This document shows positions 1 through 64,000 of a DNA stretch of 64,000 bases, piece after piece. Every line of letters begins with the position of its first letter. The stretch's first letter is position 1. The notes beneath the pieces are model-generated. The model did no database searches. It saw nothing but the letters and a program-made list of their open reading frames with translations, and was not told where the DNA came from. The DNA comes from a phage. The stretch lies in assembly GCA_033286805.1 (NCBI GenBank), contig GCA_033286805.1_4727.1. The stretch is one strand, 5' to 3'. The position numbers and the translations under genes were made by a program.

Positions 1-54
1 TGCTTCTTTAAGAAGCCATAGCGAACAGCCTCATCCGGCATGAGCGTCCACGCA

Positions 55-375
55 TTAACGGGTTGCTTTACGAGTTCCATGTAACACCTCATCAAGATTA
101 TCACTTACACCTGGCGGTACCACGATACCGGTACGAATCACAGCAGCAACTTCCTGCATGCCTTTACCCTTCAACGCATAGGTTTCATATACCTTATTAC
201 GTCGCGTCGTTAATCCAACAAATTTACATACGACCATGTTGTTTTCTGAAAGGTAGGCGGTGTCGAGTTCACCATGCAACAATTCTTTCTCTTTGGTATC
301 AATACCCAATAACGCAATTTGATAAGCTGAAAGTTTCCAATAGCGCATGTTATCACCCAAACTGTTAAGAAGCAT
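55..375 (-). CDS. hypothetical protein (start uncertain; internal ATG near 348 avoids overlap)
   Basis: 106-aa ORF on dominant minus strand; no recognised motif. Confidence 0.35.
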   Translation of the reverse strand: MLLNSLGDNMRYWKLSAYQIALLGIDTKEKELLHGELDTAYLSENNMVVCKFVGLTTRRNKVYETYALKGKGMQEVAAVIRTGIVVPPGVSDNLDEVLHGTRKATR

Positions 376-781
376 CCTGTTTAATGTCGATGAGTATTTC
401 CGTTCGAACCGGATTAGTCAGCACAGCACGCATGCGTTCAAGCATCATTGGGTTATCCGTAACCACCACATCGGCGTAACACAATGGATGACTTTCGAAT
501 GCTTCGGTGTCACTTACTAACATAACGCCCATCACATTTACGTATTGCGGTATGCGTCCACGGATGCGCTGCCACATGTCTTGAGTAAGGTCTTCGTTTT
601 CTAATGCAACCACGATGACAGGACTGATATTTACCGGGAAACGCGGATGCGCCGTGCGGCGAAAGGTCACCCAGCTTTCGACGTGGGATAATGCAAGTTC
701 AAGAGAACAGCACTTTGGAGAAATCTGTATGTTTATTTGCTGAATCAATGAAAGGGGGTTTTGTACAGTCGCTTCAGCCAT
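365..781 (-). CDS. hypothetical protein
   Basis: 138-aa ORF, minus-strand gene array. Confidence 0.5.
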   Translation of the reverse strand: MAEATVQNPLSLIQQINIQISPKCCSLELALSHVESWVTFRRTAHPRFPVNISPVIVVALENEDLTQDMWQRIRGRIPQYVNVMGVMLVSDTEAFESHPLCYADVVVTDNPMMLERMRAVLTNPVRTEILIDIKQDAS

Positions 782-1759
782 TTACTTTTTCCTGAAAATT
801 AATGTCGGTAAGCCATTTCTTACAGCATAATACAACACTAAGAGGTTAATCTTGCCTGCGGATACCGTAAGCATTTTACGACGACGTGGTAAACTAACCG
901 GTACGGTAGATGCCATCGTCGCACTGTTCTTGAACGTTTGGGAATAACGTCGCAGCGATGCTTCACCTAACAATGGAAGGAACAGATCCTCAGTAAGAAT
1001 ATCATCGCAGATATACGTAATCGCAAGTAACGGCGGATTCCACTCGTTCAGGAACTCGAAAATCTCGTTTGCGATACCCAGCGCGTTATTGGGAAGCGGA
1101 ACCTCACGAACGTATTTCTGATTGCCTTTATCCAGCAGGATTCTTGACATACAGTAATCGTGGATTATACCCGAAATATCATCCGCTGTTTCTGCGCTCT
1201 GCATCAACGCCTGTGCTTCTTCCCAGGTCAGTTGACGTTTTGTTTCGTAGTAGGTTGGTTTCAAAACCGCGTAAAAATCGTGGATTAAGCGACCAACGTC
1301 CCCACGGGTTTTCTCTGCCAACGCGATTGCGTACGCTTTCTTCTCCGCATCCGTTAAGATCTGATTACGCCACAACTCGTATTCGTCTAACAGCTCGGTG
1401 TATTTGGCTGTCCATTCAGAGGAAAGATAATAACCAATACTGTCAATCAATGCGTGCGTTAAAACACCCAGACGCTCGCGTCTTGGATCGACCGACGGCT
1501 CATAAACAAAAGGTAGCTTCGGTTTTTCAAAGCCGCTGGCTACAACGGTATCTGAAAAAGCGTTAGCGAAAACACCCATCGGTTTCCACGACGTAAGGAG
1601 ATCCTGATACAGCATCGGATGAACATTATTAATCGCTGTGAGTTTATCATCGAAAAGACTCACGCTTGGATGTTCGGCATTCGCAAGCTCAAAATAAATT
1701 CTTTCGAGCAACGCCTTTACCGCATCGCGTGTCTTATCGATTGGGCCAACAGAAGCCAT
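782..1759 (-). CDS. hypothetical protein
   Basis: 325-aa ORF abutting downstream gene; no recognised motif. Confidence 0.55.
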   Translation of the reverse strand: MASVGPIDKTRDAVKALLERIYFELANAEHPSVSLFDDKLTAINNVHPMLYQDLLTSWKPMGVFANAFSDTVVASGFEKPKLPFVYEPSVDPRRERLGVLTHALIDSIGYYLSSEWTAKYTELLDEYELWRNQILTDAEKKAYAIALAEKTRGDVGRLIHDFYAVLKPTYYETKRQLTWEEAQALMQSAETADDISGIIHDYCMSRILLDKGNQKYVREVPLPNNALGIANEIFEFLNEWNPPLLAITYICDDILTEDLFLPLLGEASLRRYSQTFKNSATMASTVPVSLPRRRKMLTVSAGKINLLVLYYAVRNGLPTLIFRKK

Positions 1760-1773
1760 GTAAATTATCCTCG

Positions 1774-2040
1774 TTAAAAAGTACCCATGATCGATAGGGC
1801 AATATGGTCTTTGTTCGCACGCGCTTGTAACGACATATCAAGACCGCTTTTCTTAATATGCCAGCGTGCCACCAGTTCCGGTTGGTCAACGGAATACAGC
1901 CCTTCTCGATGTTGATTCAACCATTTAGCAATCGGATGCAATTTATCGGGATTGACCACACCCAATTCCAAGCCGCCAGGTGTTAATGGTTTAGAATAAA
2001 AGTCAAGTGCGTTCCGTAAAAAGTCATCCTCGATGCTCAT
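1774..2040 (-). CDS. hypothetical protein
   Basis: 88-aa ORF; start overlaps stop of upstream small ORF (ATGA). Confidence 0.45.
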   Translation of the reverse strand: MSIEDDFLRNALDFYSKPLTPGGLELGVVNPDKLHPIAKWLNQHREGLYSVDQPELVARWHIKKSGLDMSLQARANKDHIALSIMGTF

Positions 2041-2153
2041 CGTAGCATACCTACCATGCCAATTACGGCAAACAGTACGCCGACGGCGCTATACGCAAGC
2101 AGCGCTTTAGCAGCCCAAGATTTTATTTCCGTAAGCTCGTCATTATTCACCAT
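2037..2153 (-). CDS. small hydrophobic (single-TM) protein, 38 aa, not in ORF track
   Basis: ATG at 2153 preceded by GAGGTG SD; translation MVNNDELTEIKSWAAKALLAYSAVGVLFAVIGMVGMLR; ATGA overlap with next gene. Confidence 0.4.
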   Translation of the reverse strand: MVNNDELTEIKSWAAKALLAYSAVGVLFAVIGMVGMLR

Positions 2154-2204
2154 GTTTCACCTCGTTCGGTTGTTGTCTGATCTCATACCTTTACTTAAGC
2201 GTAT

Positions 2205-2224
2205 CCCCCGTCATTAAGACGGGG
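2205..2224 (-). terminator. stem-loop downstream of gene 2231-2605
   Basis: CCCCGTC / GACGGGG stem with ATTAA loop immediately after the stop codon. Confidence 0.4.
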
Positions 2225-2230
2225 TGCTTA

Positions 2231-2605
2231 TCACCAGAGACGATTACCTTCCTCGTCCCACCAAGCAATCGCTTGTGTCGACTCGAATGTGTTAGGGCGT
2301 AATGTCATACCCTTGCGGTCAACGATTAACCGCAACTCGGTACCGAACCATTCAATCGAGATAAACAAACCCTTCCGAATGATTGCTTGATAACCTGATA
2401 GCCGCTCAAAGAGTCGTTGAAAGATCTCATCATGCCCACACGACACTAATGCTTCTGAATAGCGTCGCATCGATTTTGCATCGCTAGGTAAGCGTGTTTT
2501 ACAGTCCCACCATAACACAGCGTACATCAATGCGGCATTACGCAATCGTAACGATTGAACTGGTGTTAGCTGTCGTCCTTCAACATCATCGATAATAACG
2601 TACAT
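2231..2605 (-). CDS. hypothetical protein
   Basis: 124-aa ORF. Confidence 0.5.
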   Translation of the reverse strand: MYVIIDDVEGRQLTPVQSLRLRNAALMYAVLWWDCKTRLPSDAKSMRRYSEALVSCGHDEIFQRLFERLSGYQAIIRKGLFISIEWFGTELRLIVDRKGMTLRPNTFESTQAIAWWDEEGNRLW

Positions 2606-2838
2606 TGCGTCTTATTCCGCGTTTGTTTCCTTAACATGGACACATTCCGCATCGATAGTCACACCGGTAGAACGATGGGTCTCGCTGGTAGAATCAAATC
2701 CGCTGTTGAACAACATGGCGAACGTGTTATTATCCATACGAGCAAAGGTCTCCGCAATACGATCGGGATGAAAATCGGTGCGGTTGATGGTCGATTTCAC
2801 AAAAACTCCTATAAACAATTTAATTATTGGTATTAAGA

Positions 2839-3324
2839 TTAAAGCAGAATCTGCGGACAGCAGCATGATTCGTAACCACCTTCATGTGGTAACGTATTGC
2901 TGGTGTCAGGCCAAACAAGCTGGATACCTGCAACTTTTTTACCATAACGAGCGAAAGCCGATATCGCATACACTTCGTTGAAGGATTCAATATCCTCAAT
3001 TTCGCGCACGTCAAGACGCAAGGTTTCACCCGTACCCTTCAAAGTCAGATTGCCATCGAACGCGCCTAACGGGATGGTCTTTGCCTTCACCATGAAGTTA
3101 CCCAGTTTGTTGATTGCTGAACCAAGGGCAGGGCAGTAACCGGATACGAAGATTTCCGGCATTCCGTGTTCGGTTAGACCAACAGTATACATAAAGCCAG
3201 GCTCGTCGCTTCCCTCATCAGGAGCGACACTGATAATAGCCCATTGCTTTTTCTCGATATATTCTTCGATAAAATCGTCCAGTTTTGAAAAATTGTTTTC
3301 ATTAAGCTTAACTGTGTTACTCAT
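2839..3324 (-). CDS. hypothetical protein (possible DUF4262-like)
   Basis: 161-aa ORF; FMYTVGL...PEIFV segment recalls DUF4262, unverified. Confidence 0.5.
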   Translation of the reverse strand: MSNTVKLNENNFSKLDDFIEEYIEKKQWAIISVAPDEGSDEPGFMYTVGLTEHGMPEIFVSGYCPALGSAINKLGNFMVKAKTIPLGAFDGNLTLKGTGETLRLDVREIEDIESFNEVYAISAFARYGKKVAGIQLVWPDTSNTLPHEGGYESCCCPQILL

Positions 3325-3610
3325 GTTCTTTATCCTTTAATGCATTTTCTAACCAGCGGACATAACTTTCACGATAAAGGTGAATATGTCTTTTACCGTC
3401 GCGAAAGTTAGGGTCAATAAGATGAATCGCAGCATGGGTTGAAGTCATCGCATGCTGTAAATGTTTTCGTGTTAATCGCCCAAGTTTTACCCAGCGTTGA
3501 ATATACCGTGCGTCTGCCGCTAAACAGGTACGTTCATCGATGAAAGGTACCAATACCTGAACGATACTACCGTAATACACCATCGAACTGTTGAACATCT
3601 GCGTCTCCAT
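3317..3610 (-). CDS. hypothetical protein
   Basis: 97-aa ORF. Confidence 0.45.
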   Translation of the reverse strand: METQMFNSSMVYYGSIVQVLVPFIDERTCLAADARYIQRWVKLGRLTRKHLQHAMTSTHAAIHLIDPNFRDGKRHIHLYRESYVRWLENALKDKEHE

Positions 3611-3628
3611 GCAAATGGATGGGGCGGA

Positions 3629-3937
3629 TTAGTGAAGAATTACTGTTTGCGACCCTTTCTCGTATTCGGTAAGTAACTCGTCGTACCGACGATCGACTGC
3701 CTTGATTGCATTATCGATCTCCGACATATCTGATACAACAGATCGTTTCGCTTCCAGTCGATATACTAACGCATCACGCATACCCTCGGCTGCAGCGAGT
3801 TCGCAAGTTGCTTGATGTTTATTATCCGAAAAGACGAAGAATGGTTTGTTCTCTTCATCAGCCAGGAAGTAGTTACGAATCTCAACCAACCTTTCTTCTG
3901 GAACCAGTTCACAATTGTTTTCGTTCATTTTCATCAT
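3629..3937 (-). CDS. hypothetical protein
   Basis: 102-aa ORF. Confidence 0.45.
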   Translation of the reverse strand: MMKMNENNCELVPEERLVEIRNYFLADEENKPFFVFSDNKHQATCELAAAEGMRDALVYRLEAKRSVVSDMSEIDNAIKAVDRRYDELLTEYEKGSQTVILH

Positions 3938-3942
3938 CTCTC

Positions 3943-4275
3943 TTAAAGTTTTAACGTATTGACGCCGCTTATAAAGGCGTTGATTTCATTGTCGATGTTA
4001 CCGGTTTGCTCGATAATCTTCTCCACCATCAATCTTGGTTTGTTATAAGCAATACTTACAGCATCGGGACCATTCCCATACATGCTCGCCACGTAAATTC
4101 GAAGTTCTTTTAAACGATCAAGTAACAACTGCGCGATTTCCAGAACTTCTTCTGTAGCGGTCTGTACGTTGCATTCGCGTAACTTGTGCTCTAACAGCGA
4201 TGTCGCGGCATCGAGCATGGATGTGTATTTACGATAGTTATAAATATCAATTATAGCTGTCTGATTCATATACAC
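3943..4275 (-). CDS. hypothetical protein
   Basis: 110-aa ORF. Confidence 0.45.
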   Translation of the reverse strand: MYMNQTAIIDIYNYRKYTSMLDAATSLLEHKLRECNVQTATEEVLEIAQLLLDRLKELRIYVASMYGNGPDAVSIAYNKPRLMVEKIIEQTGNIDNEINAFISGVNTLKL

Positions 4276-4280
4276 GTTAT

Positions 4281-4649
4281 TTATTTATCGGGGTCTGGAA
4301 AATAGTAAAATCGCCAATGCAACATAGAGATCGCATTTCTTATTTGATTCGCACGAACACAGCGTCCGAGAAAGGACTTGTAGCAAGAATCGCAATCCAT
4401 GAACAACTCATGGCTCGATTTCATCAGAACCACGATGTCTCTTATATACGAATTGCAGTACTCGATAAACGGGTCTGTATCGTACGTATATTTCCTCGCA
4501 CTACCTATCCCCAACTCTCTATTTAACTCACGACAATTTATCATGAGCTTCACATAACGGATAAGCCGAACGAAGTCACGTAAATTACGATTAAACCAAT
4601 ATCGATACCAAAATGACTGTATACTCCGAACAGTTCTATTTAACTTCAT
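4281..4649 (-). CDS. hypothetical protein
   Basis: 122-aa ORF. Confidence 0.45.
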   Translation of the reverse strand: MKLNRTVRSIQSFWYRYWFNRNLRDFVRLIRYVKLMINCRELNRELGIGSARKYTYDTDPFIEYCNSYIRDIVVLMKSSHELFMDCDSCYKSFLGRCVRANQIRNAISMLHWRFYYFPDPDK

Positions 4650-5280
4650 TGATACCTTCTATTAGTTGTACAGCAACTTCTTTTTCGGTGCTATAAAAGA
4701 ACTTGCGGTGGAACTGAACAAGAAGCTTTTCGAATTTACATTGAACGATCTTTTTGCGTTCGATATGACCCAGGGAGAGCAAAGCACCCATGCAACGTAC
4801 CGCTTGTTCGAGAACCTGTTTCGCGGTATCGTGATCGTCCGGTAACGGTAAATCTTCCTCGTCATCTTTAGCGATAAGACGTCTAATGATGTTATCGATA
4901 CGTATCTCATCACCGTTAATGAAAGCGCCTTTCTCCCATTCATCAAATCGTTGATGGATTCGACGTTGTAAGTTGGCCCTGTCTTCCGTTAACTCTTTCA
5001 ACTGGCTTTCTAAGTGGGATACGGTACGGCGGTCGGTTTCAGTGAAGTTTTCCGATTCTTTGTACCACCAATCGTTACGCGCTTGTAAGTCATTAATGCG
5101 AGAAATCGTCCGACGACACTCGTTAACAAACGCATCGCCGTTCGATAGCTCCGTACCGAAATAGCATTTGTATTTATAACGCATAACACGGATTAAACGT
5201 TTCGTTAGAAAACCTTGTTTCTCCAGTTTCTTCTTCAGTTGGGTGTATTTCTCTTCTTTTGTTTCCGCGATATCTTTCAT
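4636..5280 (-). CDS. hypothetical protein
   Basis: 214-aa ORF, charged/coiled-coil-like composition. Confidence 0.5.
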   Translation of the reverse strand: MKDIAETKEEKYTQLKKKLEKQGFLTKRLIRVMRYKYKCYFGTELSNGDAFVNECRRTISRINDLQARNDWWYKESENFTETDRRTVSHLESQLKELTEDRANLQRRIHQRFDEWEKGAFINGDEIRIDNIIRRLIAKDDEEDLPLPDDHDTAKQVLEQAVRCMGALLSLGHIERKKIVQCKFEKLLVQFHRKFFYSTEKEVAVQLIEGINEVK

Positions 5281-5627
5281 GCCATATTCTCCGTTATATG
5301 CTTTAAACTGTTACGTATACTTTTCAATCGGTGGTTAAATCCGGAACGATAACATTTCCGTACAACCCTTGGCGCTCGCGCTTTATTCGCCTGATGAAGC
5401 TGTTCATTCACCTGCGACGCTATACGTAAACGCTCTAATAAAGAGCTCAACCGAATGACAACCAACGGTTGTTCTTTCACCTTCTCTAGTTTGAGTAAAG
5501 AGTCAATATGAAACTTTATATCGATAATCTGATTCCTGTTTTTGCGGTACTGATGAATATACCAGCATCGACGAAAATAGGCGATGCTAAGCATAGGGTG
5601 GATCCTCTTCAACGCTATCTCCAACAA
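5277..5627 (-). CDS. hypothetical protein
   Basis: 116-aa ORF. Confidence 0.45.
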   Translation of the reverse strand: MLEIALKRIHPMLSIAYFRRCWYIHQYRKNRNQIIDIKFHIDSLLKLEKVKEQPLVVIRLSSLLERLRIASQVNEQLHQANKARAPRVVRKCYRSGFNHRLKSIRNSLKHITENMA

Positions 5628-5812
5628 TACATCGGATTAGGTGATTTATGGCATTTATAAATACCTACTTTCTTCTGTCTACCTTTACCTGGGCCTCGTT
5701 TAACGCGTTTGTTATAAACACGACCCAAATATCGAGTGACGATAGATCGGGATAAATACATCGGATCGATATAATCCAGAGTACCCGCTTCTGTTTCTTC
5801 GAGGCATTGCAT
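5615..5812 (-). CDS. small basic protein, KxGxxKGK-motif paralog 1
   Basis: 65 aa; VKRGPGKGRQKK motif shared with two neighbouring small ORFs. Confidence 0.4.
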   Translation of the reverse strand: MQCLEETEAGTLDYIDPMYLSRSIVTRYLGRVYNKRVKRGPGKGRQKKVGIYKCHKSPNPMYCWR

Positions 5813-5838
5813 GCGTAACTCCTCTTTCCTCTAAGAAG

Positions 5839-6045
5839 TCAATCCAGCATAAGCCACGGCATCGCTTTCGCGATAGAATCCACCGCAGCATTTGCGATCC
5901 TTCGTTCAGTCGTTGGTACCACGTGCGCCACGAACCGTTTCCCTTTATTGCAACCTTTCTTGTGTTTTCCTTTGACCAAACGAACACCAATCATGTCGTT
6001 GATAACATGATTTAGTATGTGGCGCTGTAGAGAATTAATCATCAC
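5839..6045 (-). CDS. small basic protein, KxGxxKGK-motif paralog 2
   Basis: 68 aa; VKGKHKKGCNKGKRF motif. Confidence 0.4.
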   Translation of the reverse strand: MMINSLQRHILNHVINDMIGVRLVKGKHKKGCNKGKRFVAHVVPTTERRIANAAVDSIAKAMPWLMLD

Positions 6046-6181
6046 TTTTACTCCAGGCAGAGAAGATTCTCGGTTTTAGTTCTATCTGTCCGCATATCCA
6101 GGTGTATCTCCATTTACCTTTACGAGGACCTTTCTTATTTTTAACACCTATCAGAATACGATAGGGGTACGACCAAGTCAT
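6035..6181 (-). CDS. small basic protein, KxGxxKGK-motif paralog 3 (48 aa, not in ORF track)
   Basis: ATG at 6181 with AGGAG SD 7 nt upstream; translation MTWSYPYRILIGVKNKKGPRKGKWRYTWICGQ... Confidence 0.35.
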   Translation of the reverse strand: MTWSYPYRILIGVKNKKGPRKGKWRYTWICGQIELKPRIFSAWSKSDD

Positions 6182-6210
6182 TGTAAACTCCTAAATAAAT
6201 CTCAATGTTC

Positions 6211-6537
6211 TTAATGCAGTTGCTTCTTAAAACCTAATTTAAGAAGCGTCATTCTCTTGTCGATGGTATCTAATGCTTCCAGCAAGGATTCACGCTGTTC
6301 TTTCGTAAGCATATCGACGCGTAGACGTTCGTTAATTTCTGCTTTAAGCTGTATAGGAAGGGTTTGTGTAAGTATGCTATCAGCCTCCATCTCGTAACTA
6401 TTTTTCGGTGTGGGTAATGCTTCAGTAACACCGGTGAGATAAAAACCGATAGTGGTTACTCGTTCATCCATTGCTTCTAGCAGTTCAGAACTTACTTCAT
6501 CCACGATAGTTCTCCGTATTAGGGTGGGCGTACCCAC
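6211..6537 (-). CDS. hypothetical protein
   Basis: 108-aa ORF. Confidence 0.45.
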   Translation of the reverse strand: MGTPTLIRRTIVDEVSSELLEAMDERVTTIGFYLTGVTEALPTPKNSYEMEADSILTQTLPIQLKAEINERLRVDMLTKEQRESLLEALDTIDKRMTLLKLGFKKQLH

Positions 6538-6551
6538 CCTCGGTTGTTAAT

Positions 6552-7571
6552 TTACACCGCCACCTTAGCCTTGATAGCGGGGTGTGATTGATATCCGACG
6601 AACACAAAGTCTTCGTAACGGTAATCCGTAATACTTTCCGGTTTACGTACGATTGTTAGCTTCGGTAATGGGTACGGCTCACGGCTGAGCTGCTCTTTAA
6701 CCTGTTCGAAGTGGTTATGATAGATGTGGCAATCTCCACCCGTCCACACGAACTCACCAACGTCCATATTCAGCTGTTGGGCAAGCATATGCGTCAGCAA
6801 CGAATATGAGGCGATGTTGAACGGTGTTCCGAGCAACACGTCCTGTGATCTGGCTAACAGCATACAAGACAAGGCACGTGTTGGTACGTTATGCGCATTC
6901 AACCAAAGTTCCGTTTCACTATGTCGTACATCATCCGTAACCCACTGGGTTCTTAATACGTCGTTGCGTTGAACATAATCAACGCGTTCATCGACTGTGA
7001 GTTCGTGGGTATAGAACTGATAGAAACTGTGGCATGCTGGAAGCGCCATATCGTCTAAATCGCCTACGTTCCACGCGCTAACGATGATCCGTCGAGAATC
7101 AGGATCTTCTTTAAGCTGACGCATCACGTTTGCGATTTGGTCGTGGTGTTTAACATACAAGAGATGTTTGACCATACCGGCGTCAACAACACCGCAATAC
7201 TCATAGCCGCGTTGCATCAACTCACGAGTACGTTCTGTATCGTGCGGGACAACCATTTTGTAGTCGATCCATTCCCGCCATTGTTTGCCGTAAATAGGTC
7301 CTAGATTCCCTTCTTCGTCAGCCCACTCATTCCAGATGCGAACACCGTTATCCTGAAGATAAGCAACGTTTGTATCACCATTAAGAAACCAGAGCAGTTC
7401 GTGGATAACGCTCTTAAGGTGAATCTTCTTGGTGGTTACCAGCGGGAATCCTTTCTTCAAGTCAAAACGCATCTGACGTCCGAATACGGAACGGGTCCCG
7501 GTGCCTGTACGATCAGCTTTATCACGACCATTATCCATGATGTCTTGCAAAAGGTCCAAATACTGTTTCAT
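6552..7571 (-). CDS. thyA: thymidylate synthase (ThyA) with two internal insertions
   Basis: MKQYLDLLQ...DRTGTGT...FPLVTTKK...[20 protein letters not shown], catalytic-Cys region PACHSF all align to bacterial ThyA; GAGGA SD before ATG. Confidence 0.9.
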
Positions 7572-7771
7572 TTTAATCCTCTAAGTGTTTCAAGTAGTTC
7601 CTGAAATTTATAACGATATTTAGGATCGCTTAACGTGTAGCAGCAACCATGTAACACGTTATACGCGAAATCGGCTTGTAAACCACGAACCTTCGGATCC
7701 AATGATAGATTCAACGGCGCATCATCAAAAATCCACGCCTCAATGTTCTTCTTGGATTCCTTCGTTAACAT
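7568..7771 (-). CDS. hypothetical protein
   Basis: 67-aa ORF, 4-nt overlap with thyA start. Confidence 0.4.
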
Positions 7772-7902
7772 CGTTGTTCACCTCGTCGTAAAAGTAAATA
7801 GAGTTTTGTCGAGACGCCCTAATTACTTACAACGTCGGTTCTCCCGGCTTCAGAGAATTCTTAAAATCCGTTAGTTTTGATAGATAGGGTAAGACGGCAT
7901 AA

Positions 7903-7923
7903 AAGCCTCCCATTACGGGAGGC
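7903..7923 (-). terminator. GC-rich hairpin followed by TTTATGCCGTC motif
   Basis: AGCCTCCC-ATTAC-GGGAGGCT stem-loop just after stop of 7937-8485; recurrent motif family. Confidence 0.5.
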
Positions 7924-7936
7924 TCCATCAATCAAC

Positions 7937-8485
7937 TTACTTCACGAGAACAGCGAATTCGAGAACGTAAATAGTCTCGTCATCCATCGGATTTGTTGTG
8001 GTATAGCCAGCAAATTGATAGCCCATATCCACGATAAACTCGCTAAGTTTATCGATGACTGATACCCCGATACGATCGTCAACAGACAGACGACATTTAC
8101 GGGTTATGTTTTGCCCGCGAGGAACGCCAGCTAACACGGATAGGAAATGTACGATCCGGTTATTGGTTGCGAACTGCTTGAAATCGTCGTAGTGTTTAAG
8201 GTCTTTCATCGCAGACTCTACAGTCATCCGGCGACCAGGTGATACATACTCAGAATAAGAATAAGCTGCAATCGTGCGGCGGTCTTCAGTGAGGTAAGTG
8301 TTCCCATCAGGATGATAACTTTCGATTGTTCCGTCTTCATAGGCGACGGTCACAACAGGTGCGCCGTATTCGTCGCGACCGAAATCAACTTTACATTTGT
8401 CCGAAAGCGGTAGAATCGTACAAGGCTTTGCATTGTTCTCATCAGGGAGATCGTAACCACTCATCATTTTCAAGAACATAGACAT
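7937..8485 (-). CDS. hypothetical protein, tandem paralog A
   Basis: 182 aa; shares ENNAKPCTILP / FGRDEYG segments with 8572-9105. Confidence 0.55.
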   Translation of the reverse strand: MSMFLKMMSGYDLPDENNAKPCTILPLSDKCKVDFGRDEYGAPVVTVAYEDGTIESYHPDGNTYLTEDRRTIAAYSYSEYVSPGRRMTVESAMKDLKHYDDFKQFATNNRIVHFLSVLAGVPRGQNITRKCRLSVDDRIGVSVIDKLSEFIVDMGYQFAGYTTTNPMDDETIYVLEFAVLVK

Positions 8486-8537
8486 AATAGAACCTCATGA
8501 TAATAGATAATAGAAATGATAGATAGTACAGCAAAAT

Positions 8538-8561
8538 GAGGGGGTATTATCCCACCCCCTC
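8538..8561 (-). terminator. hairpin downstream of 8572-9105
   Basis: GAGGGGGT / ACCCCCTC stem then ATTTTGCTG on minus strand. Confidence 0.45.
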
Positions 8562-8571
8562 GCAGGGATTA

Positions 8572-9105
8572 CTACTTAACGATCGCGATGATTTTACCGC
8601 CCGCACCGGCGTAATATGCCGTTAAATTACCAGTAAACAACTCTTGTAAAAGACGATTTACGTGACTAACAAAGTTAGGATTGTCTGATTTTACAAACTC
8701 GATGTGACGCGTTTGTTTTATATCACGATCGATTAAGCGTATTTCCAACAACGCACGAATGAGGTTATCGTCAAGTTTACCACTTGCATCCAGCACTTCC
8801 CCATACGTCGTAGCACGGACGTCTGCATACATACGGTCAACATCATCCTTCCCAAAACCACAGGAATAGGCATACGTTGCGATGGTATTACCATTATCCA
8901 TCACGTAAACGTTACCGCCTGGGTAATCGATAAATCGTTGATCCTTATCACCATGAGCGACGAACTCCAGTGTCGGTCTACCTAGTGAATCACGATTGAA
9001 TTCGATAGTTGTCAAACGGTCAGGCACCACATGTAACGTAAACGGTTTTGCATTGTTACGATCGCTAGTATCGCAGTTGCCCATTACTTTTACGATAACA
9101 CTCAT
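8572..9105 (-). CDS. hypothetical protein, tandem paralog B
   Basis: 177 aa; DRNNAKPFTLHVVPD / FNRDSLGRPTLEF similar to neighbour. Confidence 0.55.
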   Translation of the reverse strand: MSVIVKVMGNCDTSDRNNAKPFTLHVVPDRLTTIEFNRDSLGRPTLEFVAHGDKDQRFIDYPGGNVYVMDNGNTIATYAYSCGFGKDDVDRMYADVRATTYGEVLDASGKLDDNLIRALLEIRLIDRDIKQTRHIEFVKSDNPNFVSHVNRLLQELFTGNLTAYYAGAGGKIIAIVK

Positions 9106-9179
9106 GTTTTATTCCTTAGTAGTCCTAGTAGTAGTATTGAGGAATTTCACCTCATTAGATAGTCTATTTTGGTAATGTT

Positions 9180-9512
9180 TTACTGAAACAAGACATTAAA
9201 TTCGACGAGATACCCATCGGATCTATCACCACGATATCTGTTGCAGAAAACACCGAATTTCATCAAAAACACACATAACTCTTCGGCTTTGTATAGCGGA
9301 ATACGATTTTCGTCGAGCAGGGGGCACTTATGGCTAACCCGCTCCGACGAATCAACACAACACAAATAAAGAAGGAACCGAACGATGGCTCGGTTCTTAG
9401 TGAAGCTCTCGAATTCACCTGCGGTTCTGAACTCATCGAGGAGCTTTGTCGTTTTCTTCAATCGTTCACGATCAAGCATGTTAACCTCAATACGAACATA
9501 ACCCTCCTCCAA
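9180..9512 (-). CDS. hypothetical protein (track start is TTG; ATG at 9479 more likely)
   Basis: 110-aa ORF; track start overlaps hairpin 9502-9533. Confidence 0.4.
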   Translation of the reverse strand: MEEGYVRIEVNMLDRERLKKTTKLLDEFRTAGEFESFTKNRAIVRFLLYLCCVDSSERVSHKCPLLDENRIPLYKAEELCVFLMKFGVFCNRYRGDRSDGYLVEFNVLFQ

Positions 9513-9533
9513 CCCGTCAGGGAAGGAGGAGGG
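9502..9533 (-). terminator. hairpin after 9543-9857
   Basis: CCCTCCTCC / GGAGGAGGG 9-bp stem. Confidence 0.4.
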
Positions 9534-9542
9534 GATATGCCG

Positions 9543-9857
9543 TTATTCTGTTTTCGGTGTTGAACCGTTCTTCTTGAAGTCGGATTCGTATTTCACGTTA
9601 GAATCGAGAACCTCACGAACGGTTTTATCCGTACAACCACGGGCGATGTATGCATTAAGATCGTCGCGTAATTTACGCATCGTTGTTTTATCCGCATCAG
9701 AAACATCTGACTTGGTAAGACGGAATGCGATTGCATCACGAATTTTATTCAGCGTTGCTGGGTTATTACGCTGCTCTGCAAATACCGCTTTGATGAATGT
9801 ACCGCTATCTTTCGAAGCGATGGCTGCATCAAGAATCTCAATATGCTTTTCAGACAT
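9543..9857 (-). CDS. hypothetical protein
   Basis: 104-aa ORF. Confidence 0.45.
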   Translation of the reverse strand: MSEKHIEILDAAIASKDSGTFIKAVFAEQRNNPATLNKIRDAIAFRLTKSDVSDADKTTMRKLRDDLNAYIARGCTDKTVREVLDSNVKYESDFKKNGSTPKTE

Positions 9858-9908
9858 CTTCTTTCCTTTAATAAACGATCATCGTCATATTCATTGCGCA
9901 GGACGCTA

Positions 9909-11138
9909 TCACTTCGGAAGCTTAGACACCGCCATGCTTCGCGCCATCGCAACGTCATACGCATCCATGATTGCATCACCGATAGCGGTATGACGGATCA
10001 ACGGAATACCCATATCTGGATACTCTTTGGTGCCTAAGATGGATACCGGTTTGTCTTGATATGCGGCAATCATCGAACGAATATCCTGAACCTGGTTATA
10101 ACGGCAGATTGGTTTGAAGCCTGCCTTACGGAACCAATGTTCTAATTGAGGCCAATCTGTTTCACCACGAGCAAGATAATAGAAGGTATCCTTACCGTAG
10201 TAATCAGTAAGCACATCACGAATTGTGTTAACAAACACGTTTACTTCGGTGATGGCTTCTTTATAACCCACCACCTTACAATGTTGAAAACAATAGTCAC
10301 GCGCTTCCTTCGGTGCTTTGGTTTGCCACCATTCTACTGTTGATTCACTGATGCGACCACCGTCAGCGATTTGACCATGAATGTCAGGGAAGATATCTAT
10401 ACGCGGGCCGTTAATAACAGATTCTGGGTTAGCTAGATCGAAGAACACCATACCGATTTCCAGCAGTACCCCGTTCTTTTCCAGACTGAGATTCTCAACA
10501 TCCAGACAAAAAGCGGGCTTCTCTACCGTTGAAAAATCAAAGCGTCCCTCATATCGTGGTGCTAGCTTAGCACCAAGGAACGTCTCTTGGATGAACTGGG
10601 AGAATGTTATATTCTCTGCTACTAAATCAATACCCAATTTACTTAGCAAAGGTATAAGTTCACGGTAGTTCTGCTTAATTAGCAACATTACTTGGTCGTT
10701 GACACAACAACTAATTGAGTAAAAGATATAAAAGATATCTAACGGTTTGTATGGAGCCTCAAAAATATGTTCCTGGAACGATTGGGCCAGCGCTTTATGT
10801 GTTTCCTCACGATGATTCATCAGTCGGTAAATAGCGCAACGCAGATAATGTCGAAGTGTTATCTCGTGAAGATGCGACGTATCTTCTTGAAATAACGTCA
10901 TGAAACCGTGATACGTATAATACTCTCCTCTTTTAATTTCTTCGTGGAGTTCTTTGTTCCCCTTTATTTCTTCTGGTGTTATCGGGTCGATCTGATCATG
11001 GATAATGTTGAGTAGATCGTCGCTGTGTACCTTAAACAGTTTTTCAGCGTCAAGATTAGGTAATGTCGCAATTGCTGCGTACATTAATGTTTCTGCGGGA
11101 TTAAGTTCTTTATTGTCGATTGTGATGGTTAAAGCCAT
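9909..11138 (-). CDS. DEDDh-type 3'-5' exonuclease domain protein with unknown N-terminal domain
   Basis: C-terminal half has Exo I LDVEN and Exo III HTAIGDAIMDAYD (H-x-A-x-x-D-A) motifs; ATG at 11138 with GAGGT SD (track start 11162 is TTG). Confidence 0.55.
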   Translation of the reverse strand: MALTITIDNKELNPAETLMYAAIATLPNLDAEKLFKVHSDDLLNIIHDQIDPITPEEIKGNKELHEEIKRGEYYTYHGFMTLFQEDTSHLHEITLRHYLRCAIYRLMNHREETHKALAQSFQEHIFEAPYKPLDIFYIFYSISCCVNDQVMLLIKQNYRELIPLLSKLGIDLVAENITFSQFIQETFLGAKLAPRYEGRFDFSTVEKPAFCLDVENLSLEKNGVLLEIGMVFFDLANPESVINGPRIDIFPDIHGQIADGGRISESTVEWWQTKAPKEARDYCFQHCKVVGYKEAITEVNVFVNTIRDVLTDYYGKDTFYYLARGETDWPQLEHWFRKAGFKPICRYNQVQDIRSMIAAYQDKPVSILGTKEYPDMGIPLIRHTAIGDAIMDAYDVAMARSMAVSKLPK

Positions 11139-11163
11139 TTTATTATACCTCATCGAAATCAAA

Positions 11164-11505
11164 TTAGTTCAGTTCTGGTTTATTAGCAGCCAGACCAAGT
11201 CCAGCTAATATCACGTAGTCGTACCAAGTTTTTACTTTTGCTTTCGCTTCATCTAAACTATCTGCGTTGATGTGCTGAAACTCATCGTTGACTGGGAAAG
11301 GTAAATCGCAGTCGTAGCTGGTATAATCCTTCCAACCTTTCCATTCGATAGTTAAAGAACCAAAAACGGTCTCAGCGACAACATGGTTATAGCGACAGTT
11401 TTCACATGGCGTACGCTCTTCCGACCAAACAAGCTCATGCTGCGCTAAAAGTTGTTGTACGACCGATAACGGCTGCTCTTCATTAAGTTCGATACTGTCT
11501 ATCAT
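11164..11505 (-). CDS. hypothetical protein
   Basis: 113-aa ORF. Confidence 0.45.
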   Translation of the reverse strand: MIDSIELNEEQPLSVVQQLLAQHELVWSEERTPCENCRYNHVVAETVFGSLTIEWKGWKDYTSYDCDLPFPVNDEFQHINADSLDEAKAKVKTWYDYVILAGLGLAANKPELN

Positions 11506-12098
11506 CGCATACCCTCCTTTTCCTTATCGTAATCACTGCAAATATTGACAAACGCCGTATTATCAGACAGCCTGCTGACCATCTGACGGATTGCGGCCAA
11601 CGGTTCAAGTTTAGGATTGATTGATTCACCGGTCAACGCGCTTATCGCTCGTGTGATCTCAACCAAATCAACGTTCGGGTCTTTGTCATCAATAATGAGT
11701 AAACTCTTCGCCGGTTTCTGACGACGTTTGATGATCAACAAATACGTGATGAGGTTCTCACGCCAAGCGTCAGAATCCAGATTGCGTATCAGGGTTAACG
11801 CACGACGTTCTTCCGCCCACGATGGTTTCTCACGGATAACAGGCATGTAAGATAATTGCTCAGCAAGCCCTTTCAAGCTGACACGGTTGGTGCCGCCAGG
11901 ATGCTCGCTAATCCGCAACATCTCGGTTAACAGACGGACATAGGCGGCTGTTGTCGAAACACCCCTCAGCGGCAGAAACACATTATGTCCTGGAACCCCA
12001 TCGTGACTCAGCGGTGCGATATACGCCATGAATCGCCGAATATCATCATCGGTCTGTTCTCCAGCAACGAACTTAAACGCTTCACGTAAAACGCTCAC
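11502..12098 (-). CDS. hypothetical protein
   Basis: 198-aa ORF. Confidence 0.5.
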   Translation of the reverse strand: MSVLREAFKFVAGEQTDDDIRRFMAYIAPLSHDGVPGHNVFLPLRGVSTTAAYVRLLTEMLRISEHPGGTNRVSLKGLAEQLSYMPVIREKPSWAEERRALTLIRNLDSDAWRENLITYLLIIKRRQKPAKSLLIIDDKDPNVDLVEITRAISALTGESINPKLEPLAAIRQMVSRLSDNTAFVNICSDYDKEKEGMR

Positions 12099-12384
12099 TA
12101 TGAAGTCTCCTTAATGTTTCTTGCATACGTAGTCTCTCCGGCAGGTACAGACGTTTGTATAGATCAATTAACAGATAACGCATAACAGAAGCGACCACCA
12201 GGTATTCACCTTCAGCTTCCGAATAACGTATCATGTTAATTGGGTAATTCAAATAAGAATAAGAAAAGAGATCATCGTTGGTAAGGTGATGATCTTCAAG
12301 ATACTGACGAAACAATTTTGCTAAGGCATCGTACTCCATTCCGTAGTAACACAACGACACCTGTCTTGCAGATAGTCGTTTCAT
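12082..12384 (-). CDS. hypothetical protein
   Basis: 100-aa ORF. Confidence 0.45.
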   Translation of the reverse strand: MKRLSARQVSLCYYGMEYDALAKLFRQYLEDHHLTNDDLFSYSYLNYPINMIRYSEAEGEYLVVASVMRYLLIDLYKRLYLPERLRMQETLRRLHSERFT

Positions 12385-13223
12385 GCTGGGTTACCTTTTA
12401 GTTTTCCACGTAACATGTCGACAACGCGTGAGGGATCAGAAATAACATTGGCGATAAGATGATCGATAGGTAGGTCGAGAATGATATTCTTCAGCTGGAA
12501 AGCCGTATCTTTACGACGCACGCCGTAGAACACGCCATCTTTAAACACAACCTCGTACGAAATGGGGAGCTGGCTAATAACCGTGTTAGCGTAATCACCC
12601 AACCACATCGACCCCGCCATCAGATGCGCACAAACAGCATGACTAATACGCACATCTTTGTTCTTCCGGTTAACGTCTTTGGTTTTCGACATGGTAACCA
12701 GAAGCTCACCGATCTTACTCAGCATATCGTCGTATACCCCAAAGAACTTAATCAGTTGTCGGGCACCTAACGATATATATGTTTCTCGTGGTAAGACACA
12801 ACACACCTGCGGTAACGTTCCAACACCATAGACACAACTGTGTGGTGATAATGGAAGCAAATCAGCAACCGCGTTCTTGATGTTGTTATACTCAACGATA
12901 TCGTTGAACGGTGAAAGACCTTTCGTAATCGGTTTATCAATCGCCACATCGAACTCCGCGAACGTCCATGCTGCTTTACGCGGTTCCCCTTTCTGGTACG
13001 GTGGAGCCAGTACCGCGACAACACGAAGTCGATGTTCATGGGTATCACGTAGCTTAAGTTGGATACCCTCACCGTCACCCTCACGCACAAGTGAGTAGCG
13101 GCTTGCGCAGTCATCACATACCACCGTTGGTTCGTGTTGACCGTATGCTGCAAGCATCGGTTTACTAAGATCTTTATCACAGTGTTTACAGCGATGATCC
13201 TGTTCCTGATAACTGATTTTCAC
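12381..13223 (-). CDS. zinc-ribbon-containing hypothetical protein
   Basis: 280 aa; N-terminal CKHC...CDDC pair. Confidence 0.5.
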   Translation of the reverse strand: MKISYQEQDHRCKHCDKDLSKPMLAAYGQHEPTVVCDDCASRYSLVREGDGEGIQLKLRDTHEHRLRVVAVLAPPYQKGEPRKAAWTFAEFDVAIDKPITKGLSPFNDIVEYNNIKNAVADLLPLSPHSCVYGVGTLPQVCCVLPRETYISLGARQLIKFFGVYDDMLSKIGELLVTMSKTKDVNRKNKDVRISHAVCAHLMAGSMWLGDYANTVISQLPISYEVVFKDGVFYGVRRKDTAFQLKNIILDLPIDHLIANVISDPSRVVDMLRGKLKGNPA

Positions 13224-13238
13224 ACCGAGACCCCTTTG

Positions 13239-14195
13239 TTAATGCAAGACACGATCTGCTGGAATTATCGAGGCATTGCTGTCGGACAGATTCGTCGCTT
13301 TACGATCAGGACTGAATCGACGAGCGTTCTCTTCATGGTAGTTGACGGGGTTATCCTGTTTTAACAGTTCCATTGCCTCATCAAACGTTAGTTCCCGAAA
13401 TCCTCTTGGATAGAGGAACAGGGGTTCATCAACATCCAGCCCTTTAACAAACCCGTGTGACAACCAGACGCTACCATCAGCACTGTAAAGAACCGGCTCA
13501 ACGTCATAATCCAAGACGTATTGATACCAGTAATTAAACAGTTGGGCGATCCATCGATTACGTAATAAATAATCGATTACAACCGCACTACGCACGCTGT
13601 GGCACCAGCCGATCTTACCATCAACTTTCTGCAACAACGTACCCTCATTTGCTTGATGAATAACCGCATTAAATAACCACGCGAGATCGGTTGCGAAAAG
13701 TGCGGCTTCTTGAATATCGCTAATGTAACGCACGGGTATCGTCAGATGCGTGCGGTAATGCGACATCGCCTCTTCGTAGTTGTCTCCTTCGATGCAGAGA
13801 GTCCCGTTTGGTGACAGATGTCCCTGATTCAACGACTGACCAATATAAAGATCAGCGATCGCGTTAATATATTCGACGGTGCCCAAGGTTAACTCAGACA
13901 TAAAAGAATCGACATCAACAGCCATCGATGTGCTGGAAACAAACGGATTGGTTGGGCGAGTTGTATTAGAGAAAATAATCGACCAAATCGCTTCGTGTTT
14001 TTCATCCGATGGCATAAACGAAATATGGCGTTCCGCGCTATTATCGACAACAAATACCTTTACGGTTTTCAAGCAGTTAGTACAAACATAGCACGTGTTC
14101 GGCAACGGCATATCCGAAAACATATCGTAACGAATAGATGCCAGCGAAATGTCATGTCCGCAATGAGGGCATGTCGTATCAATAAGCGTTTTCAT
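13239..14195 (-). CDS. zinc-ribbon-containing hypothetical protein
   Basis: 318 aa; N-terminal CPHC...CYVCTNC. Confidence 0.5.
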   Translation of the reverse strand: MKTLIDTTCPHCGHDISLASIRYDMFSDMPLPNTCYVCTNCLKTVKVFVVDNSAERHISFMPSDEKHEAIWSIIFSNTTRPTNPFVSSTSMAVDVDSFMSELTLGTVEYINAIADLYIGQSLNQGHLSPNGTLCIEGDNYEEAMSHYRTHLTIPVRYISDIQEAALFATDLAWLFNAVIHQANEGTLLQKVDGKIGWCHSVRSAVVIDYLLRNRWIAQLFNYWYQYVLDYDVEPVLYSADGSVWLSHGFVKGLDVDEPLFLYPRGFRELTFDEAMELLKQDNPVNYHEENARRFSPDRKATNLSDSNASIIPADRVLH

Positions 14196-14458
14196 TATTG
14201 AATTCCTTTTGATAAGAATAACTGAATATCGGTAAACTGTTCTTCAGGAACATCGTCAGCAGCCGTTAGAACCTTAGAGCCATGTTCATTGAGGTAAGCT
14301 TCCCGTAGACAACGATGACGTCGATTGGCTTCCTGGAACTCAGTGTCCGTCATGTAAACCAGCGTAAACTTCGAACGTTTATTCGGATTGTATCTCTTAT
14401 TACGTTTCTTTGGTTTCTTCGCCATAATAGCCTCGTGAAGGTGGATGGATACACCCAT
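14195..14458 (-). CDS. hypothetical basic protein
   Basis: 87-aa ORF with KKPKKRNKRYNPNKR stretch. Confidence 0.4.
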   Translation of the reverse strand: MGVSIHLHEAIMAKKPKKRNKRYNPNKRSKFTLVYMTDTEFQEANRRHRCLREAYLNEHGSKVLTAADDVPEEQFTDIQLFLSKGIQ

Positions 14459-14473
14459 CCACCTTCCTCCATG

Positions 14474-14995
14474 TTAAAGTGCGTTCAATTCTTCAGGTGT
14501 ACGTACAGTACGCGTGTTGGGATCAACCATTGCTGGCACACCCGCTGGACATTTACGGACATCGATCCGCATCTCCGGTTCGATCGGACGAACGCGATAC
14601 GTTTTGCCATCATCGGTTAACACCGAAATGGTCAACGCTTGGTTCAATTCACTAACGAAGTTCACCAAACGTTGTTGTCCGCCCTTCGACCAGAAGTTAA
14701 GATCGGTTTCTCCATTGAAATAACTGATTCCATCAGCGGTTCCAATCGTGATTTTAACGATACCCGGATAGTCACGAAGAAGAGGTGCCTGATAACCTTC
14801 ATCTTCCGTATCCAGTTTTACCCACACGCCTCCCGTAGACAAACAGTTAACTTCCAAGGCGGTTGGTGCGCTGACTTCCGCCGATGACCAGGTATACATC
14901 GTGCCTAGTTTAGCGTGTCCGGTTTCCAGCTCGCTGTAATCCCAAGCATGTGCTGATGCCGTAACAAATAAAGCCGCAAGAAACAACTTTTTCAT
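14474..14995 (-). CDS. secreted/periplasmic protein (Sec signal peptide)
   Basis: N-terminus MKKLFLAALFVTASAHA with AHA-W cleavage-type site; 173 aa. Confidence 0.6.
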   Translation of the reverse strand: MKKLFLAALFVTASAHAWDYSELETGHAKLGTMYTWSSAEVSAPTALEVNCLSTGGVWVKLDTEDEGYQAPLLRDYPGIVKITIGTADGISYFNGETDLNFWSKGGQQRLVNFVSELNQALTISVLTDDGKTYRVRPIEPEMRIDVRKCPAGVPAMVDPNTRTVRTPEELNAL

Positions 14996-15050
14996 TCTTT
15001 TCGATTCCTATTAAAAGTGACCGATTTCTGTGGTCGAGATTGCTAATAAA

Positions 15051-15512
15051 TTAATTCCGGTTTTGTTTCCGTATTGCACGGTTACGTTTACGTTCTTGGT
15101 CTTTGACTGTACCAAGAAACTTCTTTAATTCTGACGGTTCGAGTGTACCCTCACGTACCACACCGTTTTGTTCGATATGGTACGACCAATAACCAACTTC
15201 AGCCGTTAAGGATAACGTTGTCGGTTGTTCGTCAGGTAACGATCGGGGTGAGAAAATAAAGAGTAATTCAAAAGGCGTTTCTCGGCTGATGGTGGGACGG
15301 ATACTAACGTCAAGACCCTCCCATCGCTGAGGTTTAAATATTCCTCCAGCAGCAATGATTGTCTCCGAGCGTTGATCTACAAGCTCGGCTAATTCACGAT
15401 CATCGTTGAAATAAATATCGTGAAGAATATCTGTGTCGATAAAAAACCCGCGTTCCAAATCGTGACGAACAATGGAATTCTTCATTCTGCTGCCTTTGTT
15501 GTTTGTTTTCAT
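15051..15512 (-). CDS. hypothetical protein
   Basis: 153-aa ORF. Confidence 0.45.
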   Translation of the reverse strand: MKTNNKGSRMKNSIVRHDLERGFFIDTDILHDIYFNDDRELAELVDQRSETIIAAGGIFKPQRWEGLDVSIRPTISRETPFELLFIFSPRSLPDEQPTTLSLTAEVGYWSYHIEQNGVVREGTLEPSELKKFLGTVKDQERKRNRAIRKQNRN

Positions 15513-15561
15513 GTCCTATACGAACACGAAAAACCGTTAATTTTTACCATAACCACATGCG

Positions 15562-15837
15562 TTAAAATTCCACACCGCGACCCGTCATCGACGAAGGAAC
15601 CGCGCGATAATAGAAGTAGATGTAATGGTCACGATGGCTAAAATAGTTTTTGCAAGCATAGAACTCTCCAGATCCAATGAATGATTTAATACGTGTAACT
15701 TGAGGGTGTCGTGCGATTAACGCCTGTATGACGATTTCCATTTGGTGTGCGCTCAAACCAGGTCGAGCTGCAACATGATAATGAAGCTCCCTAAGAAATC
15801 GTTTCCAGGGATCAGGTTGTGTCGATGATCGAGACAT
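15562..15837 (-). CDS. hypothetical protein
   Basis: 91-aa ORF, AAGGAG SD. Confidence 0.45.
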   Translation of the reverse strand: MSRSSTQPDPWKRFLRELHYHVAARPGLSAHQMEIVIQALIARHPQVTRIKSFIGSGEFYACKNYFSHRDHYIYFYYRAVPSSMTGRGVEF

Positions 15838-15875
15838 CTTTATCTCCTTAACGGTTGCTGGTAACGCGGCATAAA

Positions 15876-15893
15876 CCCTCCCCGAAGGGAGGG
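15876..15893 (-). terminator. GC-rich hairpin followed by TTTATGCCGCG motif
   Basis: CCCTCCC-CGAA-GGGAGGG immediately after stop of 15904-16461. Confidence 0.5.
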
Positions 15894-15903
15894 TGATTAA
15901 CGA

Positions 15904-16461
15904 TTACTCCATCCATACTTCTTCGTCGTAATGATTTTCTATCGCATTACGCCAAAAACGCACGGTGTCCAAACTAATCGGCGCATAAAAATGCTGATCA
16001 ACGCCGACATTAAGTCCGTTGGCCTTCGCTAACATACAGCGATGAATATGACCGAATAGATTGAAGTAGCCTGGGTTTCTTTCGCTGGGCTTATGGCATA
16101 GCCAGTAGGATTCGTCATTGCTAATCGGCAACACCAACGGATGTTCATAAACCGCAGCAAACCCCATACCGAGCAATTTATCACGCCATGCTTCAAAGCT
16201 TAATCCTGTTGCTTTGTATGCGTCTTCGTCCCAATTCCCCAATACCAATTGAACCTGGATATCAGAACGAATGGCTTCCACGAACTCGAACTTACCCCAA
16301 TCACCTAAATGCCATAACACACTGTTCTTTGGAAGCTTGTTGATGGCTTTCAGCATATGCTGGTTCATATCGGCGACGCTTGCGAACGGACGGCGTGAAT
16401 ACGTCCATGTACGCTCGCTATCAAAATGGGTATCCGACATAAAGAAGATGGACGGGGTCAT
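15904..16461 (-). CDS. calcineurin-like metallophosphoesterase
   Basis: Ordered motifs MSDTHFD, LGDWG, GNWDE, GHIH typical of metallophosphoesterase fold. Confidence 0.65.
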   Translation of the reverse strand: MTPSIFFMSDTHFDSERTWTYSRRPFASVADMNQHMLKAINKLPKNSVLWHLGDWGKFEFVEAIRSDIQVQLVLGNWDEDAYKATGLSFEAWRDKLLGMGFAAVYEHPLVLPISNDESYWLCHKPSERNPGYFNLFGHIHRCMLAKANGLNVGVDQHFYAPISLDTVRFWRNAIENHYDEEVWME

Positions 16462-16940
16462 TGATCTAATTGCTCCAGAAATGCACGACCCGATTTACTT
16501 GCTTTTAAATGCTGTTCTGCGGAAGTAAGCAGAAGATCGGTTGGTGTATATGCAGCGCTACCTTTCCACGCTGTTTTCAGTTTACCCTTTTCGATACTGA
16601 ACTGAATCAGTTGTTGGGTACCGAAGTTAAGCGTGTTCGTCGCGGCGCTAAATACACCACCCATCATGCTGTAACCAAAGACTTTCACGTTTTCCGTGTA
16701 GAAGTCATTGTCGATCAATTTGTTCTGGAGCTCGAGTTGGTCGGACGGCAGCAATCCCCCATCGAAGACGCTTAAAATACCAGCCAGGCGATACATACTC
16801 ACCTTTCCTGAAACGCCCACCACGTAGTTGCCGTACACGGTTTCTTCCAGTTTAGCAACAACGGTGCGATCGTCGGAGGTTTTCATCGAAACCTCAATAC
16901 CATCACCAACTTCTGTTAACGTTAAATCAACGATACTCAT
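16458..16940 (-). CDS. hypothetical protein
   Basis: 160-aa ORF. Confidence 0.45.
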   Translation of the reverse strand: MSIVDLTLTEVGDGIEVSMKTSDDRTVVAKLEETVYGNYVVGVSGKVSMYRLAGILSVFDGGLLPSDQLELQNKLIDNDFYTENVKVFGYSMMGGVFSAATNTLNFGTQQLIQFSIEKGKLKTAWKGSAAYTPTDLLLTSAEQHLKASKSGRAFLEQLDQ

Positions 16941-16962
16941 TCATTATTCTCCGCTTTCATGT

Positions 16963-17649
16963 TTAACACATGATTTCACCATGTTTCTTTTCAACATACG
17001 TATAAACGTCATCCAAATAAGCAATGAGTTTATCACGATCCGCACAGAGCGATTTAATCATCGCAATCTCTTTCATATAAAGCTGCTGACCTAACGCCGG
17101 ATAGGTAATCCAAGCGTAGCCGTCAGGCGCAAATTTAGAAATAAGATAATCGGCGGTTTCCTGTAATGCGAACTCTTTGCTCATCTGGCCGTAACGATGT
17201 TCGATTGCACGGATACCAAAACGTTCGCTATCGAGACGACCCATATCCGCCAGACGAAGCACCTGAGAAGCAACAGAACTACGTGGACCAGAGTGCGAGG
17301 CACGATGTTCAGCAATAAGTACGCGTATCTCCTCGATGTCTTCCGGTGTGAAAATATCCTGCTCGTTACGAAGCAGGATAACCGATGCACGAATACCACC
17401 GATAAGGTGGTGGTATGTTCTGTTTTCGTGGCAAGCGATATCATGCATAAAAGCAGCGGTTAATAGACGACGACGTTCCGTGGGTCTGATGATCCCAACC
17501 ACATCAGCAAGTTCATTTGCCAGTTCAACAACAGCAAGCACATGTTCTTCTTGATGTGCAAGATCGTTCTTCCGAATATTTTCAATTACTTCAGCGCGAG
17601 TTTCCTGAGATAAGAAATTTAAACAATCCAACGAATATAAAGATTTCAT
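16963..17649 (-). CDS. HD-domain phosphohydrolase-like protein
   Basis: H...HD...H...D pattern (EEHVLAV ... AAFMHDIACHE); preceded by early-promoter-like motif. Confidence 0.45.
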   Translation of the reverse strand: MKSLYSLDCLNFLSQETRAEVIENIRKNDLAHQEEHVLAVVELANELADVVGIIRPTERRRLLTAAFMHDIACHENRTYHHLIGGIRASVILLRNEQDIFTPEDIEEIRVLIAEHRASHSGPRSSVASQVLRLADMGRLDSERFGIRAIEHRYGQMSKEFALQETADYLISKFAPDGYAWITYPALGQQLYMKEIAMIKSLCADRDKLIAYLDDVYTYVEKKHGEIMC

Positions 17650-17690
17650 CGCACGTACCTCTTTGAATCTATTAATAAATTTTCTTTACT

Positions 17691-17716
17691 CACGTAAGTA
17701 ATATAGCCGTGAAAGG
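17691..17716 (-). promoter_or_regulatory. early-promoter-like motif copy 1
   Basis: Minus-strand TTTCACGGCTATATTACTTACGTG ~48 nt upstream of ATG 17649; four near-identical copies in window. Confidence 0.45.
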
Positions 17717-17793
17717 ATTTGTGTTGGTCCGTTTCGATGCCCATCGTATTTTATGGATTGTCGAATGACGTCATTTTAAGGGACATCCCCGGC

Positions 17794-17827
17794 CTCCTCC
17801 CCAGGAAAGGTGTGGGGAGGAGTTTTT
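17794..17827 (+). terminator. plus-strand hairpin plus T5 run in leader of helicase gene
   Basis: CTCCTCCCC / GGGGAGGAG 9-bp stem followed by TTTTT. Confidence 0.4.
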
Positions 17828-17857
17828 ATCATACATTCTATTAAATCGAGCGCGATT

Positions 17858-19939
17858 ATGTTGGATAGAATCAATCGTTTAATGAACCGAATAACGGTTA
17901 AAAATCAGAGTAACAATACCGTGCATATCGGGGGTATCGATGCCTGGCGTCTTTCAGATGACATTCAGCGAATATGGGGTACCTCCCGATTTATGAAACA
18001 TATGTTTCGTAATTTCTCTTCTAGTGGACTCAGTCTCCACAATTTTTACCTTCCCGATTTCGTTTATATTCTCGAAACGATCATCGAAGCAAAGAATACC
18101 CGCAGTAATAAACGCATGCTGAAACACCTTATTGAGGTACTGCTGCAGGAAACCTGGTTGCAAAATACCACAATCGAGCAACCTGCAATCCTCGATAAAG
18201 CACGCATGAACAAAATGCTAACGCTCTCCCTGTTCGATTATCAAGATGAGTTTATCGACATCTATAACCGTAACGTACCTAAATATCGACTGAAAGGATA
18301 CGTGTGTGCGATGGGTGCGGGTGCTGGTAAAACAATCACCGCATTGGCTTTAAGCGCCGCAATGAACGTCGACGTATTTGTGGTCTGCTGTCCTAAGAAC
18401 ACCATGCGTTCAGCATGGCAATCCGATGTAAACAAAGCCATCGTTGACCCCGCAACAGAAACCGCATTCTGGTCAGATACAATGCCACCATCACAGCTGC
18501 AGAAAAGCGATAAGTATTATTTTCTGCATTACGAGTCGATGGGTTTATTAAACGATGTAATGATCAAGCATAAACGCACCGCGAAGCGAGTTCTTATTGT
18601 TGTTGACGAAAGCCATAACTTCAACGACAAGAACAGCCAACGTTCCCAACGACTGGTTGATCTCGTACAGACGATGCGTCAGACCATGAATGCTGATGTT
18701 CATGTCTTGTTTATGTCGGGTACGCCTGTTAAACAAATGGGTTCTGAGATGATCCCGTGTTTAGGTTGTATTGACCCAATGTTCCAAGGACAGGTGGTCG
18801 ATAGCTTCAAAGCAATTTACGGTTTAACCAGCAGTCGCGCTAACGATATCCTCAGACATCGTCTTGGGTTCATGATGCATGTCGTACCTAAAGAGGCTTA
18901 TCGTAAAACCCGTCCGGAAGTTCAGGACGTTTACGTGAAGCTCCCTAACGGTAGCGATTATACCATCTCAAGTATCCGCGACGACATGGCGATATTTGTA
19001 CGCGATCGGGCAAAGTATTACAAGGATAACTGGGGGCATTACAGAAAGATTTTTGATGACGCCTTGGACTACTATCGTAAGACTATTCGTACCGATGGTG
19101 AACGTAAAGAGCTATCTCGATACGAATCGATTGTTGCTCGTTTCCAGAAAGGTTACGACCCCGTCAGAGACAAAGAAGATGCGATGTTCTGCAACGCGTT
19201 TGAAAAACGTTCCATCATGCCGGTTCTTCCTTCCGATTTAAGGGTTGCTTTCAAAGACGCCAAGAGCGTCATCAAGTACGTTGGGTTGAAAATTCAGGGT
19301 GAAGCGTTGGCACGTGTTCTAGGTGCAGCCCGCATTCGGTGTCATGTCGACATGGTGGAGTACATCGACTTCGAAGGGTACATCAATAACGCCGAAGCCA
19401 AAGTGTTGATCTTCACGTCGTACGTTCAGGTGGTTGAACGCGTCGACAACATGCTTCGTGATGCGGGTTTCTTACCTGAACCCATTTACGGGAAGACCAA
19501 CAAGAACATCAACCAAATACTTGCTCGTCTACGCGATGATCCTGACAGCGGTCCCGCTATCGCAACATTTGATAGCTTAGCTGAAGGGGTTCCGATGCTG
19601 ATGTGTAATGTCGGCCTTTTCCTGAACAATCCATGGCGTTCATCCGATGAAATCCAAGCCATCAGCCGTCTCGATCGTGTAGGGCAAACGCAGCCCGTTC
19701 GGATTTATCGTTTCATGTTGGATACAGGAAGCGAGGGTAACGTTTCTACACGTAGCCACGAAATCATGGAGTTAAGTCGACAGCTTGTTGAAGAAATCAC
19801 GGGTGTCAAATATGTAGTGAACAAGCAAGACGATGTTAACTTGCAAGAAACGTTGGCGATGGAAGGATACGATCAATACGTTACCGTAAACACCACGGAA
19901 TACGATATTAAACCGCGACCTGCATTCTTGGAATGGTGA
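17858..19939 (+). CDS. SF2 (SNF2/DEAD-like) helicase
   Basis: Walker A AMGAGAGKT, DExH box VVDESHN, MSGTP, motif VI QAISRLDRVGQ; track start 17810 is GTG inside hairpin, ATG 17858 preferred. Confidence 0.7.
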   Translation: MLDRINRLMNRITVKNQSNNTVHIGGIDAWRLSDDIQRIWGTSRFMKHMFRNFSSSGLSLHNFYLPDFVYILETIIEAKNTRSNKRMLKHLIEVLLQETWLQNTTIEQPAILDKARMNKMLTLSLFDYQDEFIDIYNRNVPKYRLKGYVCAMGAGAGKTITALALSAAMNVDVFVVCCPKNTMRSAWQSDVNKAIVDPATETAFWSDTMPPSQLQKSDKYYFLHYESMGLLNDVMIKHKRTAKRVLIVVDESHNFNDKNSQRSQRLVDLVQTMRQTMNADVHVLFMSGTPVKQMGSEMIPCLGCIDPMFQGQVVDSFKAIYGLTSSRANDILRHRLGFMMHVVPKEAYRKTRPEVQDVYVKLPNGSDYTISSIRDDMAIFVRDRAKYYKDNWGHYRKIFDDALDYYRKTIRTDGERKELSRYESIVARFQKGYDPVRDKEDAMFCNAFEKRSIMPVLPSDLRVAFKDAKSVIKYVGLKIQGEALARVLGAARIRCHVDMVEYIDFEGYINNAEAKVLIFTSYVQVVERVDNMLRDAGFLPEPIYGKTNKNINQILARLRDDPDSGPAIATFDSLAEGVPMLMCNVGLFLNNPWRSSDEIQAISRLDRVGQTQPVRIYRFMLDTGSEGNVSTRSHEIMELSRQLVEEITGVKYVVNKQDDVNLQETLAMEGYDQYVTVNTTEYDIKPRPAFLEW

Positions 19940-19945
19940 TTAAGA

Positions 19946-19971
19946 AGCTCTGCCTGACATCAGGCAGAGCT
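19946..19971 (+). terminator. palindromic hairpin after helicase gene
   Basis: AGCTCTGCCTG-ACAT-CAGGCAGAGCT. Confidence 0.5.
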
Positions 19972-20038
19972 TCATGCTGTATTTGTTGCAAGATCGTATG
20001 ACGTATATGCGTTGTACTTATTTAATAAGGCAGAATAA

Positions 20039-21490
20039 ATGAAACTTAAACAAAGCTGGAAAGACGAACTTCTCGCGTTAGTAAATAGCAAAAACAGTTT
20101 ACAGCTGACATTAGCCGACGTAAAATTTGAGTTAACTGAACCGGTAAGCGAAGTGCCCGGAACGGTTGTTGTTACGATCAAACCGAACGATGATAGCCGT
20201 TACTTTAACGAGCAGTCTCTGACCTACATTCGTCGAGACATCGCTAAAAACTTCACCGGGATCCCGTTACGGGTTATCGTTAAAAATGATACCGCCGTAA
20301 GGGATATCATCAACACGATCGCTGAACGTTACGGATTGGTATTTGACACAACCGTCGACTTCCTCGAATCCGAACTGAATAAACAAATTACGTTCGAAGA
20401 CACCGGTATTAAAGACATTACGGTTCCGGTTGCAAACACGTCTTATGTTTGGGCTGGTAATCTTCAGTTCAATATCGCTAACGATACGTTGAGCTTGATT
20501 ACGATCATCAAGCAAACCAATCTTACGAATCTGGTTTATCTGGATGGTGTTGAATCTAACACATCGGGTTCGTTACTATTAGCAACGACCTCGGTTATCG
20601 GCGAAAACGGAAATGCCGAAACAACTGAAGGTGTCCTTGACGCCGCGTACTTCCAGAATATCCTGAACGTCATGGTTCGTTATGGTGATATTACCAGCGA
20701 ACAAATGCAACAAGCAATGCAGACAATTAACGGAAGCGAAGACGCTCGTAGAGTAGAGGTGCGGTCATACGGTGACGCCGAATTATTGGTAACCACCAAG
20801 AAAGATTGGGTTATCGGTAGCCTTAAGGGTGCTATGGTTGTTGGTCACGCTTCACCTAAACCAATCCAATACGTTCTTAAAACAAAAGGCGGCACCATTA
20901 TATTGTCATTAGATGGTTGGACAAATGTCAATATCGATTGGGGTGATGGGAATAAGACGACGCAGGACTCCGGCGATAATGAATATCAGCACAATTACGC
21001 GGACACTACAGAACGTACGATCGTCGCTACGGGTACCCCTACCAACGTTGAAGATACAGACGTACAGCAAAGCTTCACCGGTGGTAACATCACTGAAATC
21101 GTTGACTGGAACAACGGATTACCTAAGGCCCCATCATTACTTGCGGCGAACAGTTTAATTAAGGTTCCCGATTATATCCCGGCATACTGGACATCGTTAG
21201 AAGGTATGTTTACGCGATGCAGCGCTATTAACGACGTGAACATCACCAAATGGAACACCCGCAACATTACTTCAATGAAGGACCTCTTCTACGGTTGCGC
21301 TACGTTCAACCAACCGATCGGTTCGTGGGATGTTTCGTCTGTTAAGAATGCAGACAATATGTTGTCTGGGTGCTTCGCGTTCAATCAGGATCTGAGTGGT
21401 TGGACATTCCCGGCAGGCACTTCACACATCAACTACGACGCCATGACCGCCGCATGGCAGGCTGGTTATAAACCACACTTCACCGAGTAA
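20039..21490 (+). CDS. DUF285/BspA-like repeat protein
   Basis: C-terminal repeats MFxxCxxxNxxxxxxWxxxxV x3 (e.g. LFYGCATFNQPIGSWDVSSV); 483 aa. Confidence 0.55.
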   Translation: MKLKQSWKDELLALVNSKNSLQLTLADVKFELTEPVSEVPGTVVVTIKPNDDSRYFNEQSLTYIRRDIAKNFTGIPLRVIVKNDTAVRDIINTIAERYGLVFDTTVDFLESELNKQITFEDTGIKDITVPVANTSYVWAGNLQFNIANDTLSLITIIKQTNLTNLVYLDGVESNTSGSLLLATTSVIGENGNAETTEGVLDAAYFQNILNVMVRYGDITSEQMQQAMQTINGSEDARRVEVRSYGDAELLVTTKKDWVIGSLKGAMVVGHASPKPIQYVLKTKGGTIILSLDGWTNVNIDWGDGNKTTQDSGDNEYQHNYADTTERTIVATGTPTNVEDTDVQQSFTGGNITEIVDWNNGLPKAPSLLAANSLIKVPDYIPAYWTSLEGMFTRCSAINDVNITKWNTRNITSMKDLFYGCATFNQPIGSWDVSSVKNADNMLSGCFAFNQDLSGWTFPAGTSHINYDAMTAAWQAGYKPHFTE

Positions 21491-21513
21491 AAAAAAAAAA
21501 ATAGATAGCATAT

Positions 21514-21546
21514 CTTCCTCCCTACCCATAACGGGCGGGGAGGAAG
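21514..21546. terminator. bidirectional hairpin between convergent genes
   Basis: CTTCCTCCC / GGGAGGAAG stem flanked by A12 upstream and T-rich downstream. Confidence 0.55.
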
Positions 21547-21563
21547 GTTTATGTCAATTTAAT

Positions 21564-21902
21564 TTAGAACCAGAGTTCTTTCATGAGGTAAGCTTCCATA
21601 TCGTAGATAAGCCACTCGTCAGGGATTTCTAAAGGATCGTCTTCGGTTAAGGTCAGCATGTGCAGGGCGAACGCACGCTTAATATCGTTCAGCAGTTTTT
21701 CGTCGTCGTAACCTTCTGGTAGTTTACGGTCTACCAGCTGGGTTTGTTTATAGACATCGCGGAATGCTTCAGGGCTGTGTTTGTCCATCGGAAATTGTTC
21801 AGCAGCCTGAACCATAGAAAGCGTCCAGCTTACAACATTGTAACGCTCACCGTTAATTTCACTGAACTGATCATCGATTAAACAGATTTGTTGTACATTC
21901 AT
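21564..21902 (-). CDS. hypothetical protein
   Basis: 112-aa ORF. Confidence 0.45.
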   Translation of the reverse strand: MNVQQICLIDDQFSEINGERYNVVSWTLSMVQAAEQFPMDKHSPEAFRDVYKQTQLVDRKLPEGYDDEKLLNDIKRAFALHMLTLTEDDPLEIPDEWLIYDMEAYLMKELWF

Positions 21903-22792
21903 TCATTTTCTCCATTCTTATCTTGGTCGCAATCACACTCTTCGACGTCTTTCTTACTTAAACGTAAGACGCCGAGTGCGGCATGCTTGAGTTCTTGCAA
22001 CGCGCTTTTCAGCTGACCTTCTTCATCGAAATCAAAATACTTCTCGTTGTAGCTTAACGCTGGAATCATATTTACGAGAGGTTCGATGGCGGGCATCAGC
22101 ATTTCAATGACGACCTTAGGATCAACAAAGCGTTCGAACCCTTCAGGAAGTTTGCTCGCTACAACCTTATCGTTTTTGATGTAGAATTTGTTCTTGAACA
22201 AATCGTCAAGAATAGCATTCTCTTCATCCGTACGTTTTGCGTGAGGACGATCGATCATCTGCACAAACACATCGCTCAACGCTTCAGGCAACGTCGGATT
22301 TTCACGAAGATAAGTTCCGGCTGGAATTTCAATATCGATCTTCGTCCACTCAACAACCTGGTGGTCTCGCGTATAGATGACGTCAACTTCCCATGCCAGG
22401 CCATCAGCGCTTTCTACGGTGTAACGTGTTTTCGCCTGGCCTTCAGGAGCCATGCGTTCGATCGCGTCAAACATCTCGACTGGGATTTCGACTTCGCTTT
22501 CCGTCGCATCACCTGGACCACGATACACCTTCGTGGTCATGATGTATTTCGGCTCTTCGTTATCGATCTGGATCGCACGTGCGCGCACCTGACCTTTCAC
22601 GCCACCAACGGCCGTGTTATCAAACAACCACTGATGTTGCACCATATGTTCGATTTTTGATGCGACTTGACGAAGACGTTCAACACCGTCTTCAGCCAGT
22701 TTACCAAAGAAGACCAGCTCACGTTCCTGCTGTGTCTCACCACTTAACATCATTAAATTGGCGATTTGTTTCACGCCTCTTACTTGTGACAT
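21899..22792 (-). CDS. hypothetical protein
   Basis: 297-aa ORF. Confidence 0.5.
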   Translation of the reverse strand: MSQVRGVKQIANLMMLSGETQQERELVFFGKLAEDGVERLRQVASKIEHMVQHQWLFDNTAVGGVKGQVRARAIQIDNEEPKYIMTTKVYRGPGDATESEVEIPVEMFDAIERMAPEGQAKTRYTVESADGLAWEVDVIYTRDHQVVEWTKIDIEIPAGTYLRENPTLPEALSDVFVQMIDRPHAKRTDEENAILDDLFKNKFYIKNDKVVASKLPEGFERFVDPKVVIEMLMPAIEPLVNMIPALSYNEKYFDFDEEGQLKSALQELKHAALGVLRLSKKDVEECDCDQDKNGENE

Positions 22793-22860
22793 ACATGCTC
22801 CGGTTATAAGGGCCTACATCGAGGCCCCTCATTGATTTTTGATTCCACCAAACGCTATCG

Positions 22861-25491
22861 TTACAATTCAAAATCTTCATCGATAACACGCTGGGTAAGC
22901 ACTTTGTCGCTGAAGAACTCCACCTTGCGCTGATGGTATTTACGGTGCGCTTCGATAGAAGTACATACCAGATACCAGAACGTTGGCGTCATTCCTTCAA
23001 ACTTCCCTTTCAGCTGACGCAGTCGTCCCAACACCTGAATGTTGCCGGTTCGTGACCCCATCGCTAACGTCATGAACGTCATCACCAAGTCAGGAAGGTC
23101 GATACCGGTACCTGCCGATTTCACGGTTGTAACGCTAATATCGTTATCCAGCAAGACCATGAAATCTTCTTCAGCAGTATAAGGACCGATCTCTAGCTCA
23201 GGAATACGTTCACTGAGATAATGCGACAACGACTTACACATATCAACGGTTGCACAATACACCAGCATCTTCATACCTTCCTGATACTGGTTCATAAAAC
23301 CTTTGATAATAACGGTATAGATGAAGTTAAAGTACGCGAGTTTGAGTTGCTTGTTCTTCATGATAGACTGTTCAAATATCGTGTGCGAATAAGCTCCACC
23401 AAACCCTTTGTATCTGACTTTATCTGTACTGCGTAGTCGATATGTTACCGCATTTACCGCAATGTATTTCTTGTATTCGCCTTTCGCATAACGGGCTTCT
23501 TTCGGATACATCAAATACAGCATCTGTTCGATAAACGGATCATCGGATACCGCTGTTGCCGACAGATAAATGATTTCCGGAATATTGGCGTAACACTTGA
23601 CCTTAAACAAGAAATGCAATGCTTCGTGACACTCGTCATGAATCAGCAAACCTATGCCGGTCTTTTCCCAAAACTCAGCGGGATGGAAGGCATATGGCGC
23701 AACGCAGTTATTCTTCTCGTAGTCCGCAATATAACGTTGGAACATGTTCAAGGAGAACAATGCGATTTTGAAGTCGAGTTCACCCTGTTCAACCAAGGTT
23801 TGAAACTCCAGCATGCTGTAACGAGGAATGTCGGGATGCGGTGGATCCTCCTTAGCGTTCCCGCGTATCTCGATAACATCCCCTGGTTCCATCCCGAAGA
23901 AGTTCAGCAGCGAGCTTCGCCAACCTGGCATATACCGTGGAGAAAGTATAATGCCTGTGCGCACACCCCGTCTAAACACGATTTCCTGCGACATCGCGGT
24001 GTTGTGTGTGACGATAAAGTCTTTCACCACAAACAACGCTGAAGGATCATCGATCGTAATGCAACGTGCATCCGCAACACGGGAAGGTTTGATTGACAGT
24101 ACACGCAGCATACTTTCGAAGTATTGTCCGTCGACAGGACAACGTTCCAGCTTCTTCGGAAGTGTAACGATTTCATGTGGACGTTTATACCGTATCGTAA
24201 CCATGTACGCCAATCGTCCCTTATGTCTTTCCCCCTTGTAGGTGTAATACGGTTGTTTAATACGTAGACGAGCATATCCACCGATCGAACGAACCAAGTA
24301 GATAACGTCATCTGAAAGCTGTTTGCTCGAAGTACAGAAAACAATAGATCCGCCTTTATCTACCGTTCCGTCGGTATCGATAAGACCTGCAAGTATTTCG
24401 CAACGCTGTCTATGCGACGCCATCATGTACTGTTTCGGAACAAACTTCTCCCAGGCTCGTTTACCCATCAACCCCAACTGATCAAGCGCGGATGCTGTCT
24501 CCGACCGCCCACCGTAATTGATTAACGTTGCGGCAGGCGTCTTCGTTACCGCATAGTCGTATTTGTCACGGTACTGTATTTCACAGTCATCAGGAAGACG
24601 ACTTAACACCTTATTCAAGATGAAATCGTCAGGAGTTGTAATGATTGGAGATGTCGTTAAATGACCGTCCCCTAACAGAACACCAAGCACGTACGGATCA
24701 AGCGGTAAATCTGCATCAGGAGTATCCTCAGACTCACAATACGGAATGTAAAGTCGTTTATTGGACAGCTCCAGGATACGAATCATCTCAAGTGTATTGA
24801 TAACCCGCATGGGATAAGGATTGTTTTTGTCCCATCCCCAGTTAGGTCTCATGCACGCCCAGAGATGCTCGCCGCAGGCTTCAACACGACGACCGTCAGC
24901 AAAGACAATCTCATAGAGCTGTTTTGCTTTATGGTCGAAGATATTGGTTACCTTCGTTGGTCGGCCATTAGCAGCCGTGATGGTATCACCTAGCTTCAAA
25001 TCGCCTAATTGACGCCATCCGCCAGGGACTTTTACGAGCGTGGTAAGCGGATTCGCTTTACCAGACCCCGTTTGAGCGGTGTTTAGGCTCATTCTGAAGG
25101 GGGTATCCTTACCCCCGTTCATGTACTCCAGCCATTCTTGTTGATCTTCACGCCACGGAAACTTCCATTTCTTTACGAACTCCACTTCCTTACCTGGTAC
25201 CGGATCGTGATAAACGATTTCCAACCACTCTTTTCGGATTCCTCGAGAGAAGATAAAATCCAAAAACGATTTCAACTGTTCGCGGAGTAAGTATACCTCG
25301 CTATAATCGCTTCTCGCTGCGGCGTAGGTGTTAATGGTATCGGTGACCATTCTCCGTGTACGAGGGTCGCGTCGTTTCCGTAGATGCAAACAACGGTCTC
25401 GAAGGTAATGGCCAATCAAATGGGCAAATCGAAGTCCGTATCCGCTCAGCCTCATGCCATGCGAGAAGACGTCGATACGAGCTAACTTCAT
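22861..25491 (-). CDS. DExH-box SF2 helicase precursor containing an intein
   Basis: Walker A split as TGSGK|...|TAM; after the insertion: DExH LLIHDECHEA, VKSAGTGIDLPDL, motif VI LGRLRQ; ATGA overlap with upstream gene. Confidence 0.75.
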   Translation of the reverse strand: MKLARIDVFSHGMRLSGYGLRFAHLIGHYLRDRCLHLRKRRDPRTRRMVTDTINTYAAARSDYSEVYLLREQLKSFLDFIFSRGIRKEWLEIVYHDPVPGKEVEFVKKWKFPWREDQQEWLEYMNGGKDTPFRMSLNTAQTGSGKANPLTTLVKVPGGWRQLGDLKLGDTITAANGRPTKVTNIFDHKAKQLYEIVFADGRRVEACGEHLWACMRPNWGWDKNNPYPMRVINTLEMIRILELSNKRLYIPYCESEDTPDADLPLDPYVLGVLLGDGHLTTSPIITTPDDFILNKVLSRLPDDCEIQYRDKYDYAVTKTPAATLINYGGRSETASALDQLGLMGKRAWEKFVPKQYMMASHRQRCEILAGLIDTDGTVDKGGSIVFCTSSKQLSDDVIYLVRSIGGYARLRIKQPYYTYKGERHKGRLAYMVTIRYKRPHEIVTLPKKLERCPVDGQYFESMLRVLSIKPSRVADARCITIDDPSALFVVKDFIVTHNTAMSQEIVFRRGVRTGIILSPRYMPGWRSSLLNFFGMEPGDVIEIRGNAKEDPPHPDIPRYSMLEFQTLVEQGELDFKIALFSLNMFQRYIADYEKNNCVAPYAFHPAEFWEKTGIGLLIHDECHEALHFLFKVKCYANIPEIIYLSATAVSDDPFIEQMLYLMYPKEARYAKGEYKKYIAVNAVTYRLRSTDKVRYKGFGGAYSHTIFEQSIMKNKQLKLAYFNFIYTVIIKGFMNQYQEGMKMLVYCATVDMCKSLSHYLSERIPELEIGPYTAEEDFMVLLDNDISVTTVKSAGTGIDLPDLVMTFMTLAMGSRTGNIQVLGRLRQLKGKFEGMTPTFWYLVCTSIEAHRKYHQRKVEFFSDKVLTQRVIDEDFEL
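24001..25056 (-). mobile_element. intein (352 aa) with LAGLIDADG homing-endonuclease domain, Ala-1 / WCT-type (class 3-like)
   Basis: Begins ANPLTTLVKV after GSGK, ends FIVTHN before T; LLGDGHL and ILAGLIDTDG motifs; block B GEHLW, block F Cys (RCITIDD), Thr before HN. Confidence 0.65.
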
Positions 25492-27494
25492 AACGTGATT
25501 ACATCCTCCGGTTTAGGTTCTTTACGCGGTAAAAGCATGTAGTCGATCGGATGATCCGGCTTCATGGTTGGGATATAACTGTTCGGGTTTTGGAACGCAT
25601 CCAGTTGCTCTTGGTGAGCGAACTTCATACTCAAGGAGCGCATGTTCATGTTCTTCTTGAAGGTACTGAAGTATCGTGTTGTTCCCTGTTTCGGCATGCG
25701 ATAATCTTTCGTGTGTGGCGAACGAATCATGCTGGCGTAGAGAATAACGTCGAGATGCGAAAGGTTCATTCGCAGACGCTGGGCACACAGGCGATGCCAA
25801 TAATACAGCACGTTTGCAACTTCTTCCGGTGTTGCTTCGTCTTCCGAGAGGAATCCGGCACTGAAAGAACCTTTCCCGAATTTGAACTCACGTTCGATTT
25901 CTTTTGCGTATTCCATCATGTTTTTGTGGATTAACGGCATCTGGAATAACGTACGTGAATTGTCCCAATGTTTCAAGTCGAAAATCACAATCCCGTCAGA
26001 CGTCACTTCCCAGCTATGGCGTTTAAGATAACGGATAAACGCTTTACTCGGGACGACGGGACGTCCACAGAAATCGAAATTGACTTTGAGCTTACGATAG
26101 CTTTCATCTTTCCTGTCGTAAATCTCCATATCACAAAGCGTCATGTTAAACAGACGTTGCGGTATCAGCGAACTGATTTCTTCCGCTTCGGCTACATCGT
26201 ACAACATGTTCGCAAGACCTAACTTCATCTTAATCAGCACGTGTTTACCTTTCAGCTCACGTGCGAGTTTGATGTCGTTCATGTTCTGGCTGTAGCGAAG
26301 GATATGTTGATATTCCGGCGGGATTGGTGCTGTGGATACCGTTGACGAACCATCGTGGTGTTTGGTGGAAAGAATGTTCTGCGTTACCTGTTGCGAACAG
26401 GTACGCGCTGCGCCATCGCCAACATTATCGGTTAGTGCGAAGTTATGACTTAATTCACCATAACACGTTGTACATACCCCAGCAGGATCGGGATGATGAC
26501 AATAGTTAACGGAGCGCATGCGTACCGTCGTGCCGATCAATTCTTTCATGTGTGGTTGTATAGCTACCAACGAACCGTCATCACGAATAATGAATCGACC
26601 ATGGAAGCCACGCAGGTCGGTCTCATCGCGGATTGGCATCGGGATGGTCTCTTTACTACCACAATCACCAGGATGAAGTCGTTGTACAACCGCTGTCGCT
26701 ATCTGAAGTTCACGACCGAAATATTCAGACTTTTTAATCTGCTCTTTGTTGAACAGCAACGATTTCGCCGCAGAACGACTTTCTTTCAAGCTGTCGGGAA
26801 GAGAGATCAAACCAGCTGCGTATGACCGCATTACTGGATCACGGAATATCTCGGAGTTAATATCAGTCAAGAATCCACGCATCCCAATACACTGTAGCAC
26901 CTGCCCAATCGAAACGTGTTCGGTTCTTACCGCACGTGCAATAGGGTTTGCATGTAACGTTTTATCGGTGCTCAGTACCTTCGTCAGTTTCTTGTATGCG
27001 CTTTCGATACCTTCGCGGGTGGGTTCCGCTTCAGCGATGATTTTCTTAACTTCAGGGTGTACAGTAATCTGATAAAAATCATCCGCACAAATAGTTGTTA
27101 CGTATTCCTCCAACGCATACGTAAAGAAGTTATACACATTGTTAAACATATCGAACAATGCTTTCCAGAGAACCTCGCGATTCTCTTGTGGGTAAGCATA
27201 CATACATTGACGATACGCTGCGCTTTGCAACGCAACCGACGAACCAGCAGTAAACTTGCGTTTATCGACCAGGTTCTCTTTTGTCAACGGTGTCTCAGGA
27301 TACATGCGATGCACAGACCAATGCATGTAACTAAAGAAAATGCGTCGCGCACGTAATTCATGAACGCCATCGTCCATCTCGATATATACACGGTCATTAG
27401 GCTGTGCCCATTCGAACACCTCATCAACCGGCCAGTGCATAAGCTCGCGTGCCCTCACACGACGTTTCGTGGTGGTCGTCTGTGTTGTATTCAT
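25488..27494 (-). CDS. multisubunit RNA polymerase beta-prime subunit, C-terminal fragment
   Basis: IGMRGFL (cf. bacterial AGMRGLM) and YCHHPDPAGVCTTCYGELS (cf. SCDTDFGVCAHCYGRDL) in correct order. Confidence 0.65.
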   Translation of the reverse strand: MNTTQTTTTKRRVRARELMHWPVDEVFEWAQPNDRVYIEMDDGVHELRARRIFFSYMHWSVHRMYPETPLTKENLVDKRKFTAGSSVALQSAAYRQCMYAYPQENREVLWKALFDMFNNVYNFFTYALEEYVTTICADDFYQITVHPEVKKIIAEAEPTREGIESAYKKLTKVLSTDKTLHANPIARAVRTEHVSIGQVLQCIGMRGFLTDINSEIFRDPVMRSYAAGLISLPDSLKESRSAAKSLLFNKEQIKKSEYFGRELQIATAVVQRLHPGDCGSKETIPMPIRDETDLRGFHGRFIIRDDGSLVAIQPHMKELIGTTVRMRSVNYCHHPDPAGVCTTCYGELSHNFALTDNVGDGAARTCSQQVTQNILSTKHHDGSSTVSTAPIPPEYQHILRYSQNMNDIKLARELKGKHVLIKMKLGLANMLYDVAEAEEISSLIPQRLFNMTLCDMEIYDRKDESYRKLKVNFDFCGRPVVPSKAFIRYLKRHSWEVTSDGIVIFDLKHWDNSRTLFQMPLIHKNMMEYAKEIEREFKFGKGSFSAGFLSEDEATPEEVANVLYYWHRLCAQRLRMNLSHLDVILYASMIRSPHTKDYRMPKQGTTRYFSTFKKNMNMRSLSMKFAHQEQLDAFQNPNSYIPTMKPDHPIDYMLLPRKEPKPEDVITL

Positions 27495-27639
27495 TATTGC
27501 TTTCCGATTTAAATGGTTTTATCATACGGTTTACCAAATCCGTTGGACTTTACTATCGTTGTGATAGCATCGGGAATCCCTTCCCTTAGGTTATGTAGGT
27601 GTTAATATATCTCCACTGCTGGCCTTTATGTCGGCAGCA

Positions 27640-28125
27640 TTATCCAGCTTTCTGTTGTAAAGCGTATGGATCCATAGCGTCAGACATATCCGCAAAAACG
27701 GTGAGAATAAACCCCTTTATCTGTCTCACCTCGGTTACACGAAGCCCTTTATCATTGCGATATACGTTTTCTTCACCGACCAACTTTGGTCGAATAACAT
27801 AAACTCCATCAACAAGCGGGAATGTCGGATACGGATAAATACCGATACGAATGATGTTTGGGTGATCGCCTAGAAGGTCACGTCCAAACTTATCGACTCG
27901 ACCATAAATCGCCCCATCCACACCTTCCACTTCAATGAGATCGTTTCGAATATCCTGAAATAGCTGCTCTAACGTGTCGGCGGGGTACGTATATGCGACA
28001 CCTAACGCTGGATCCTCAATGGTTTTGACACTGAATCCGTTAAGCCAAACAATCTGTTCATCCGCCCATGTTTCTTCATATACCGTTAATCCATCGCCGT
28101 ATATGTTGGCGTGTGCTATCTCCAT
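27640..28125 (-). CDS. hypothetical protein
   Basis: 161-aa ORF. Confidence 0.45.
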   Translation of the reverse strand: MEIAHANIYGDGLTVYEETWADEQIVWLNGFSVKTIEDPALGVAYTYPADTLEQLFQDIRNDLIEVEGVDGAIYGRVDKFGRDLLGDHPNIIRIGIYPYPTFPLVDGVYVIRPKLVGEENVYRNDKGLRVTEVRQIKGFILTVFADMSDAMDPYALQQKAG

Positions 28126-28239
28126 AATCTCATTTCCTCTTATACGTTAGGATAGATGACATGTTGGATATACGTTGCCTTTGCATATATTGCTTTATTT
28201 CCGTCAGAAATAACGGAAAATAAAAACAACGACATAATT

Positions 28240-28269
28240 CCCTCCCACCTCCACATGGGAGAGGGAGGG
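28240..28269 (-). terminator. hairpin after 28283-28645
   Basis: CCCTCCC...GGGAGGG imperfect stem followed by T-rich tract on minus strand. Confidence 0.45.
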
Positions 28270-28282
28270 TTATTCGTGTTTA

Positions 28283-28645
28283 TTATTCTACGCTGTCTTC
28301 TTCCGTATCTTCCTCTTCGGAACCATCGAATGTTTTCATTGTGACGGTGGTATCCCAGTTAGCCGCGTAATCAGCCATCGCTTCACGCAGCGCTTCTTCA
28401 CCAGCATCACCAGCCAGGTCAAGTACAACCAAACCCTGTGCGACGTTTTGAGCAACGGTATCAATAACGGTTGCATCTTCTTCAAAACTACGTACGGGTT
28501 CAATGGTACCTACATCAACAGCGTAGTTCGTGGTTGCTGTAAACACGGCGACTTGTAGCGCATTGCTATCTTCATCATGCAGTGCTGCTTCAATACCGAT
28601 CGGACGAGCCAGTTCTTGTAGTGTTAATTTGCGAATTAAGTTCAT
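28283..28645 (-). CDS. hypothetical acidic protein
   Basis: 120-aa ORF, acidic C-terminus. Confidence 0.45.
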   Translation of the reverse strand: MNLIRKLTLQELARPIGIEAALHDEDSNALQVAVFTATTNYAVDVGTIEPVRSFEEDATVIDTVAQNVAQGLVVLDLAGDAGEEALREAMADYAANWDTTVTMKTFDGSEEEDTEEDSVE

Positions 28646-28677
28646 TATGTTTTCCTCAGGTGAATGTTAGCAATCGT

Positions 28678-29103
28678 TTAAAACTTTAAAACTTTTTCGA
28701 TACGATGGTTGACGAGTTCATTGAACGACTCTTCAGCTTGTTCGATGATTTCATCAACGTCGATATCTAATTGTTGGGGTTGGATAACATGCTCTTTCAT
28801 GGTTTCCAGCCAGTATTCGGCTTTAATCATGACGTTAGCGACGTGTTCGACCTGGCTGCGTATGTCGACGATCTGGCAGTCAGGATTGTTAATATCGATG
28901 ATGTGTCCGTGGTGGTTGATAAAACCTAGCTTATTTGATGCCCTTACCGCATCGCGGGTAAGTTCTTGCAAGATTAAATTATTAACGTAGTTCACTGCTA
29001 CGGAACGATTTTCGTTATCACTCATACCAGGGATCCTCTTTAAGTCATCACATTCTAGTGTTAAGCAGTTAAAATAAACCGTTCCTTTTATCAGCATAAA
29101 CAT
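28678..29103 (-). CDS. hypothetical protein
   Basis: 141-aa ORF. Confidence 0.45.
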   Translation of the reverse strand: MFMLIKGTVYFNCLTLECDDLKRIPGMSDNENRSVAVNYVNNLILQELTRDAVRASNKLGFINHHGHIIDINNPDCQIVDIRSQVEHVANVMIKAEYWLETMKEHVIQPQQLDIDVDEIIEQAEESFNELVNHRIEKVLKF

Positions 29104-29132
29104 CCTCCTCCCACCACATGGGTAGGAGGAGG
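29104..29132 (-). terminator. hairpin followed by TTTATGCTG variant
   Basis: CCTCCTCC / GGAGGAGG stem after stop of 29144-29554. Confidence 0.45.
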
Positions 29133-29143
29133 CGTAATATGCA

Positions 29144-29554
29144 TCAGAAAGGAGGACGATCTTTAAATTCTAGCAACGTGTCTTCGAAGCAAGCGATGAG
29201 TTCAGACTGCAATTCGGTACGGCCTTGTTCACCGAAGAGTTCCAGCAACATTAACCCCCGAGCGGTCTTCGTAGCAACCTCTTCGCAGATGCGGAGATCG
29301 CGAACTTCATCATCGCCGACATCTTTACGTAACTGCGCTGCAATGGGCTTAAGATTACCGTTTTCATCGTGTTCGTCACGAAATGCATCATAAGCCGCAT
29401 CGATGTTCGCGATCCGTGTCAACCCTTCAGAATCCCGCCAGTCTCGATATAATCCAAGCAGACGGTTATGATTCTTCGTTTTGACGTTCGGTGCTGGAAG
29501 GTTGCGCAACAGATGTGGTGTAATCATTGCTATCACGCTATCCGAATGATCCAT
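29144..29554 (-). CDS. hypothetical protein
   Basis: 136-aa ORF. Confidence 0.45.
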   Translation of the reverse strand: MDHSDSVIAMITPHLLRNLPAPNVKTKNHNRLLGLYRDWRDSEGLTRIANIDAAYDAFRDEHDENGNLKPIAAQLRKDVGDDEVRDLRICEEVATKTARGLMLLELFGEQGRTELQSELIACFEDTLLEFKDRPPF

Positions 29555-29565
29555 CGTATACCTCG

Positions 29566-31734
29566 TTAGCTTTCGCAGTCATCTGCGTCGATGATTTGTC
29601 CGCCAGCAACGTTCAGTTGATGATACAGAATCCTCAACGCACGGTTGCCGCCAATGGGATACTTCTCGAAGTTGGTCGCAATAGGAATCGCTGACGGTTT
29701 ATCGGTCGCATAGATGCTTTCAGTGATGCTATCCACCTGTTTTGGATTGTTCGCATAATCCATAAAGACGCTTGCGAACCATCCGCCAGCAAAGGCGGTA
29801 ACTTCGCGATGTTCAGATTCACCACAGTAACGAGTTGGTTGCTCTTTACCCGGAGAACTGTATTTATCGCTATTACTGAGTTTCGACGGTAATCCATGCG
29901 CTTGCAGTTTAGGGATGCCCACCGCTGACCAGTCGTTCGCCGTCTTCTCCAACATCATGATGTACGTGTCACCGATCGCAATATCGTTCTTGGTTGTCCG
30001 CCATTGCCCAGAACGTCCACGATACCGTACAGGACCTTTCTTCAACGGGAACTCACGAATCAGATTCTCCATACGTTCTGAACCTGCTGCGATACTGTCC
30101 GTCGGGATATAAACTTCCGTACCGTGGCGCTGTACGTACCGTAAATGATCCCATTTATCCTCATCCGTGATACAGTATTTTTCAACAACCTGTTCCACGA
30201 ACTCAGGACTGACGATATAGTAGTAGCGCATCAGTGTGTTCCAAGCGGTCTCCAGATCGCCTGCATCCATCACCGGTTTCAGTTCACGCATGATCTGATC
30301 ACCAACGCCGTTGATGTACGGTGCGTTAACACGACTTAAACTCATCCTTTTGATTACCGTACTATCGTCGAACATGAAGTCCGCAACGTTACCCCATTGG
30401 TCGACCGGCATTTCATCGTCTTCCATGATGTCGGTTACGACGAATTTATCACCCGCCATACCGGTGAATTTAAACCCGATACCTGGAACGACGTCGTACG
30501 TGTACGTGATGGTCACACGCCAATCATCGAGATTCTCTTTGCGGTAATCGCGAGTCGGTAGCACATGACGTAGCTGTCCGTTGGGATTGCGGATATCAAT
30601 ACCATGTTCAGCATCAGCCAGGTTCAACCACCACATCACCGTTTGATGATGACGTATCGGCGTACCAACGCGTTCACGTTCGTACTTACGAACAGCATCC
30701 TGAATCCGGGTGTAAAGCAAACCGATTGCGTTCTCGTATTTCAGGAATTGACGATACGGAGGACGCATCTTCTCTTCCATCATAATCGCACGCTCGCGGG
30801 CTTGACGTCCAGAACGACGATGTCGATCGCTGACAACATCGATATCCGTTACACGCGCATTCGGTTCCGCGTAAGTGAGGTCATCGTAAACATAATCCAC
30901 GCGCTGAAGATTACACGTCATCATGTCAACAACGCTAAGGATAGGATCGATTTCGCGTGTTGCTGCGAGTAACCCATCCTTACGAATACGCTCACCGTTC
31001 TCGGGTATTGCTTGATATACCTCGTCATCACCGTAGAGATTGATTGGGTATCGCGATTTACCTGACGTGATTGTTCGCTTCTCAATACCGGTACTGGTGA
31101 AATGCTTCAATACACCACGACGGGCAACGCCACCATCTTCAATACACTGATAGAAGCTACCGAAACACACCTTGCAATCGCGACCGTAGCCCCACTCGCG
31201 CGTTTCTTGATTGATCGCTGGGCTTTCCATCAAACGAGAATATCGCGGTACGATCTGGCCTCGACGGAGGGAATGGAACAAGTTGGTTGGTCGAAAACGG
31301 AAACCGTACTGCTGATGCATGATGTGATGCTCAGGCACTTCGAGCAAACGCAGTTCGTGACGGTTACCATCCTCTTGGTTTTCATACAGCACGTAATGCA
31401 TCGTGTTTGTTTTGATGCTGTTTGCTGTATGCCCCGGTTGGAAACGTGGGATGATATCTATGATGCGAGATTCAACTGGAAACTCTACTGACCACGTGTT
31501 CTGTCCGTACTGGTATTCGATCCCCGTCGTCAGTCGGGACGGTTTCGCATCTTTGATAACCAACGCTTGGCTAAGATGTCCACCAAACATCGCAGCGCGC
31601 TGTGCTGAGTTATAATGCAATAGCCCGTTAAGTCCTGTCCCTACGCCAGTATACTCCTGTTTAATGGGAATGATTTTACCTTCAGCGATTGCCTGCTTCA
31701 CAGATTCATAAAGAGGTTTTTCTTTATAATGCAT
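29566..31734 (-). CDS. multisubunit RNA polymerase beta subunit, C-terminal fragment
   Basis: NSAQRAAMFGGHLSQA (cf. ANRALMGANMQRQA), GDKFVVTD...EMPVD...SRVN (cf. GDKMAGRHGNKGV...EDMPYD...SRMN), RYCGESEHREVTAFAGGW (cf. QRFGEMEVWALEAYGA); ATG 31734 with AGGAAG SD, alternative 31899. Confidence 0.65.
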   Translation of the reverse strand: MHYKEKPLYESVKQAIAEGKIIPIKQEYTGVGTGLNGLLHYNSAQRAAMFGGHLSQALVIKDAKPSRLTTGIEYQYGQNTWSVEFPVESRIIDIIPRFQPGHTANSIKTNTMHYVLYENQEDGNRHELRLLEVPEHHIMHQQYGFRFRPTNLFHSLRRGQIVPRYSRLMESPAINQETREWGYGRDCKVCFGSFYQCIEDGGVARRGVLKHFTSTGIEKRTITSGKSRYPINLYGDDEVYQAIPENGERIRKDGLLAATREIDPILSVVDMMTCNLQRVDYVYDDLTYAEPNARVTDIDVVSDRHRRSGRQARERAIMMEEKMRPPYRQFLKYENAIGLLYTRIQDAVRKYERERVGTPIRHHQTVMWWLNLADAEHGIDIRNPNGQLRHVLPTRDYRKENLDDWRVTITYTYDVVPGIGFKFTGMAGDKFVVTDIMEDDEMPVDQWGNVADFMFDDSTVIKRMSLSRVNAPYINGVGDQIMRELKPVMDAGDLETAWNTLMRYYYIVSPEFVEQVVEKYCITDEDKWDHLRYVQRHGTEVYIPTDSIAAGSERMENLIREFPLKKGPVRYRGRSGQWRTTKNDIAIGDTYIMMLEKTANDWSAVGIPKLQAHGLPSKLSNSDKYSSPGKEQPTRYCGESEHREVTAFAGGWFASVFMDYANNPKQVDSITESIYATDKPSAIPIATNFEKYPIGGNRALRILYHQLNVAGGQIIDADDCES

Positions 31735-31765
31735 AGGACTTCCTATTATCGAATTGAGGTACGTC

Positions 31766-32119
31766 ATGTCTAACACGCCCCTGAACGACTTTCTTAAGAC
31801 AAACCCCGATGACCTCATCCACGATCTTGATTTCAGGAACGTTGTTGAGATGCATCTGGAATATTTCAAAAATGCCGGACTGGTCTCTACGATAGACATA
31901 CCACCCGAACGCGCCTACGAATTCGATGGTAACTTTTATGGATTGTGTCGTGTTCTGCTCGGTGAGGGCAGTGAACCAATGCACTGGATAACCATGAGAC
32001 TCAATGGTTATCGCGACCCTACGGAATACACCGCCGATGTTCTAACCATGAGGATTGTCGATACAAGCGCAATCAACACATTAAAACAACAGTACCGCAC
32101 AATCCACTACAGCGCTTAA
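31766..32119 (+). CDS. hypothetical protein
   Basis: 117 aa from ATG 31766 with GAGGT SD; followed by plus-strand terminator hairpin. Confidence 0.4.
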   Translation: MSNTPLNDFLKTNPDDLIHDLDFRNVVEMHLEYFKNAGLVSTIDIPPERAYEFDGNFYGLCRVLLGEGSEPMHWITMRLNGYRDPTEYTADVLTMRIVDTSAINTLKQQYRTIHYSA

Positions 32120-32124
32120 GATAA

Positions 32125-32153
32125 CCCTCCCACAGCGTAAAGCGTAGGGAGGG
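32125..32153 (+). terminator. plus-strand GC-rich hairpin followed by TTTATGCCGTCG
   Basis: CCCTCCC / GGGAGGG stem; same motif family as minus-strand copies. Confidence 0.45.
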
Positions 32154-32184
32154 CATTTATGCCGTCGTTCGATGACTTAATACA

Positions 32185-33465
32185 TCAGAAACGATTCACA
32201 GTACGTCCTGTCCACGCGCTCAGGATGTTGTTACGTTCCATCTCAGCACGACGACGTAAACCGTTTGGCGACTGCGGTGCTTGCGGCATCCCCCATCCAG
32301 CCGGTTGCATACCCATGCCCGGCCAAGCAGCGTTATTGAACATCGTACCGTTACGTTCCGCAACACGGTTCATCAGCGCATCAAACGTGCTATTACCTGC
32401 CGGTTGGTTACCGCCGCTTTCCCACTGATTAGGTTGGACAGGTGCGGTTTTACCTAACAGGTTATCGATCACACTGCCTGTTGAAGCAGGACGCGGTTGC
32501 ATACCTTCATGTGCAGCTGCTGATGGATTTGGCTTAACCGTCGGCTGCGGACGACTGTTCAGCGTTACACCCATGTTGTATTTCGCTGGCGGAATCTGAC
32601 CACGATGTTGATTGATCGGTTCAAAATCCTCAACCCAGGTAACATCACAATAACCGTTCTCTTTACCGTCGTACTTATCACCAAACAGTTTGATGAGATT
32701 GTTCAGCGGTTCCATCAGCTTAGCGAAGCTGTGGATAAGACAATCGAAATACGGAGCATGAGGATCGCTTGACCCAGCGTTGTACGTTTCGCTTACTTCA
32801 CCCGCGTGCGGGATAACGTACTCAACCAGGTTTCTCAGCATGTTAAGATCTTTCTTGGAAATCTCAACACCACACCAGTACGTTTTCTTATCTTTCGTGC
32901 TGATATGTTCTTCTTCCATGAACGGGAAAGTAACGACCGCAACACGGGTCATCTTCTTACCCATGTAGGTTGCACCAGTACGACGAAGATAAATTTTAGA
33001 CAACGTATACGGTGTGTCACGTTTCAACCAAACGGTGACCAGTTTACCTAACGTCGTTAGCGTTTTATCGCTGGCGTCCGCAAGGATGTTGAAGAACTCT
33101 TTTTGCTTCGGTCCGAAACGTTTTGCTTCTTTAGGGTTGATTGCGGTTTCAACCATCCAAATCAACATGGAGCACAGCGTGGCATTAAAACGAACAACCA
33201 TCGCACGACGCAGGAATTGAAGGACTTCCGATTCGCCGTTCATCACGTCTTCACTTAGCGGATGGAACAGCACACGTTCAGCCAGCTGATTTCCGGTACG
33301 GACTTCGGAAACCGGCATAAGCAACGGCATGCTTTCCACGGTAGCGGCAACTGCAACAACTTTACCATCCCCATCCGTAAAACGATATTCTAATTCGTGG
33401 GCGTCATTCTCAAAATAGTTAACGCTCTGTAGTGCTTTGCGATAAGCTTCGATAAGCTTCGACAT
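32185..33465 (-). CDS. hypothetical protein with low-complexity G/P/Q-rich C-terminus
   Basis: 426-aa ORF. Confidence 0.5.
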   Translation of the reverse strand: MSKLIEAYRKALQSVNYFENDAHELEYRFTDGDGKVVAVAATVESMPLLMPVSEVRTGNQLAERVLFHPLSEDVMNGESEVLQFLRRAMVVRFNATLCSMLIWMVETAINPKEAKRFGPKQKEFFNILADASDKTLTTLGKLVTVWLKRDTPYTLSKIYLRRTGATYMGKKMTRVAVVTFPFMEEEHISTKDKKTYWCGVEISKKDLNMLRNLVEYVIPHAGEVSETYNAGSSDPHAPYFDCLIHSFAKLMEPLNNLIKLFGDKYDGKENGYCDVTWVEDFEPINQHRGQIPPAKYNMGVTLNSRPQPTVKPNPSAAAHEGMQPRPASTGSVIDNLLGKTAPVQPNQWESGGNQPAGNSTFDALMNRVAERNGTMFNNAAWPGMGMQPAGWGMPQAPQSPNGLRRRAEMERNNILSAWTGRTVNRF

Positions 33466-33520
33466 ATTGTATTTCCTTTTCTTTACGTCAACGGTCCCCC
33501 TACAACAGGGGACCTATGGA

Positions 33521-35107
33521 TTAGAAGTTGCCTTTGGTAGTTACCGCATCCACCAGGTTAAACAAATCAACGCTCAGCTTATACACCTCCTGCTGGCTAC
33601 GGTTGAGCAGCGGACTGTATGCAGATGGGTTGATGTTCGGCATGGTGTACGGAATCGGTGCAGAACCGTCAACGCTGATCTTGAACTGGCTGTCCAGGAA
33701 CAGGTTAATCGCGCCGCTCACCATAACCGCATTCGGGTTGTTGCCCAACATGGAGGGTAGGATATTGGTAATCATGTCAGAACGCATTTGTTCAGCAGCA
33801 CGGTTACAATCGTATCCTTTAATGAACGGTACTGCGTCGGTAACCGCAACCGCCCACTGACCTGGCATGATACCGAGTTCTGGGTGACCATGGTTGTCAG
33901 CAATGAAACGGAACGATTCCAACATGCGATACGTCATCGCAGCAGGCATCATTGCAGCAAGCGATGAACAATACAGCGTTGGATAATCGATCACATCCCA
34001 GCTCTGGCTGTCGGTCGGCATCCAACCAAACTCGGTGGTTGCTGATGTACCACGACGAGCTTCCACATACGGGAATAACGTTAAGACGTCACGGATATGT
34101 TCACCGAACATCCGTTTCATGTCAGCCCAACTCAGGCTACCGCTGAAAGCGAATCCTTCATCACGCATAATCGCACCGAATACCGGATGCGCAACCAACG
34201 GTTCTTCACGAACAGCTTGAGCGGCTTCCACGTAAATATCCTCGTTCTCTGCGCTACCTGGATGAGACCCGCTTTCGTACGTCTGACGAATAGCTCCAAC
34301 ATTATCGAAGGCTTTTCTCAGATAGATGGTTGGGATGTTCGTATCGGCACTAGCGGGTTTGATTTTCTCTGTCGCGAAACACATTGCTGCTTCCACACCA
34401 CGGAAAACCGGTTCCGGTTGCGGTGGATAGGATGTACGATGAACCACATCAGCGTAGGCTGGATCGAACTGTTGCATCACGTTCTGCATGGCTGGGTCCA
34501 TGAACTGGTTATCAAAACCACCATTACCTACCCAACGTGCTGTTGATGCATAGGTCAGCGTATCCTGAACACGAGTACTGAACTGAACATCACGATTAAC
34601 AGGGTCGTATGCGCCGGTCAACAGGTTCGTTGCGTCCATCGGGGTCGCGCGAACGATTTGCTTACCGAACATATCTGTCGTGGTTGTTTCGGTTACCTGG
34701 ATTACGTTCGTGAAGAAGAACACCAGTTCATTCGGCAGATCGATAGCACGCGTTGTAAACGCATCGAGGCTTACAGAATGGTCGGTGTATCCAGAAATGT
34801 AATGGACACGCTTGGTTCCTGGTGCAAGGGCCAAGGATTCTTCTACCGCCATCATGAAATGGAAACGGCGTGTGCCCCAACCATTCGCAATCTCCGAAAC
34901 CCCCTCAGGTTCTGCAGACTGCTGCAACAAACCGGTTGCAAGCTTATTGATTGCTGATGGTGTTGTTGCCGTACCGAACCGCGTCGTGTTAATAAAGTCT
35001 TCGATGCTACGCATGCTATCTGCGTGGAATCGTAGTGGACGACGTTGTACGTTGTTGTACGGTGCGGTTTCAACCATCAGTATTTCACGAACATTCATCG
35101 GGATCAT
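33521..35107 (-). CDS. hypothetical protein
   Basis: 528-aa ORF, no recognised motif. Confidence 0.55.
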   Translation of the reverse strand: MIPMNVREILMVETAPYNNVQRRPLRFHADSMRSIEDFINTTRFGTATTPSAINKLATGLLQQSAEPEGVSEIANGWGTRRFHFMMAVEESLALAPGTKRVHYISGYTDHSVSLDAFTTRAIDLPNELVFFFTNVIQVTETTTTDMFGKQIVRATPMDATNLLTGAYDPVNRDVQFSTRVQDTLTYASTARWVGNGGFDNQFMDPAMQNVMQQFDPAYADVVHRTSYPPQPEPVFRGVEAAMCFATEKIKPASADTNIPTIYLRKAFDNVGAIRQTYESGSHPGSAENEDIYVEAAQAVREEPLVAHPVFGAIMRDEGFAFSGSLSWADMKRMFGEHIRDVLTLFPYVEARRGTSATTEFGWMPTDSQSWDVIDYPTLYCSSLAAMMPAAMTYRMLESFRFIADNHGHPELGIMPGQWAVAVTDAVPFIKGYDCNRAAEQMRSDMITNILPSMLGNNPNAVMVSGAINLFLDSQFKISVDGSAPIPYTMPNINPSAYSPLLNRSQQEVYKLSVDLFNLVDAVTTKGNF

Positions 35108-35108
35108 T

Positions 35109-36695
35109 TTATTTTTTTCCTCTTAAATTTACTACGTGTTCATTTAATCGAACAACTAATTGCACAAGCTGCTGACGGATATCTGCTGGACAAAGCATCA
35201 ATCCTTTACGATCAGCTGGGACTTTCTCAAGGATTTCCGGGCCTGCTGCTGAAACATCCCAGTCCCATTCACAAAACGCATCGGCCACCATGTTAATACC
35301 GACAACCGGTAAAGTTGTACGTTCATCTTCATACATGGCGTGTGGATACAATTTATTGACAGTAATGATCTCCTGTGGTTTTAATTGGTGGATAATCTGA
35401 TAAACATCGTCGCGTTTAACCTGGATACCTACGGTCAGCGCTGCTAGTTGAGGAAAACCCCAATGGTCTAATAAGCAAGCTGCGATCGCTAACGCTTTTG
35501 CTTGATGCACGGCTTCAATCGGTGCCAGACTTCTCGCCGGAAGATGGCTATCAAGCAACCATTGTGCCAGTGCTCGGCATCCACGGTTGATTGGTTTTAA
35601 CTCAACGGTGTCATCATGTTTAGCGTACGTGTATCCGTCGTAACGTTTTGCGATACGCGCATACATGTCTTCAACTTTACCGTAAGGTGCTGTTTCGTCG
35701 ACGTCGTGTAACACACGTTCCATCTGGGTAAGATACGCAATGTCGAGAATGAGTACACGTGGTGAACGTTTATCTTTCACCATCAACGCATCAATCACGC
35801 CTTGACTATCTTCATCTTGCGCGTTCCCTCGCGGGGTTTTCTCACGAATCGGTCCGCTGAAACGTCGTTCCGTACAAAGGTTATTCACATAGCTAAAGAT
35901 CAGTGTTACCAGATGCGTACAACTCACCAACACCCCATCTTTAACGACAGGCTGTACGGCTTGGTCCAAGTCGCGTACGGCGAGGCGGCGGACGATGGCT
36001 TGTGAACGCAACCAGCCGGGCACTTTCTCCGTCGACATGTAATCCACGGTCATCGACAGTGTGATCTTTTTATCACCCGTCTGTGCGCGGATATAGTCTT
36101 CCAGTCGGTCGTAAGCGGCGATATCATGGATGCGTGTTTTATACATCAACGACATGGCCACTTCTTCTTTACGGACTGTCCCGTACGTTTTCCCTGCGTC
36201 AATCAGAAACTCTGCCCAAATCGGCACCATCAGACGGACGTAGATCGCTAACGCTGTTAACTCAACGTAATCATTTCGTAAATAGGTTTTCTCAGGTATG
36301 TCATCCTCACCTAATGTTGTTTTCATGTCTGGTGGTAATTTTACCCAACCTGGGGTATTACACAACGCCAGAATCTCTTCATACACAACCGGTTTGTAAA
36401 TTTCACCAACAGCGCGACTCAACTCCTCCATTTGTTGTTGTGGAGCAATGTAGTTATCCATCGCTTCACGTGCTTTAACGAACCCTTCGAAGATGTCGTC
36501 AATTCGACGTGGGTTCTTTTGTTCTATCCAGGCGAGATACTTGTTAATCTCCCGCATCTGATTGCTAGCCATATCCCCATCAATCTTGATGTAACCCTGA
36601 CCTGAAAATTCTACAGTACGTCCATCACGATGTTTGATGAGATAGTGATCCAGCTTTTCTTTTCCTTGCGTCGTAATGACGGGCACTATGTGCAT
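35109..36695 (-). CDS. hypothetical protein (early-promoter-driven)
   Basis: Start set to ATG 36695 (MHIVPVITT) with AGAGG SD; track N-terminal extension would lie upstream of the promoter motif. Confidence 0.55.
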   Translation of the reverse strand: MHIVPVITTQGKEKLDHYLIKHRDGRTVEFSGQGYIKIDGDMASNQMREINKYLAWIEQKNPRRIDDIFEGFVKAREAMDNYIAPQQQMEELSRAVGEIYKPVVYEEILALCNTPGWVKLPPDMKTTLGEDDIPEKTYLRNDYVELTALAIYVRLMVPIWAEFLIDAGKTYGTVRKEEVAMSLMYKTRIHDIAAYDRLEDYIRAQTGDKKITLSMTVDYMSTEKVPGWLRSQAIVRRLAVRDLDQAVQPVVKDGVLVSCTHLVTLIFSYVNNLCTERRFSGPIREKTPRGNAQDEDSQGVIDALMVKDKRSPRVLILDIAYLTQMERVLHDVDETAPYGKVEDMYARIAKRYDGYTYAKHDDTVELKPINRGCRALAQWLLDSHLPARSLAPIEAVHQAKALAIAACLLDHWGFPQLAALTVGIQVKRDDVYQIIHQLKPQEIITVNKLYPHAMYEDERTTLPVVGINMVADAFCEWDWDVSAAGPEILEKVPADRKGLMLCPADIRQQLVQLVVRLNEHVVNLRGKK

Positions 36696-36750
36696 AACAA
36701 CCTCTTTTCGCGGTTCCCTGTTAAAACGTCTTCTGTGACGTCTACCACAA

Positions 36751-36772
36751 AGGTAATATAAGCGTGAATAAT
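36751..36772 (-). promoter_or_regulatory. early-promoter-like motif copy 2
   Basis: Minus-strand ...CACGCTTATATTACCTTT ~56 nt upstream of ATG 36695. Confidence 0.4.
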
Positions 36773-36899
36773 TTTGGATTCCGGCTGAGTTATCGCTCAG
36801 CATGCAAGGCATCCCGCCGAAGCGAGACACCTTGCACTAACGGAAAATATTCGCGTTACCTTCTGAATCGAAGACTCAGAATGCGATACTAAAGCATCA

Positions 36900-37688
36900 T
36901 TAGAATGCTAAACCATCAAAGGCGATTGACGGATCATCGTCGTCATTTGCGCTAGGCGCGTCCCAACGTGTGTCAGGGGCTGCTGAAGCCGAACTTGAGG
37001 CATTAGAGTTACCGTTGTACTGGCCGTTACCAGCATTACGGTTACCGCCACCGTTGTTATTGTTACGATTGTAGCTGTTGTTACCATTGCTTACGCTACG
37101 ACTTTCACCGTCAAAGTTGGTTGCGAGGATGCTTGGTAACACCGCACGATGGATACGTACGAATTCCAGCGCACAAAGCGGAGAAACAACACCGATCTGC
37201 AAAGGTTGTCCAGACTCATCAACCAAAGCGTGGAAACGCGGCGGTTTGAACACGAATTGGATGTTCGGTTTTTGGTACGCGGTTACCGCGATGTACACCG
37301 AACCATCGTCATTCTTACCCACCCACGTTGTGCTCTCGGTAATCTGCTTTTTCTTACCTGGGTTATTGCGATCATCGATAACCTTTTCGTTCTTCATCGC
37401 AAAGCGTTGACCAGGTTTACCCTTAGCAACCTGCTCGAGGATCGCAAGCAGGTTATAGAACGCGTATGAGCTCATGCGTGCCCAAATGCTTTCAGCGCGA
37501 CCCTGCTGGTCTTTACGACCGGTGTAAACCGTGATACGCGGTTGATTCTTAGCAACGCTAATTTTCAATGAGGGGACTGAATTACCGCCCTCAACCTTTT
37601 CGTCCGCCCACAGTTTCCAGTTGTTGTCGTCATACGCTGTAGGAATAATGTTTCCTTGTGGTTTACTGCCCGAATTCCAATTGCTCAT
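36900..37688 (-). CDS. putative ssDNA-binding-like protein (N/G-rich linker, acidic C-terminal tip)
   Basis: C-terminus NGNNSYNRNNNNGGGNRNAGNGQYNGNS...DDDDPSIAFDGLAF resembles SSB linker and acidic tail; fold unverified. Confidence 0.35.
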   Translation of the reverse strand: MSNWNSGSKPQGNIIPTAYDDNNWKLWADEKVEGGNSVPSLKISVAKNQPRITVYTGRKDQQGRAESIWARMSSYAFYNLLAILEQVAKGKPGQRFAMKNEKVIDDRNNPGKKKQITESTTWVGKNDDGSVYIAVTAYQKPNIQFVFKPPRFHALVDESGQPLQIGVVSPLCALEFVRIHRAVLPSILATNFDGESRSVSNGNNSYNRNNNNGGGNRNAGNGQYNGNSNASSSASAAPDTRWDAPSANDDDDPSIAFDGLAF

Positions 37689-37761
37689 TTTCAGCCTCGT
37701 TACGTAGTGTGAATCAATTTCTGGTTCAGATGATAGTTAATATTAGTTAAAAATTACAGCC

Positions 37762-38595
37762 TCAGCGGAACATGTCCAACAGAAAACGTTTTGCAAAGGG
37801 GTCACGTAACTGGTTGACGCCAAAGCGCGTACGGTCTTCCGTTGTTAATGGATTCCACTGACTCTGTTTCGCAAGATCTAACAGCATCCTTTTTATTTTC
37901 ACCGGCCCACTGTTAAACTGTACGGCTTGGTCACCGAACGTTCCCAAGGTCATCTTTGTAAATGGAAGATTCGCAACCTCTGGACGATCCCCACCAGTAA
38001 GTTTAGTCGACCACTGATGTTTTCGTTTCAAGGTTCCGGTATGGCTCTCTACCAAAATAAGTTCACCAAAACCGGTTCTTGCCAACAAGTCAGAAACATA
38101 GTGCGTGGTGATATACGATGTCTTGGTTATCGCGGGTAATTTACAATCCATCGATTCGATATTAGGGAGTCGATCTACAGACGCCATTAACCCACGATAA
38201 AGTGTCGCGAGTCCTTTTTGTTTTTCGGTGTGTGGCTCCTTATGTATAGCGTGCGGATAAACACGCTTTATTGATGCGTAGGTTGGCGCATATATCCGCA
38301 AGCGAATATGAGGAACGAGTTCATTCACCAGCTGCCTTAGCTGCAGTAATTCGTTTTGAAAATCCCCCGTTATCGTCGACAACGGTAATTTATGTTGTTC
38401 AACGTCTTCAAAGCTTTCAACGAAATTGCGTGCTAAAGTACGCAGGTTGAACAACCAATCCATCGGTGTTTCTGGCTGTTGCTGCACTGCGGATAGTGTT
38501 GCTGATGTCCCTACCGATAAAGGATAATCACCTAACGTGCGGGCGTACATATCGCTCATACCCCACAACTCCTTCTTATCATGGCAACGTATCAA
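37762..38595 (-). CDS. hypothetical protein
   Basis: 277-aa ORF. Confidence 0.5.
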   Translation of the reverse strand: MIRCHDKKELWGMSDMYARTLGDYPLSVGTSATLSAVQQQPETPMDWLFNLRTLARNFVESFEDVEQHKLPLSTITGDFQNELLQLRQLVNELVPHIRLRIYAPTYASIKRVYPHAIHKEPHTEKQKGLATLYRGLMASVDRLPNIESMDCKLPAITKTSYITTHYVSDLLARTGFGELILVESHTGTLKRKHQWSTKLTGGDRPEVANLPFTKMTLGTFGDQAVQFNSGPVKIKRMLLDLAKQSQWNPLTTEDRTRFGVNQLRDPFAKRFLLDMFR

Positions 38596-39721
38596 GCCAA
38601 GCAGAAACCTTTAAGGCGTCAACGTTCGGGTATTTATTACGGATGCGTTCAACCAACAAACGCTTAACGTTGTCCTTTGTCAAGTCCCCACCTTTCTCGA
38701 TAACGTTATTGACAAAACTGTTCTTTAATAGCGACTGGTTGTTCTTGGCATCCGTTTTAATTGACCAGACAAAGCCCGGATACAAAGAAGGGATAGAACG
38801 AAACGTTTTCGCTGCGTCGTCTTCCTTATCGCAGCGTATTCGAATATGATCGCCCTTCTTCAATGGAGCCAATTCCCGTTCCAACACACGGACAATTTCA
38901 TCTCCAACAAGACCATGCAGTTTTATCGTCTTATAGACATCTGCTTTCTTGTTCTCAACAAATTCCCACTGGTCGTTAAACGATTCTGTTAACGTATAAC
39001 GGAGATACCCCTTTGGACCTTCTTCGCCATGCGCCAAGCGACCAAACGAACCGCCAACCATGATACGTCCTTTCTGGGATTGTAAGTGGATATGCCCGCT
39101 CACAATCCATCCCTGGGTCTTCTCTACCATTGAGTTATACGCATCACTGCTATGAACACATGTTGCTTTTAACGCTTCTGGTGGAAGCTGATATTCAAAC
39201 GCACCGTGCATCAGAATGAAGTCTGGCGATCCCTTCTCATCAATAAGTCGGTTCACGGCCGACAACGTCACATCCGGATCGTGGCTGTAGTTATCTGGAA
39301 GATAAAGCACTTTTAAACCAAAGTCTTCATCAACCATGCAGAGGTCATCGTAATAACGAACTTTCGCTCCTATCTCCATGACCTCGTTCTGTTCAACGAA
39401 CCACTGACTTTGCTTCTGGTCGTGTAAATTGGTACCCTCAAGAAAGATCAACGTAATATCGTGTTTTCTCGCATACCGTAACAACCAGGTACCCCAGGCA
39501 CGAACAGCAACCACATCACTCGTCACAAATGTCGTAATACGATCGAAGACATCGCCACTGAACGTAATCACATCAAGCAGCGCAGGATCTTCTTTTGTAA
39601 TGTAATAACGCAGTTGGCTAATCAGGTTTACTGTCGGTGTTTGACGATGGATAAAGTGAATATCCGACAAATTGATTCCACGTAATACCCCAGGCGTTTT
39701 ATTTCGACTGAAGTCTCGCAT
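38579..39721 (-). CDS. SbcD/Mre11-like metallophosphoesterase nuclease
   Basis: Motifs INLSDIHF, FSGDVFDR, LEGTNLHD, LMHGAF, VSGHIHLQ in canonical order. Confidence 0.55.
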   Translation of the reverse strand: MRDFSRNKTPGVLRGINLSDIHFIHRQTPTVNLISQLRYYITKEDPALLDVITFSGDVFDRITTFVTSDVVAVRAWGTWLLRYARKHDITLIFLEGTNLHDQKQSQWFVEQNEVMEIGAKVRYYDDLCMVDEDFGLKVLYLPDNYSHDPDVTLSAVNRLIDEKGSPDFILMHGAFEYQLPPEALKATCVHSSDAYNSMVEKTQGWIVSGHIHLQSQKGRIMVGGSFGRLAHGEEGPKGYLRYTLTESFNDQWEFVENKKADVYKTIKLHGLVGDEIVRVLERELAPLKKGDHIRIRCDKEDDAAKTFRSIPSLYPGFVWSIKTDAKNNQSLLKNSFVNNVIEKGGDLTKDNVKRLLVERIRNKYPNVDALKVSAWLDTLP

Positions 39722-40503
39722 CAGAATTCCTCTAGGTTGCTGCTGCTAATAGTCCCCGTCGTAGACGGCATGTTTCTACTGCTCGCTGACGCAGTTGTTG
39801 AAGAAGTTCTGGCTAGATTCAATCCATTTAATAACCCACGCTCTTTTACTGTACGACGTGAACCATCACGAACGTCGTAAAGGGGTACGTTATAATGGTC
39901 AAAAATCCGAAGCCATTGCACGTAATCAGCAACAACATGGTCTTTGCTTTCATTCGGGGCAAAGCGATCAAGCTGATGGTCGACGTAAGCTTTAGCGCTT
40001 TCAGGATTGAAGTTATACTGTCGACGTGCTTTGTCCACCATCGCGAGGAAACACGTGTTGGGGTCACGATTGATGTATGAACGCGTCCTGATAAAGATAG
40101 CCGGTACCGTAAACAGAACCTTGTTGTTATTCCCATCAGCAACGATGTTAACCGCACGATGTGGTTGGCCTGCTATCTTGCACCAATCGTGAACAATGGT
40201 GCTATTACTCAGCATCTCCGCGTATTCAGGATCCTGCGAAAACATTCCTGCGAACGGATACAAGAAATGTTTAACAAACAGCGACTCAGGCAGGATGTTG
40301 GGACGCGTCATCTCCTGTAAACCTTTTCGTAGAAGCTCGCTGTTGTCTACCAGCTCCTGCCACATGTCCGGTCGTGTTTTCGGGATGGACGGATCCTGAG
40401 CGCGGCGAATGCGCTCTTCCTCATTTACAACCACTACCCCAGCCGGATACCCCAATAAATCCGTTCCTTCGCTAACGTTGCTGTTAGTTTGGCGCGCCTT
40501 CAT
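39721..40503 (-). CDS. hypothetical protein
   Basis: 260-aa ORF. Confidence 0.5.
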   Translation of the reverse strand: MKARQTNSNVSEGTDLLGYPAGVVVVNEEERIRRAQDPSIPKTRPDMWQELVDNSELLRKGLQEMTRPNILPESLFVKHFLYPFAGMFSQDPEYAEMLSNSTIVHDWCKIAGQPHRAVNIVADGNNNKVLFTVPAIFIRTRSYINRDPNTCFLAMVDKARRQYNFNPESAKAYVDHQLDRFAPNESKDHVVADYVQWLRIFDHYNVPLYDVRDGSRRTVKERGLLNGLNLARTSSTTASASSRNMPSTTGTISSSNLEEF

Positions 40504-40891
40504 TTACTTCCTCCTGCCACTTGATAAAATTACCACGCTCGGATCGCAGAACACCGCCCAAATCGTACGATATACCTTTCTCTGTGACAATCCCACCAAT
40601 CTGGAGATCAACACGTTCCGTCGTCGGATCGATATACTTGACACGGACTTTCAATTCCACGCGATCGTAATAACGCATTAAATAATCATACAACATCCGG
40701 TATGTCGCATCTTCCAATTTGGGTGCGCTATACTGCGATGTTGCAATGAGGTACGGTAGTGAAACGATAGAGCCTTGGTAGCAATACGACTGGGAATAAT
40801 TCGATATTGCAAAATTGGTCATTAATCCATCCAGCTTTTTTCCCGACGCGGTTAAAAAGCTCGACAGTCCCGGTAACGGATTCGATGCCAT
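40484..40891 (-). CDS. hypothetical protein
   Basis: 135-aa ORF. Confidence 0.45.
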   Translation of the reverse strand: MASNPLPGLSSFLTASGKKLDGLMTNFAISNYSQSYCYQGSIVSLPYLIATSQYSAPKLEDATYRMLYDYLMRYYDRVELKVRVKYIDPTTERVDLQIGGIVTEKGISYDLGGVLRSERGNFIKWQEEVNEGAPN

Positions 40892-40904
40892 GAGGAACTC
40901 CTCT

Positions 40905-41444
40905 TTAAGCGTAATTCATTCCAACCAATCTATCGTAGTTAGGCATATGCCCTAACTCCAGTTCGACGGGCATGGATACATTGGTGCGTGGCGCGTAAAA
41001 TGTTCGCGTATGCATATCGATATACCCACAGTCCAAATAAACAATATCGGACAACTCCGCTGGATGTTTAGGTGCGGGAATCTTTAAGCGATTGTAACAC
41101 TCAAGCTGCCACCAGGCATGAAAAAAGTTATTGTAGGCGTACGATTTACTGTTGGCAACTTTAAGTCCGTAGATCACCCATAACGCCGCCATGAAGTTGG
41201 TCGCGTTAATTCGCATCGGTTGTTCATTATTGAGCATGTGCGTGTAGGTAAACAACGGTGTGTTACCATCACCGAAACGTCCGACTAAGGTATTGTTCGT
41301 GTGTTCGACCTCAAAGGAAAAATGCTGGCTGCTATTGCCATCAAAATGGATCATTCCGTTCTCCTCAAGCTTTTTCATTTCATAGAGTGGTGGAAATTCG
41401 TAGAAAGTTACAAAAATAAAAAAGAATGGGCAGCCCCTCCCCAC
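40905..41444 (-). CDS. hypothetical protein
   Basis: 179-aa ORF. Confidence 0.45.
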   Translation of the reverse strand: MGRGCPFFFIFVTFYEFPPLYEMKKLEENGMIHFDGNSSQHFSFEVEHTNNTLVGRFGDGNTPLFTYTHMLNNEQPMRINATNFMAALWVIYGLKVANSKSYAYNNFFHAWWQLECYNRLKIPAPKHPAELSDIVYLDCGYIDMHTRTFYAPRTNVSMPVELELGHMPNYDRLVGMNYA

Positions 41445-41460
41445 CCGAAGGTAGGGAGAG
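41436..41460 (-). terminator. hairpin after 41474-41938
   Basis: CCTCCC...GGGAGAG stem followed by T-rich run on minus strand. Confidence 0.45.
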
Positions 41461-41473
41461 ACCGCAAATATAC

Positions 41474-41938
41474 TTAAACCAAAGCTGCGATAACGTCGTT
41501 AACATTACGGCCTCGCAACTCTGCCGCTAAACGAATAACCTCATCCAGGGAACGGTTTGTACGAATCTTGGCCACTTTCCAATTTTCAGGATACTGTTCG
41601 AAGTTAAGCAACCAAGTCATTACCTTTGCTTGTTCCATACCGTTGAGTTTGATTGTCGTGCGCGGATTGGCTTTGAACCACTTCTTGCTCAGCTGCGCCA
41701 TACGGCGAACAGGGTAAGCGTAAGCGCGAGTCCAGTCTTTGGACAGATTGTCGAGTAATTCACGGTAGCTGCTGTCGTAGTCTTTGTTGATACGACGTAA
41801 TAACCAGTTGGCGGTCATCTGGTAAAGTTTATCATCTTCACGTAACCGCATACCCGCTACTGCTAAATAAATGATAAGACCTGCGCCCAGGATGAGAGAC
41901 AGGATAAACAGAATTTGGGTTTCTTGTGCTAAAGTCAT
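41474..41938 (-). CDS. membrane protein (N-terminal TM helix)
   Basis: ILFILSLILGAGLIIYLAVAG hydrophobic segment; early-promoter-like motif upstream. Confidence 0.5.
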   Translation of the reverse strand: MTLAQETQILFILSLILGAGLIIYLAVAGMRLREDDKLYQMTANWLLRRINKDYDSSYRELLDNLSKDWTRAYAYPVRRMAQLSKKWFKANPRTTIKLNGMEQAKVMTWLLNFEQYPENWKVAKIRTNRSLDEVIRLAAELRGRNVNDVIAALV

Positions 41939-42024
41939 TTTATTATCCTCGGATTTCGTTAGGATTTAATTTCCAATATAAGGGCAATGTGATATGCCTT
42001 ATACAGTCGATTGATGTTGTACAT

Positions 42025-42050
42025 CACTTAAGTAATATAGCCGTGAAAAA
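42025..42050 (-). promoter_or_regulatory. early-promoter-like motif copy 3
   Basis: Minus-strand TTTTTCACGGCTATATTACTTAAGTG upstream of 41474-41938. Confidence 0.45.
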
Positions 42051-42057
42051 TGTTGGA

Positions 42058-42855
42058 TTAACGTGTTCTCCTATCACGATGCGTATACGACTGAAGACCG
42101 ATGTCCATATGCGGTAACGTCAGCGTCTGCCAGATCTGTCGTGCGTAGCGATCGAGCGTATGATCATCAGTAACACAATCGACGGGTTCGATGAGGTGAG
42201 TCGTATACTGGCTTTTCTCAGAGAAAGGTTCGATGTTAGCTGTATCTCCTAATCCGCTTTTCACCGTGAAGACAAGACGTGTGACTATCATCGCCTTATG
42301 TTGCTGTTCGTTATAACGAAGGCTGCGGTATACGGCATAGCTTCCTCCTTTTAGGCTTCGGGTATAACGAAGGTCGGAGGTCGTCTCGGAAATCTGATAC
42401 AGCATCCAGTCCAACGTATCACGCCAGTACGCATCATCCACATCAGGAACCGTGATACCGTATCGCGTAGGCAGCAGTTCTAAAAGCAATTTATAAAGTC
42501 CGCGACGCAGACCATGCTCTTCTGTTTCCGATAAACCGTTTCCAACGTAACGTGAAATACGCGTACGTAAATACGTACGGATGAACATATTCGCCATCAG
42601 TGTTTTCACTCTGCTACTTGTATCCTCAAAGCGATCAACGCTGAAACTCGTTTCAATCAGCCGTCCATTAAAATACAATGCGGCAACATACATCGCGTTA
42701 TTGCTATCACGTTCAATGTTTAAACGACCGCAGATATTGGCTGCGTCGTTCATGGTAAATTCTAATTTATCGTGTTCGATACGATAGATAATATCCTCTT
42801 GGGTTGCCAGGCTCGCAATGCGACGGTAGCCCGGAGAAGTACGTTTTACACTCAT
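42058..42855 (-). CDS. hypothetical protein
   Basis: Start set to ATG 42855 (MSVKRT) with GAGGA SD; track start 42894 is the ATG inside the TTTATGCCG motif. Confidence 0.5.
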   Translation of the reverse strand: MSVKRTSPGYRRIASLATQEDIIYRIEHDKLEFTMNDAANICGRLNIERDSNNAMYVAALYFNGRLIETSFSVDRFEDTSSRVKTLMANMFIRTYLRTRISRYVGNGLSETEEHGLRRGLYKLLLELLPTRYGITVPDVDDAYWRDTLDWMLYQISETTSDLRYTRSLKGGSYAVYRSLRYNEQQHKAMIVTRLVFTVKSGLGDTANIEPFSEKSQYTTHLIEPVDCVTDDHTLDRYARQIWQTLTLPHMDIGLQSYTHRDRRTR

Positions 42856-42897
42856 GATTGTCCTCGTTTTCAATTTTAAGATTGCATGCGGCATAAA

Positions 42898-42922
42898 CCC
42901 TCCCCGCCTTATGCAGGGAGGG
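42898..42922 (-). terminator. GC-rich hairpin followed by TTTATGCCGC motif
   Basis: CCCTCCC / GGGAGGG stem after stop of 42938-43576. Confidence 0.5.
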
Positions 42923-42937
42923 TAGCCATTAAATGGA

Positions 42938-43576
42938 TTAACCTAATTTACCACCGGCGATGTTGGTGAAATCTTCGCCATCAGGAACTTGCAGTAGGAT
43001 ACGTGCCATGTCCCAGTTGGTTAATGTAATTGCTTTATCATCGATACTCAGTTCTGGTAGGTCGAGTTCATGATCATCAAACTCGTAGGAAATACTCCAC
43101 GTTTCGTCTGTTTTAGGATCGGTTATCAACACACCGTCTGTTACACGCATGTAGTCCGGATGCAATTCATTACTGAATGTGCTGAACGGATCGGTGTAAC
43201 ACTCAGCATACCCCTCGATCTGCTGACGCTGTGCCTTCGTACGTAATTCAGGGCACGCCATGATCAGTTGTCGAGATATGCCGTTTGCAGCACGGAAGTC
43301 TTCCACGGTGTTACATGGCATAACCACATCGTCATGGAAGATGTTCTCCGATTGTCTCAGCAAAGTCTTACGGAGTTCAGCATAGTTTATCTGATTGAAT
43401 GCATCGAACGTTGCTAACGATTCAGCGTAAAAATGCTTTACGTGTTCGCTCGCGCCGCCGAGGCTATTCATCAACTTGTGTCCATACTCCATGAAGCTTT
43501 TATCGAGACCGGAGGACATTTCTCCGAACCTCAGTGCACGATAACTGTCTCGTCCACCTGTAAATATTTGCGCCAT
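42938..43576 (-). CDS. hypothetical protein
   Basis: 212-aa ORF. Confidence 0.5.
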   Translation of the reverse strand: MAQIFTGGRDSYRALRFGEMSSGLDKSFMEYGHKLMNSLGGASEHVKHFYAESLATFDAFNQINYAELRKTLLRQSENIFHDDVVMPCNTVEDFRAANGISRQLIMACPELRTKAQRQQIEGYAECYTDPFSTFSNELHPDYMRVTDGVLITDPKTDETWSISYEFDDHELDLPELSIDDKAITLTNWDMARILLQVPDGEDFTNIAGGKLG

Positions 43577-43591
43577 TACAGGCGTCCTCCT

Positions 43592-43816
43592 TTAGCAATG
43601 GTTGTTAGTTGCTTCTATTTCGTCAAGATAAGGTTCTACGTCATCGCCCTCCACGAATTCGTTGAACCAACAGTCAATGGTAGAAATAACCGGTGACTGG
43701 TGTTCACATTTCTTAGATACCTTAAAAGGTACGTTATTATCCATCATACCGAGTTCGGGTCGGAATCTCCCGAAATGTTTCGCAGTCCAAATGTCTGGGA
43801 CGATATGGTTGTTCAT
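43592..43816 (-). CDS. RNA polymerase beta-prime N-terminal fragment, proposed exon 3
   Basis: Translation MNNHIVPD...GMMDNNVPF matches the bacterial beta-prime segment directly after NADFDGD (QMAVHVPL...ALMMSTNNILSP). Confidence 0.5.
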   Translation of the reverse strand: MNNHIVPDIWTAKHFGRFRPELGMMDNNVPFKVSKKCEHQSPVISTIDCWFNEFVEGDDVEPYLDEIEATNNHC

Positions 43817-44173
43817 CAATATCTTCAATACGAATCGCTACTTCGTATCCGCAGCATTACCTGCAGCTCCTGGTGTTACCAGGATGTTGAGAGTATATCA
43901 TGTCCATATTCCAAATGGAACGTAGGACTTCCGCGCTGGATCTCGCTTGAGACCGCTTACTCGTTGAACGTTCTCCTAAACGGAGCTTCGCTGCTGATTG
44001 GACATTGTTACGTACGGTAGGCGTCCCATTAAAGGGATTTTCATTGAAGCCGCGTACATCCGTTACCTTGTTTCTACCTTATCGGTTCCTCTTACGAGGC
44101 GTAACGGCTTTAGCCTATTCCAGCAATTCACGGAATGCATATTCTCCTTTTCAGGAGATAAGGCCATGGCTCT
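43817..44173 (-). ncRNA. intervening sequence 2 (putative self-splicing intron, group I-like; boundaries approximate)
   Basis: Paralog of IVS1: shared 3' end ...CCTGGTAACACCAGGAGCTGCAGGTAATGCTGCGG...GAAGATA..G and hairpins with compensatory changes; ends in G. Confidence 0.4.
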
Positions 44174-44191
44174 GGCATCACCGTCAAAGTC
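44174..44191 (-). CDS. RNA polymerase beta-prime proposed micro-exon 2 encoding DFDGD(A)
   Basis: Minus-strand GAC TTT GAC GGT GAT GCC; in-frame TGA three codons upstream so it cannot be reached by read-through from exon 1. Confidence 0.45.
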
Positions 44192-44541
44192 CACGTATCT
44201 TCAGTATGGTTCGCTACTCCATACCCGCAGCATTACCTGCAGCTCCTGGTGTTACCAGGACGGAGAGATCATCTCATCACCCACGAAGGGTGTTCCGCGC
44301 TACCCTCAGCGAATTCGAGGGACATGATCGTTGAACCTTCCACCGATAATCGGCGGCTAGGCTGCTGATTGAACATTGTACGTTGGGGTGGCATCCTGGT
44401 GCAGGACTGTCGTTGAAGCCTCCCAACATCCACTCACTTATTTCCGCCTTATCGGCTCCCACAAGGGCAGAGTGGCTTTAGCCCGTCTCAGCAATTCACG
44501 GAATTCAAGCTCTTCCTTTCGGAAGGCAGGGCCTCATTTGA
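44192..44541 (-). ncRNA. intervening sequence 1 (putative self-splicing intron, group I-like)
   Basis: 350 nt between ...GYNA codon (ends in U) and DFDGD codons; ends in G; multiple hairpins conserved by covariation with IVS2. Confidence 0.45.
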
Positions 44542-45792
44542 AGCGTTGTATCCCTTAAGGATCATCACGCTTAACCCGATGGTGTTATCCTGCGGATCGC
44601 GTTTAACCTTGGTGATTTCAAGACATTGGTTACTGCTTCGGTCAAGTGATGGGTTTCGAACAAAGCCGCACACAATCCCATCGAACGGTGTATCAGCAAT
44701 AAGCTCATCGTGCAGCTCGCTCATCATCGGATGATAATTACGGACATGTTCCGCAACGAACGCACGTGCCGCTCTTGGCGAATAACCACGATGGAATAAC
44801 TTGGATTGGATATGTTCTTTATTGGTTAAAGTAAATGGTGCGTATGGGAAATGCAGATGATAATAACGATGGTTCGCTGTTATCGAACTGATTACAGTAC
44901 GCGTGGTGAATGGATGTAATGTACCTAATATGTTTTTACGTGTGATACCTTTCTTCTTACCGATGAACTCATCGAAAATTGCTGCGTGGTATTGCAGTAG
45001 CTTCAGTTGTACTTTCGCCATCCAGTTTTCTTTCTTTCTGGCGCTCAAAGGTGTTGTTGGGTGATAGATACTATTCAACGTACCGATAGCATCGATCGCA
45101 CCTTCCATTTTGCTATCTGCATAACGACCGGTCGGCGTATTTTCGATAACGAACATCATGGCCGCAGGAAAGCTGATATACTGACTGAAGAACTTATCAC
45201 GATGGATACGGATGAATTCTCGTAGCGTGTCAACTTTCTCCGTGTTCTTCGGTCCACGTAACGTGGGTCCTTTATACAAGATCTCCATGATACGATCGAA
45301 GTTCTGTATAAAGCTATTTACGCCACGTCGTATCCCGAATGCATCAAATTGCTGCTCTAGATAGTTCTTGAGTTCAATGGGTCGTTTTACATTTGGACGG
45401 TAACTGGCATCAATGAGCCACGTCATCGTTTCAAAGCTTTTGATATTCAACTCGCTTGCCAGCACGAGATGGACCAACGGGTTAATGAACGCATCGATTC
45501 CTTCAGGGACACGCGCCCAGACCGTCGAACGAATCTCTTGTTCTGCTGGGTAGGTTACAACCGTTTTACAGTTTGGACACACCGTGCCGAGTAGCTCACC
45601 ACGATTGTAGAAACCACAACCACATTGTGGTGTGATATCCAACGTATCGCTGGAGTAAACACGGGTGATAAAACTGTTTAATTTCTTCTTCTCTTCGACG
45701 ACTTTTGTATCGTAATCATTCAACAAAATCGGCGTAAAAGGAAGTTCTGCGAGCTGTCTATCGAAACTCACGATATCGAGCATGATGGCCAT
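44542..45792 (-). CDS. RNA polymerase beta-prime N-terminal fragment, exon 1
   Basis: Zinc-binding CGCGFYNRGELLGTVCPNCKTVV (cf. [23 protein letters not shown]), GKKKGITRKNILG...TRTVISS (cf. [23 protein letters not shown]), ends ...VMILKGYNA; AGGAG SD. Confidence 0.65.
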
Positions 45793-45834
45793 GGGGTATC
45801 TCCTACAAATGAAAAAGAACGTTAGGACGTATAA

Positions 45835-45858
45835 GGGAGGGAGGTTGCCCTCCCTCCC
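45835..45858 (-). terminator. hairpin after 45885-47780
   Basis: GGGAGGGAGG-TTGC-CCTCCCTCCC 10-bp stem. Confidence 0.5.
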
Positions 45859-45884
45859 GTCAGATTACATCGAACGTTCTTCCA

Positions 45885-47780
45885 TTAGAACAGGTTGAAT
45901 GCCCCACCCATGTTGTTAACGCCAACATTCGGACGATCGCTACGTGCGTAGATGTTACCGGAGATGTTACCCAGACCACGAGCACGTGCTGCCATGTTAC
46001 CACGAACGGCGGTACCTGCCAGATGCTGGATGTTCTCAGGACGGATGGTGAAGCCAGCATCAGCCGCAGCTTCGATCAGCGCCTGCAGTGCTAACGGATC
46101 GAAGTCGTAACGCATTGCCCAGCCGGTTTGTTCCCAGCTACCAGACAGAACACGATCGATGATTTCGTGACGAGCGACAACACGCTGAGACATCGTCATA
46201 TCGGTACGGTCGAAGCTGTCTTCCCAAGCTTCTACGGTATCCGGGTTAGTGATGTTCATCATGTACAGATCGTCCATATCACGAATATCGTGACGGTGAC
46301 CATCCTGGTGGTTGTAGTAACCCAGCGGGATACGGTTACCGGTAGCGTAGACCAGCGGTTGGCCGTATTGATATTTCTTGCTGAAGCAACCCAGGGTAGT
46401 ATCATCGAAGGCACGGTAGAGTGCTTTGTAACCTTCGGAGATTTCCCGGACTTCACCTTCAACTTTGCCCGTAAAGATCTTCTCAGCCGCCGGGATCATA
46501 CGCAGCAGCCAGCTATACTCGCCTTCTTCTGGTACGTCGATAGAAATCAGCAGAGACGGATACAGAACCTGTTGCAGGAACTTGTAAATCTGCTCGTTGG
46601 TTTGCGTAGACAGATCCAGCGGTGCAGTCACTTCAGGATCCAGCACCATCGCCAGAGCACCTGGGTTATGCGGACCAATACCACGAGCCGCGTTGCTGAT
46701 TAAAGACTGTGCCCATGCCATGCCGCTGTTCAGCGTAGCGATGGTACCAATCAGACCCAGCACGAAGCTGTTCGGTGTGAACGCATCCAGCTCCAGCGGG
46801 TAAACGCTGGTCATCACGTAACGCGGCTGGTATTGTACAGTCGGCGGTACCGGATAGCCGTTAACCAGAACAGGGCCTTGGTTGAAGGTCGGGTTCTGCG
46901 GGCTGTAGGTCAGGTCAATGTAACCGGTGGTGGCGACCAGACGCTGTTGACTATCGTAATCGCTCATCGCTTGACGGATGCGGTTAGAGATAGTTACAGT
47001 GATGTCAGAACGCACAGGGTTACCAACAATATCGCTGTCCTGCATACCGCTGGTGTTGTACTGAACGCTGCTGATTGGCTGATCGCTTGCCATCATGCCC
47101 AGGTTGAACTGCGGCAGACCCAGTTTATCACCGAGACGGATTTCGATCGCGGTTTGGATTGCGTTATCTGCAGCAGACAGCAGGGTGGTTGCCAGATGCG
47201 CAGATTCAGCGGTGATTTCATTGGTCACCACAGCCAGACCAGCGATACGAACAGTACCGTTAGACTTACCGCCAATAGCTGAATACATTGCCGCCATGAC
47301 TTCGTTGATGAACGTACCGTTCAGGTTATCAACCCAGGTACGCGGTACCAGAATGTTACCATGCGGACCTTGTTCTTCACGACGCGGCAGCGGAGCCAGA
47401 CCAGCAACCAGCGGCAGGACGTAACCGAAGAAGTGGTTATGATCACCAACTTTTGCACCGCTCATAACAACCAGGGTCGGATACGGTACGCTGTACTGGT
47501 TCGGGTCAACCGCAACAAAGATGAAGTCGTCTTTGAACTGGGTATCTTCCAGATATTTCTCCATCAGACGACGGAGATTCAGTACCTGCTCGGAGCCGGT
47601 ATTACGGCTGATACGACGGCTCAGTGTACGGTTGATCGTACGCATCGTATGAGTTACTTTAGGACGGTCGGCAAAATCTGCAGCGGTTTCCAGCGCCTCA
47701 TCAGCACGTTGTGCGGTGCGGGTTTCAGCTGCACGAATTTCTACATTATCGTTACCGTTATTACGTACGTCTAAGCCCAT
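45885..47780 (-). CDS. candidate chimallin (phage nucleus shell protein ChmA) or other major early protein
   Basis: 631 aa; early-promoter-like motif upstream; about 11 genes from PhuZ, matching my recollection of Goslar layout; no sequence-level confirmation possible here. Confidence 0.4.
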   Translation of the reverse strand: MGLDVRNNGNDNVEIRAAETRTAQRADEALETAADFADRPKVTHTMRTINRTLSRRISRNTGSEQVLNLRRLMEKYLEDTQFKDDFIFVAVDPNQYSVPYPTLVVMSGAKVGDHNHFFGYVLPLVAGLAPLPRREEQGPHGNILVPRTWVDNLNGTFINEVMAAMYSAIGGKSNGTVRIAGLAVVTNEITAESAHLATTLLSAADNAIQTAIEIRLGDKLGLPQFNLGMMASDQPISSVQYNTSGMQDSDIVGNPVRSDITVTISNRIRQAMSDYDSQQRLVATTGYIDLTYSPQNPTFNQGPVLVNGYPVPPTVQYQPRYVMTSVYPLELDAFTPNSFVLGLIGTIATLNSGMAWAQSLISNAARGIGPHNPGALAMVLDPEVTAPLDLSTQTNEQIYKFLQQVLYPSLLISIDVPEEGEYSWLLRMIPAAEKIFTGKVEGEVREISEGYKALYRAFDDTTLGCFSKKYQYGQPLVYATGNRIPLGYYNHQDGHRHDIRDMDDLYMMNITNPDTVEAWEDSFDRTDMTMSQRVVARHEIIDRVLSGSWEQTGWAMRYDFDPLALQALIEAAADAGFTIRPENIQHLAGTAVRGNMAARARGLGNISGNIYARSDRPNVGVNNMGGAFNLF

Positions 47781-47845
47781 TTGGGATTCCTCTTTTCTTA
47801 AACTTTATTAAATGACGTCATTGAATCAGCTTCTACTCGCTCATT

Positions 47846-47870
47846 CACCTAGGTAATATAACCCTGAAAT
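47846..47870 (-). promoter_or_regulatory. early-promoter-like motif copy 4
   Basis: Minus-strand ATTTCAGGGTTATATTACCTAGGTG ~73 nt upstream of ATG 47780. Confidence 0.45.
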
Positions 47871-48034
47871 TTTTTTCAATATTGGTGTAACCACATTGAA
47901 CGATATAAACCCCCAGGCGAACGCTGCCGAGAAGCAACATTCTTTCTACATATAATCAGGATATGTCTGTAAACTTTTACTTCTCTTATTGAGAGTAAAG
48001 TCATATCCGTTTACCATCTTCTTACGGAGTTCGT

Positions 48035-49129
48035 ATGTTTCGTGTTTTAAATAACCTCCCGCGAACATCATCGGGTGTGCAACCCGTCCCTCAGAAAGAC
48101 TATCTAATACGTGAAGTTCAAAGAAACCTACAGACAATCCAGAACCACTATCAAGGTTTTACCTTCGCGGTTCAGAGCGATCACATCCTTGCATTGCTGC
48201 TCGCACAGCTCCCTATGAGATACGACATCTCAGTACAAACTTACTACGACATGATTCTCGATCTTACGCCAGAATTGGGTAATCGTGTCAAGTTGACAAC
48301 ATCAAGATACGCGGGTAAGTTATTCGACGGTGCTTTCTATCCGGGATTGCACGAAGCTATTATCGCAACCGGTGAAAGTCGTCTTATTTCACGTGATGTT
48401 CTTGACAACTGGCGTAATTGGTCACCAGTTAGAATCGTGACGCACCCATACGCAAATCTTCGTTACATTCCTCTTCACCAAAAGCAGGTTGAAGAAGGAC
48501 GAGGTTTTGCGGTCATTATGGTTGACGTACCTTTATTAGCGCTACAGTATCGAATGTGGTCTTTGGTCATGGGTCATAACGTCGACGGTAAATGGGTGGT
48601 TAAAGAACCGGTTACAAGCTTCCTTGCGAGTTTTCCGTTGGTTAACGTATTATACTCACACAACGATGTTGTTATACGTAATCGTTGTTTGTGGGTATCT
48701 CCGGCTAAGAATCCACTCAAATCACCAATTTACGTTAACGACCTTGATAACGTATTCAGCCAAGTCGTTCTGTCCGTACAGCATCATTTATTACGAAGAA
48801 GACGAAGCTACACCGACATGCTTAAACAGATACCGAGTTTATACGGGGATCAGTACCAAGCAACCCGGATGGGCTATACCGTCGATCTTCGACAAACACG
48901 ATGGGCAAGGGATCTGGGTTGTCTGTCATTATGGCAACAACTCGTCACACTACAAAACGTATCTGAAAGCGTCGGGTTCAGCAGTCAAATCGATAACGAC
49001 CTGTATCGTGCCGCCGACCGAAGTCTAAAAGAAGGTAACTGGGAATCCTCTCCGTTACCTGGCGATTTAAGACGTGAAGTTATCGCACAGGTTGCCGACC
49101 TCTTAAAAATTCTTCCTGCTGGTACATAA
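48035..49129 (+). CDS. hypothetical protein
   Basis: 364-aa plus-strand ORF with GGAG SD; CCGTTTACCATCT motif upstream. Confidence 0.55.
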   Translation: MFRVLNNLPRTSSGVQPVPQKDYLIREVQRNLQTIQNHYQGFTFAVQSDHILALLLAQLPMRYDISVQTYYDMILDLTPELGNRVKLTTSRYAGKLFDGAFYPGLHEAIIATGESRLISRDVLDNWRNWSPVRIVTHPYANLRYIPLHQKQVEEGRGFAVIMVDVPLLALQYRMWSLVMGHNVDGKWVVKEPVTSFLASFPLVNVLYSHNDVVIRNRCLWVSPAKNPLKSPIYVNDLDNVFSQVVLSVQHHLLRRRRSYTDMLKQIPSLYGDQYQATRMGYTVDLRQTRWARDLGCLSLWQQLVTLQNVSESVGFSSQIDNDLYRAADRSLKEGNWESSPLPGDLRREVIAQVADLLKILPAGT

Positions 49130-49149
49130 TCACCTCCCTCTTCCCTTGC

Positions 49150-49180
49150 ATCCTCCCAACCCGTAAGGGAAGGGAGGATG
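49150..49180. terminator. hairpin between convergent genes
   Basis: CATCCTCCC / GGGAGGATG stem within longer imperfect palindrome. Confidence 0.45.
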
Positions 49181-49195
49181 GGGTGGTGGATTATG

Positions 49196-51349
49196 TTACT
49201 CTGCGGTTTCTCGCTTCGGTAAATAACTTGCTGCGATGTCTTGGGCCAACAATGTATTGTTTTTATTCGAGATGAAAATACCGTAACTTTCCATTAACGC
49301 GTAATACGAACGCACGAGCGTAGAGATCAATCGACGAATATCCATACCTTGAATAAAGATATCGGGAAGCCCGGAGGCTTCGATCACCGGTAATGGTATC
49401 GTTAAGTTGCTTATCGTTTTCTTATCGTTACGTACAATCCAATCACGGAAACGTTGTTGTAACCCTTTATCCTCCCAGGAATCAATCCAATCGTTAAGAA
49501 GCGTTTTGTTCTTCGTCGCCAACGGCACACGAACCCCAACATAGGGTGGTTCCTGGCAATGGCCGTACGATTGAGCAAACACCTCTTCCCACATATCGTA
49601 AGACTGTTTCGTTACTGCAACATGCGGTTTCACTTTAACACGTGTTAAGAAATCAGGATCACCACGTTTCATGGACTCAACGATTTCGTTTTCTAACGAG
49701 ATAATATCATCAAGAACCAATCGAATGCTGATCTTCTCATTACGTAACAGCTTATCCATGATACCACACATCATGCGTTCAACACGTTTGACGATCATTT
49801 TTGGTGCTGACGCATCGCGCATAACCGGACCTTTCAATTCCAGCTTCGGTGGATTGATAGGAACCCCCTCACGCATGGTCATGTAACCGTAATAGTTTTT
49901 ACCCATCGAGGTTAACGACAGAATCAAGAACATATATTCGTTCTTCATTTCCATTACGTACATATGCTCTTTCGCCACACCGATATTACCAGAACACATC
50001 GCCATCAGATGGACTGTAATCTGCGTAACCAGATAGATAAGCGTGTTTGCTAAGCGCGTCGAAACTGGATTGATCTCCATATTTCCAAATCGCCACTGAA
50101 CCCACTCCTGGCAGGTAAACACCGTCGAGTCGGTATCAGACAACACGCCCACTTCACGGATTGCTGATGGGAAAGCATAAACACCAGCCGGTTGGTTCTC
50201 GGTACGCCAGAACGCCATAATCAAATCAGCATAGCTTTGAATACGCTGTAGCATTAATTTTGTCGTTGCTGCAGTAAGACGATAACCAAGCTCATTTCCT
50301 TTTTCTAGCGCTACGTAAATCGCTTCCCCATTCAAGAACTCCGTACATTGTGCTGTAATCCAAGCGACCGTGTTGTTATCCATGGAAGCAATAATGGCTT
50401 TAGCCTCTTCCATCGTTTCAACAGGTTCGGATGCCAGCTCGCATAACGAATCAAGAAAATCTCGAACAAATTCAGGATTAAGCTCACGTAACGAGTACAG
50501 GTTATTGCTGTACATGTAGCAGGCGCGTTCCAGTGGGGTTAAACCGGTAATTAACTCCCGGATAGTCAGTTCTTTCTCTGGGTCGAAAGTATACCGATGC
50601 AAGCATTTCGATACGTTAGCCCAAACCTCTTCCGGCGTAGGGTAATGTAGTTTGTATTTTACCATTACCTGTTCAATGGCTTTACGATCGCTGTTGCGGA
50701 CAATACTCACGATGTTTTCAATTGCGATATCACAATCGTAATAATGGAAATTGCCCGCAAGGAAGCGTTCGTTGTTCGCATTGGCTGAACCTGAAGCACA
50801 GCGACATGTTGTCGTTAAACTTGGATGTGCGATCGGATTATAAAAAGGGTTAAACTTGGACGCCTGGGTTCCTGACAAACTGTTGTTATCTAACTTGGTG
50901 TTGGTTTGTCGTTTATCGTGTAACTCAGCTTCATCTTTACGTCCGTGTGCTTGTGCTATCGACATTTGTTTCTTTTGTTTCTTACGCAACTTACCGTTTT
51001 CAACCGCGAAATCGCTTAGCACACTGGAACGTGTTTCACGTGGATAACAGTTAGCCCATACCGGCGTGATAATTAAATTATTTTCTTTAATATCATTGAA
51101 GTATTGGCTGAACTTAATGACTTCTTTTTCTCGATTTCCTTCGGTACGCTGTGTTAATACAAGACAGTCGGGATCAACCATCCCGTATTTTCCACCGGGA
51201 CGAACCGTATCAAGGACAAACTGTAACGCTTCCTGCTGTGATATCCCACGCATGCGCATTAAGAACAGGGTATAATCCTGTACCGCTTCTTTGGTCATAT
51301 CCAACGTACGACCATATCCGTTTTCATCGTAAAAGAACGGATTTTCCAT
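49196..51349 (-). CDS. large hypothetical protein (717 aa)
   Basis: Long ORF; YAFPSAI and LSDTDS segments noted but no confident family assignment. Confidence 0.55.
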   Translation of the reverse strand: MENPFFYDENGYGRTLDMTKEAVQDYTLFLMRMRGISQQEALQFVLDTVRPGGKYGMVDPDCLVLTQRTEGNREKEVIKFSQYFNDIKENNLIITPVWANCYPRETRSSVLSDFAVENGKLRKKQKKQMSIAQAHGRKDEAELHDKRQTNTKLDNNSLSGTQASKFNPFYNPIAHPSLTTTCRCASGSANANNERFLAGNFHYYDCDIAIENIVSIVRNSDRKAIEQVMVKYKLHYPTPEEVWANVSKCLHRYTFDPEKELTIRELITGLTPLERACYMYSNNLYSLRELNPEFVRDFLDSLCELASEPVETMEEAKAIIASMDNNTVAWITAQCTEFLNGEAIYVALEKGNELGYRLTAATTKLMLQRIQSYADLIMAFWRTENQPAGVYAFPSAIREVGVLSDTDSTVFTCQEWVQWRFGNMEINPVSTRLANTLIYLVTQITVHLMAMCSGNIGVAKEHMYVMEMKNEYMFLILSLTSMGKNYYGYMTMREGVPINPPKLELKGPVMRDASAPKMIVKRVERMMCGIMDKLLRNEKISIRLVLDDIISLENEIVESMKRGDPDFLTRVKVKPHVAVTKQSYDMWEEVFAQSYGHCQEPPYVGVRVPLATKNKTLLNDWIDSWEDKGLQQRFRDWIVRNDKKTISNLTIPLPVIEASGLPDIFIQGMDIRRLISTLVRSYYALMESYGIFISNKNNTLLAQDIAASYLPKRETAE

Positions 51350-51424
51350 AAATCCTCCAAAAGTTATTTAGTCTGTCTACATCATCTCGTATATCTGTTA
51401 AAAAAGAAGGACGGCATAAAAAAG

Positions 51425-51452
51425 AACCGATCCAGCCGAAGCCAGATCGGTT
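51425..51452 (-). terminator. hairpin followed by TTTTTTATGCCGTCC motif
   Basis: AACCGATC / GATCGGTT stem. Confidence 0.45.
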
Positions 51453-51648
51453 AAAAAAGGATAATAACTGACAGAAAGATATCGATGATGTTCGTGAAAC
51501 AAGATCTTCTCTCGTGTACAATGATGCTAGATCAGAGGGAGGTTGTAACACGAGAGGTGGTCCGCCAAAGAAGGAATAAAAACACGAACCTATCTTATTT
51601 CACTGATGGCACTAACCACTCAAAATATATAGTACCGTATGTAAAAGT

Positions 51649-52062
51649 TTACTGATTAATCAAGTCGTTAGCAACAATCTTGGTGTAACCTGCTTGATTA
51701 AGAATTTGATTAATTTTCGTCACGTCGGTCGCATCCTCAATAACGATGCTGGGTTTATAGATCAGCGTCTTGGTAACGACGATTGTACTCTCCTTAATCC
51801 AAGGAATCCCTAGAATCACATACTCACCATCGGCTGTAATGACCTCGACGTAATTGTATTTCGTCGGATCGTTCGGTACACTAGACGGGAGCCGGGAATA
51901 AATCTGTTGGTGAATGGCATCTACATCACGACCGTTACGTACAGCTGTGCGATAATTGTACACAGCGCTAATTTCTACTCCGTTGAAGTTAACCCCAAGT
52001 TCTGGGGCGTACACATCAAAACTCACAACAGAGCCAATCTTTTCTAAATCAGAAGCTGGCAT
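51649..52062 (-). CDS. hypothetical protein
   Basis: 137-aa ORF. Confidence 0.45.
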   Translation of the reverse strand: MPASDLEKIGSVVSFDVYAPELGVNFNGVEISAVYNYRTAVRNGRDVDAIHQQIYSRLPSSVPNDPTKYNYVEVITADGEYVILGIPWIKESTIVVTKTLIYKPSIVIEDATDVTKINQILNQAGYTKIVANDLINQ

Positions 52063-52077
52063 AATAGCATCCTTTAT

Positions 52078-52596
52078 TTAAAAAATGTATTCATATCCGA
52101 AAGTCGTCGCTGACCAGACCCGGATAGATGATAGTGTTCCGCCACGATAAAACGTTTTTGTGAATTCCATATCCTGGACAACACGATAATAAACACGTCC
52201 GATAATACGTACGATAAGGTTTCGTGATAACGATCTCTCCTCGCAGTATTCATCGATAAAGTCATCGTCGATATCCGATAAGACAACATCCGCAATTTCT
52301 TGCAGTAGATTCCTCATCAGCATCTGCCTTCCTTCGGTACCCCACCCAGACAAACAGTAATCGTCTTCTGCCTGACTATAGATGTCGTTAACCGCCTGTT
52401 CGAGCAGTTGCTCAAGATAGTAGTCATCGCGTTTTATAACGTGGCGACGGCGCTCAGTGGCGTATTTTTCCATCCTGTGTTTCTCTTGTTCGGCGTATGT
52501 ATTAACGACGCCACAGTCTTTTCTGGATCGTCCCACAATGCACGACGAAAACTGGATACTACCATAACGGTAGGATAGATTTGTACAACCTCCCAT
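52078..52596 (-). CDS. hypothetical protein (start uncertain)
   Basis: 172-aa ORF overlapping next ORF by 162 nt as drawn. Confidence 0.35.
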   Translation of the reverse strand: MGGCTNLSYRYGSIQFSSCIVGRSRKDCGVVNTYAEQEKHRMEKYATERRRHVIKRDDYYLEQLLEQAVNDIYSQAEDDYCLSGWGTEGRQMLMRNLLQEIADVVLSDIDDDFIDEYCEERSLSRNLIVRIIGRVYYRVVQDMEFTKTFYRGGTLSSIRVWSATTFGYEYIF

Positions 52597-52922
52597 CCGT
52601 AACGATGTGCGTTAGTCGTACGTCCGACATTGAACAGACATAGCTGATTTAAGAAACAGAGCTGCATCTTCGTAAATAACACCATGTCTTCACGTTTAAC
52701 GTATCCGAGGATATACGCATTCTCGAACGCCTCGCGCGACAAGACGGGACGATTAAGATACCGCAACGACAGTACCAACAACGTTGTTATACGCAACGGA
52801 TCTTCTGGGTCATTCATGGTGCTCAGCTCTGCTTGTAACCAGTCAGGGATAGTAACCGTCAGACGATAGGTATCTGTTCCACGATCAACCACATTCAATG
52901 TTGAAAAAGGCAACATATCCAT
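52434..52922 (-). CDS. hypothetical protein
   Basis: 162-aa ORF. Confidence 0.4.
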   Translation of the reverse strand: MDMLPFSTLNVVDRGTDTYRLTVTIPDWLQAELSTMNDPEDPLRITTLLVLSLRYLNRPVLSREAFENAYILGYVKREDMVLFTKMQLCFLNQLCLFNVGRTTNAHRYGWEVVQIYPTVMVVSSFRRALWDDPEKTVASLIHTPNKRNTGWKNTPLSAVATL

Positions 52923-53379
52923 GAATTCCTTCTAGCTCGAGGTTATTCTCGCCCGTCTTCGGTAATAACCCACTGGCCGTTAACATCTGCGTCATCGAGT
53001 AGTCAAAGCACGGAAATATCAGGTTAACGGTTTCCTGGATCGCGTCAACATAACTATAAATGGCTTCATAATACTCACCGTCATGATCTACACTAACCAG
53101 TTCCTGACACAGTTCTTCGCTTATCATTTCATATACCGGTGGATACCATGATTGAAATGGTCGCTGCATACGTAACGACCAATACTCGTACGTCGTATAC
53201 TGAAGCACGTCGTAAGCCGATACGTTAATGCGGTCGAAGAAAGCATACTTGTCCATATGCTGATACAACATCGCCAGCACGGTTTCCAAGCACACCGATA
53301 TCCGCACGCCGTCATCTTTCCCGTTAAGAAAATTAGGTTTCTGCCGATAACGCACAAATGCCGACGGCTTTGATTGCAT
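52885..53379 (-). CDS. hypothetical protein (start trimmed to ATG 53379, TAATG overlap)
   Basis: Track ORF 52885-53460; internal ATG gives 1-nt overlap with upstream stop. Confidence 0.4.
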   Translation of the reverse strand: MQSKPSAFVRYRQKPNFLNGKDDGVRISVCLETVLAMLYQHMDKYAFFDRINVSAYDVLQYTTYEYWSLRMQRPFQSWYPPVYEMISEELCQELVSVDHDGEYYEAIYSYVDAIQETVNLIFPCFDYSMTQMLTASGLLPKTGENNLELEGIHGYVAFFNIECG

Positions 53380-53930
53380 TATTCCACCACCAACCATAAC
53401 GTCATACTCGTATCTAACGTAAAATTGAAATGCCACCAATCTTCTACACGTGGAATCCACGTACGAAGGATTTGGTTAACTTCGCTTCGCATCACCGATA
53501 AACGACAACGAAAATCGAACTTCTCATCATGACCGTAGTCTTCATGCATGAAAACTTCATCCAAAACGAACTCAAGTTGCATGTCGACATCACGACCAGA
53601 GATATTCCGTTTGTACAAATACAACTCAATCGTGTCGTAAAGCAACGTATGAATATCATAATTTCCGTTCGGTGAGAAATAAGGTAATCGCTCATCGAAC
53701 ATCGAAAACAGATATTCGCTGTAGTTTAATAACGGGATGATGTACCGACGCCCTGTCTGTGGTGTGCGAATATGTATCGAAACCTGACTTGGGCGCGGAA
53801 TAACCGACGGCTTAGAATCGTCTCTCTGAAATTGCTCTAAAGATCGCAACAAAGGTGGCCGCATTGTAACTCTCCAACGCCCAATTGTAAGGCCCTTCCA
53901 ACATGTGTTCCCATACGTGAATAAACTCAC
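53379..53930 (-). CDS. hypothetical protein (start uncertain)
   Basis: 183-aa ORF. Confidence 0.4.
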   Translation of the reverse strand: MSLFTYGNTCWKGLTIGRWRVTMRPPLLRSLEQFQRDDSKPSVIPRPSQVSIHIRTPQTGRRYIIPLLNYSEYLFSMFDERLPYFSPNGNYDIHTLLYDTIELYLYKRNISGRDVDMQLEFVLDEVFMHEDYGHDEKFDFRCRLSVMRSEVNQILRTWIPRVEDWWHFNFTLDTSMTLWLVVE

Positions 53931-54441
53931 TACCGAAGACAGGCTCTAGCGCCATAGTGAGATTCGTAAGTTCTGACGCGGCCGCATGGTAAGCATCAAC
54001 ATGTCTTTCCATTGACGGATCGTCTTCATTGAAAATACGTTCTGTATCGCCAGCGCGCTCAATAAGTTCGGTAATGAGATCTGTCCATGTCTCGTGACAC
54101 GTCATCATTTCCTGTTCTCGACTTAGTATGCCGATGTCTGCGTGGACGCTGGACTCGAACCGGTCTAAAAGGACCCGAAGAACGTGCACCTTGTCGATGT
54201 ATTTCACCGTTATCCAAGAAAGCGGTTGCCACCGACTCAGCATCCATCCGGTACTCGGGAACCCCAAACTCATATAGTACGGGTTGCACCGGACCGAAGA
54301 CGGAGCGACGTTGTTTAAATCGCTCCTTAAGGGCAAGGCCTTGTTTAATATAAACGGGTTCATTGGCGAGTTGTTCCGCTTTTCGTTTTGCGTGAGCCAA
54401 TCGAAGTTCTTCCAATTGCCCAAGCCATTCAAATTGTTCAT
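53812..54441 (-). CDS. hypothetical protein (start uncertain; likely internal Met)
   Basis: 209-aa ORF overlapping 54059-55036 by 383 nt as drawn. Confidence 0.3.
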   Translation of the reverse strand: MNNLNGLGNWKNFDWLTQNEKRNNSPMNPFILNKALPLRSDLNNVAPSSVRCNPYYMSLGFPSTGWMLSRWQPLSWITVKYIDKVHVLRVLLDRFESSVHADIGILSREQEMMTCHETWTDLITELIERAGDTERIFNEDDPSMERHVDAYHAAASELTNLTMALEPVFGSEFIHVWEHMLEGPYNWALESYNAATFVAIFRAISERRF

Positions 54442-55036
54442 CTGTTAGCTCCTGGGGACGTTCAACAATCGCGCCAGACGGGCAGATATTGATCGTAATG
54501 TTAATTGACGGCATCGCCATCACTCGAGGATTACTATTACGTACGCGGACAACGTGTTCGGTTGCTGATTTACGATCGACGCAATACTCTGTTTCTTGGA
54601 ACTCAAATGCTTTTAACGGCGCTGGTTTTGTTTGACGTTTAGGAACGCGACCAAGATCAACAATATAGGCATAATCGCACACACGTTCTATTCCGTAAAT
54701 ACGGTTATCCGACCAGTTCTTACCAAACAGCTTGTTGTGATGATAAGACAAATATTCGGTTACCATACCCTGGACAACATCGAAGTCTTCTCGAAATTCG
54801 GGTTGGTACCAAATCGGGCCGAGAATATCTGCGAACGATTCATGACGATATCGAGGATCATGTCGAGTCCAGGTCATTCTCTGGTTAAGATCGAAATCCA
54901 CCAACAACTCGGTTAATTGCAATTTTTCCTTCGGAGAAAGCTGGCGTTGATGATGCAAACTCAGGCAATCGATAAGCGGTAATGAAACCCACGATGCTAA
55001 TGTGTACAAATCGATCCTGGCTAATCTCTTGGTCAT
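54059..55036 (-). CDS. hypothetical protein
   Basis: 325-aa ORF. Confidence 0.5.
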   Translation of the reverse strand: MTKRLARIDLYTLASWVSLPLIDCLSLHHQRQLSPKEKLQLTELLVDFDLNQRMTWTRHDPRYRHESFADILGPIWYQPEFREDFDVVQGMVTEYLSYHHNKLFGKNWSDNRIYGIERVCDYAYIVDLGRVPKRQTKPAPLKAFEFQETEYCVDRKSATEHVVRVRNSNPRVMAMPSINITINICPSGAIVERPQELTDEQFEWLGQLEELRLAHAKRKAEQLANEPVYIKQGLALKERFKQRRSVFGPVQPVLYEFGVPEYRMDAESVATAFLDNGEIHRQGARSSGPFRPVRVQRPRRHRHTKSRTGNDDVSRDMDRSHYRTY

Positions 55037-55127
55037 ACTCTTTTCCTAAGTCCCCATTGTTTATACACACGATATCTGGGAATAGTTAAAATATACGGCG
55101 TAAAACGAAGCAGGAGAGTTTCTGACG

Positions 55128-55448
55128 TCATTTTCTCCCTCTTCGAATACCACCGATACCTCTTTCGTCTAAGACGTCCCAAGCACGCTTTATTTCATCC
55201 TCCGTTGCTCTGGTATCTGGAGGGACAACCATAACACAGTCGTGGAATGGCCAATGTGTAGGTCTGGGGTTAGCGAACAAATCATCCCATTCAAATGTCC
55301 ATTCTTTCTTTGAGCGATTGTAGTAGAGCGTAAGGTACGTGTTGGTATACGCCGGATAACCGCGCATAACTTCAATATCCTTACGATCTTGCCGTTCCTG
55401 ATTCCAATCGTTAAACCGCTTTCTTATTTTCTCCCACCACTTTCCCAT
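55128..55448 (-). CDS. hypothetical protein
   Basis: 106-aa ORF; AGGAG SD; TTTATGCCGTC motif 20 nt upstream. Confidence 0.5.
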   Translation of the reverse strand: MGKWWEKIRKRFNDWNQERQDRKDIEVMRGYPAYTNTYLTLYYNRSKKEWTFEWDDLFANPRPTHWPFHDCVMVVPPDTRATEDEIKRAWDVLDERGIGGIRRGRK

Positions 55449-55470
55449 GCTTTCTCCTAGACGGCATAAA

Positions 55471-55492
55471 AGCCTGCCCCGAAGGACAGGCT
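55471..55492 (-). terminator. hairpin followed by TTTATGCCGTC motif
   Basis: AGCCTGCCC-CGAA-GGACAGGCT stem after stop of 55502-55702. Confidence 0.5.
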
Positions 55493-55501
55493 CGATAGAA
55501 C

Positions 55502-55702
55502 TTAACGACCATCCAATTTCAATGAAGGATGGTTGACGATATGTGCGTGTTTTGCTGGGTCATATAGCTGATATGGAAAATAGCCATGCCATTGACGGCC
55601 TTGGCATTTCGTACACAGGAACTGACCAACACCTTGTCGATTCTCGTAAGCGAGTTCGGTACTATCAACATGTCCGCAACGTTCGCAGATAAACAGCGAC
55701 AT
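55502..55702 (-). CDS. small zinc-ribbon protein
   Basis: CERCGH...CTKCQG, 66 aa. Confidence 0.45.
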   Translation of the reverse strand: MSLFICERCGHVDSTELAYENRQGVGQFLCTKCQGRQWHGYFPYQLYDPAKHAHIVNHPSLKLDGR

Positions 55703-55739
55703 AGCGCATCCCCATTCACTTGAACCTTTTGGTTCGGCA

Positions 55740-56720
55740 TTAGAAAAGCAAGAAACCGCTATTCTTCGCTTCCGCTACAGTTTCGTCACCAACTTTCGGT
55801 GCTTGTTGACGTGCGTTACGATGTTCGATGTAACGTTTCGCTTCGTCCGCGATCTGTTTGATAATACCCCCTAAACGATCGGTACTTAAAACAAACGACG
55901 TCGCTTCACGAATCGGGCTGCTTTCAGGCACAAAACCATCACAGCTATAAATAGCGCTAACACCCATGACTTTTGTCGCGTCTTTCGGATAAAGCGTACA
56001 GAAAGCAATCGGGCTATCGTTCTCTTTCGTCCAATCGTATCCCATGAACGTATTCAGTTCGGTGATCGTTGGTTCCAAACCGGTAACACGTGGATGGTTT
56101 AAGAAGTTTTCCAGGTCGGCGCTGTCAAGACGACGGTTCTCGCCAGAAAACAGAACACAAAGCTGGCTAATAACAACCTGGACGTCCAGGTTGACATCCT
56201 GCTCCGATTTCCCATTTTCGCCATTCATGTGATAGCTAACAATCACCGGACGTTTCAATCCTTCTGCGGCTGCCATCAGTCCTTTGAAGGTGCGATCGGC
56301 GTTGATCGTCTGGCGCTCATCATCGAACGAGGCAACGATACAACACACCACACGTTCACCGCGTTCCAGCAGGTTAGCAACCAACGCAGGACCGGCAACA
56401 GAACCTGAACCACCGCTCAAACTAAAGACCACGATATTAAATTTACCCGGCGTATGCTTATTGAGAATACCTGGGATTTGTGAACAGATCAGTTCAGCGT
56501 TCTCATCACGCTTCTTACCAGAACCGTCTAACTCACGACCAGCTGCATCTTTAAAGATGTAAATATGATCGTCGCCCAGTGTGCTATCGCGTAGGTTAGC
56601 GCGGCTGGTATCAACATACGTCATGCTGTGTAATCCTTTCGCGACTTCGCCTTCAAATGCTGAGCCGATTTCGCCACCACAACCACCGACAGCCCAAATA
56701 TGTACTTGGTTCTCTTGCAT
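55740..56720 (-). CDS. phuZ: phage tubulin PhuZ (tubulin/FtsZ-like GTPase)
   Basis: N-terminal IWAVGGCGGEIG and T4-loop-like FSLSGGSGSVAGPALV closely parallel recalled PhuZ (IFAGGTGMNV...YSLGGGSGSVLGPLI); 326 aa; AGGAG SD. Confidence 0.75.
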   Translation of the reverse strand: MQENQVHIWAVGGCGGEIGSAFEGEVAKGLHSMTYVDTSRANLRDSTLGDDHIYIFKDAAGRELDGSGKKRDENAELICSQIPGILNKHTPGKFNIVVFSLSGGSGSVAGPALVANLLERGERVVCCIVASFDDERQTINADRTFKGLMAAAEGLKRPVIVSYHMNGENGKSEQDVNLDVQVVISQLCVLFSGENRRLDSADLENFLNHPRVTGLEPTITELNTFMGYDWTKENDSPIAFCTLYPKDATKVMGVSAIYSCDGFVPESSPIREATSFVLSTDRLGGIIKQIADEAKRYIEHRNARQQAPKVGDETVAEAKNSGFLLF

Positions 56721-56784
56721 GTGAACTCCTAACTTAATATGTATTTAACGCACAATGAATCTTTCTTTGCTAAAGGGGTGACCC

Positions 56785-57627
56785 ATGGGTGCTATTGACT
56801 ACAGTGTAGATCGTATCTGTCGTACAATACCGGCAGATATCCTACAGTATTGCTATATCGATCGTTACGACTGGCGTAATCGCTATCCTCGTTCCGTAGA
56901 AGACATCATTACCGATTGGGTAATCCGTAAACGGGTTATCGGCGACATCGATATATACGGGGGACTACAAACCGTTATCCCCCTTGATGATGCCGGTGTC
57001 ACTATCGAAGAAGTCACCATTAACTGTTATGTTTTCCACATCCCGTTGGAAGCCACACAGGGACGTTATATCACGTCTGCATTATCCATTATTTCAGGGA
57101 GCGTGAACAACTACGGAATAAACTATAACGGGCAATGGGGTGCTTTCAACCAAACCCAGTTTCAACGTCAGCTTTGTGGGTGGAACCCTGCAAGCAACAC
57201 GTTACAGCAGGGGATGAACGCGTTCGGTCCTATGAACGTTCTTAGTACAGCCAACGTTGATATCATCGCCCCTAACACCATCATGGTGAACAACGTCACG
57301 CCGGTACAATTTCCCCTGAGCCTACGTTGTTTCCTTGCCCACGATCCGGAACTTACTAACCTCAGCATGGAGGTTTGGAACGACTTCTACAAACTCTGTT
57401 TATACGCCACACAAAGTGACATCTATAACAGAACCGTTATCCGTCTCGATAGAGGTGTTACAGCACAAGGACAAGAAGTCGGTGCATTCAAGGAATACAT
57501 CGATCGCTTTGCCGATGCTGAAAACACATATCAGGAATTCCTCAACGAAACGTGGGCAGGCGTTGCCGCCTGGAACGATCCGCAAACTAAACGTCGCGCC
57601 ATTCGACTACAAACCGGTTACTTCTGA
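56785..57627 (+). CDS. hypothetical protein
   Basis: 280-aa plus-strand ORF, AAGGGG SD. Confidence 0.55.
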   Translation: MGAIDYSVDRICRTIPADILQYCYIDRYDWRNRYPRSVEDIITDWVIRKRVIGDIDIYGGLQTVIPLDDAGVTIEEVTINCYVFHIPLEATQGRYITSALSIISGSVNNYGINYNGQWGAFNQTQFQRQLCGWNPASNTLQQGMNAFGPMNVLSTANVDIIAPNTIMVNNVTPVQFPLSLRCFLAHDPELTNLSMEVWNDFYKLCLYATQSDIYNRTVIRLDRGVTAQGQEVGAFKEYIDRFADAENTYQEFLNETWAGVAAWNDPQTKRRAIRLQTGYF

Positions 57628-58151
57628 TTAACGACAGCTTCCTCCCTCGGAGTTTTCGAGGGAGGTATTTGCCGCTTGAACACTTTCAGCATGTTCGCAA
57701 AATCAGCAGCAATAATACAGGCCGAGGTTGACAGCTTATTGCTGAAAATGAGATCGTCCGGTAAACAATCGAACTGAATACCGTATTGCGTCTTTGTCTC
57801 ATCAACGATCAATGATGGTGTCGATCTTGTCTTCGCGATGTCGGTGATATACAAACGTAAAAATAATTCACCGTCTTCGCTATCCATAAAACGATAAGCG
57901 TTACCAGAAAATGCAGCATGTGGCGTAACGATAAATTGAACACGATCGTCGGTCGGATGGATATTTAACCAACGTTCGATATCACTGCTACTCACATTTT
58001 GCATATTTACTACGGTAAAAGCAAATAGCGTATCGTGATGTTTGGAATAATGCAGCACATACGCCGCATCTTTCTTTCCGTGAATCCCTTCAATGTATTC
58101 TATTGTCGTATAGCCGGATTTATATAGCTTTACTTGCGGTTTATCACTCAT
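57618..58151 (-). CDS. hypothetical protein (start trimmed to ATG 58151)
   Basis: Track ORF 57618-58235; ATGATGA start/stop coupling with upstream gene. Confidence 0.45.
   Translation of the reverse strand: MSDKPQVKLYKSGYTTIEYIEGIHGKKDAAYVLHYSKHHDTLFAFTVVNMQNVSSSDIERWLNIHPTDDRVQFIVTPHAAFSGNAYRFMDSEDGELFLRLYITDIAKTRSTPSLIVDETKTQYGIQFDCLPDDLIFSNKLSTSACIIAADFANMLKVFKRQIPPSKTPREEAVVNQK
57641..57665 (+). terminator. hairpin after 56785-57627, lying inside 3' codons of convergent minus gene
   Basis: CCTCCCTCG-GAGTTTT-CGAGGGAGG 9-bp stem followed by TATTTGCCGC. Confidence 0.45.
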
Positions 58152-58450
58152 CATAACAACCCTTCCCGTTTCATCGCAGCACGCATACTTGCGTAAAGCG
58201 CATTCCTCATTGCACCCGGACGCAACGGATAACAAATCTCATATCGACGTCCTTGTTTTACAGCAATTTTCCTTCCATTCAGAAACAACGTGCCATTATC
58301 CAGCAACAACTCACCTTGTAGTACCATGAGTCCTGCTTTAACATGACGTCCTTCTTCTTTAGTTAAGACCTTATAGCCGTGTTTATCCAATAACCACAAT
58401 TCGTAGATACCATGCGCAGCCTTCGGCATTACTTTCTTCTTCGTCGTCAT
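58151..58450 (-). CDS. hypothetical protein
   Basis: 99-aa ORF. Confidence 0.45.
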   Translation of the reverse strand: MTTKKKVMPKAAHGIYELWLLDKHGYKVLTKEEGRHVKAGLMVLQGELLLDNGTLFLNGRKIAVKQGRRYEICYPLRPGAMRNALYASMRAAMKREGLL

Positions 58451-58462
58451 GGAAGATCCTCC

Positions 58463-58837
58463 TTAAACTCCTTGTCGGATCATCACCAACCGGAGCATGT
58501 TGTATTCCAATGTAGCGCTTTCTAATTCGAATTCATATCGATACCAGAAATTCGGCTCTAATTGACCTACAACACATTTACGAACATCTGTCTGCACCTT
58601 CCTCGACAACACCTGTAACAGTTGTGTTATCTCCGGCTTGAAGTAATGCGCCAAACCTAACTGATCAGAATAAAACAGGCCACAATCAAAGATGGCCTGT
58701 AAAATAACATATTCAACCATCAGGTGACGCGCATCGGGGTCAGGGAATGGCGAACGTAAAGCGAGGTCTAACACATCGACAATTGGGCCGACATAAATGG
58801 CGGCACGGTACTCACGAATAACACTGATGTTATCCAT
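58463..58837 (-). CDS. hypothetical protein
   Basis: 124-aa ORF. Confidence 0.45.
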   Translation of the reverse strand: MDNISVIREYRAAIYVGPIVDVLDLALRSPFPDPDARHLMVEYVILQAIFDCGLFYSDQLGLAHYFKPEITQLLQVLSRKVQTDVRKCVVGQLEPNFWYRYEFELESATLEYNMLRLVMIRQGV

Positions 58838-58850
58838 GATAACCTATTCG

Positions 58851-59675
58851 TTAACTGTCGCTTTCTGACGTATCGACGTAGTTGAAAATACGATCCCGCA
58901 AACACTCATAACGAGGCAACGCACTAAGAATGATCATCTTCAACTGCATCGCGATCGATACACGTTCTTCATCCGACGCATCGTCTCCCCATTTACCTGG
59001 CTTAACCTGAATAGGTTCGTGCGGATCCTGCGGGAATATAAAACTTAACAACAGATAATCCGTACGGAACTCCCATACTTCTCGACCGTTGTTATCGGTT
59101 TCTTTACGCAACGTGAAGAGTTGGCGTTCGGTGGTTGGATCCAGCATCAGCGGTCGGCCACGAACAATCTCCAGTTTACGTGGGCTGACGAACGTCGTAC
59201 GTTCAGGAAGGTATTTTTCAACATCATCCGTATCCAACAAGAACAAAATGATGTCGTCGAAATACTTCGGTGCGTACGTGTGTATCGGTTCGCCGTCGCT
59301 ATACGAAGAGATCTCTTGAAGTATTGGTGTCTTACACGAAAAGTTCTGGCACGAACCACGGGTGATCGGTAAGGTGGTCCATTGATGTTCTGTAGACAAT
59401 TCAACAGGCACCAACGGATAATCATCGATGAAGACCACGCACGTTGTGCTAATGGGTATTCTTCCATCATTACCTGGTTCAAAAACCAAACGTATCTTAC
59501 CAGTAATCAGCGCCATCTCATCTGGCATTAAATGGCTTGCTGAACGAGCAAGTCTGAAACCGGCCGCCTGTTTATAAGGTTCGGGTTTATAGCCACGGAC
59601 AATAAGAGAGACATCCGCAAGTTCAACGCTCACGAACGCATCTTTGGTGTCTTCATTGTTCGTCGTTAACGTCAT
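58851..59675 (-). CDS. hypothetical protein
   Basis: 274-aa ORF. Confidence 0.5.
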   Translation of the reverse strand: MTLTTNNEDTKDAFVSVELADVSLIVRGYKPEPYKQAAGFRLARSASHLMPDEMALITGKIRLVFEPGNDGRIPISTTCVVFIDDYPLVPVELSTEHQWTTLPITRGSCQNFSCKTPILQEISSYSDGEPIHTYAPKYFDDIILFLLDTDDVEKYLPERTTFVSPRKLEIVRGRPLMLDPTTERQLFTLRKETDNNGREVWEFRTDYLLLSFIFPQDPHEPIQVKPGKWGDDASDEERVSIAMQLKMIILSALPRYECLRDRIFNYVDTSESDS

Positions 59676-60690
59676 TGCTCATTTTCTCCACTGCAACAAA
59701 TCGTTCAAGCTCGCGTAATAAACGCTCTTTTAACGCAGGATCAACTTCCGGAGCATGTTTATCACGATACCATTCGGTCCCGTTGTATTGCAGGCTAACA
59801 TGCCATGTTCCTAACGGGCTTTCCTCTGCAGCGGCGATGAAATTCTTAACGCCGGTTTTGGTAGGATACTCCATGATAGGAACAGCCTGCTTCAGATCCA
59901 TTACGGTAAGATCCTGGAAGTTGTAGTCCAGGAGCGTTAATGCACGTTTGTCGCGTAGCAGTAACCCGCAATCCAAGATGGTGAAATCAATACCCCAGAA
60001 ACGTAACTTACCTCCAACCCCAACAGGAGTGTGACCACGATAAACCGCGAGATAAATCTCACCTTTATCGGTTTCTTTGTTGTATCCAGCAATGAAAGCG
60101 GCTGTGATTAATGGTTGGTGTCCTTTCGCTAAGAAGACAGGGTGGTTATGATACAACCAGTCACTACGAATCAGATCGGTAACCTGACCTAAACGTGCTG
60201 TTGGTACCATCACCGATCCCAGAGTTTCATCAACAGGAACCTGGTAATATTCAAACAGAACACCATCGATTTCTTCGGTAGCGTAAGGGGTACGTGCTGG
60301 ATCGTTAAGGAGTTTACGGAGTTTTGTGTCGATTTCGTTAACACGGCTACCCTGTTCTTTCTCGCGACTACCGATCACAAAAGCAACAAGATTGCGTACG
60401 CTAACAAAAACATCATCTTTCTCGGTGTCGCTGAGATCAGCTTCATCAGGCATTGTTGTCCAATGTAACGGGCCTTCAACAACCTTAAGCCATCTATCTT
60501 CACGTCCCGGATAAACAAAAGGCTTATGCACAGGAACACTGGTATGCTGAACCCGTAATAACAGGCTACATAACGGTGGTAATGTTTTCTCTAGAGGAGG
60601 AACAATACCTGATGTAACAGCGATGACGTGACGGTTAAGAACAAGAGAAGCTGAATAGGTGATGTTATCTAATCCTGGTAATTGATCCAT
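59653..60690 (-). CDS. hypothetical protein
   Basis: 345-aa ORF; AAGGA SD; AT-rich region upstream. Confidence 0.55.
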   Translation of the reverse strand: MDQLPGLDNITYSASLVLNRHVIAVTSGIVPPLEKTLPPLCSLLLRVQHTSVPVHKPFVYPGREDRWLKVVEGPLHWTTMPDEADLSDTEKDDVFVSVRNLVAFVIGSREKEQGSRVNEIDTKLRKLLNDPARTPYATEEIDGVLFEYYQVPVDETLGSVMVPTARLGQVTDLIRSDWLYHNHPVFLAKGHQPLITAAFIAGYNKETDKGEIYLAVYRGHTPVGVGGKLRFWGIDFTILDCGLLLRDKRALTLLDYNFQDLTVMDLKQAVPIMEYPTKTGVKNFIAAAEESPLGTWHVSLQYNGTEWYRDKHAPEVDPALKERLLRELERFVAVEKMSNDVNDEQ

Positions 60691-60998
60691 GATAGGAATC
60701 CTTAGTATGTTTGATATGTTGTTTAATTGACATATTAAGTTTAAAAGAGGTTATGTTTTACGTATGGTTAATAAAGTATTCTTATCTCTATTAAGTTATA
60801 TTCTATCTAAAGATAGTAAACAGATATAATGCTCCCCACCTCCCCATTCTCCCAAGTAATACTGGCCTACCGGCCCTCTCCTTTTTAAGGGAGAGAGTAA
60901 GCATTCAGTATTGCTCAAATGAATAAGCAAAACAGTATAAACTTACCGTCTCGAGTCGTCTCGAGACGGCGTAGTAGTATCTGTTTATCTCTTTTATG

Positions 60999-61352
60999 CT
61001 AACAGCCTATTTCTGCATGAACCTTTAACGATTCGAATACATCTTCCTTCTTTGTCATCGTCTTGTATAAACGTGATTGAGCAATGATCTTTATCCATTG
61101 TTGTGGATCGCGTAAATTCACATTTTCAAAACGGGGTGGGGTATTATCTCCGTCGAGTCGGATATACCCTAAGAGCAATCCTTCATGGTCTCCTCGACGG
61201 ATTTCGATATGCGGTTTGAGGAAGACACGATTGTCTGGTGGATACCAGCTTACGGTGTAGTAATGGTTTCCTGAAACAACGAATTCGTGAACGGTTTTTG
61301 TCTCATCGTCAATGACCGCATTTACGCTGGGAATCATTAATTTTTGAAGCAT
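60999..61352 (-). CDS. hypothetical protein
   Basis: 117-aa ORF. Confidence 0.45.
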   Translation of the reverse strand: MLQKLMIPSVNAVIDDETKTVHEFVVSGNHYYTVSWYPPDNRVFLKPHIEIRRGDHEGLLLGYIRLDGDNTPPRFENVNLRDPQQWIKIIAQSRLYKTMTKKEDVFESLKVHAEIGC

Positions 61353-61936
61353 GGGACATAAACCTCCATCAACATCGCATAAAGCGCACCAAGCCCATGC
61401 AGGACTTGGTTAGGTGCAAAGGTCGGAGTGTAACATACTTGTTCGGTTGGTGCTTGTTGACGTAAGTCTAACGGATCTCCGTTGATAAGCATCTGCAGGA
61501 GATCAGCATCATCTTGCAATGTGTCTTCATCGATATACGCATCAACACAAAGCAGTCGGTGTAACTGTTCGGGTTTAATTGAAATACCTACAACCATGCA
61601 GTTGTTGTAGGTGGCGTTGTCCAGAAAGAAGTGGATGACGCCCGCTTGAGGATCGCCACCGTAGTGAAGCCAACGCGTAAAACCAGCCGACATCATCCAT
61701 AGCGGGTTGTGTTGTAACGCACTGACGACACGGGTCTCGAAATCCAAACCAAACTTCTGGAAGATTGCACCCATCTGGAAACGATCTTCATCGAGACGGT
61801 AGCGGAATATACAGGCATCCGATCCCGTTGAGTTATCGTACACCGAAAGATACCCACGATGGATTTCCACAGTAACATTGTTGTCGTCAAGCGTAGCGCT
61901 CGCAACGCCGTTAGAAAAGGTTGGAACAAAGCTCAT
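61337..61936 (-). CDS. hypothetical protein
   Basis: 199-aa ORF. Confidence 0.5.
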   Translation of the reverse strand: MSFVPTFSNGVASATLDDNNVTVEIHRGYLSVYDNSTGSDACIFRYRLDEDRFQMGAIFQKFGLDFETRVVSALQHNPLWMMSAGFTRWLHYGGDPQAGVIHFFLDNATYNNCMVVGISIKPEQLHRLLCVDAYIDEDTLQDDADLLQMLINGDPLDLRQQAPTEQVCYTPTFAPNQVLHGLGALYAMLMEVYVPCFKN

Positions 61937-62484
61937 CTTGTAATCCTTAATTTACCTGAATGAATTATCGTTGACGGGTCCACGACGCGACCGTATTTCG
62001 CGTTACGTAATACACGATGCCCAAAGAAGTCAGCGGTTTCCAAAACAACCGTATAACAACCCAGCTGATGTTGATGTCCCCAAAACCGTTCAATGGGAAT
62101 CCAGCAGGGCGACATGCCTTTGTGTCGCCAATCCGTAACACAACCGAATTCAGCAAACTGTTCAGTAAACCACTCGTCAATATCGGTATCCGTAAAGAGA
62201 AACACGTGGTTTTTAACCAGATAAGCGAACCCAGGATAAAAAAGCTGAGGGTCATCCGGGTCACGGAGATAAACACGAAGTTTGTCTAGCGTACCCTCGA
62301 CAACGATTGTATCGGGTAATCCTGGCGGCGTGAACCGAAGTTGGAAGTTATCCTCGTTTGCCGAGGCGTTAACCAAATACCCCAGTTGAAGGGGTCGATG
62401 CAGTTCGAAAAGGTTAAACGTTAATGCATATTCGATATACTCTAATCCTATATTCATGTCTGGCCTATGTGGTATGGACGGCAT
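61933..62484 (-). CDS. hypothetical protein
   Basis: 183-aa ORF. Confidence 0.5.
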   Translation of the reverse strand: MPSIPHRPDMNIGLEYIEYALTFNLFELHRPLQLGYLVNASANEDNFQLRFTPPGLPDTIVVEGTLDKLRVYLRDPDDPQLFYPGFAYLVKNHVFLFTDTDIDEWFTEQFAEFGCVTDWRHKGMSPCWIPIERFWGHQHQLGCYTVVLETADFFGHRVLRNAKYGRVVDPSTIIHSGKLRITR

Positions 62485-62589
62485 TGCATTGCCTTCCGCG
62501 AGTGTAATCAGGAAGGTAATGTAGGTTTATTTTAATCTCCATTTCGCGATGATATGACAGTCTTTATTACGTTTACCATCTGAGGGAGC

Positions 62590-63834
62590 ATGCTCATGTC
62601 TTCTATTTTACAGGTGTTTAATGCGCATGCGGAAGGCATTGACATCGACGAGTATTTTGTTAATCAGGTTATCCGTTACGCGACACGCTTCCGTACGCAA
62701 GACCAAGAACACATGCGTTTTTTCGGTGGGGTTCTGTTAGGTGTACAGAAAATCCGATTCACAACAAGACATAACGATACATGGTTTTCCGACGTCTTGA
62801 TGATGGATGAAGAAAGCTTACGGCGCGATTTGAGTAAACTGCCCTTCTACAATACGCAGACCAACCGTGTTGCCTCAAACGCCTTTAACCTAAGTTGCTG
62901 TTGGTTGCTTTATGCGATCTTCCACAGCAAACAAATCAAAAAAGAAAAGGTTCGTGAAGCCGGGATGCTTGCAGCAATGCAAGTCCTCCATTATAAATTC
63001 ATTTGTGGTCTGGTAGCACGACGTTATCCTTATAACGCCGATCCGGCTATCGCCATTAAGGCGTACGATGAGTTAACACTCAAATCAGGCATCAAGCGCA
63101 TGAATAGCTGGAATGAGTACATCGACGAACGCTGTAACGCCATCATCGCGCGTAATAGTACACATTTCAGTCGTTGGTCAACCCTGGAACCTGATAGCGT
63201 CGCCGAACGTTTTGTGCGTGATGTGAATACCGGAATCCGTAAGGTTATCAACCGTATCACCGATACGTACTACGCGATGTACGAAGAAGGTAAGAAGATA
63301 GGCACGTCTTCTCAAACTGTAGAATTAGACGATGGTCTCGCTGTCCGCGATATTAAACGCAACGAAACCACTTATCGTCAATATCTGTTCGAAATCGCTT
63401 ATGACCGAACGAGTTTCGTTAAACGTGAACTCATGATCGTCATCCTCGACGTGCATCATACTACCAATCTTTTATCCCTTGAGCGAGCGTTAAGCTATAT
63501 CAGCGCTAACGTAGAACGACCGACAAGAGACGGAAAACAGGTCTCTCAGATGTTGCGGCTTGTAATGGAGCATGCTATCGAGTATATCATCTTGAATAAG
63601 GTCGATATGCGCGATCTTACGTTCTTATTCTACATGCGTAACGTGTACACGTCTAACCGCACTAGCAACCCGAAACTGTTAGAACTGCGTAAAATTGGCT
63701 CTGAAGTCATTAAGAAAGCAACCAATGCGAGAAACGACGCTGAAGCTGCAGCGACACGTACTGGTGTCTTTCTGTATATCCTACTTCGTGTGTTTAGCCG
63801 TAACTATTACGTTCGACGTGCGATGTCACGTTAA
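62590..63834 (+). CDS. hypothetical protein
   Basis: 414-aa plus-strand ORF; GAGGGAG SD; CGTTTACCATC motif upstream. Confidence 0.55.
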   Translation: MLMSSILQVFNAHAEGIDIDEYFVNQVIRYATRFRTQDQEHMRFFGGVLLGVQKIRFTTRHNDTWFSDVLMMDEESLRRDLSKLPFYNTQTNRVASNAFNLSCCWLLYAIFHSKQIKKEKVREAGMLAAMQVLHYKFICGLVARRYPYNADPAIAIKAYDELTLKSGIKRMNSWNEYIDERCNAIIARNSTHFSRWSTLEPDSVAERFVRDVNTGIRKVINRITDTYYAMYEEGKKIGTSSQTVELDDGLAVRDIKRNETTYRQYLFEIAYDRTSFVKRELMIVILDVHHTTNLLSLERALSYISANVERPTRDGKQVSQMLRLVMEHAIEYIILNKVDMRDLTFLFYMRNVYTSNRTSNPKLLELRKIGSEVIKKATNARNDAEAAATRTGVFLYILLRVFSRNYYVRRAMSR

Positions 63835-64000
63835 CAATGTAACGGTAAAACTTTACTGACGTTGGTTATTATTTGAAGCATAGGGCTTCACCCAGGAGTA
63901 CCATCCCTTTAAGTCGTTTGTCCTCTCCTGGTTAACTGTCGTTCTCTCACAGTGCTCGACAGACCAAAAATGCTCAGGCCTCATAGCCTCCTCTGGGAAT

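Follow-up and report, generated by a model that had tools for sequence, protein, structure and literature searches.

The stretch of phage DNA analyzed here (the window, 64,000 nt) encodes, all on the minus strand, a 631-amino-acid (aa) chimallin, a 326-aa PhuZ tubulin, a divergent family B DNA polymerase, and three pieces of a non-virion RNA polymerase (nvRNAP), namely, beta-prime N, beta-prime C, and beta N, together with four copies of a 23-nt promoter-like motif and two putative group I introns (Table 1). The start of the beta N gene was set from the annotated length in Escherichia phage vB_EcoM_Goslar, as the mechanical open reading frame (ORF) reaches position 31899. The phiKZ-gp55-type polymerase gene lies directly downstream of chimallin, the same order as in phiKZ (gp54-gp55) and Erwinia phage Simmy50. 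For the hairpin that separates the DNA polymerase gene from the gp192 homologue, Goslar has an annotated terminator at the orthologous position. A tRNA scan of the window found none.

Table 1. Coordinates of features in the 64-kb window
Feature	Position	Strand	Remarks
Motif copy, upstream of HD-domain gene	17691..17713	-	Second copy; 23-nt consensus match
nvRNAP beta-prime C subunit	25488..27494	-	phiKZ gp74 homologue; PDB 7ogp_D, E=1.3e-86
nvRNAP beta N subunit	29566..31734	-	phiKZ gp71-73 homologue; PDB 7ogp_C, E=1e-85; PHROG 3295, E=2e-180
Motif copy	36746..36768	-	Third copy; 23-nt consensus match
Motif copy	42025..42047	-	Fourth copy; 23-nt consensus match
nvRNAP beta-prime N, exon 3 (predicted)	43592..43816	-	74 codons, MNNHIVPD...; annotated in Goslar as separate hypothetical protein gp185
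Group I intron B (predicted)	43817..44173	-	357 nt, no ORF; orthologous copies in Goslar and an IMG/VR relative
Mini-exon (predicted)	44174..44191	-	18 nt, GACTTTGACGGTGATGCC, encodes DFDGDA; spliced product aligns through to PDB 7ogp_A and PHROG 2987
Group I intron A (predicted)	44192..44541	-	350 nt, no ORF; between Ala and Asp codons of NADFDGD
nvRNAP beta-prime N subunit, exon 1	44542..45792	-	417 codons, ending ...ILKGYNA; phiKZ gp55 homologue; PHROG 2987; PDB 7ogp_A, E=8.6e-75
Chimallin (ChmA), major nuclear-shell protein	45885..47780	-	631 aa; orthologue of Goslar gp189
Motif copy TTCAGGGTTATATTACCTAGGTG	47846..47868	-	Ends 65 nt upstream of chimallin ATG; identical in Goslar
Divergent family B DNA polymerase (Goslar gp191)	49196..51349	-	Pfam PF20286, E=2.4e-204; one aa differs from Goslar
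Strong intrinsic-terminator-like hairpin	51425..51452	-	12-bp stem and T run; between gp192 homologue and DNA polymerase gene
PhuZ tubulin	55740..56720	-	326 aa; orthologue of Goslar gp201

The analysis of the window drew on identity at the sequence level, membership in protein families, gene order, and statistics on motifs, and cell-biological functions were carried over from published work on Goslar. It was collinear with Goslar at 96.0 to 98.2% nucleotide identity (DNA comparison over at least positions 1 to 60001, the span for which identity was computed). The initial annotation had proposed this genome comparison and, from a candidate chimallin, a PhuZ-like protein, and split multisubunit RNA polymerase genes, had placed the window in a chimallivirus-type genome; the collinearity, the nvRNAP pieces (homologues of PDB 7ogp chains A, C, and D), and the chimallin all bear that placement out. 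With chimallin, split multisubunit RNA polymerase genes, a divergent family B DNA polymerase, and collinearity with Goslarvirus goslar found together, the window almost certainly derives from an E. coli jumbo phage of the Goslar type (genus Goslarvirus, chimallivirus) that encodes chimallin and PhuZ. Both ORFs exist exactly as first delimited, the Goslar gene numbers given for them (gp189 and gp201) agree with GenBank record MK327938, and the spacing of about 11 genes matches the 11 annotated Goslar genes between Goslar_00189 and Goslar_00201.

Chimallin and the motif upstream of it

The 631-aa protein matched Pfam PF25677 "Chimallin_Phikzvirus" (96.6 bits; cut-off, 27; residues 19 to 596 on profile positions 10 to 592 of 627) and PHROG 4795 "nuclear shell protein" (E=3.1e-54) and aligned over all 631 residues to Goslar chimallin (PDB 7sqt; E=0), which confirms the candidate put forward initially. 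It was 98.3% identical to Goslar gp189 (PDB 7SQT), with 11 substitutions (G38D, Q39R, R81Q, A167S, A177V, A326V, T338S, Y436F, V461T, L474Q, and H488Y), and the variable positions among four Goslar-like genomes formed a mosaic. A capsid or other virion structural protein, with whose size 631 aa would be compatible in jumbo phages (nothing else was found in favor of this reading), is so improbable as to be close to negligible: the Pfam and PHROG family matches are solely to chimallin or nuclear shell, the near-identical Goslar protein is a solved chimallin lattice protein, and the Pfam, PHROG, and PDB comparisons yielded no match to a capsid family; such a match was what the initial annotation had named as counting against chimallin.

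Since chimallin carries more amino acid changes than the other proteins of the region, positive selection was considered; it was ruled out by a dN/dS of 0.08 against Goslar gp189. The protein was unchanged from Goslar across residues 40 to 80 and beyond residue 488. The tail segments delimited for the 201phi2-1 protein are NTS (48 to 61), CTS1 (590 to 611), and CTS2 (622 to 631) (PMC9365700), and the invariant C-terminal stretch spans CTS1/CTS2 (590 to 631, 201phi2-1 numbering). The full-length alignment to 7sqt covers the fold with its NTS, CTS1, and CTS2, and these segments, as delimited for 201phi2-1, are free of differences. The structure of the Goslar shell and in-cell data have been published (PMC9365700), and assembly of a DNA-enclosing shell during Goslar infection has been seen by cryo-electron tomography (PMC9365700, PMC9891218). 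From this work we infer a shell-forming role for the chimallin in the window, whose tail segments at both termini would mediate self-assembly into a square lattice enclosing the replicating phage DNA (the "phage nucleus").

The initial annotation had also noted four early-promoter-like motifs, one of them ahead of the 631-aa gene. The motif holds up as a 23-nt element: the extended consensus TTCAsGsyTATATTACyTnnGTG occurred four times in the 64-kb window, always on the minus strand, against 0.01 copies expected by chance, and all four copies were conserved at the orthologous Goslar positions. The bare 8-mer TATATTAC, which we take to be the core of phiKZ early promoters too, was not above chance in the window (4 found versus 2.5 expected), and a literature search for it returned nothing relevant. 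In the four motif copies, this core lies at 47853, 42032, 36753, and 17698. Sigma-70-like promoters were not enriched in the window either (18 found versus 25.8 expected).

According to a review (PMC7598289), every RNA polymerase-encoding jumbo phage has a conserved AT-rich early-promoter motif of about 10 nt centred near -10, and the AT-rich core of the motif upstream of chimallin fits that description. In chimalliviruses, shell formation is described as beginning when infection begins (PMC9891218), so that early expression of chimallin is expected. The motif is most likely an early promoter for the injected virion RNA polymerase. It could instead be a different kind of conserved element, for example, a promoter of the middle or late class, a site for a regulator to bind, or a signal for RNA processing; the flanks conserved outside the AT-rich core (TTCAsG ... 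GTG) could bind a factor, and there are just four copies per 64 kb. This reading is unlikely, given the early-promoter motif common to such jumbo phages, the early chimallin expression expected from the timing of the shell, and the placement of all four copies, which are intergenic and co-oriented with a start codon 45 to 90 nt downstream.

The PhuZ tubulin

The 326-aa protein matched PHROG 4733 "tubulin PhuZ" end to end (E=2.9e-68, residues 1 to 323), and its PDB matches were all PhuZ proteins of chimalliviruses (9pm9, E=4e-220; phiKZ 3zbp, E=7.8e-29; 201phi2-1 3r4v, E=6.4e-15). It was 99.7% identical to Goslar gp201 (PDB 9PM9), from which it differs by a single conservative substitution (E229D). 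A literature search found no paper describing 9pm9. The GTP-binding motifs were kept, with GGCGG at residue 12, which is the GGxGG-type motif reported initially, and SGGSGS at residue 102. The catalytic aspartate D202, on which GTP hydrolysis and filament dynamics depend in Goslar, was also present; in Goslar PhuZ, the D202A mutant loses vortex formation and nuclear rotation (PMC9891218).

The Pfam Tubulin domain scored 29.9 bits, below the curated cut-off of 33, so that the tubulin call, subthreshold by Pfam alone, depends on the profile specific for PhuZ and on solved structures. Because the generic match is subthreshold, the superfamily alone does not discriminate PhuZ from a DNA-partition tubulin of the TubZ type (known from clostridial phage c-st and Bacillus plasmids), and this weak match is what speaks for TubZ in place of a nucleus-positioning PhuZ. 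TubZ is nonetheless highly improbable, as the top profile is PhuZ over its whole length, the structural matches all come from chimalliviruses, and imaging of the Goslar orthologue, one residue different, has shown it as a vortex surrounding the nucleus of the phage (PMC9891218). The initial annotation had held that a lack of PhuZ similarity in profile searches would speak against its call; the PHROG profile and PDB comparisons both returned PhuZ. The structure built by Goslar-type PhuZ is a vortex and not a bipolar spindle (PMC9891218), and by analogy with the published Goslar work, the PhuZ of the window phage would form GTP-dependent filaments that surround the nucleus as a vortex and rotate it.

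Predicted introns and an intein at active-site codons

The beta-prime gene adjoining chimallin was split within the codons of its catalytic NADFDGD motif, where two tandem ORF-less putative group I introns flank an 18-nt mini-exon. In a low-threshold local search of 2.5 kb against Rfam RF00028, intron A scored 26.4 bits (E=4.7e-4) and intron B 28.0 bits (E=1.6e-4), both under the gathering score of 50, and a whole-window Rfam search at the gathering threshold found nothing; the intron annotated in Goslar, at 46.9 bits, is also below that score. Introns A and B were about 80% identical to each other, and among three copies compared, 30 of 94 predicted pairs showed compensatory changes. In intron A, the predicted P1 pairs U with G at the splice site, and the final base of the intron is G. 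All six proposed introns end in G and five follow U, the exception being intron B of the window, where the preceding base is C and pairs with G in P1. Moving the 5' splice site of intron B to the position after GAT, where it would follow a U, was considered but rejected, as this deletes the Ala and shortens a spacing conserved in phiKZ and Simmy50.

Splicing in silico extended the beta-prime N match to PHROG 2987 from positions 1 to 417 (387.3 bits) to positions 1 to 474 of 478 (446.7 bits), and the spliced product aligned across both junctions to PDB 7ogp_A. The predicted junctions read AACGCT|GACTTT and GATGCC|ATGAAC. Exon 3 aligned to the C terminus of the intron-less Simmy50 gp228 (E=7e-12) and to that of phiKZ gp55/56.1. 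Used alone, the 78-aa downstream ORF matched only Goslar by tblastn and was recognized as the C-terminal exon of the polymerase only via the spliced product. With structure covariation present, scores below the RF00028 gathering threshold, and an intact conserved frame restored by their removal in silico, introns A and B are predicted group I introns.

The site was occupied by introns A and B in the window, by A' (with HNH, gp186) and B in Goslar, and by C, A', and B in an IMG/VR relative, and these three distinct architectures splice in silico to an identical peptide. We therefore lean, by a modest margin, toward regarding the 31 nt that code for GYNADFDGDAM in nvRNAP beta-prime as a hotspot with up to three tandem self-splicing group I introns, mini-exons of 13 to 18 nt, and four insertion sites, the presence of introns varying among near-identical Goslar-like phages. 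If true, this would mean ongoing intron-versus-intron competition in E. coli chimalliviruses, in which an ORF-less intron at a neighboring site would disrupt the sequence targeted by the HNH endonuclease of a rival intron, and would bring a tractable E. coli system under the PhiPA3/PhiKZ "intron as weapon" model.

A helicase gene in the window contained a putative intein that is absent from Goslar. Relative to Goslar gp164, an in-frame insertion of 352 aa (positions 24001 to 25056), ending ...VTHN|T, separates the K from the T in the Walker A motif (GSGK|T). The insertion matched Pfam LAGLIDADG_3 (E=1.9e-6), its N-terminal splicing domain matched the DnaB and gp41-1 inteins in the PDB, and it shared 40 to 44% identity with insertions that other jumbo phages carry in this helicase. 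An in-frame position at a conserved motif, Hint-domain ends, and a LAGLIDADG homing endonuclease domain mark it as a predicted intein.

Significance and comparison with known systems

The identification of chimallin and PhuZ is correct but already known: the nucleus-forming-phage call is right yet not new, since both genes are already characterized Goslar proteins, among the best characterized of this model chimallivirus. Its main value lies in correct annotation, in placement in the genus Goslarvirus, and in linking both genes to structures already solved and to the cell biology already published. The natural chimallin variants (11 here, mosaic over four genomes) are changes that a lattice protein accepts, and they could be of use in planning mutagenesis. 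The additional observations on introns and the intein matter more than the chimallin/PhuZ call. In public Goslar annotations, one polymerase subunit is divided into "gp188" and "gp185," and a 13-nt exon that would code for some of the catalytic site is overlooked. Among close relatives within the nucleus-forming phages of E. coli, the differences lie mainly in predicted mobile introns and a predicted intein at enzyme active sites, the raw material for inter-phage competition of the kind already demonstrated in Pseudomonas chimalliviruses.

Goslar ChmA (gp189, Goslar_00189/HOV27_gp246; PDB 7SQT, 7SQU, and 7SQV) has the same length, genomic position, and upstream motif as the chimallin of the window and differs by its substitutions only. 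The chimallins of 201phi2-1 (gp105), phiKZ (gp54), and PhiPA3 (PhuN) belong to the same family (PDB 7sqq, 8igg, and 8fne; E values, 2e-11 to 2e-22) but have merely distant sequence similarity to the window protein. Likewise, Goslar PhuZ (gp201; PDB 9PM9 and 9PMK), also 326 aa, is identical in G-box, tubulin signature loop, D202, and C-terminal tail, whereas 201phi2-1 gp59 and phiKZ gp39 are placed in the PhuZ family by 3r4v and 3zbp with distant sequence similarity only; Goslar and 201phi2-1 PhuZ share about 27% identity (PMC9891218).

The phiKZ nvRNAP subunit gp55/gp56.1 (PDB 7OGP chain A) is the same subunit as beta-prime N and is interrupted at the same NADFDGD motif by the HNH gene gp56; the solved phiKZ chain is a fusion across that interruption and aligns through both junctions predicted in the window. 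phiKZ has one interruption with an HNH gene, whereas the window has two ORF-less predicted introns and an 18-nt mini-exon. The PhiPA3 gp210 intron carries an HNH homing endonuclease in the virion RNA polymerase beta gene (PMC11620839) and is similar in being a mobile group I intron that interrupts the codons for the catalytic site of an RNA polymerase in a chimallivirus and that varies between coinfecting relatives. It lies in another polymerase and another subunit; the predicted introns of the window are without an endonuclease, and their tandem arrangement is undescribed in that study (PMC11620839).

Chimallin, PhuZ and genome context

The 631-amino-acid (aa) protein, put forward in the initial annotation as a candidate chimallin (the nuclear-shell protein; Goslar gp189), is chimallin: it scored 96.6 bits over residues 19 to 596 against Pfam PF25677 "Chimallin_Phikzvirus" (curated cutoff, 27), matched PHROG 4795 "nuclear shell protein" (E = 3.1e-54), and in a PDB search aligned over its full length with Goslar chimallin (7SQT/7SQU/7SQV) and more distantly with PhiPA3 PhuN (8FNE) and with 7SQQ and 8IGG (both deposited as chimallin). 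The tubulin-like 326-aa protein is PhuZ (Goslar gp201), with a full-length match to PHROG 4733 "tubulin PhuZ" (E = 2.9e-68), a single substitution (E229D) relative to PDB 9PM9/9PMK (E = 4e-220), and PDB matches to PhuZ of phiKZ (3ZBP; 8e-29) and 201phi2-1 (3R4V/3RB8/3J5V; 6e-15). It carries the G-box (GGCGG at residue 12), the SGGSGS signature loop (residue 102) and D202; the Goslar D202A mutant is impaired both in forming the vortex and in rotating the nucleus (PMC9891218). Against the generic Pfam Tubulin model, the protein scored 29.9 bits, below the cutoff of 33.

Both open reading frames (ORFs) lay exactly where first annotated, and the spacing expected from Goslar was recovered, with the orthologues Goslar_00189 and Goslar_00201 separated by 11 coding sequences in the original Goslar record (the RefSeq copy tags chimallin gp246 and PhuZ gp234). 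The split multisubunit RNA polymerase genes were also found, as three non-virion polymerase pieces. The initial observation is thus confirmed and its interpretation supported in every respect; chimallin, PhuZ and their arrangement are already known for Goslar.

Coordinates of features in the window and of the intron locus in related genomes
Feature	Coordinates	Strand	Detail
SF2 helicase (Goslar gp164 homologue)	22861-25491	minus	
Intein, 352 aa	24001-25056	minus	In-frame, between K and T of Walker A motif
phiKZ gp74 homologue	25488-27494		7OGP_D, 1.3e-86
phiKZ gp71-73 homologue	29566-31899		7OGP_C, 1e-85
phiKZ gp55 homologue (beta-prime N, split)	43592-45792	minus	Start 45792
Predicted intron B	43817-44173	minus	
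Predicted mini-exon	44174-44191	minus	
Predicted intron A	44192-44541	minus	
Chimallin, 631-aa ORF	45885-47780	minus	Mechanical ORF list
PhuZ, 326-aa ORF	55740-56720	minus	Mechanical ORF list
Intron locus, L001 (Goslar)	739-2543		
Intron locus, L010 (IMG/VR relative)	9232-10353		
Intron locus, L009 (Goslar-like)	9200-9990		

Escherichia phage vB_EcoM_Goslar was the sole match to a 12-kb query spanning the finding (100% of length, 98.2% identity), and comparison of the window with Goslar showed collinearity over positions 1-23994 (96.0% identity), 25057-44136 (96.9%) and 44543-60001 (98.1%), with two structural differences, namely, the polymerase-gene introns and a helicase intein. IMG/VR contains Goslar and two more Goslar-like genomes, and an identical chimallin is encoded on a contig built from reads of the public run SRR24668568. 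The DNA polymerase gene is separated from PhuZ by nine small ORFs (51649-55702, minus strand), which correspond to Goslar gp192-gp200, all "hypothetical" there, and were 98.5 to 100% conserved where checked.

Chimallin differed from Goslar gp189 at 11 residues (G38D, Q39R, R81Q, A167S, A177V, A326V, T338S, Y436F, V461T, L474Q and H488Y) and was the same beyond residue 488, a stretch that includes the CTS1/CTS2 tail segments, which mediate lattice contacts (boundaries defined on 201phi2-1; PMC9365700). Although its dN/dS against Goslar (0.08) was the neighbourhood maximum, the gene is clearly under purifying selection. Identity among four Goslar-like genomes was 97 to 98%, with mosaic variable positions: the protein agreed with L009 at residues 38-39, 81 and 167 and with Goslar from residue 502 on, wherever L009 differs, which suggests that recombination may have occurred within the gene. 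Blocks at about residues 92-166, 178-325 and 339-435 were invariant among the window, L008, L009 and L010. Chimallin (...GGAFNLF; 45885-45905) and PhuZ (...NSGFLLF; 55740-55760), both flexible-tail proteins, share a hydrophobic F-x-LF-like end, probably by coincidence.

Promoter-like motif and helicase insertion

The four early-promoter-like motifs noted initially are real. The bare motif TATATTAC was not significant, with 4 copies against 2.5 expected; the 23-nucleotide (nt) consensus common to all four sites (TTCAsGsyTATATTACyTnnGTG) occurred 4 times against 0.01 expected, on the minus strand only, with every copy intergenic, 5' of a co-oriented gene and kept at the orthologous Goslar position (4/4). 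According to a review, jumbo phages encoding RNA polymerases all have a conserved AT-rich motif of ~10 nt near -10, marking virion-polymerase early promoters (PMC7598289). Given this description and the motif's statistics, position and conservation, we infer on good grounds that it acts as an early promoter. Sigma-70-type matches were not enriched at 43500-58000 (18, against 25.8 expected in shuffled sequence), consistent with transcription by the phage's own polymerases.

The helicase insertion, absent from Goslar gp164, carries a LAGLIDADG endonuclease domain and intein splicing-domain homology, shows 40 to 44% identity with insertions that other jumbo phages have in this helicase, and is an intein of a kind already known. 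It begins with Ala and ends in ...THN|T; its W (GEHLW) and C (ARCITID) positions suggest class 3.

Predicted tandem introns in the polymerase beta-prime N gene

The part of the window deserving follow-up is the intron pile-up adjoining chimallin. The phiKZ gp55-type polymerase gene directly follows the chimallin gene, as in Erwinia phage Simmy50 and in the gp54-gp55 adjacency of phiKZ. Its ORF followed Goslar's through codon 417 (...ILKGYNA) and diverged exactly thereafter. Downstream lay two direct repeats (~80% identical, ~370 nt apart), each matching the Rfam group I intron model at full length with scores (26.4 and 28.0 bits) below the gathering score of 50. The 18 nt between them (GAC TTT GAC GGT GAT GCC) encode DFDGDA, and the ORF after the second repeat starts MNNHIVPD; in Goslar, the counterpart of this ORF is annotated on its own as hypothetical protein gp185.

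When exon 1, the mini-exon and this ORF were joined in silico, the result was a 497-aa protein reading ...GYNADFDGDAMNNHIVPD..., which regains NADFDGD, the universal beta-prime Mg-binding motif. The alignment with PHROG 2987 (478 positions) grew from 1-417 before predicted splicing to 1-474 after it (387 to 447 bits), and the product aligned with the intron-less Simmy50 protein and, across both junctions, with 7OGP_A, a phiKZ chain of solved structure whose deposited name is that of a "PHIKZ055 ... PHIKZ056.1" fusion. A consensus fold of introns A and B and Goslar's B copy held 94 pairs, 30 with compensatory changes. By these comparisons, the gene appears split within its NADFDGD codons by two ORF-less group I introns in tandem, 350 and 357 nt long. 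All proposed introns in the window, Goslar and L010 end in G, and all except window intron B are preceded by U. At the 5' splice site of window intron B (44174-44176/44173), the C of GCC would form a C-G pair in predicted P1; L009 has the same C, and in Goslar and L010 the pair is the canonical U-G.

Proposed intron architectures in related phages

Three architectures, with four insertion sites in 31 nt, occur at this spot among Goslar-like phages, and in-silico splicing of all three gave an identical peptide. L009 shares the window's architecture (1 nucleotide difference in 771). Goslar's first intron, in contrast, is 1,440 nt long and includes the HNH gene gp186, entirely missing from the window. 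Its insertion point is 5 nt further downstream, and after it come a 13-nt mini-exon and then intron B. In L010 there are three introns in tandem (365, 376 and 355 nt), separated by two mini-exons of 13 nt. Public Goslar annotations (L001 505-744, 2522-3793) give gp185 (exon 3) and gp188/gp247 (exon 1) as separate genes. In them, exon 1 runs on into the intron as far as a false stop, and neither the 13-nt mini-exon nor the second intron is recorded. A limited literature check found no published description of tandem introns with mini-exons. Phage-phage competition has been shown to involve an HNH intron of a different chimallivirus polymerase gene (PMC11620839), and in phiKZ an interruption of the gp55-type gene is implicit in PDB entry 7OGP.
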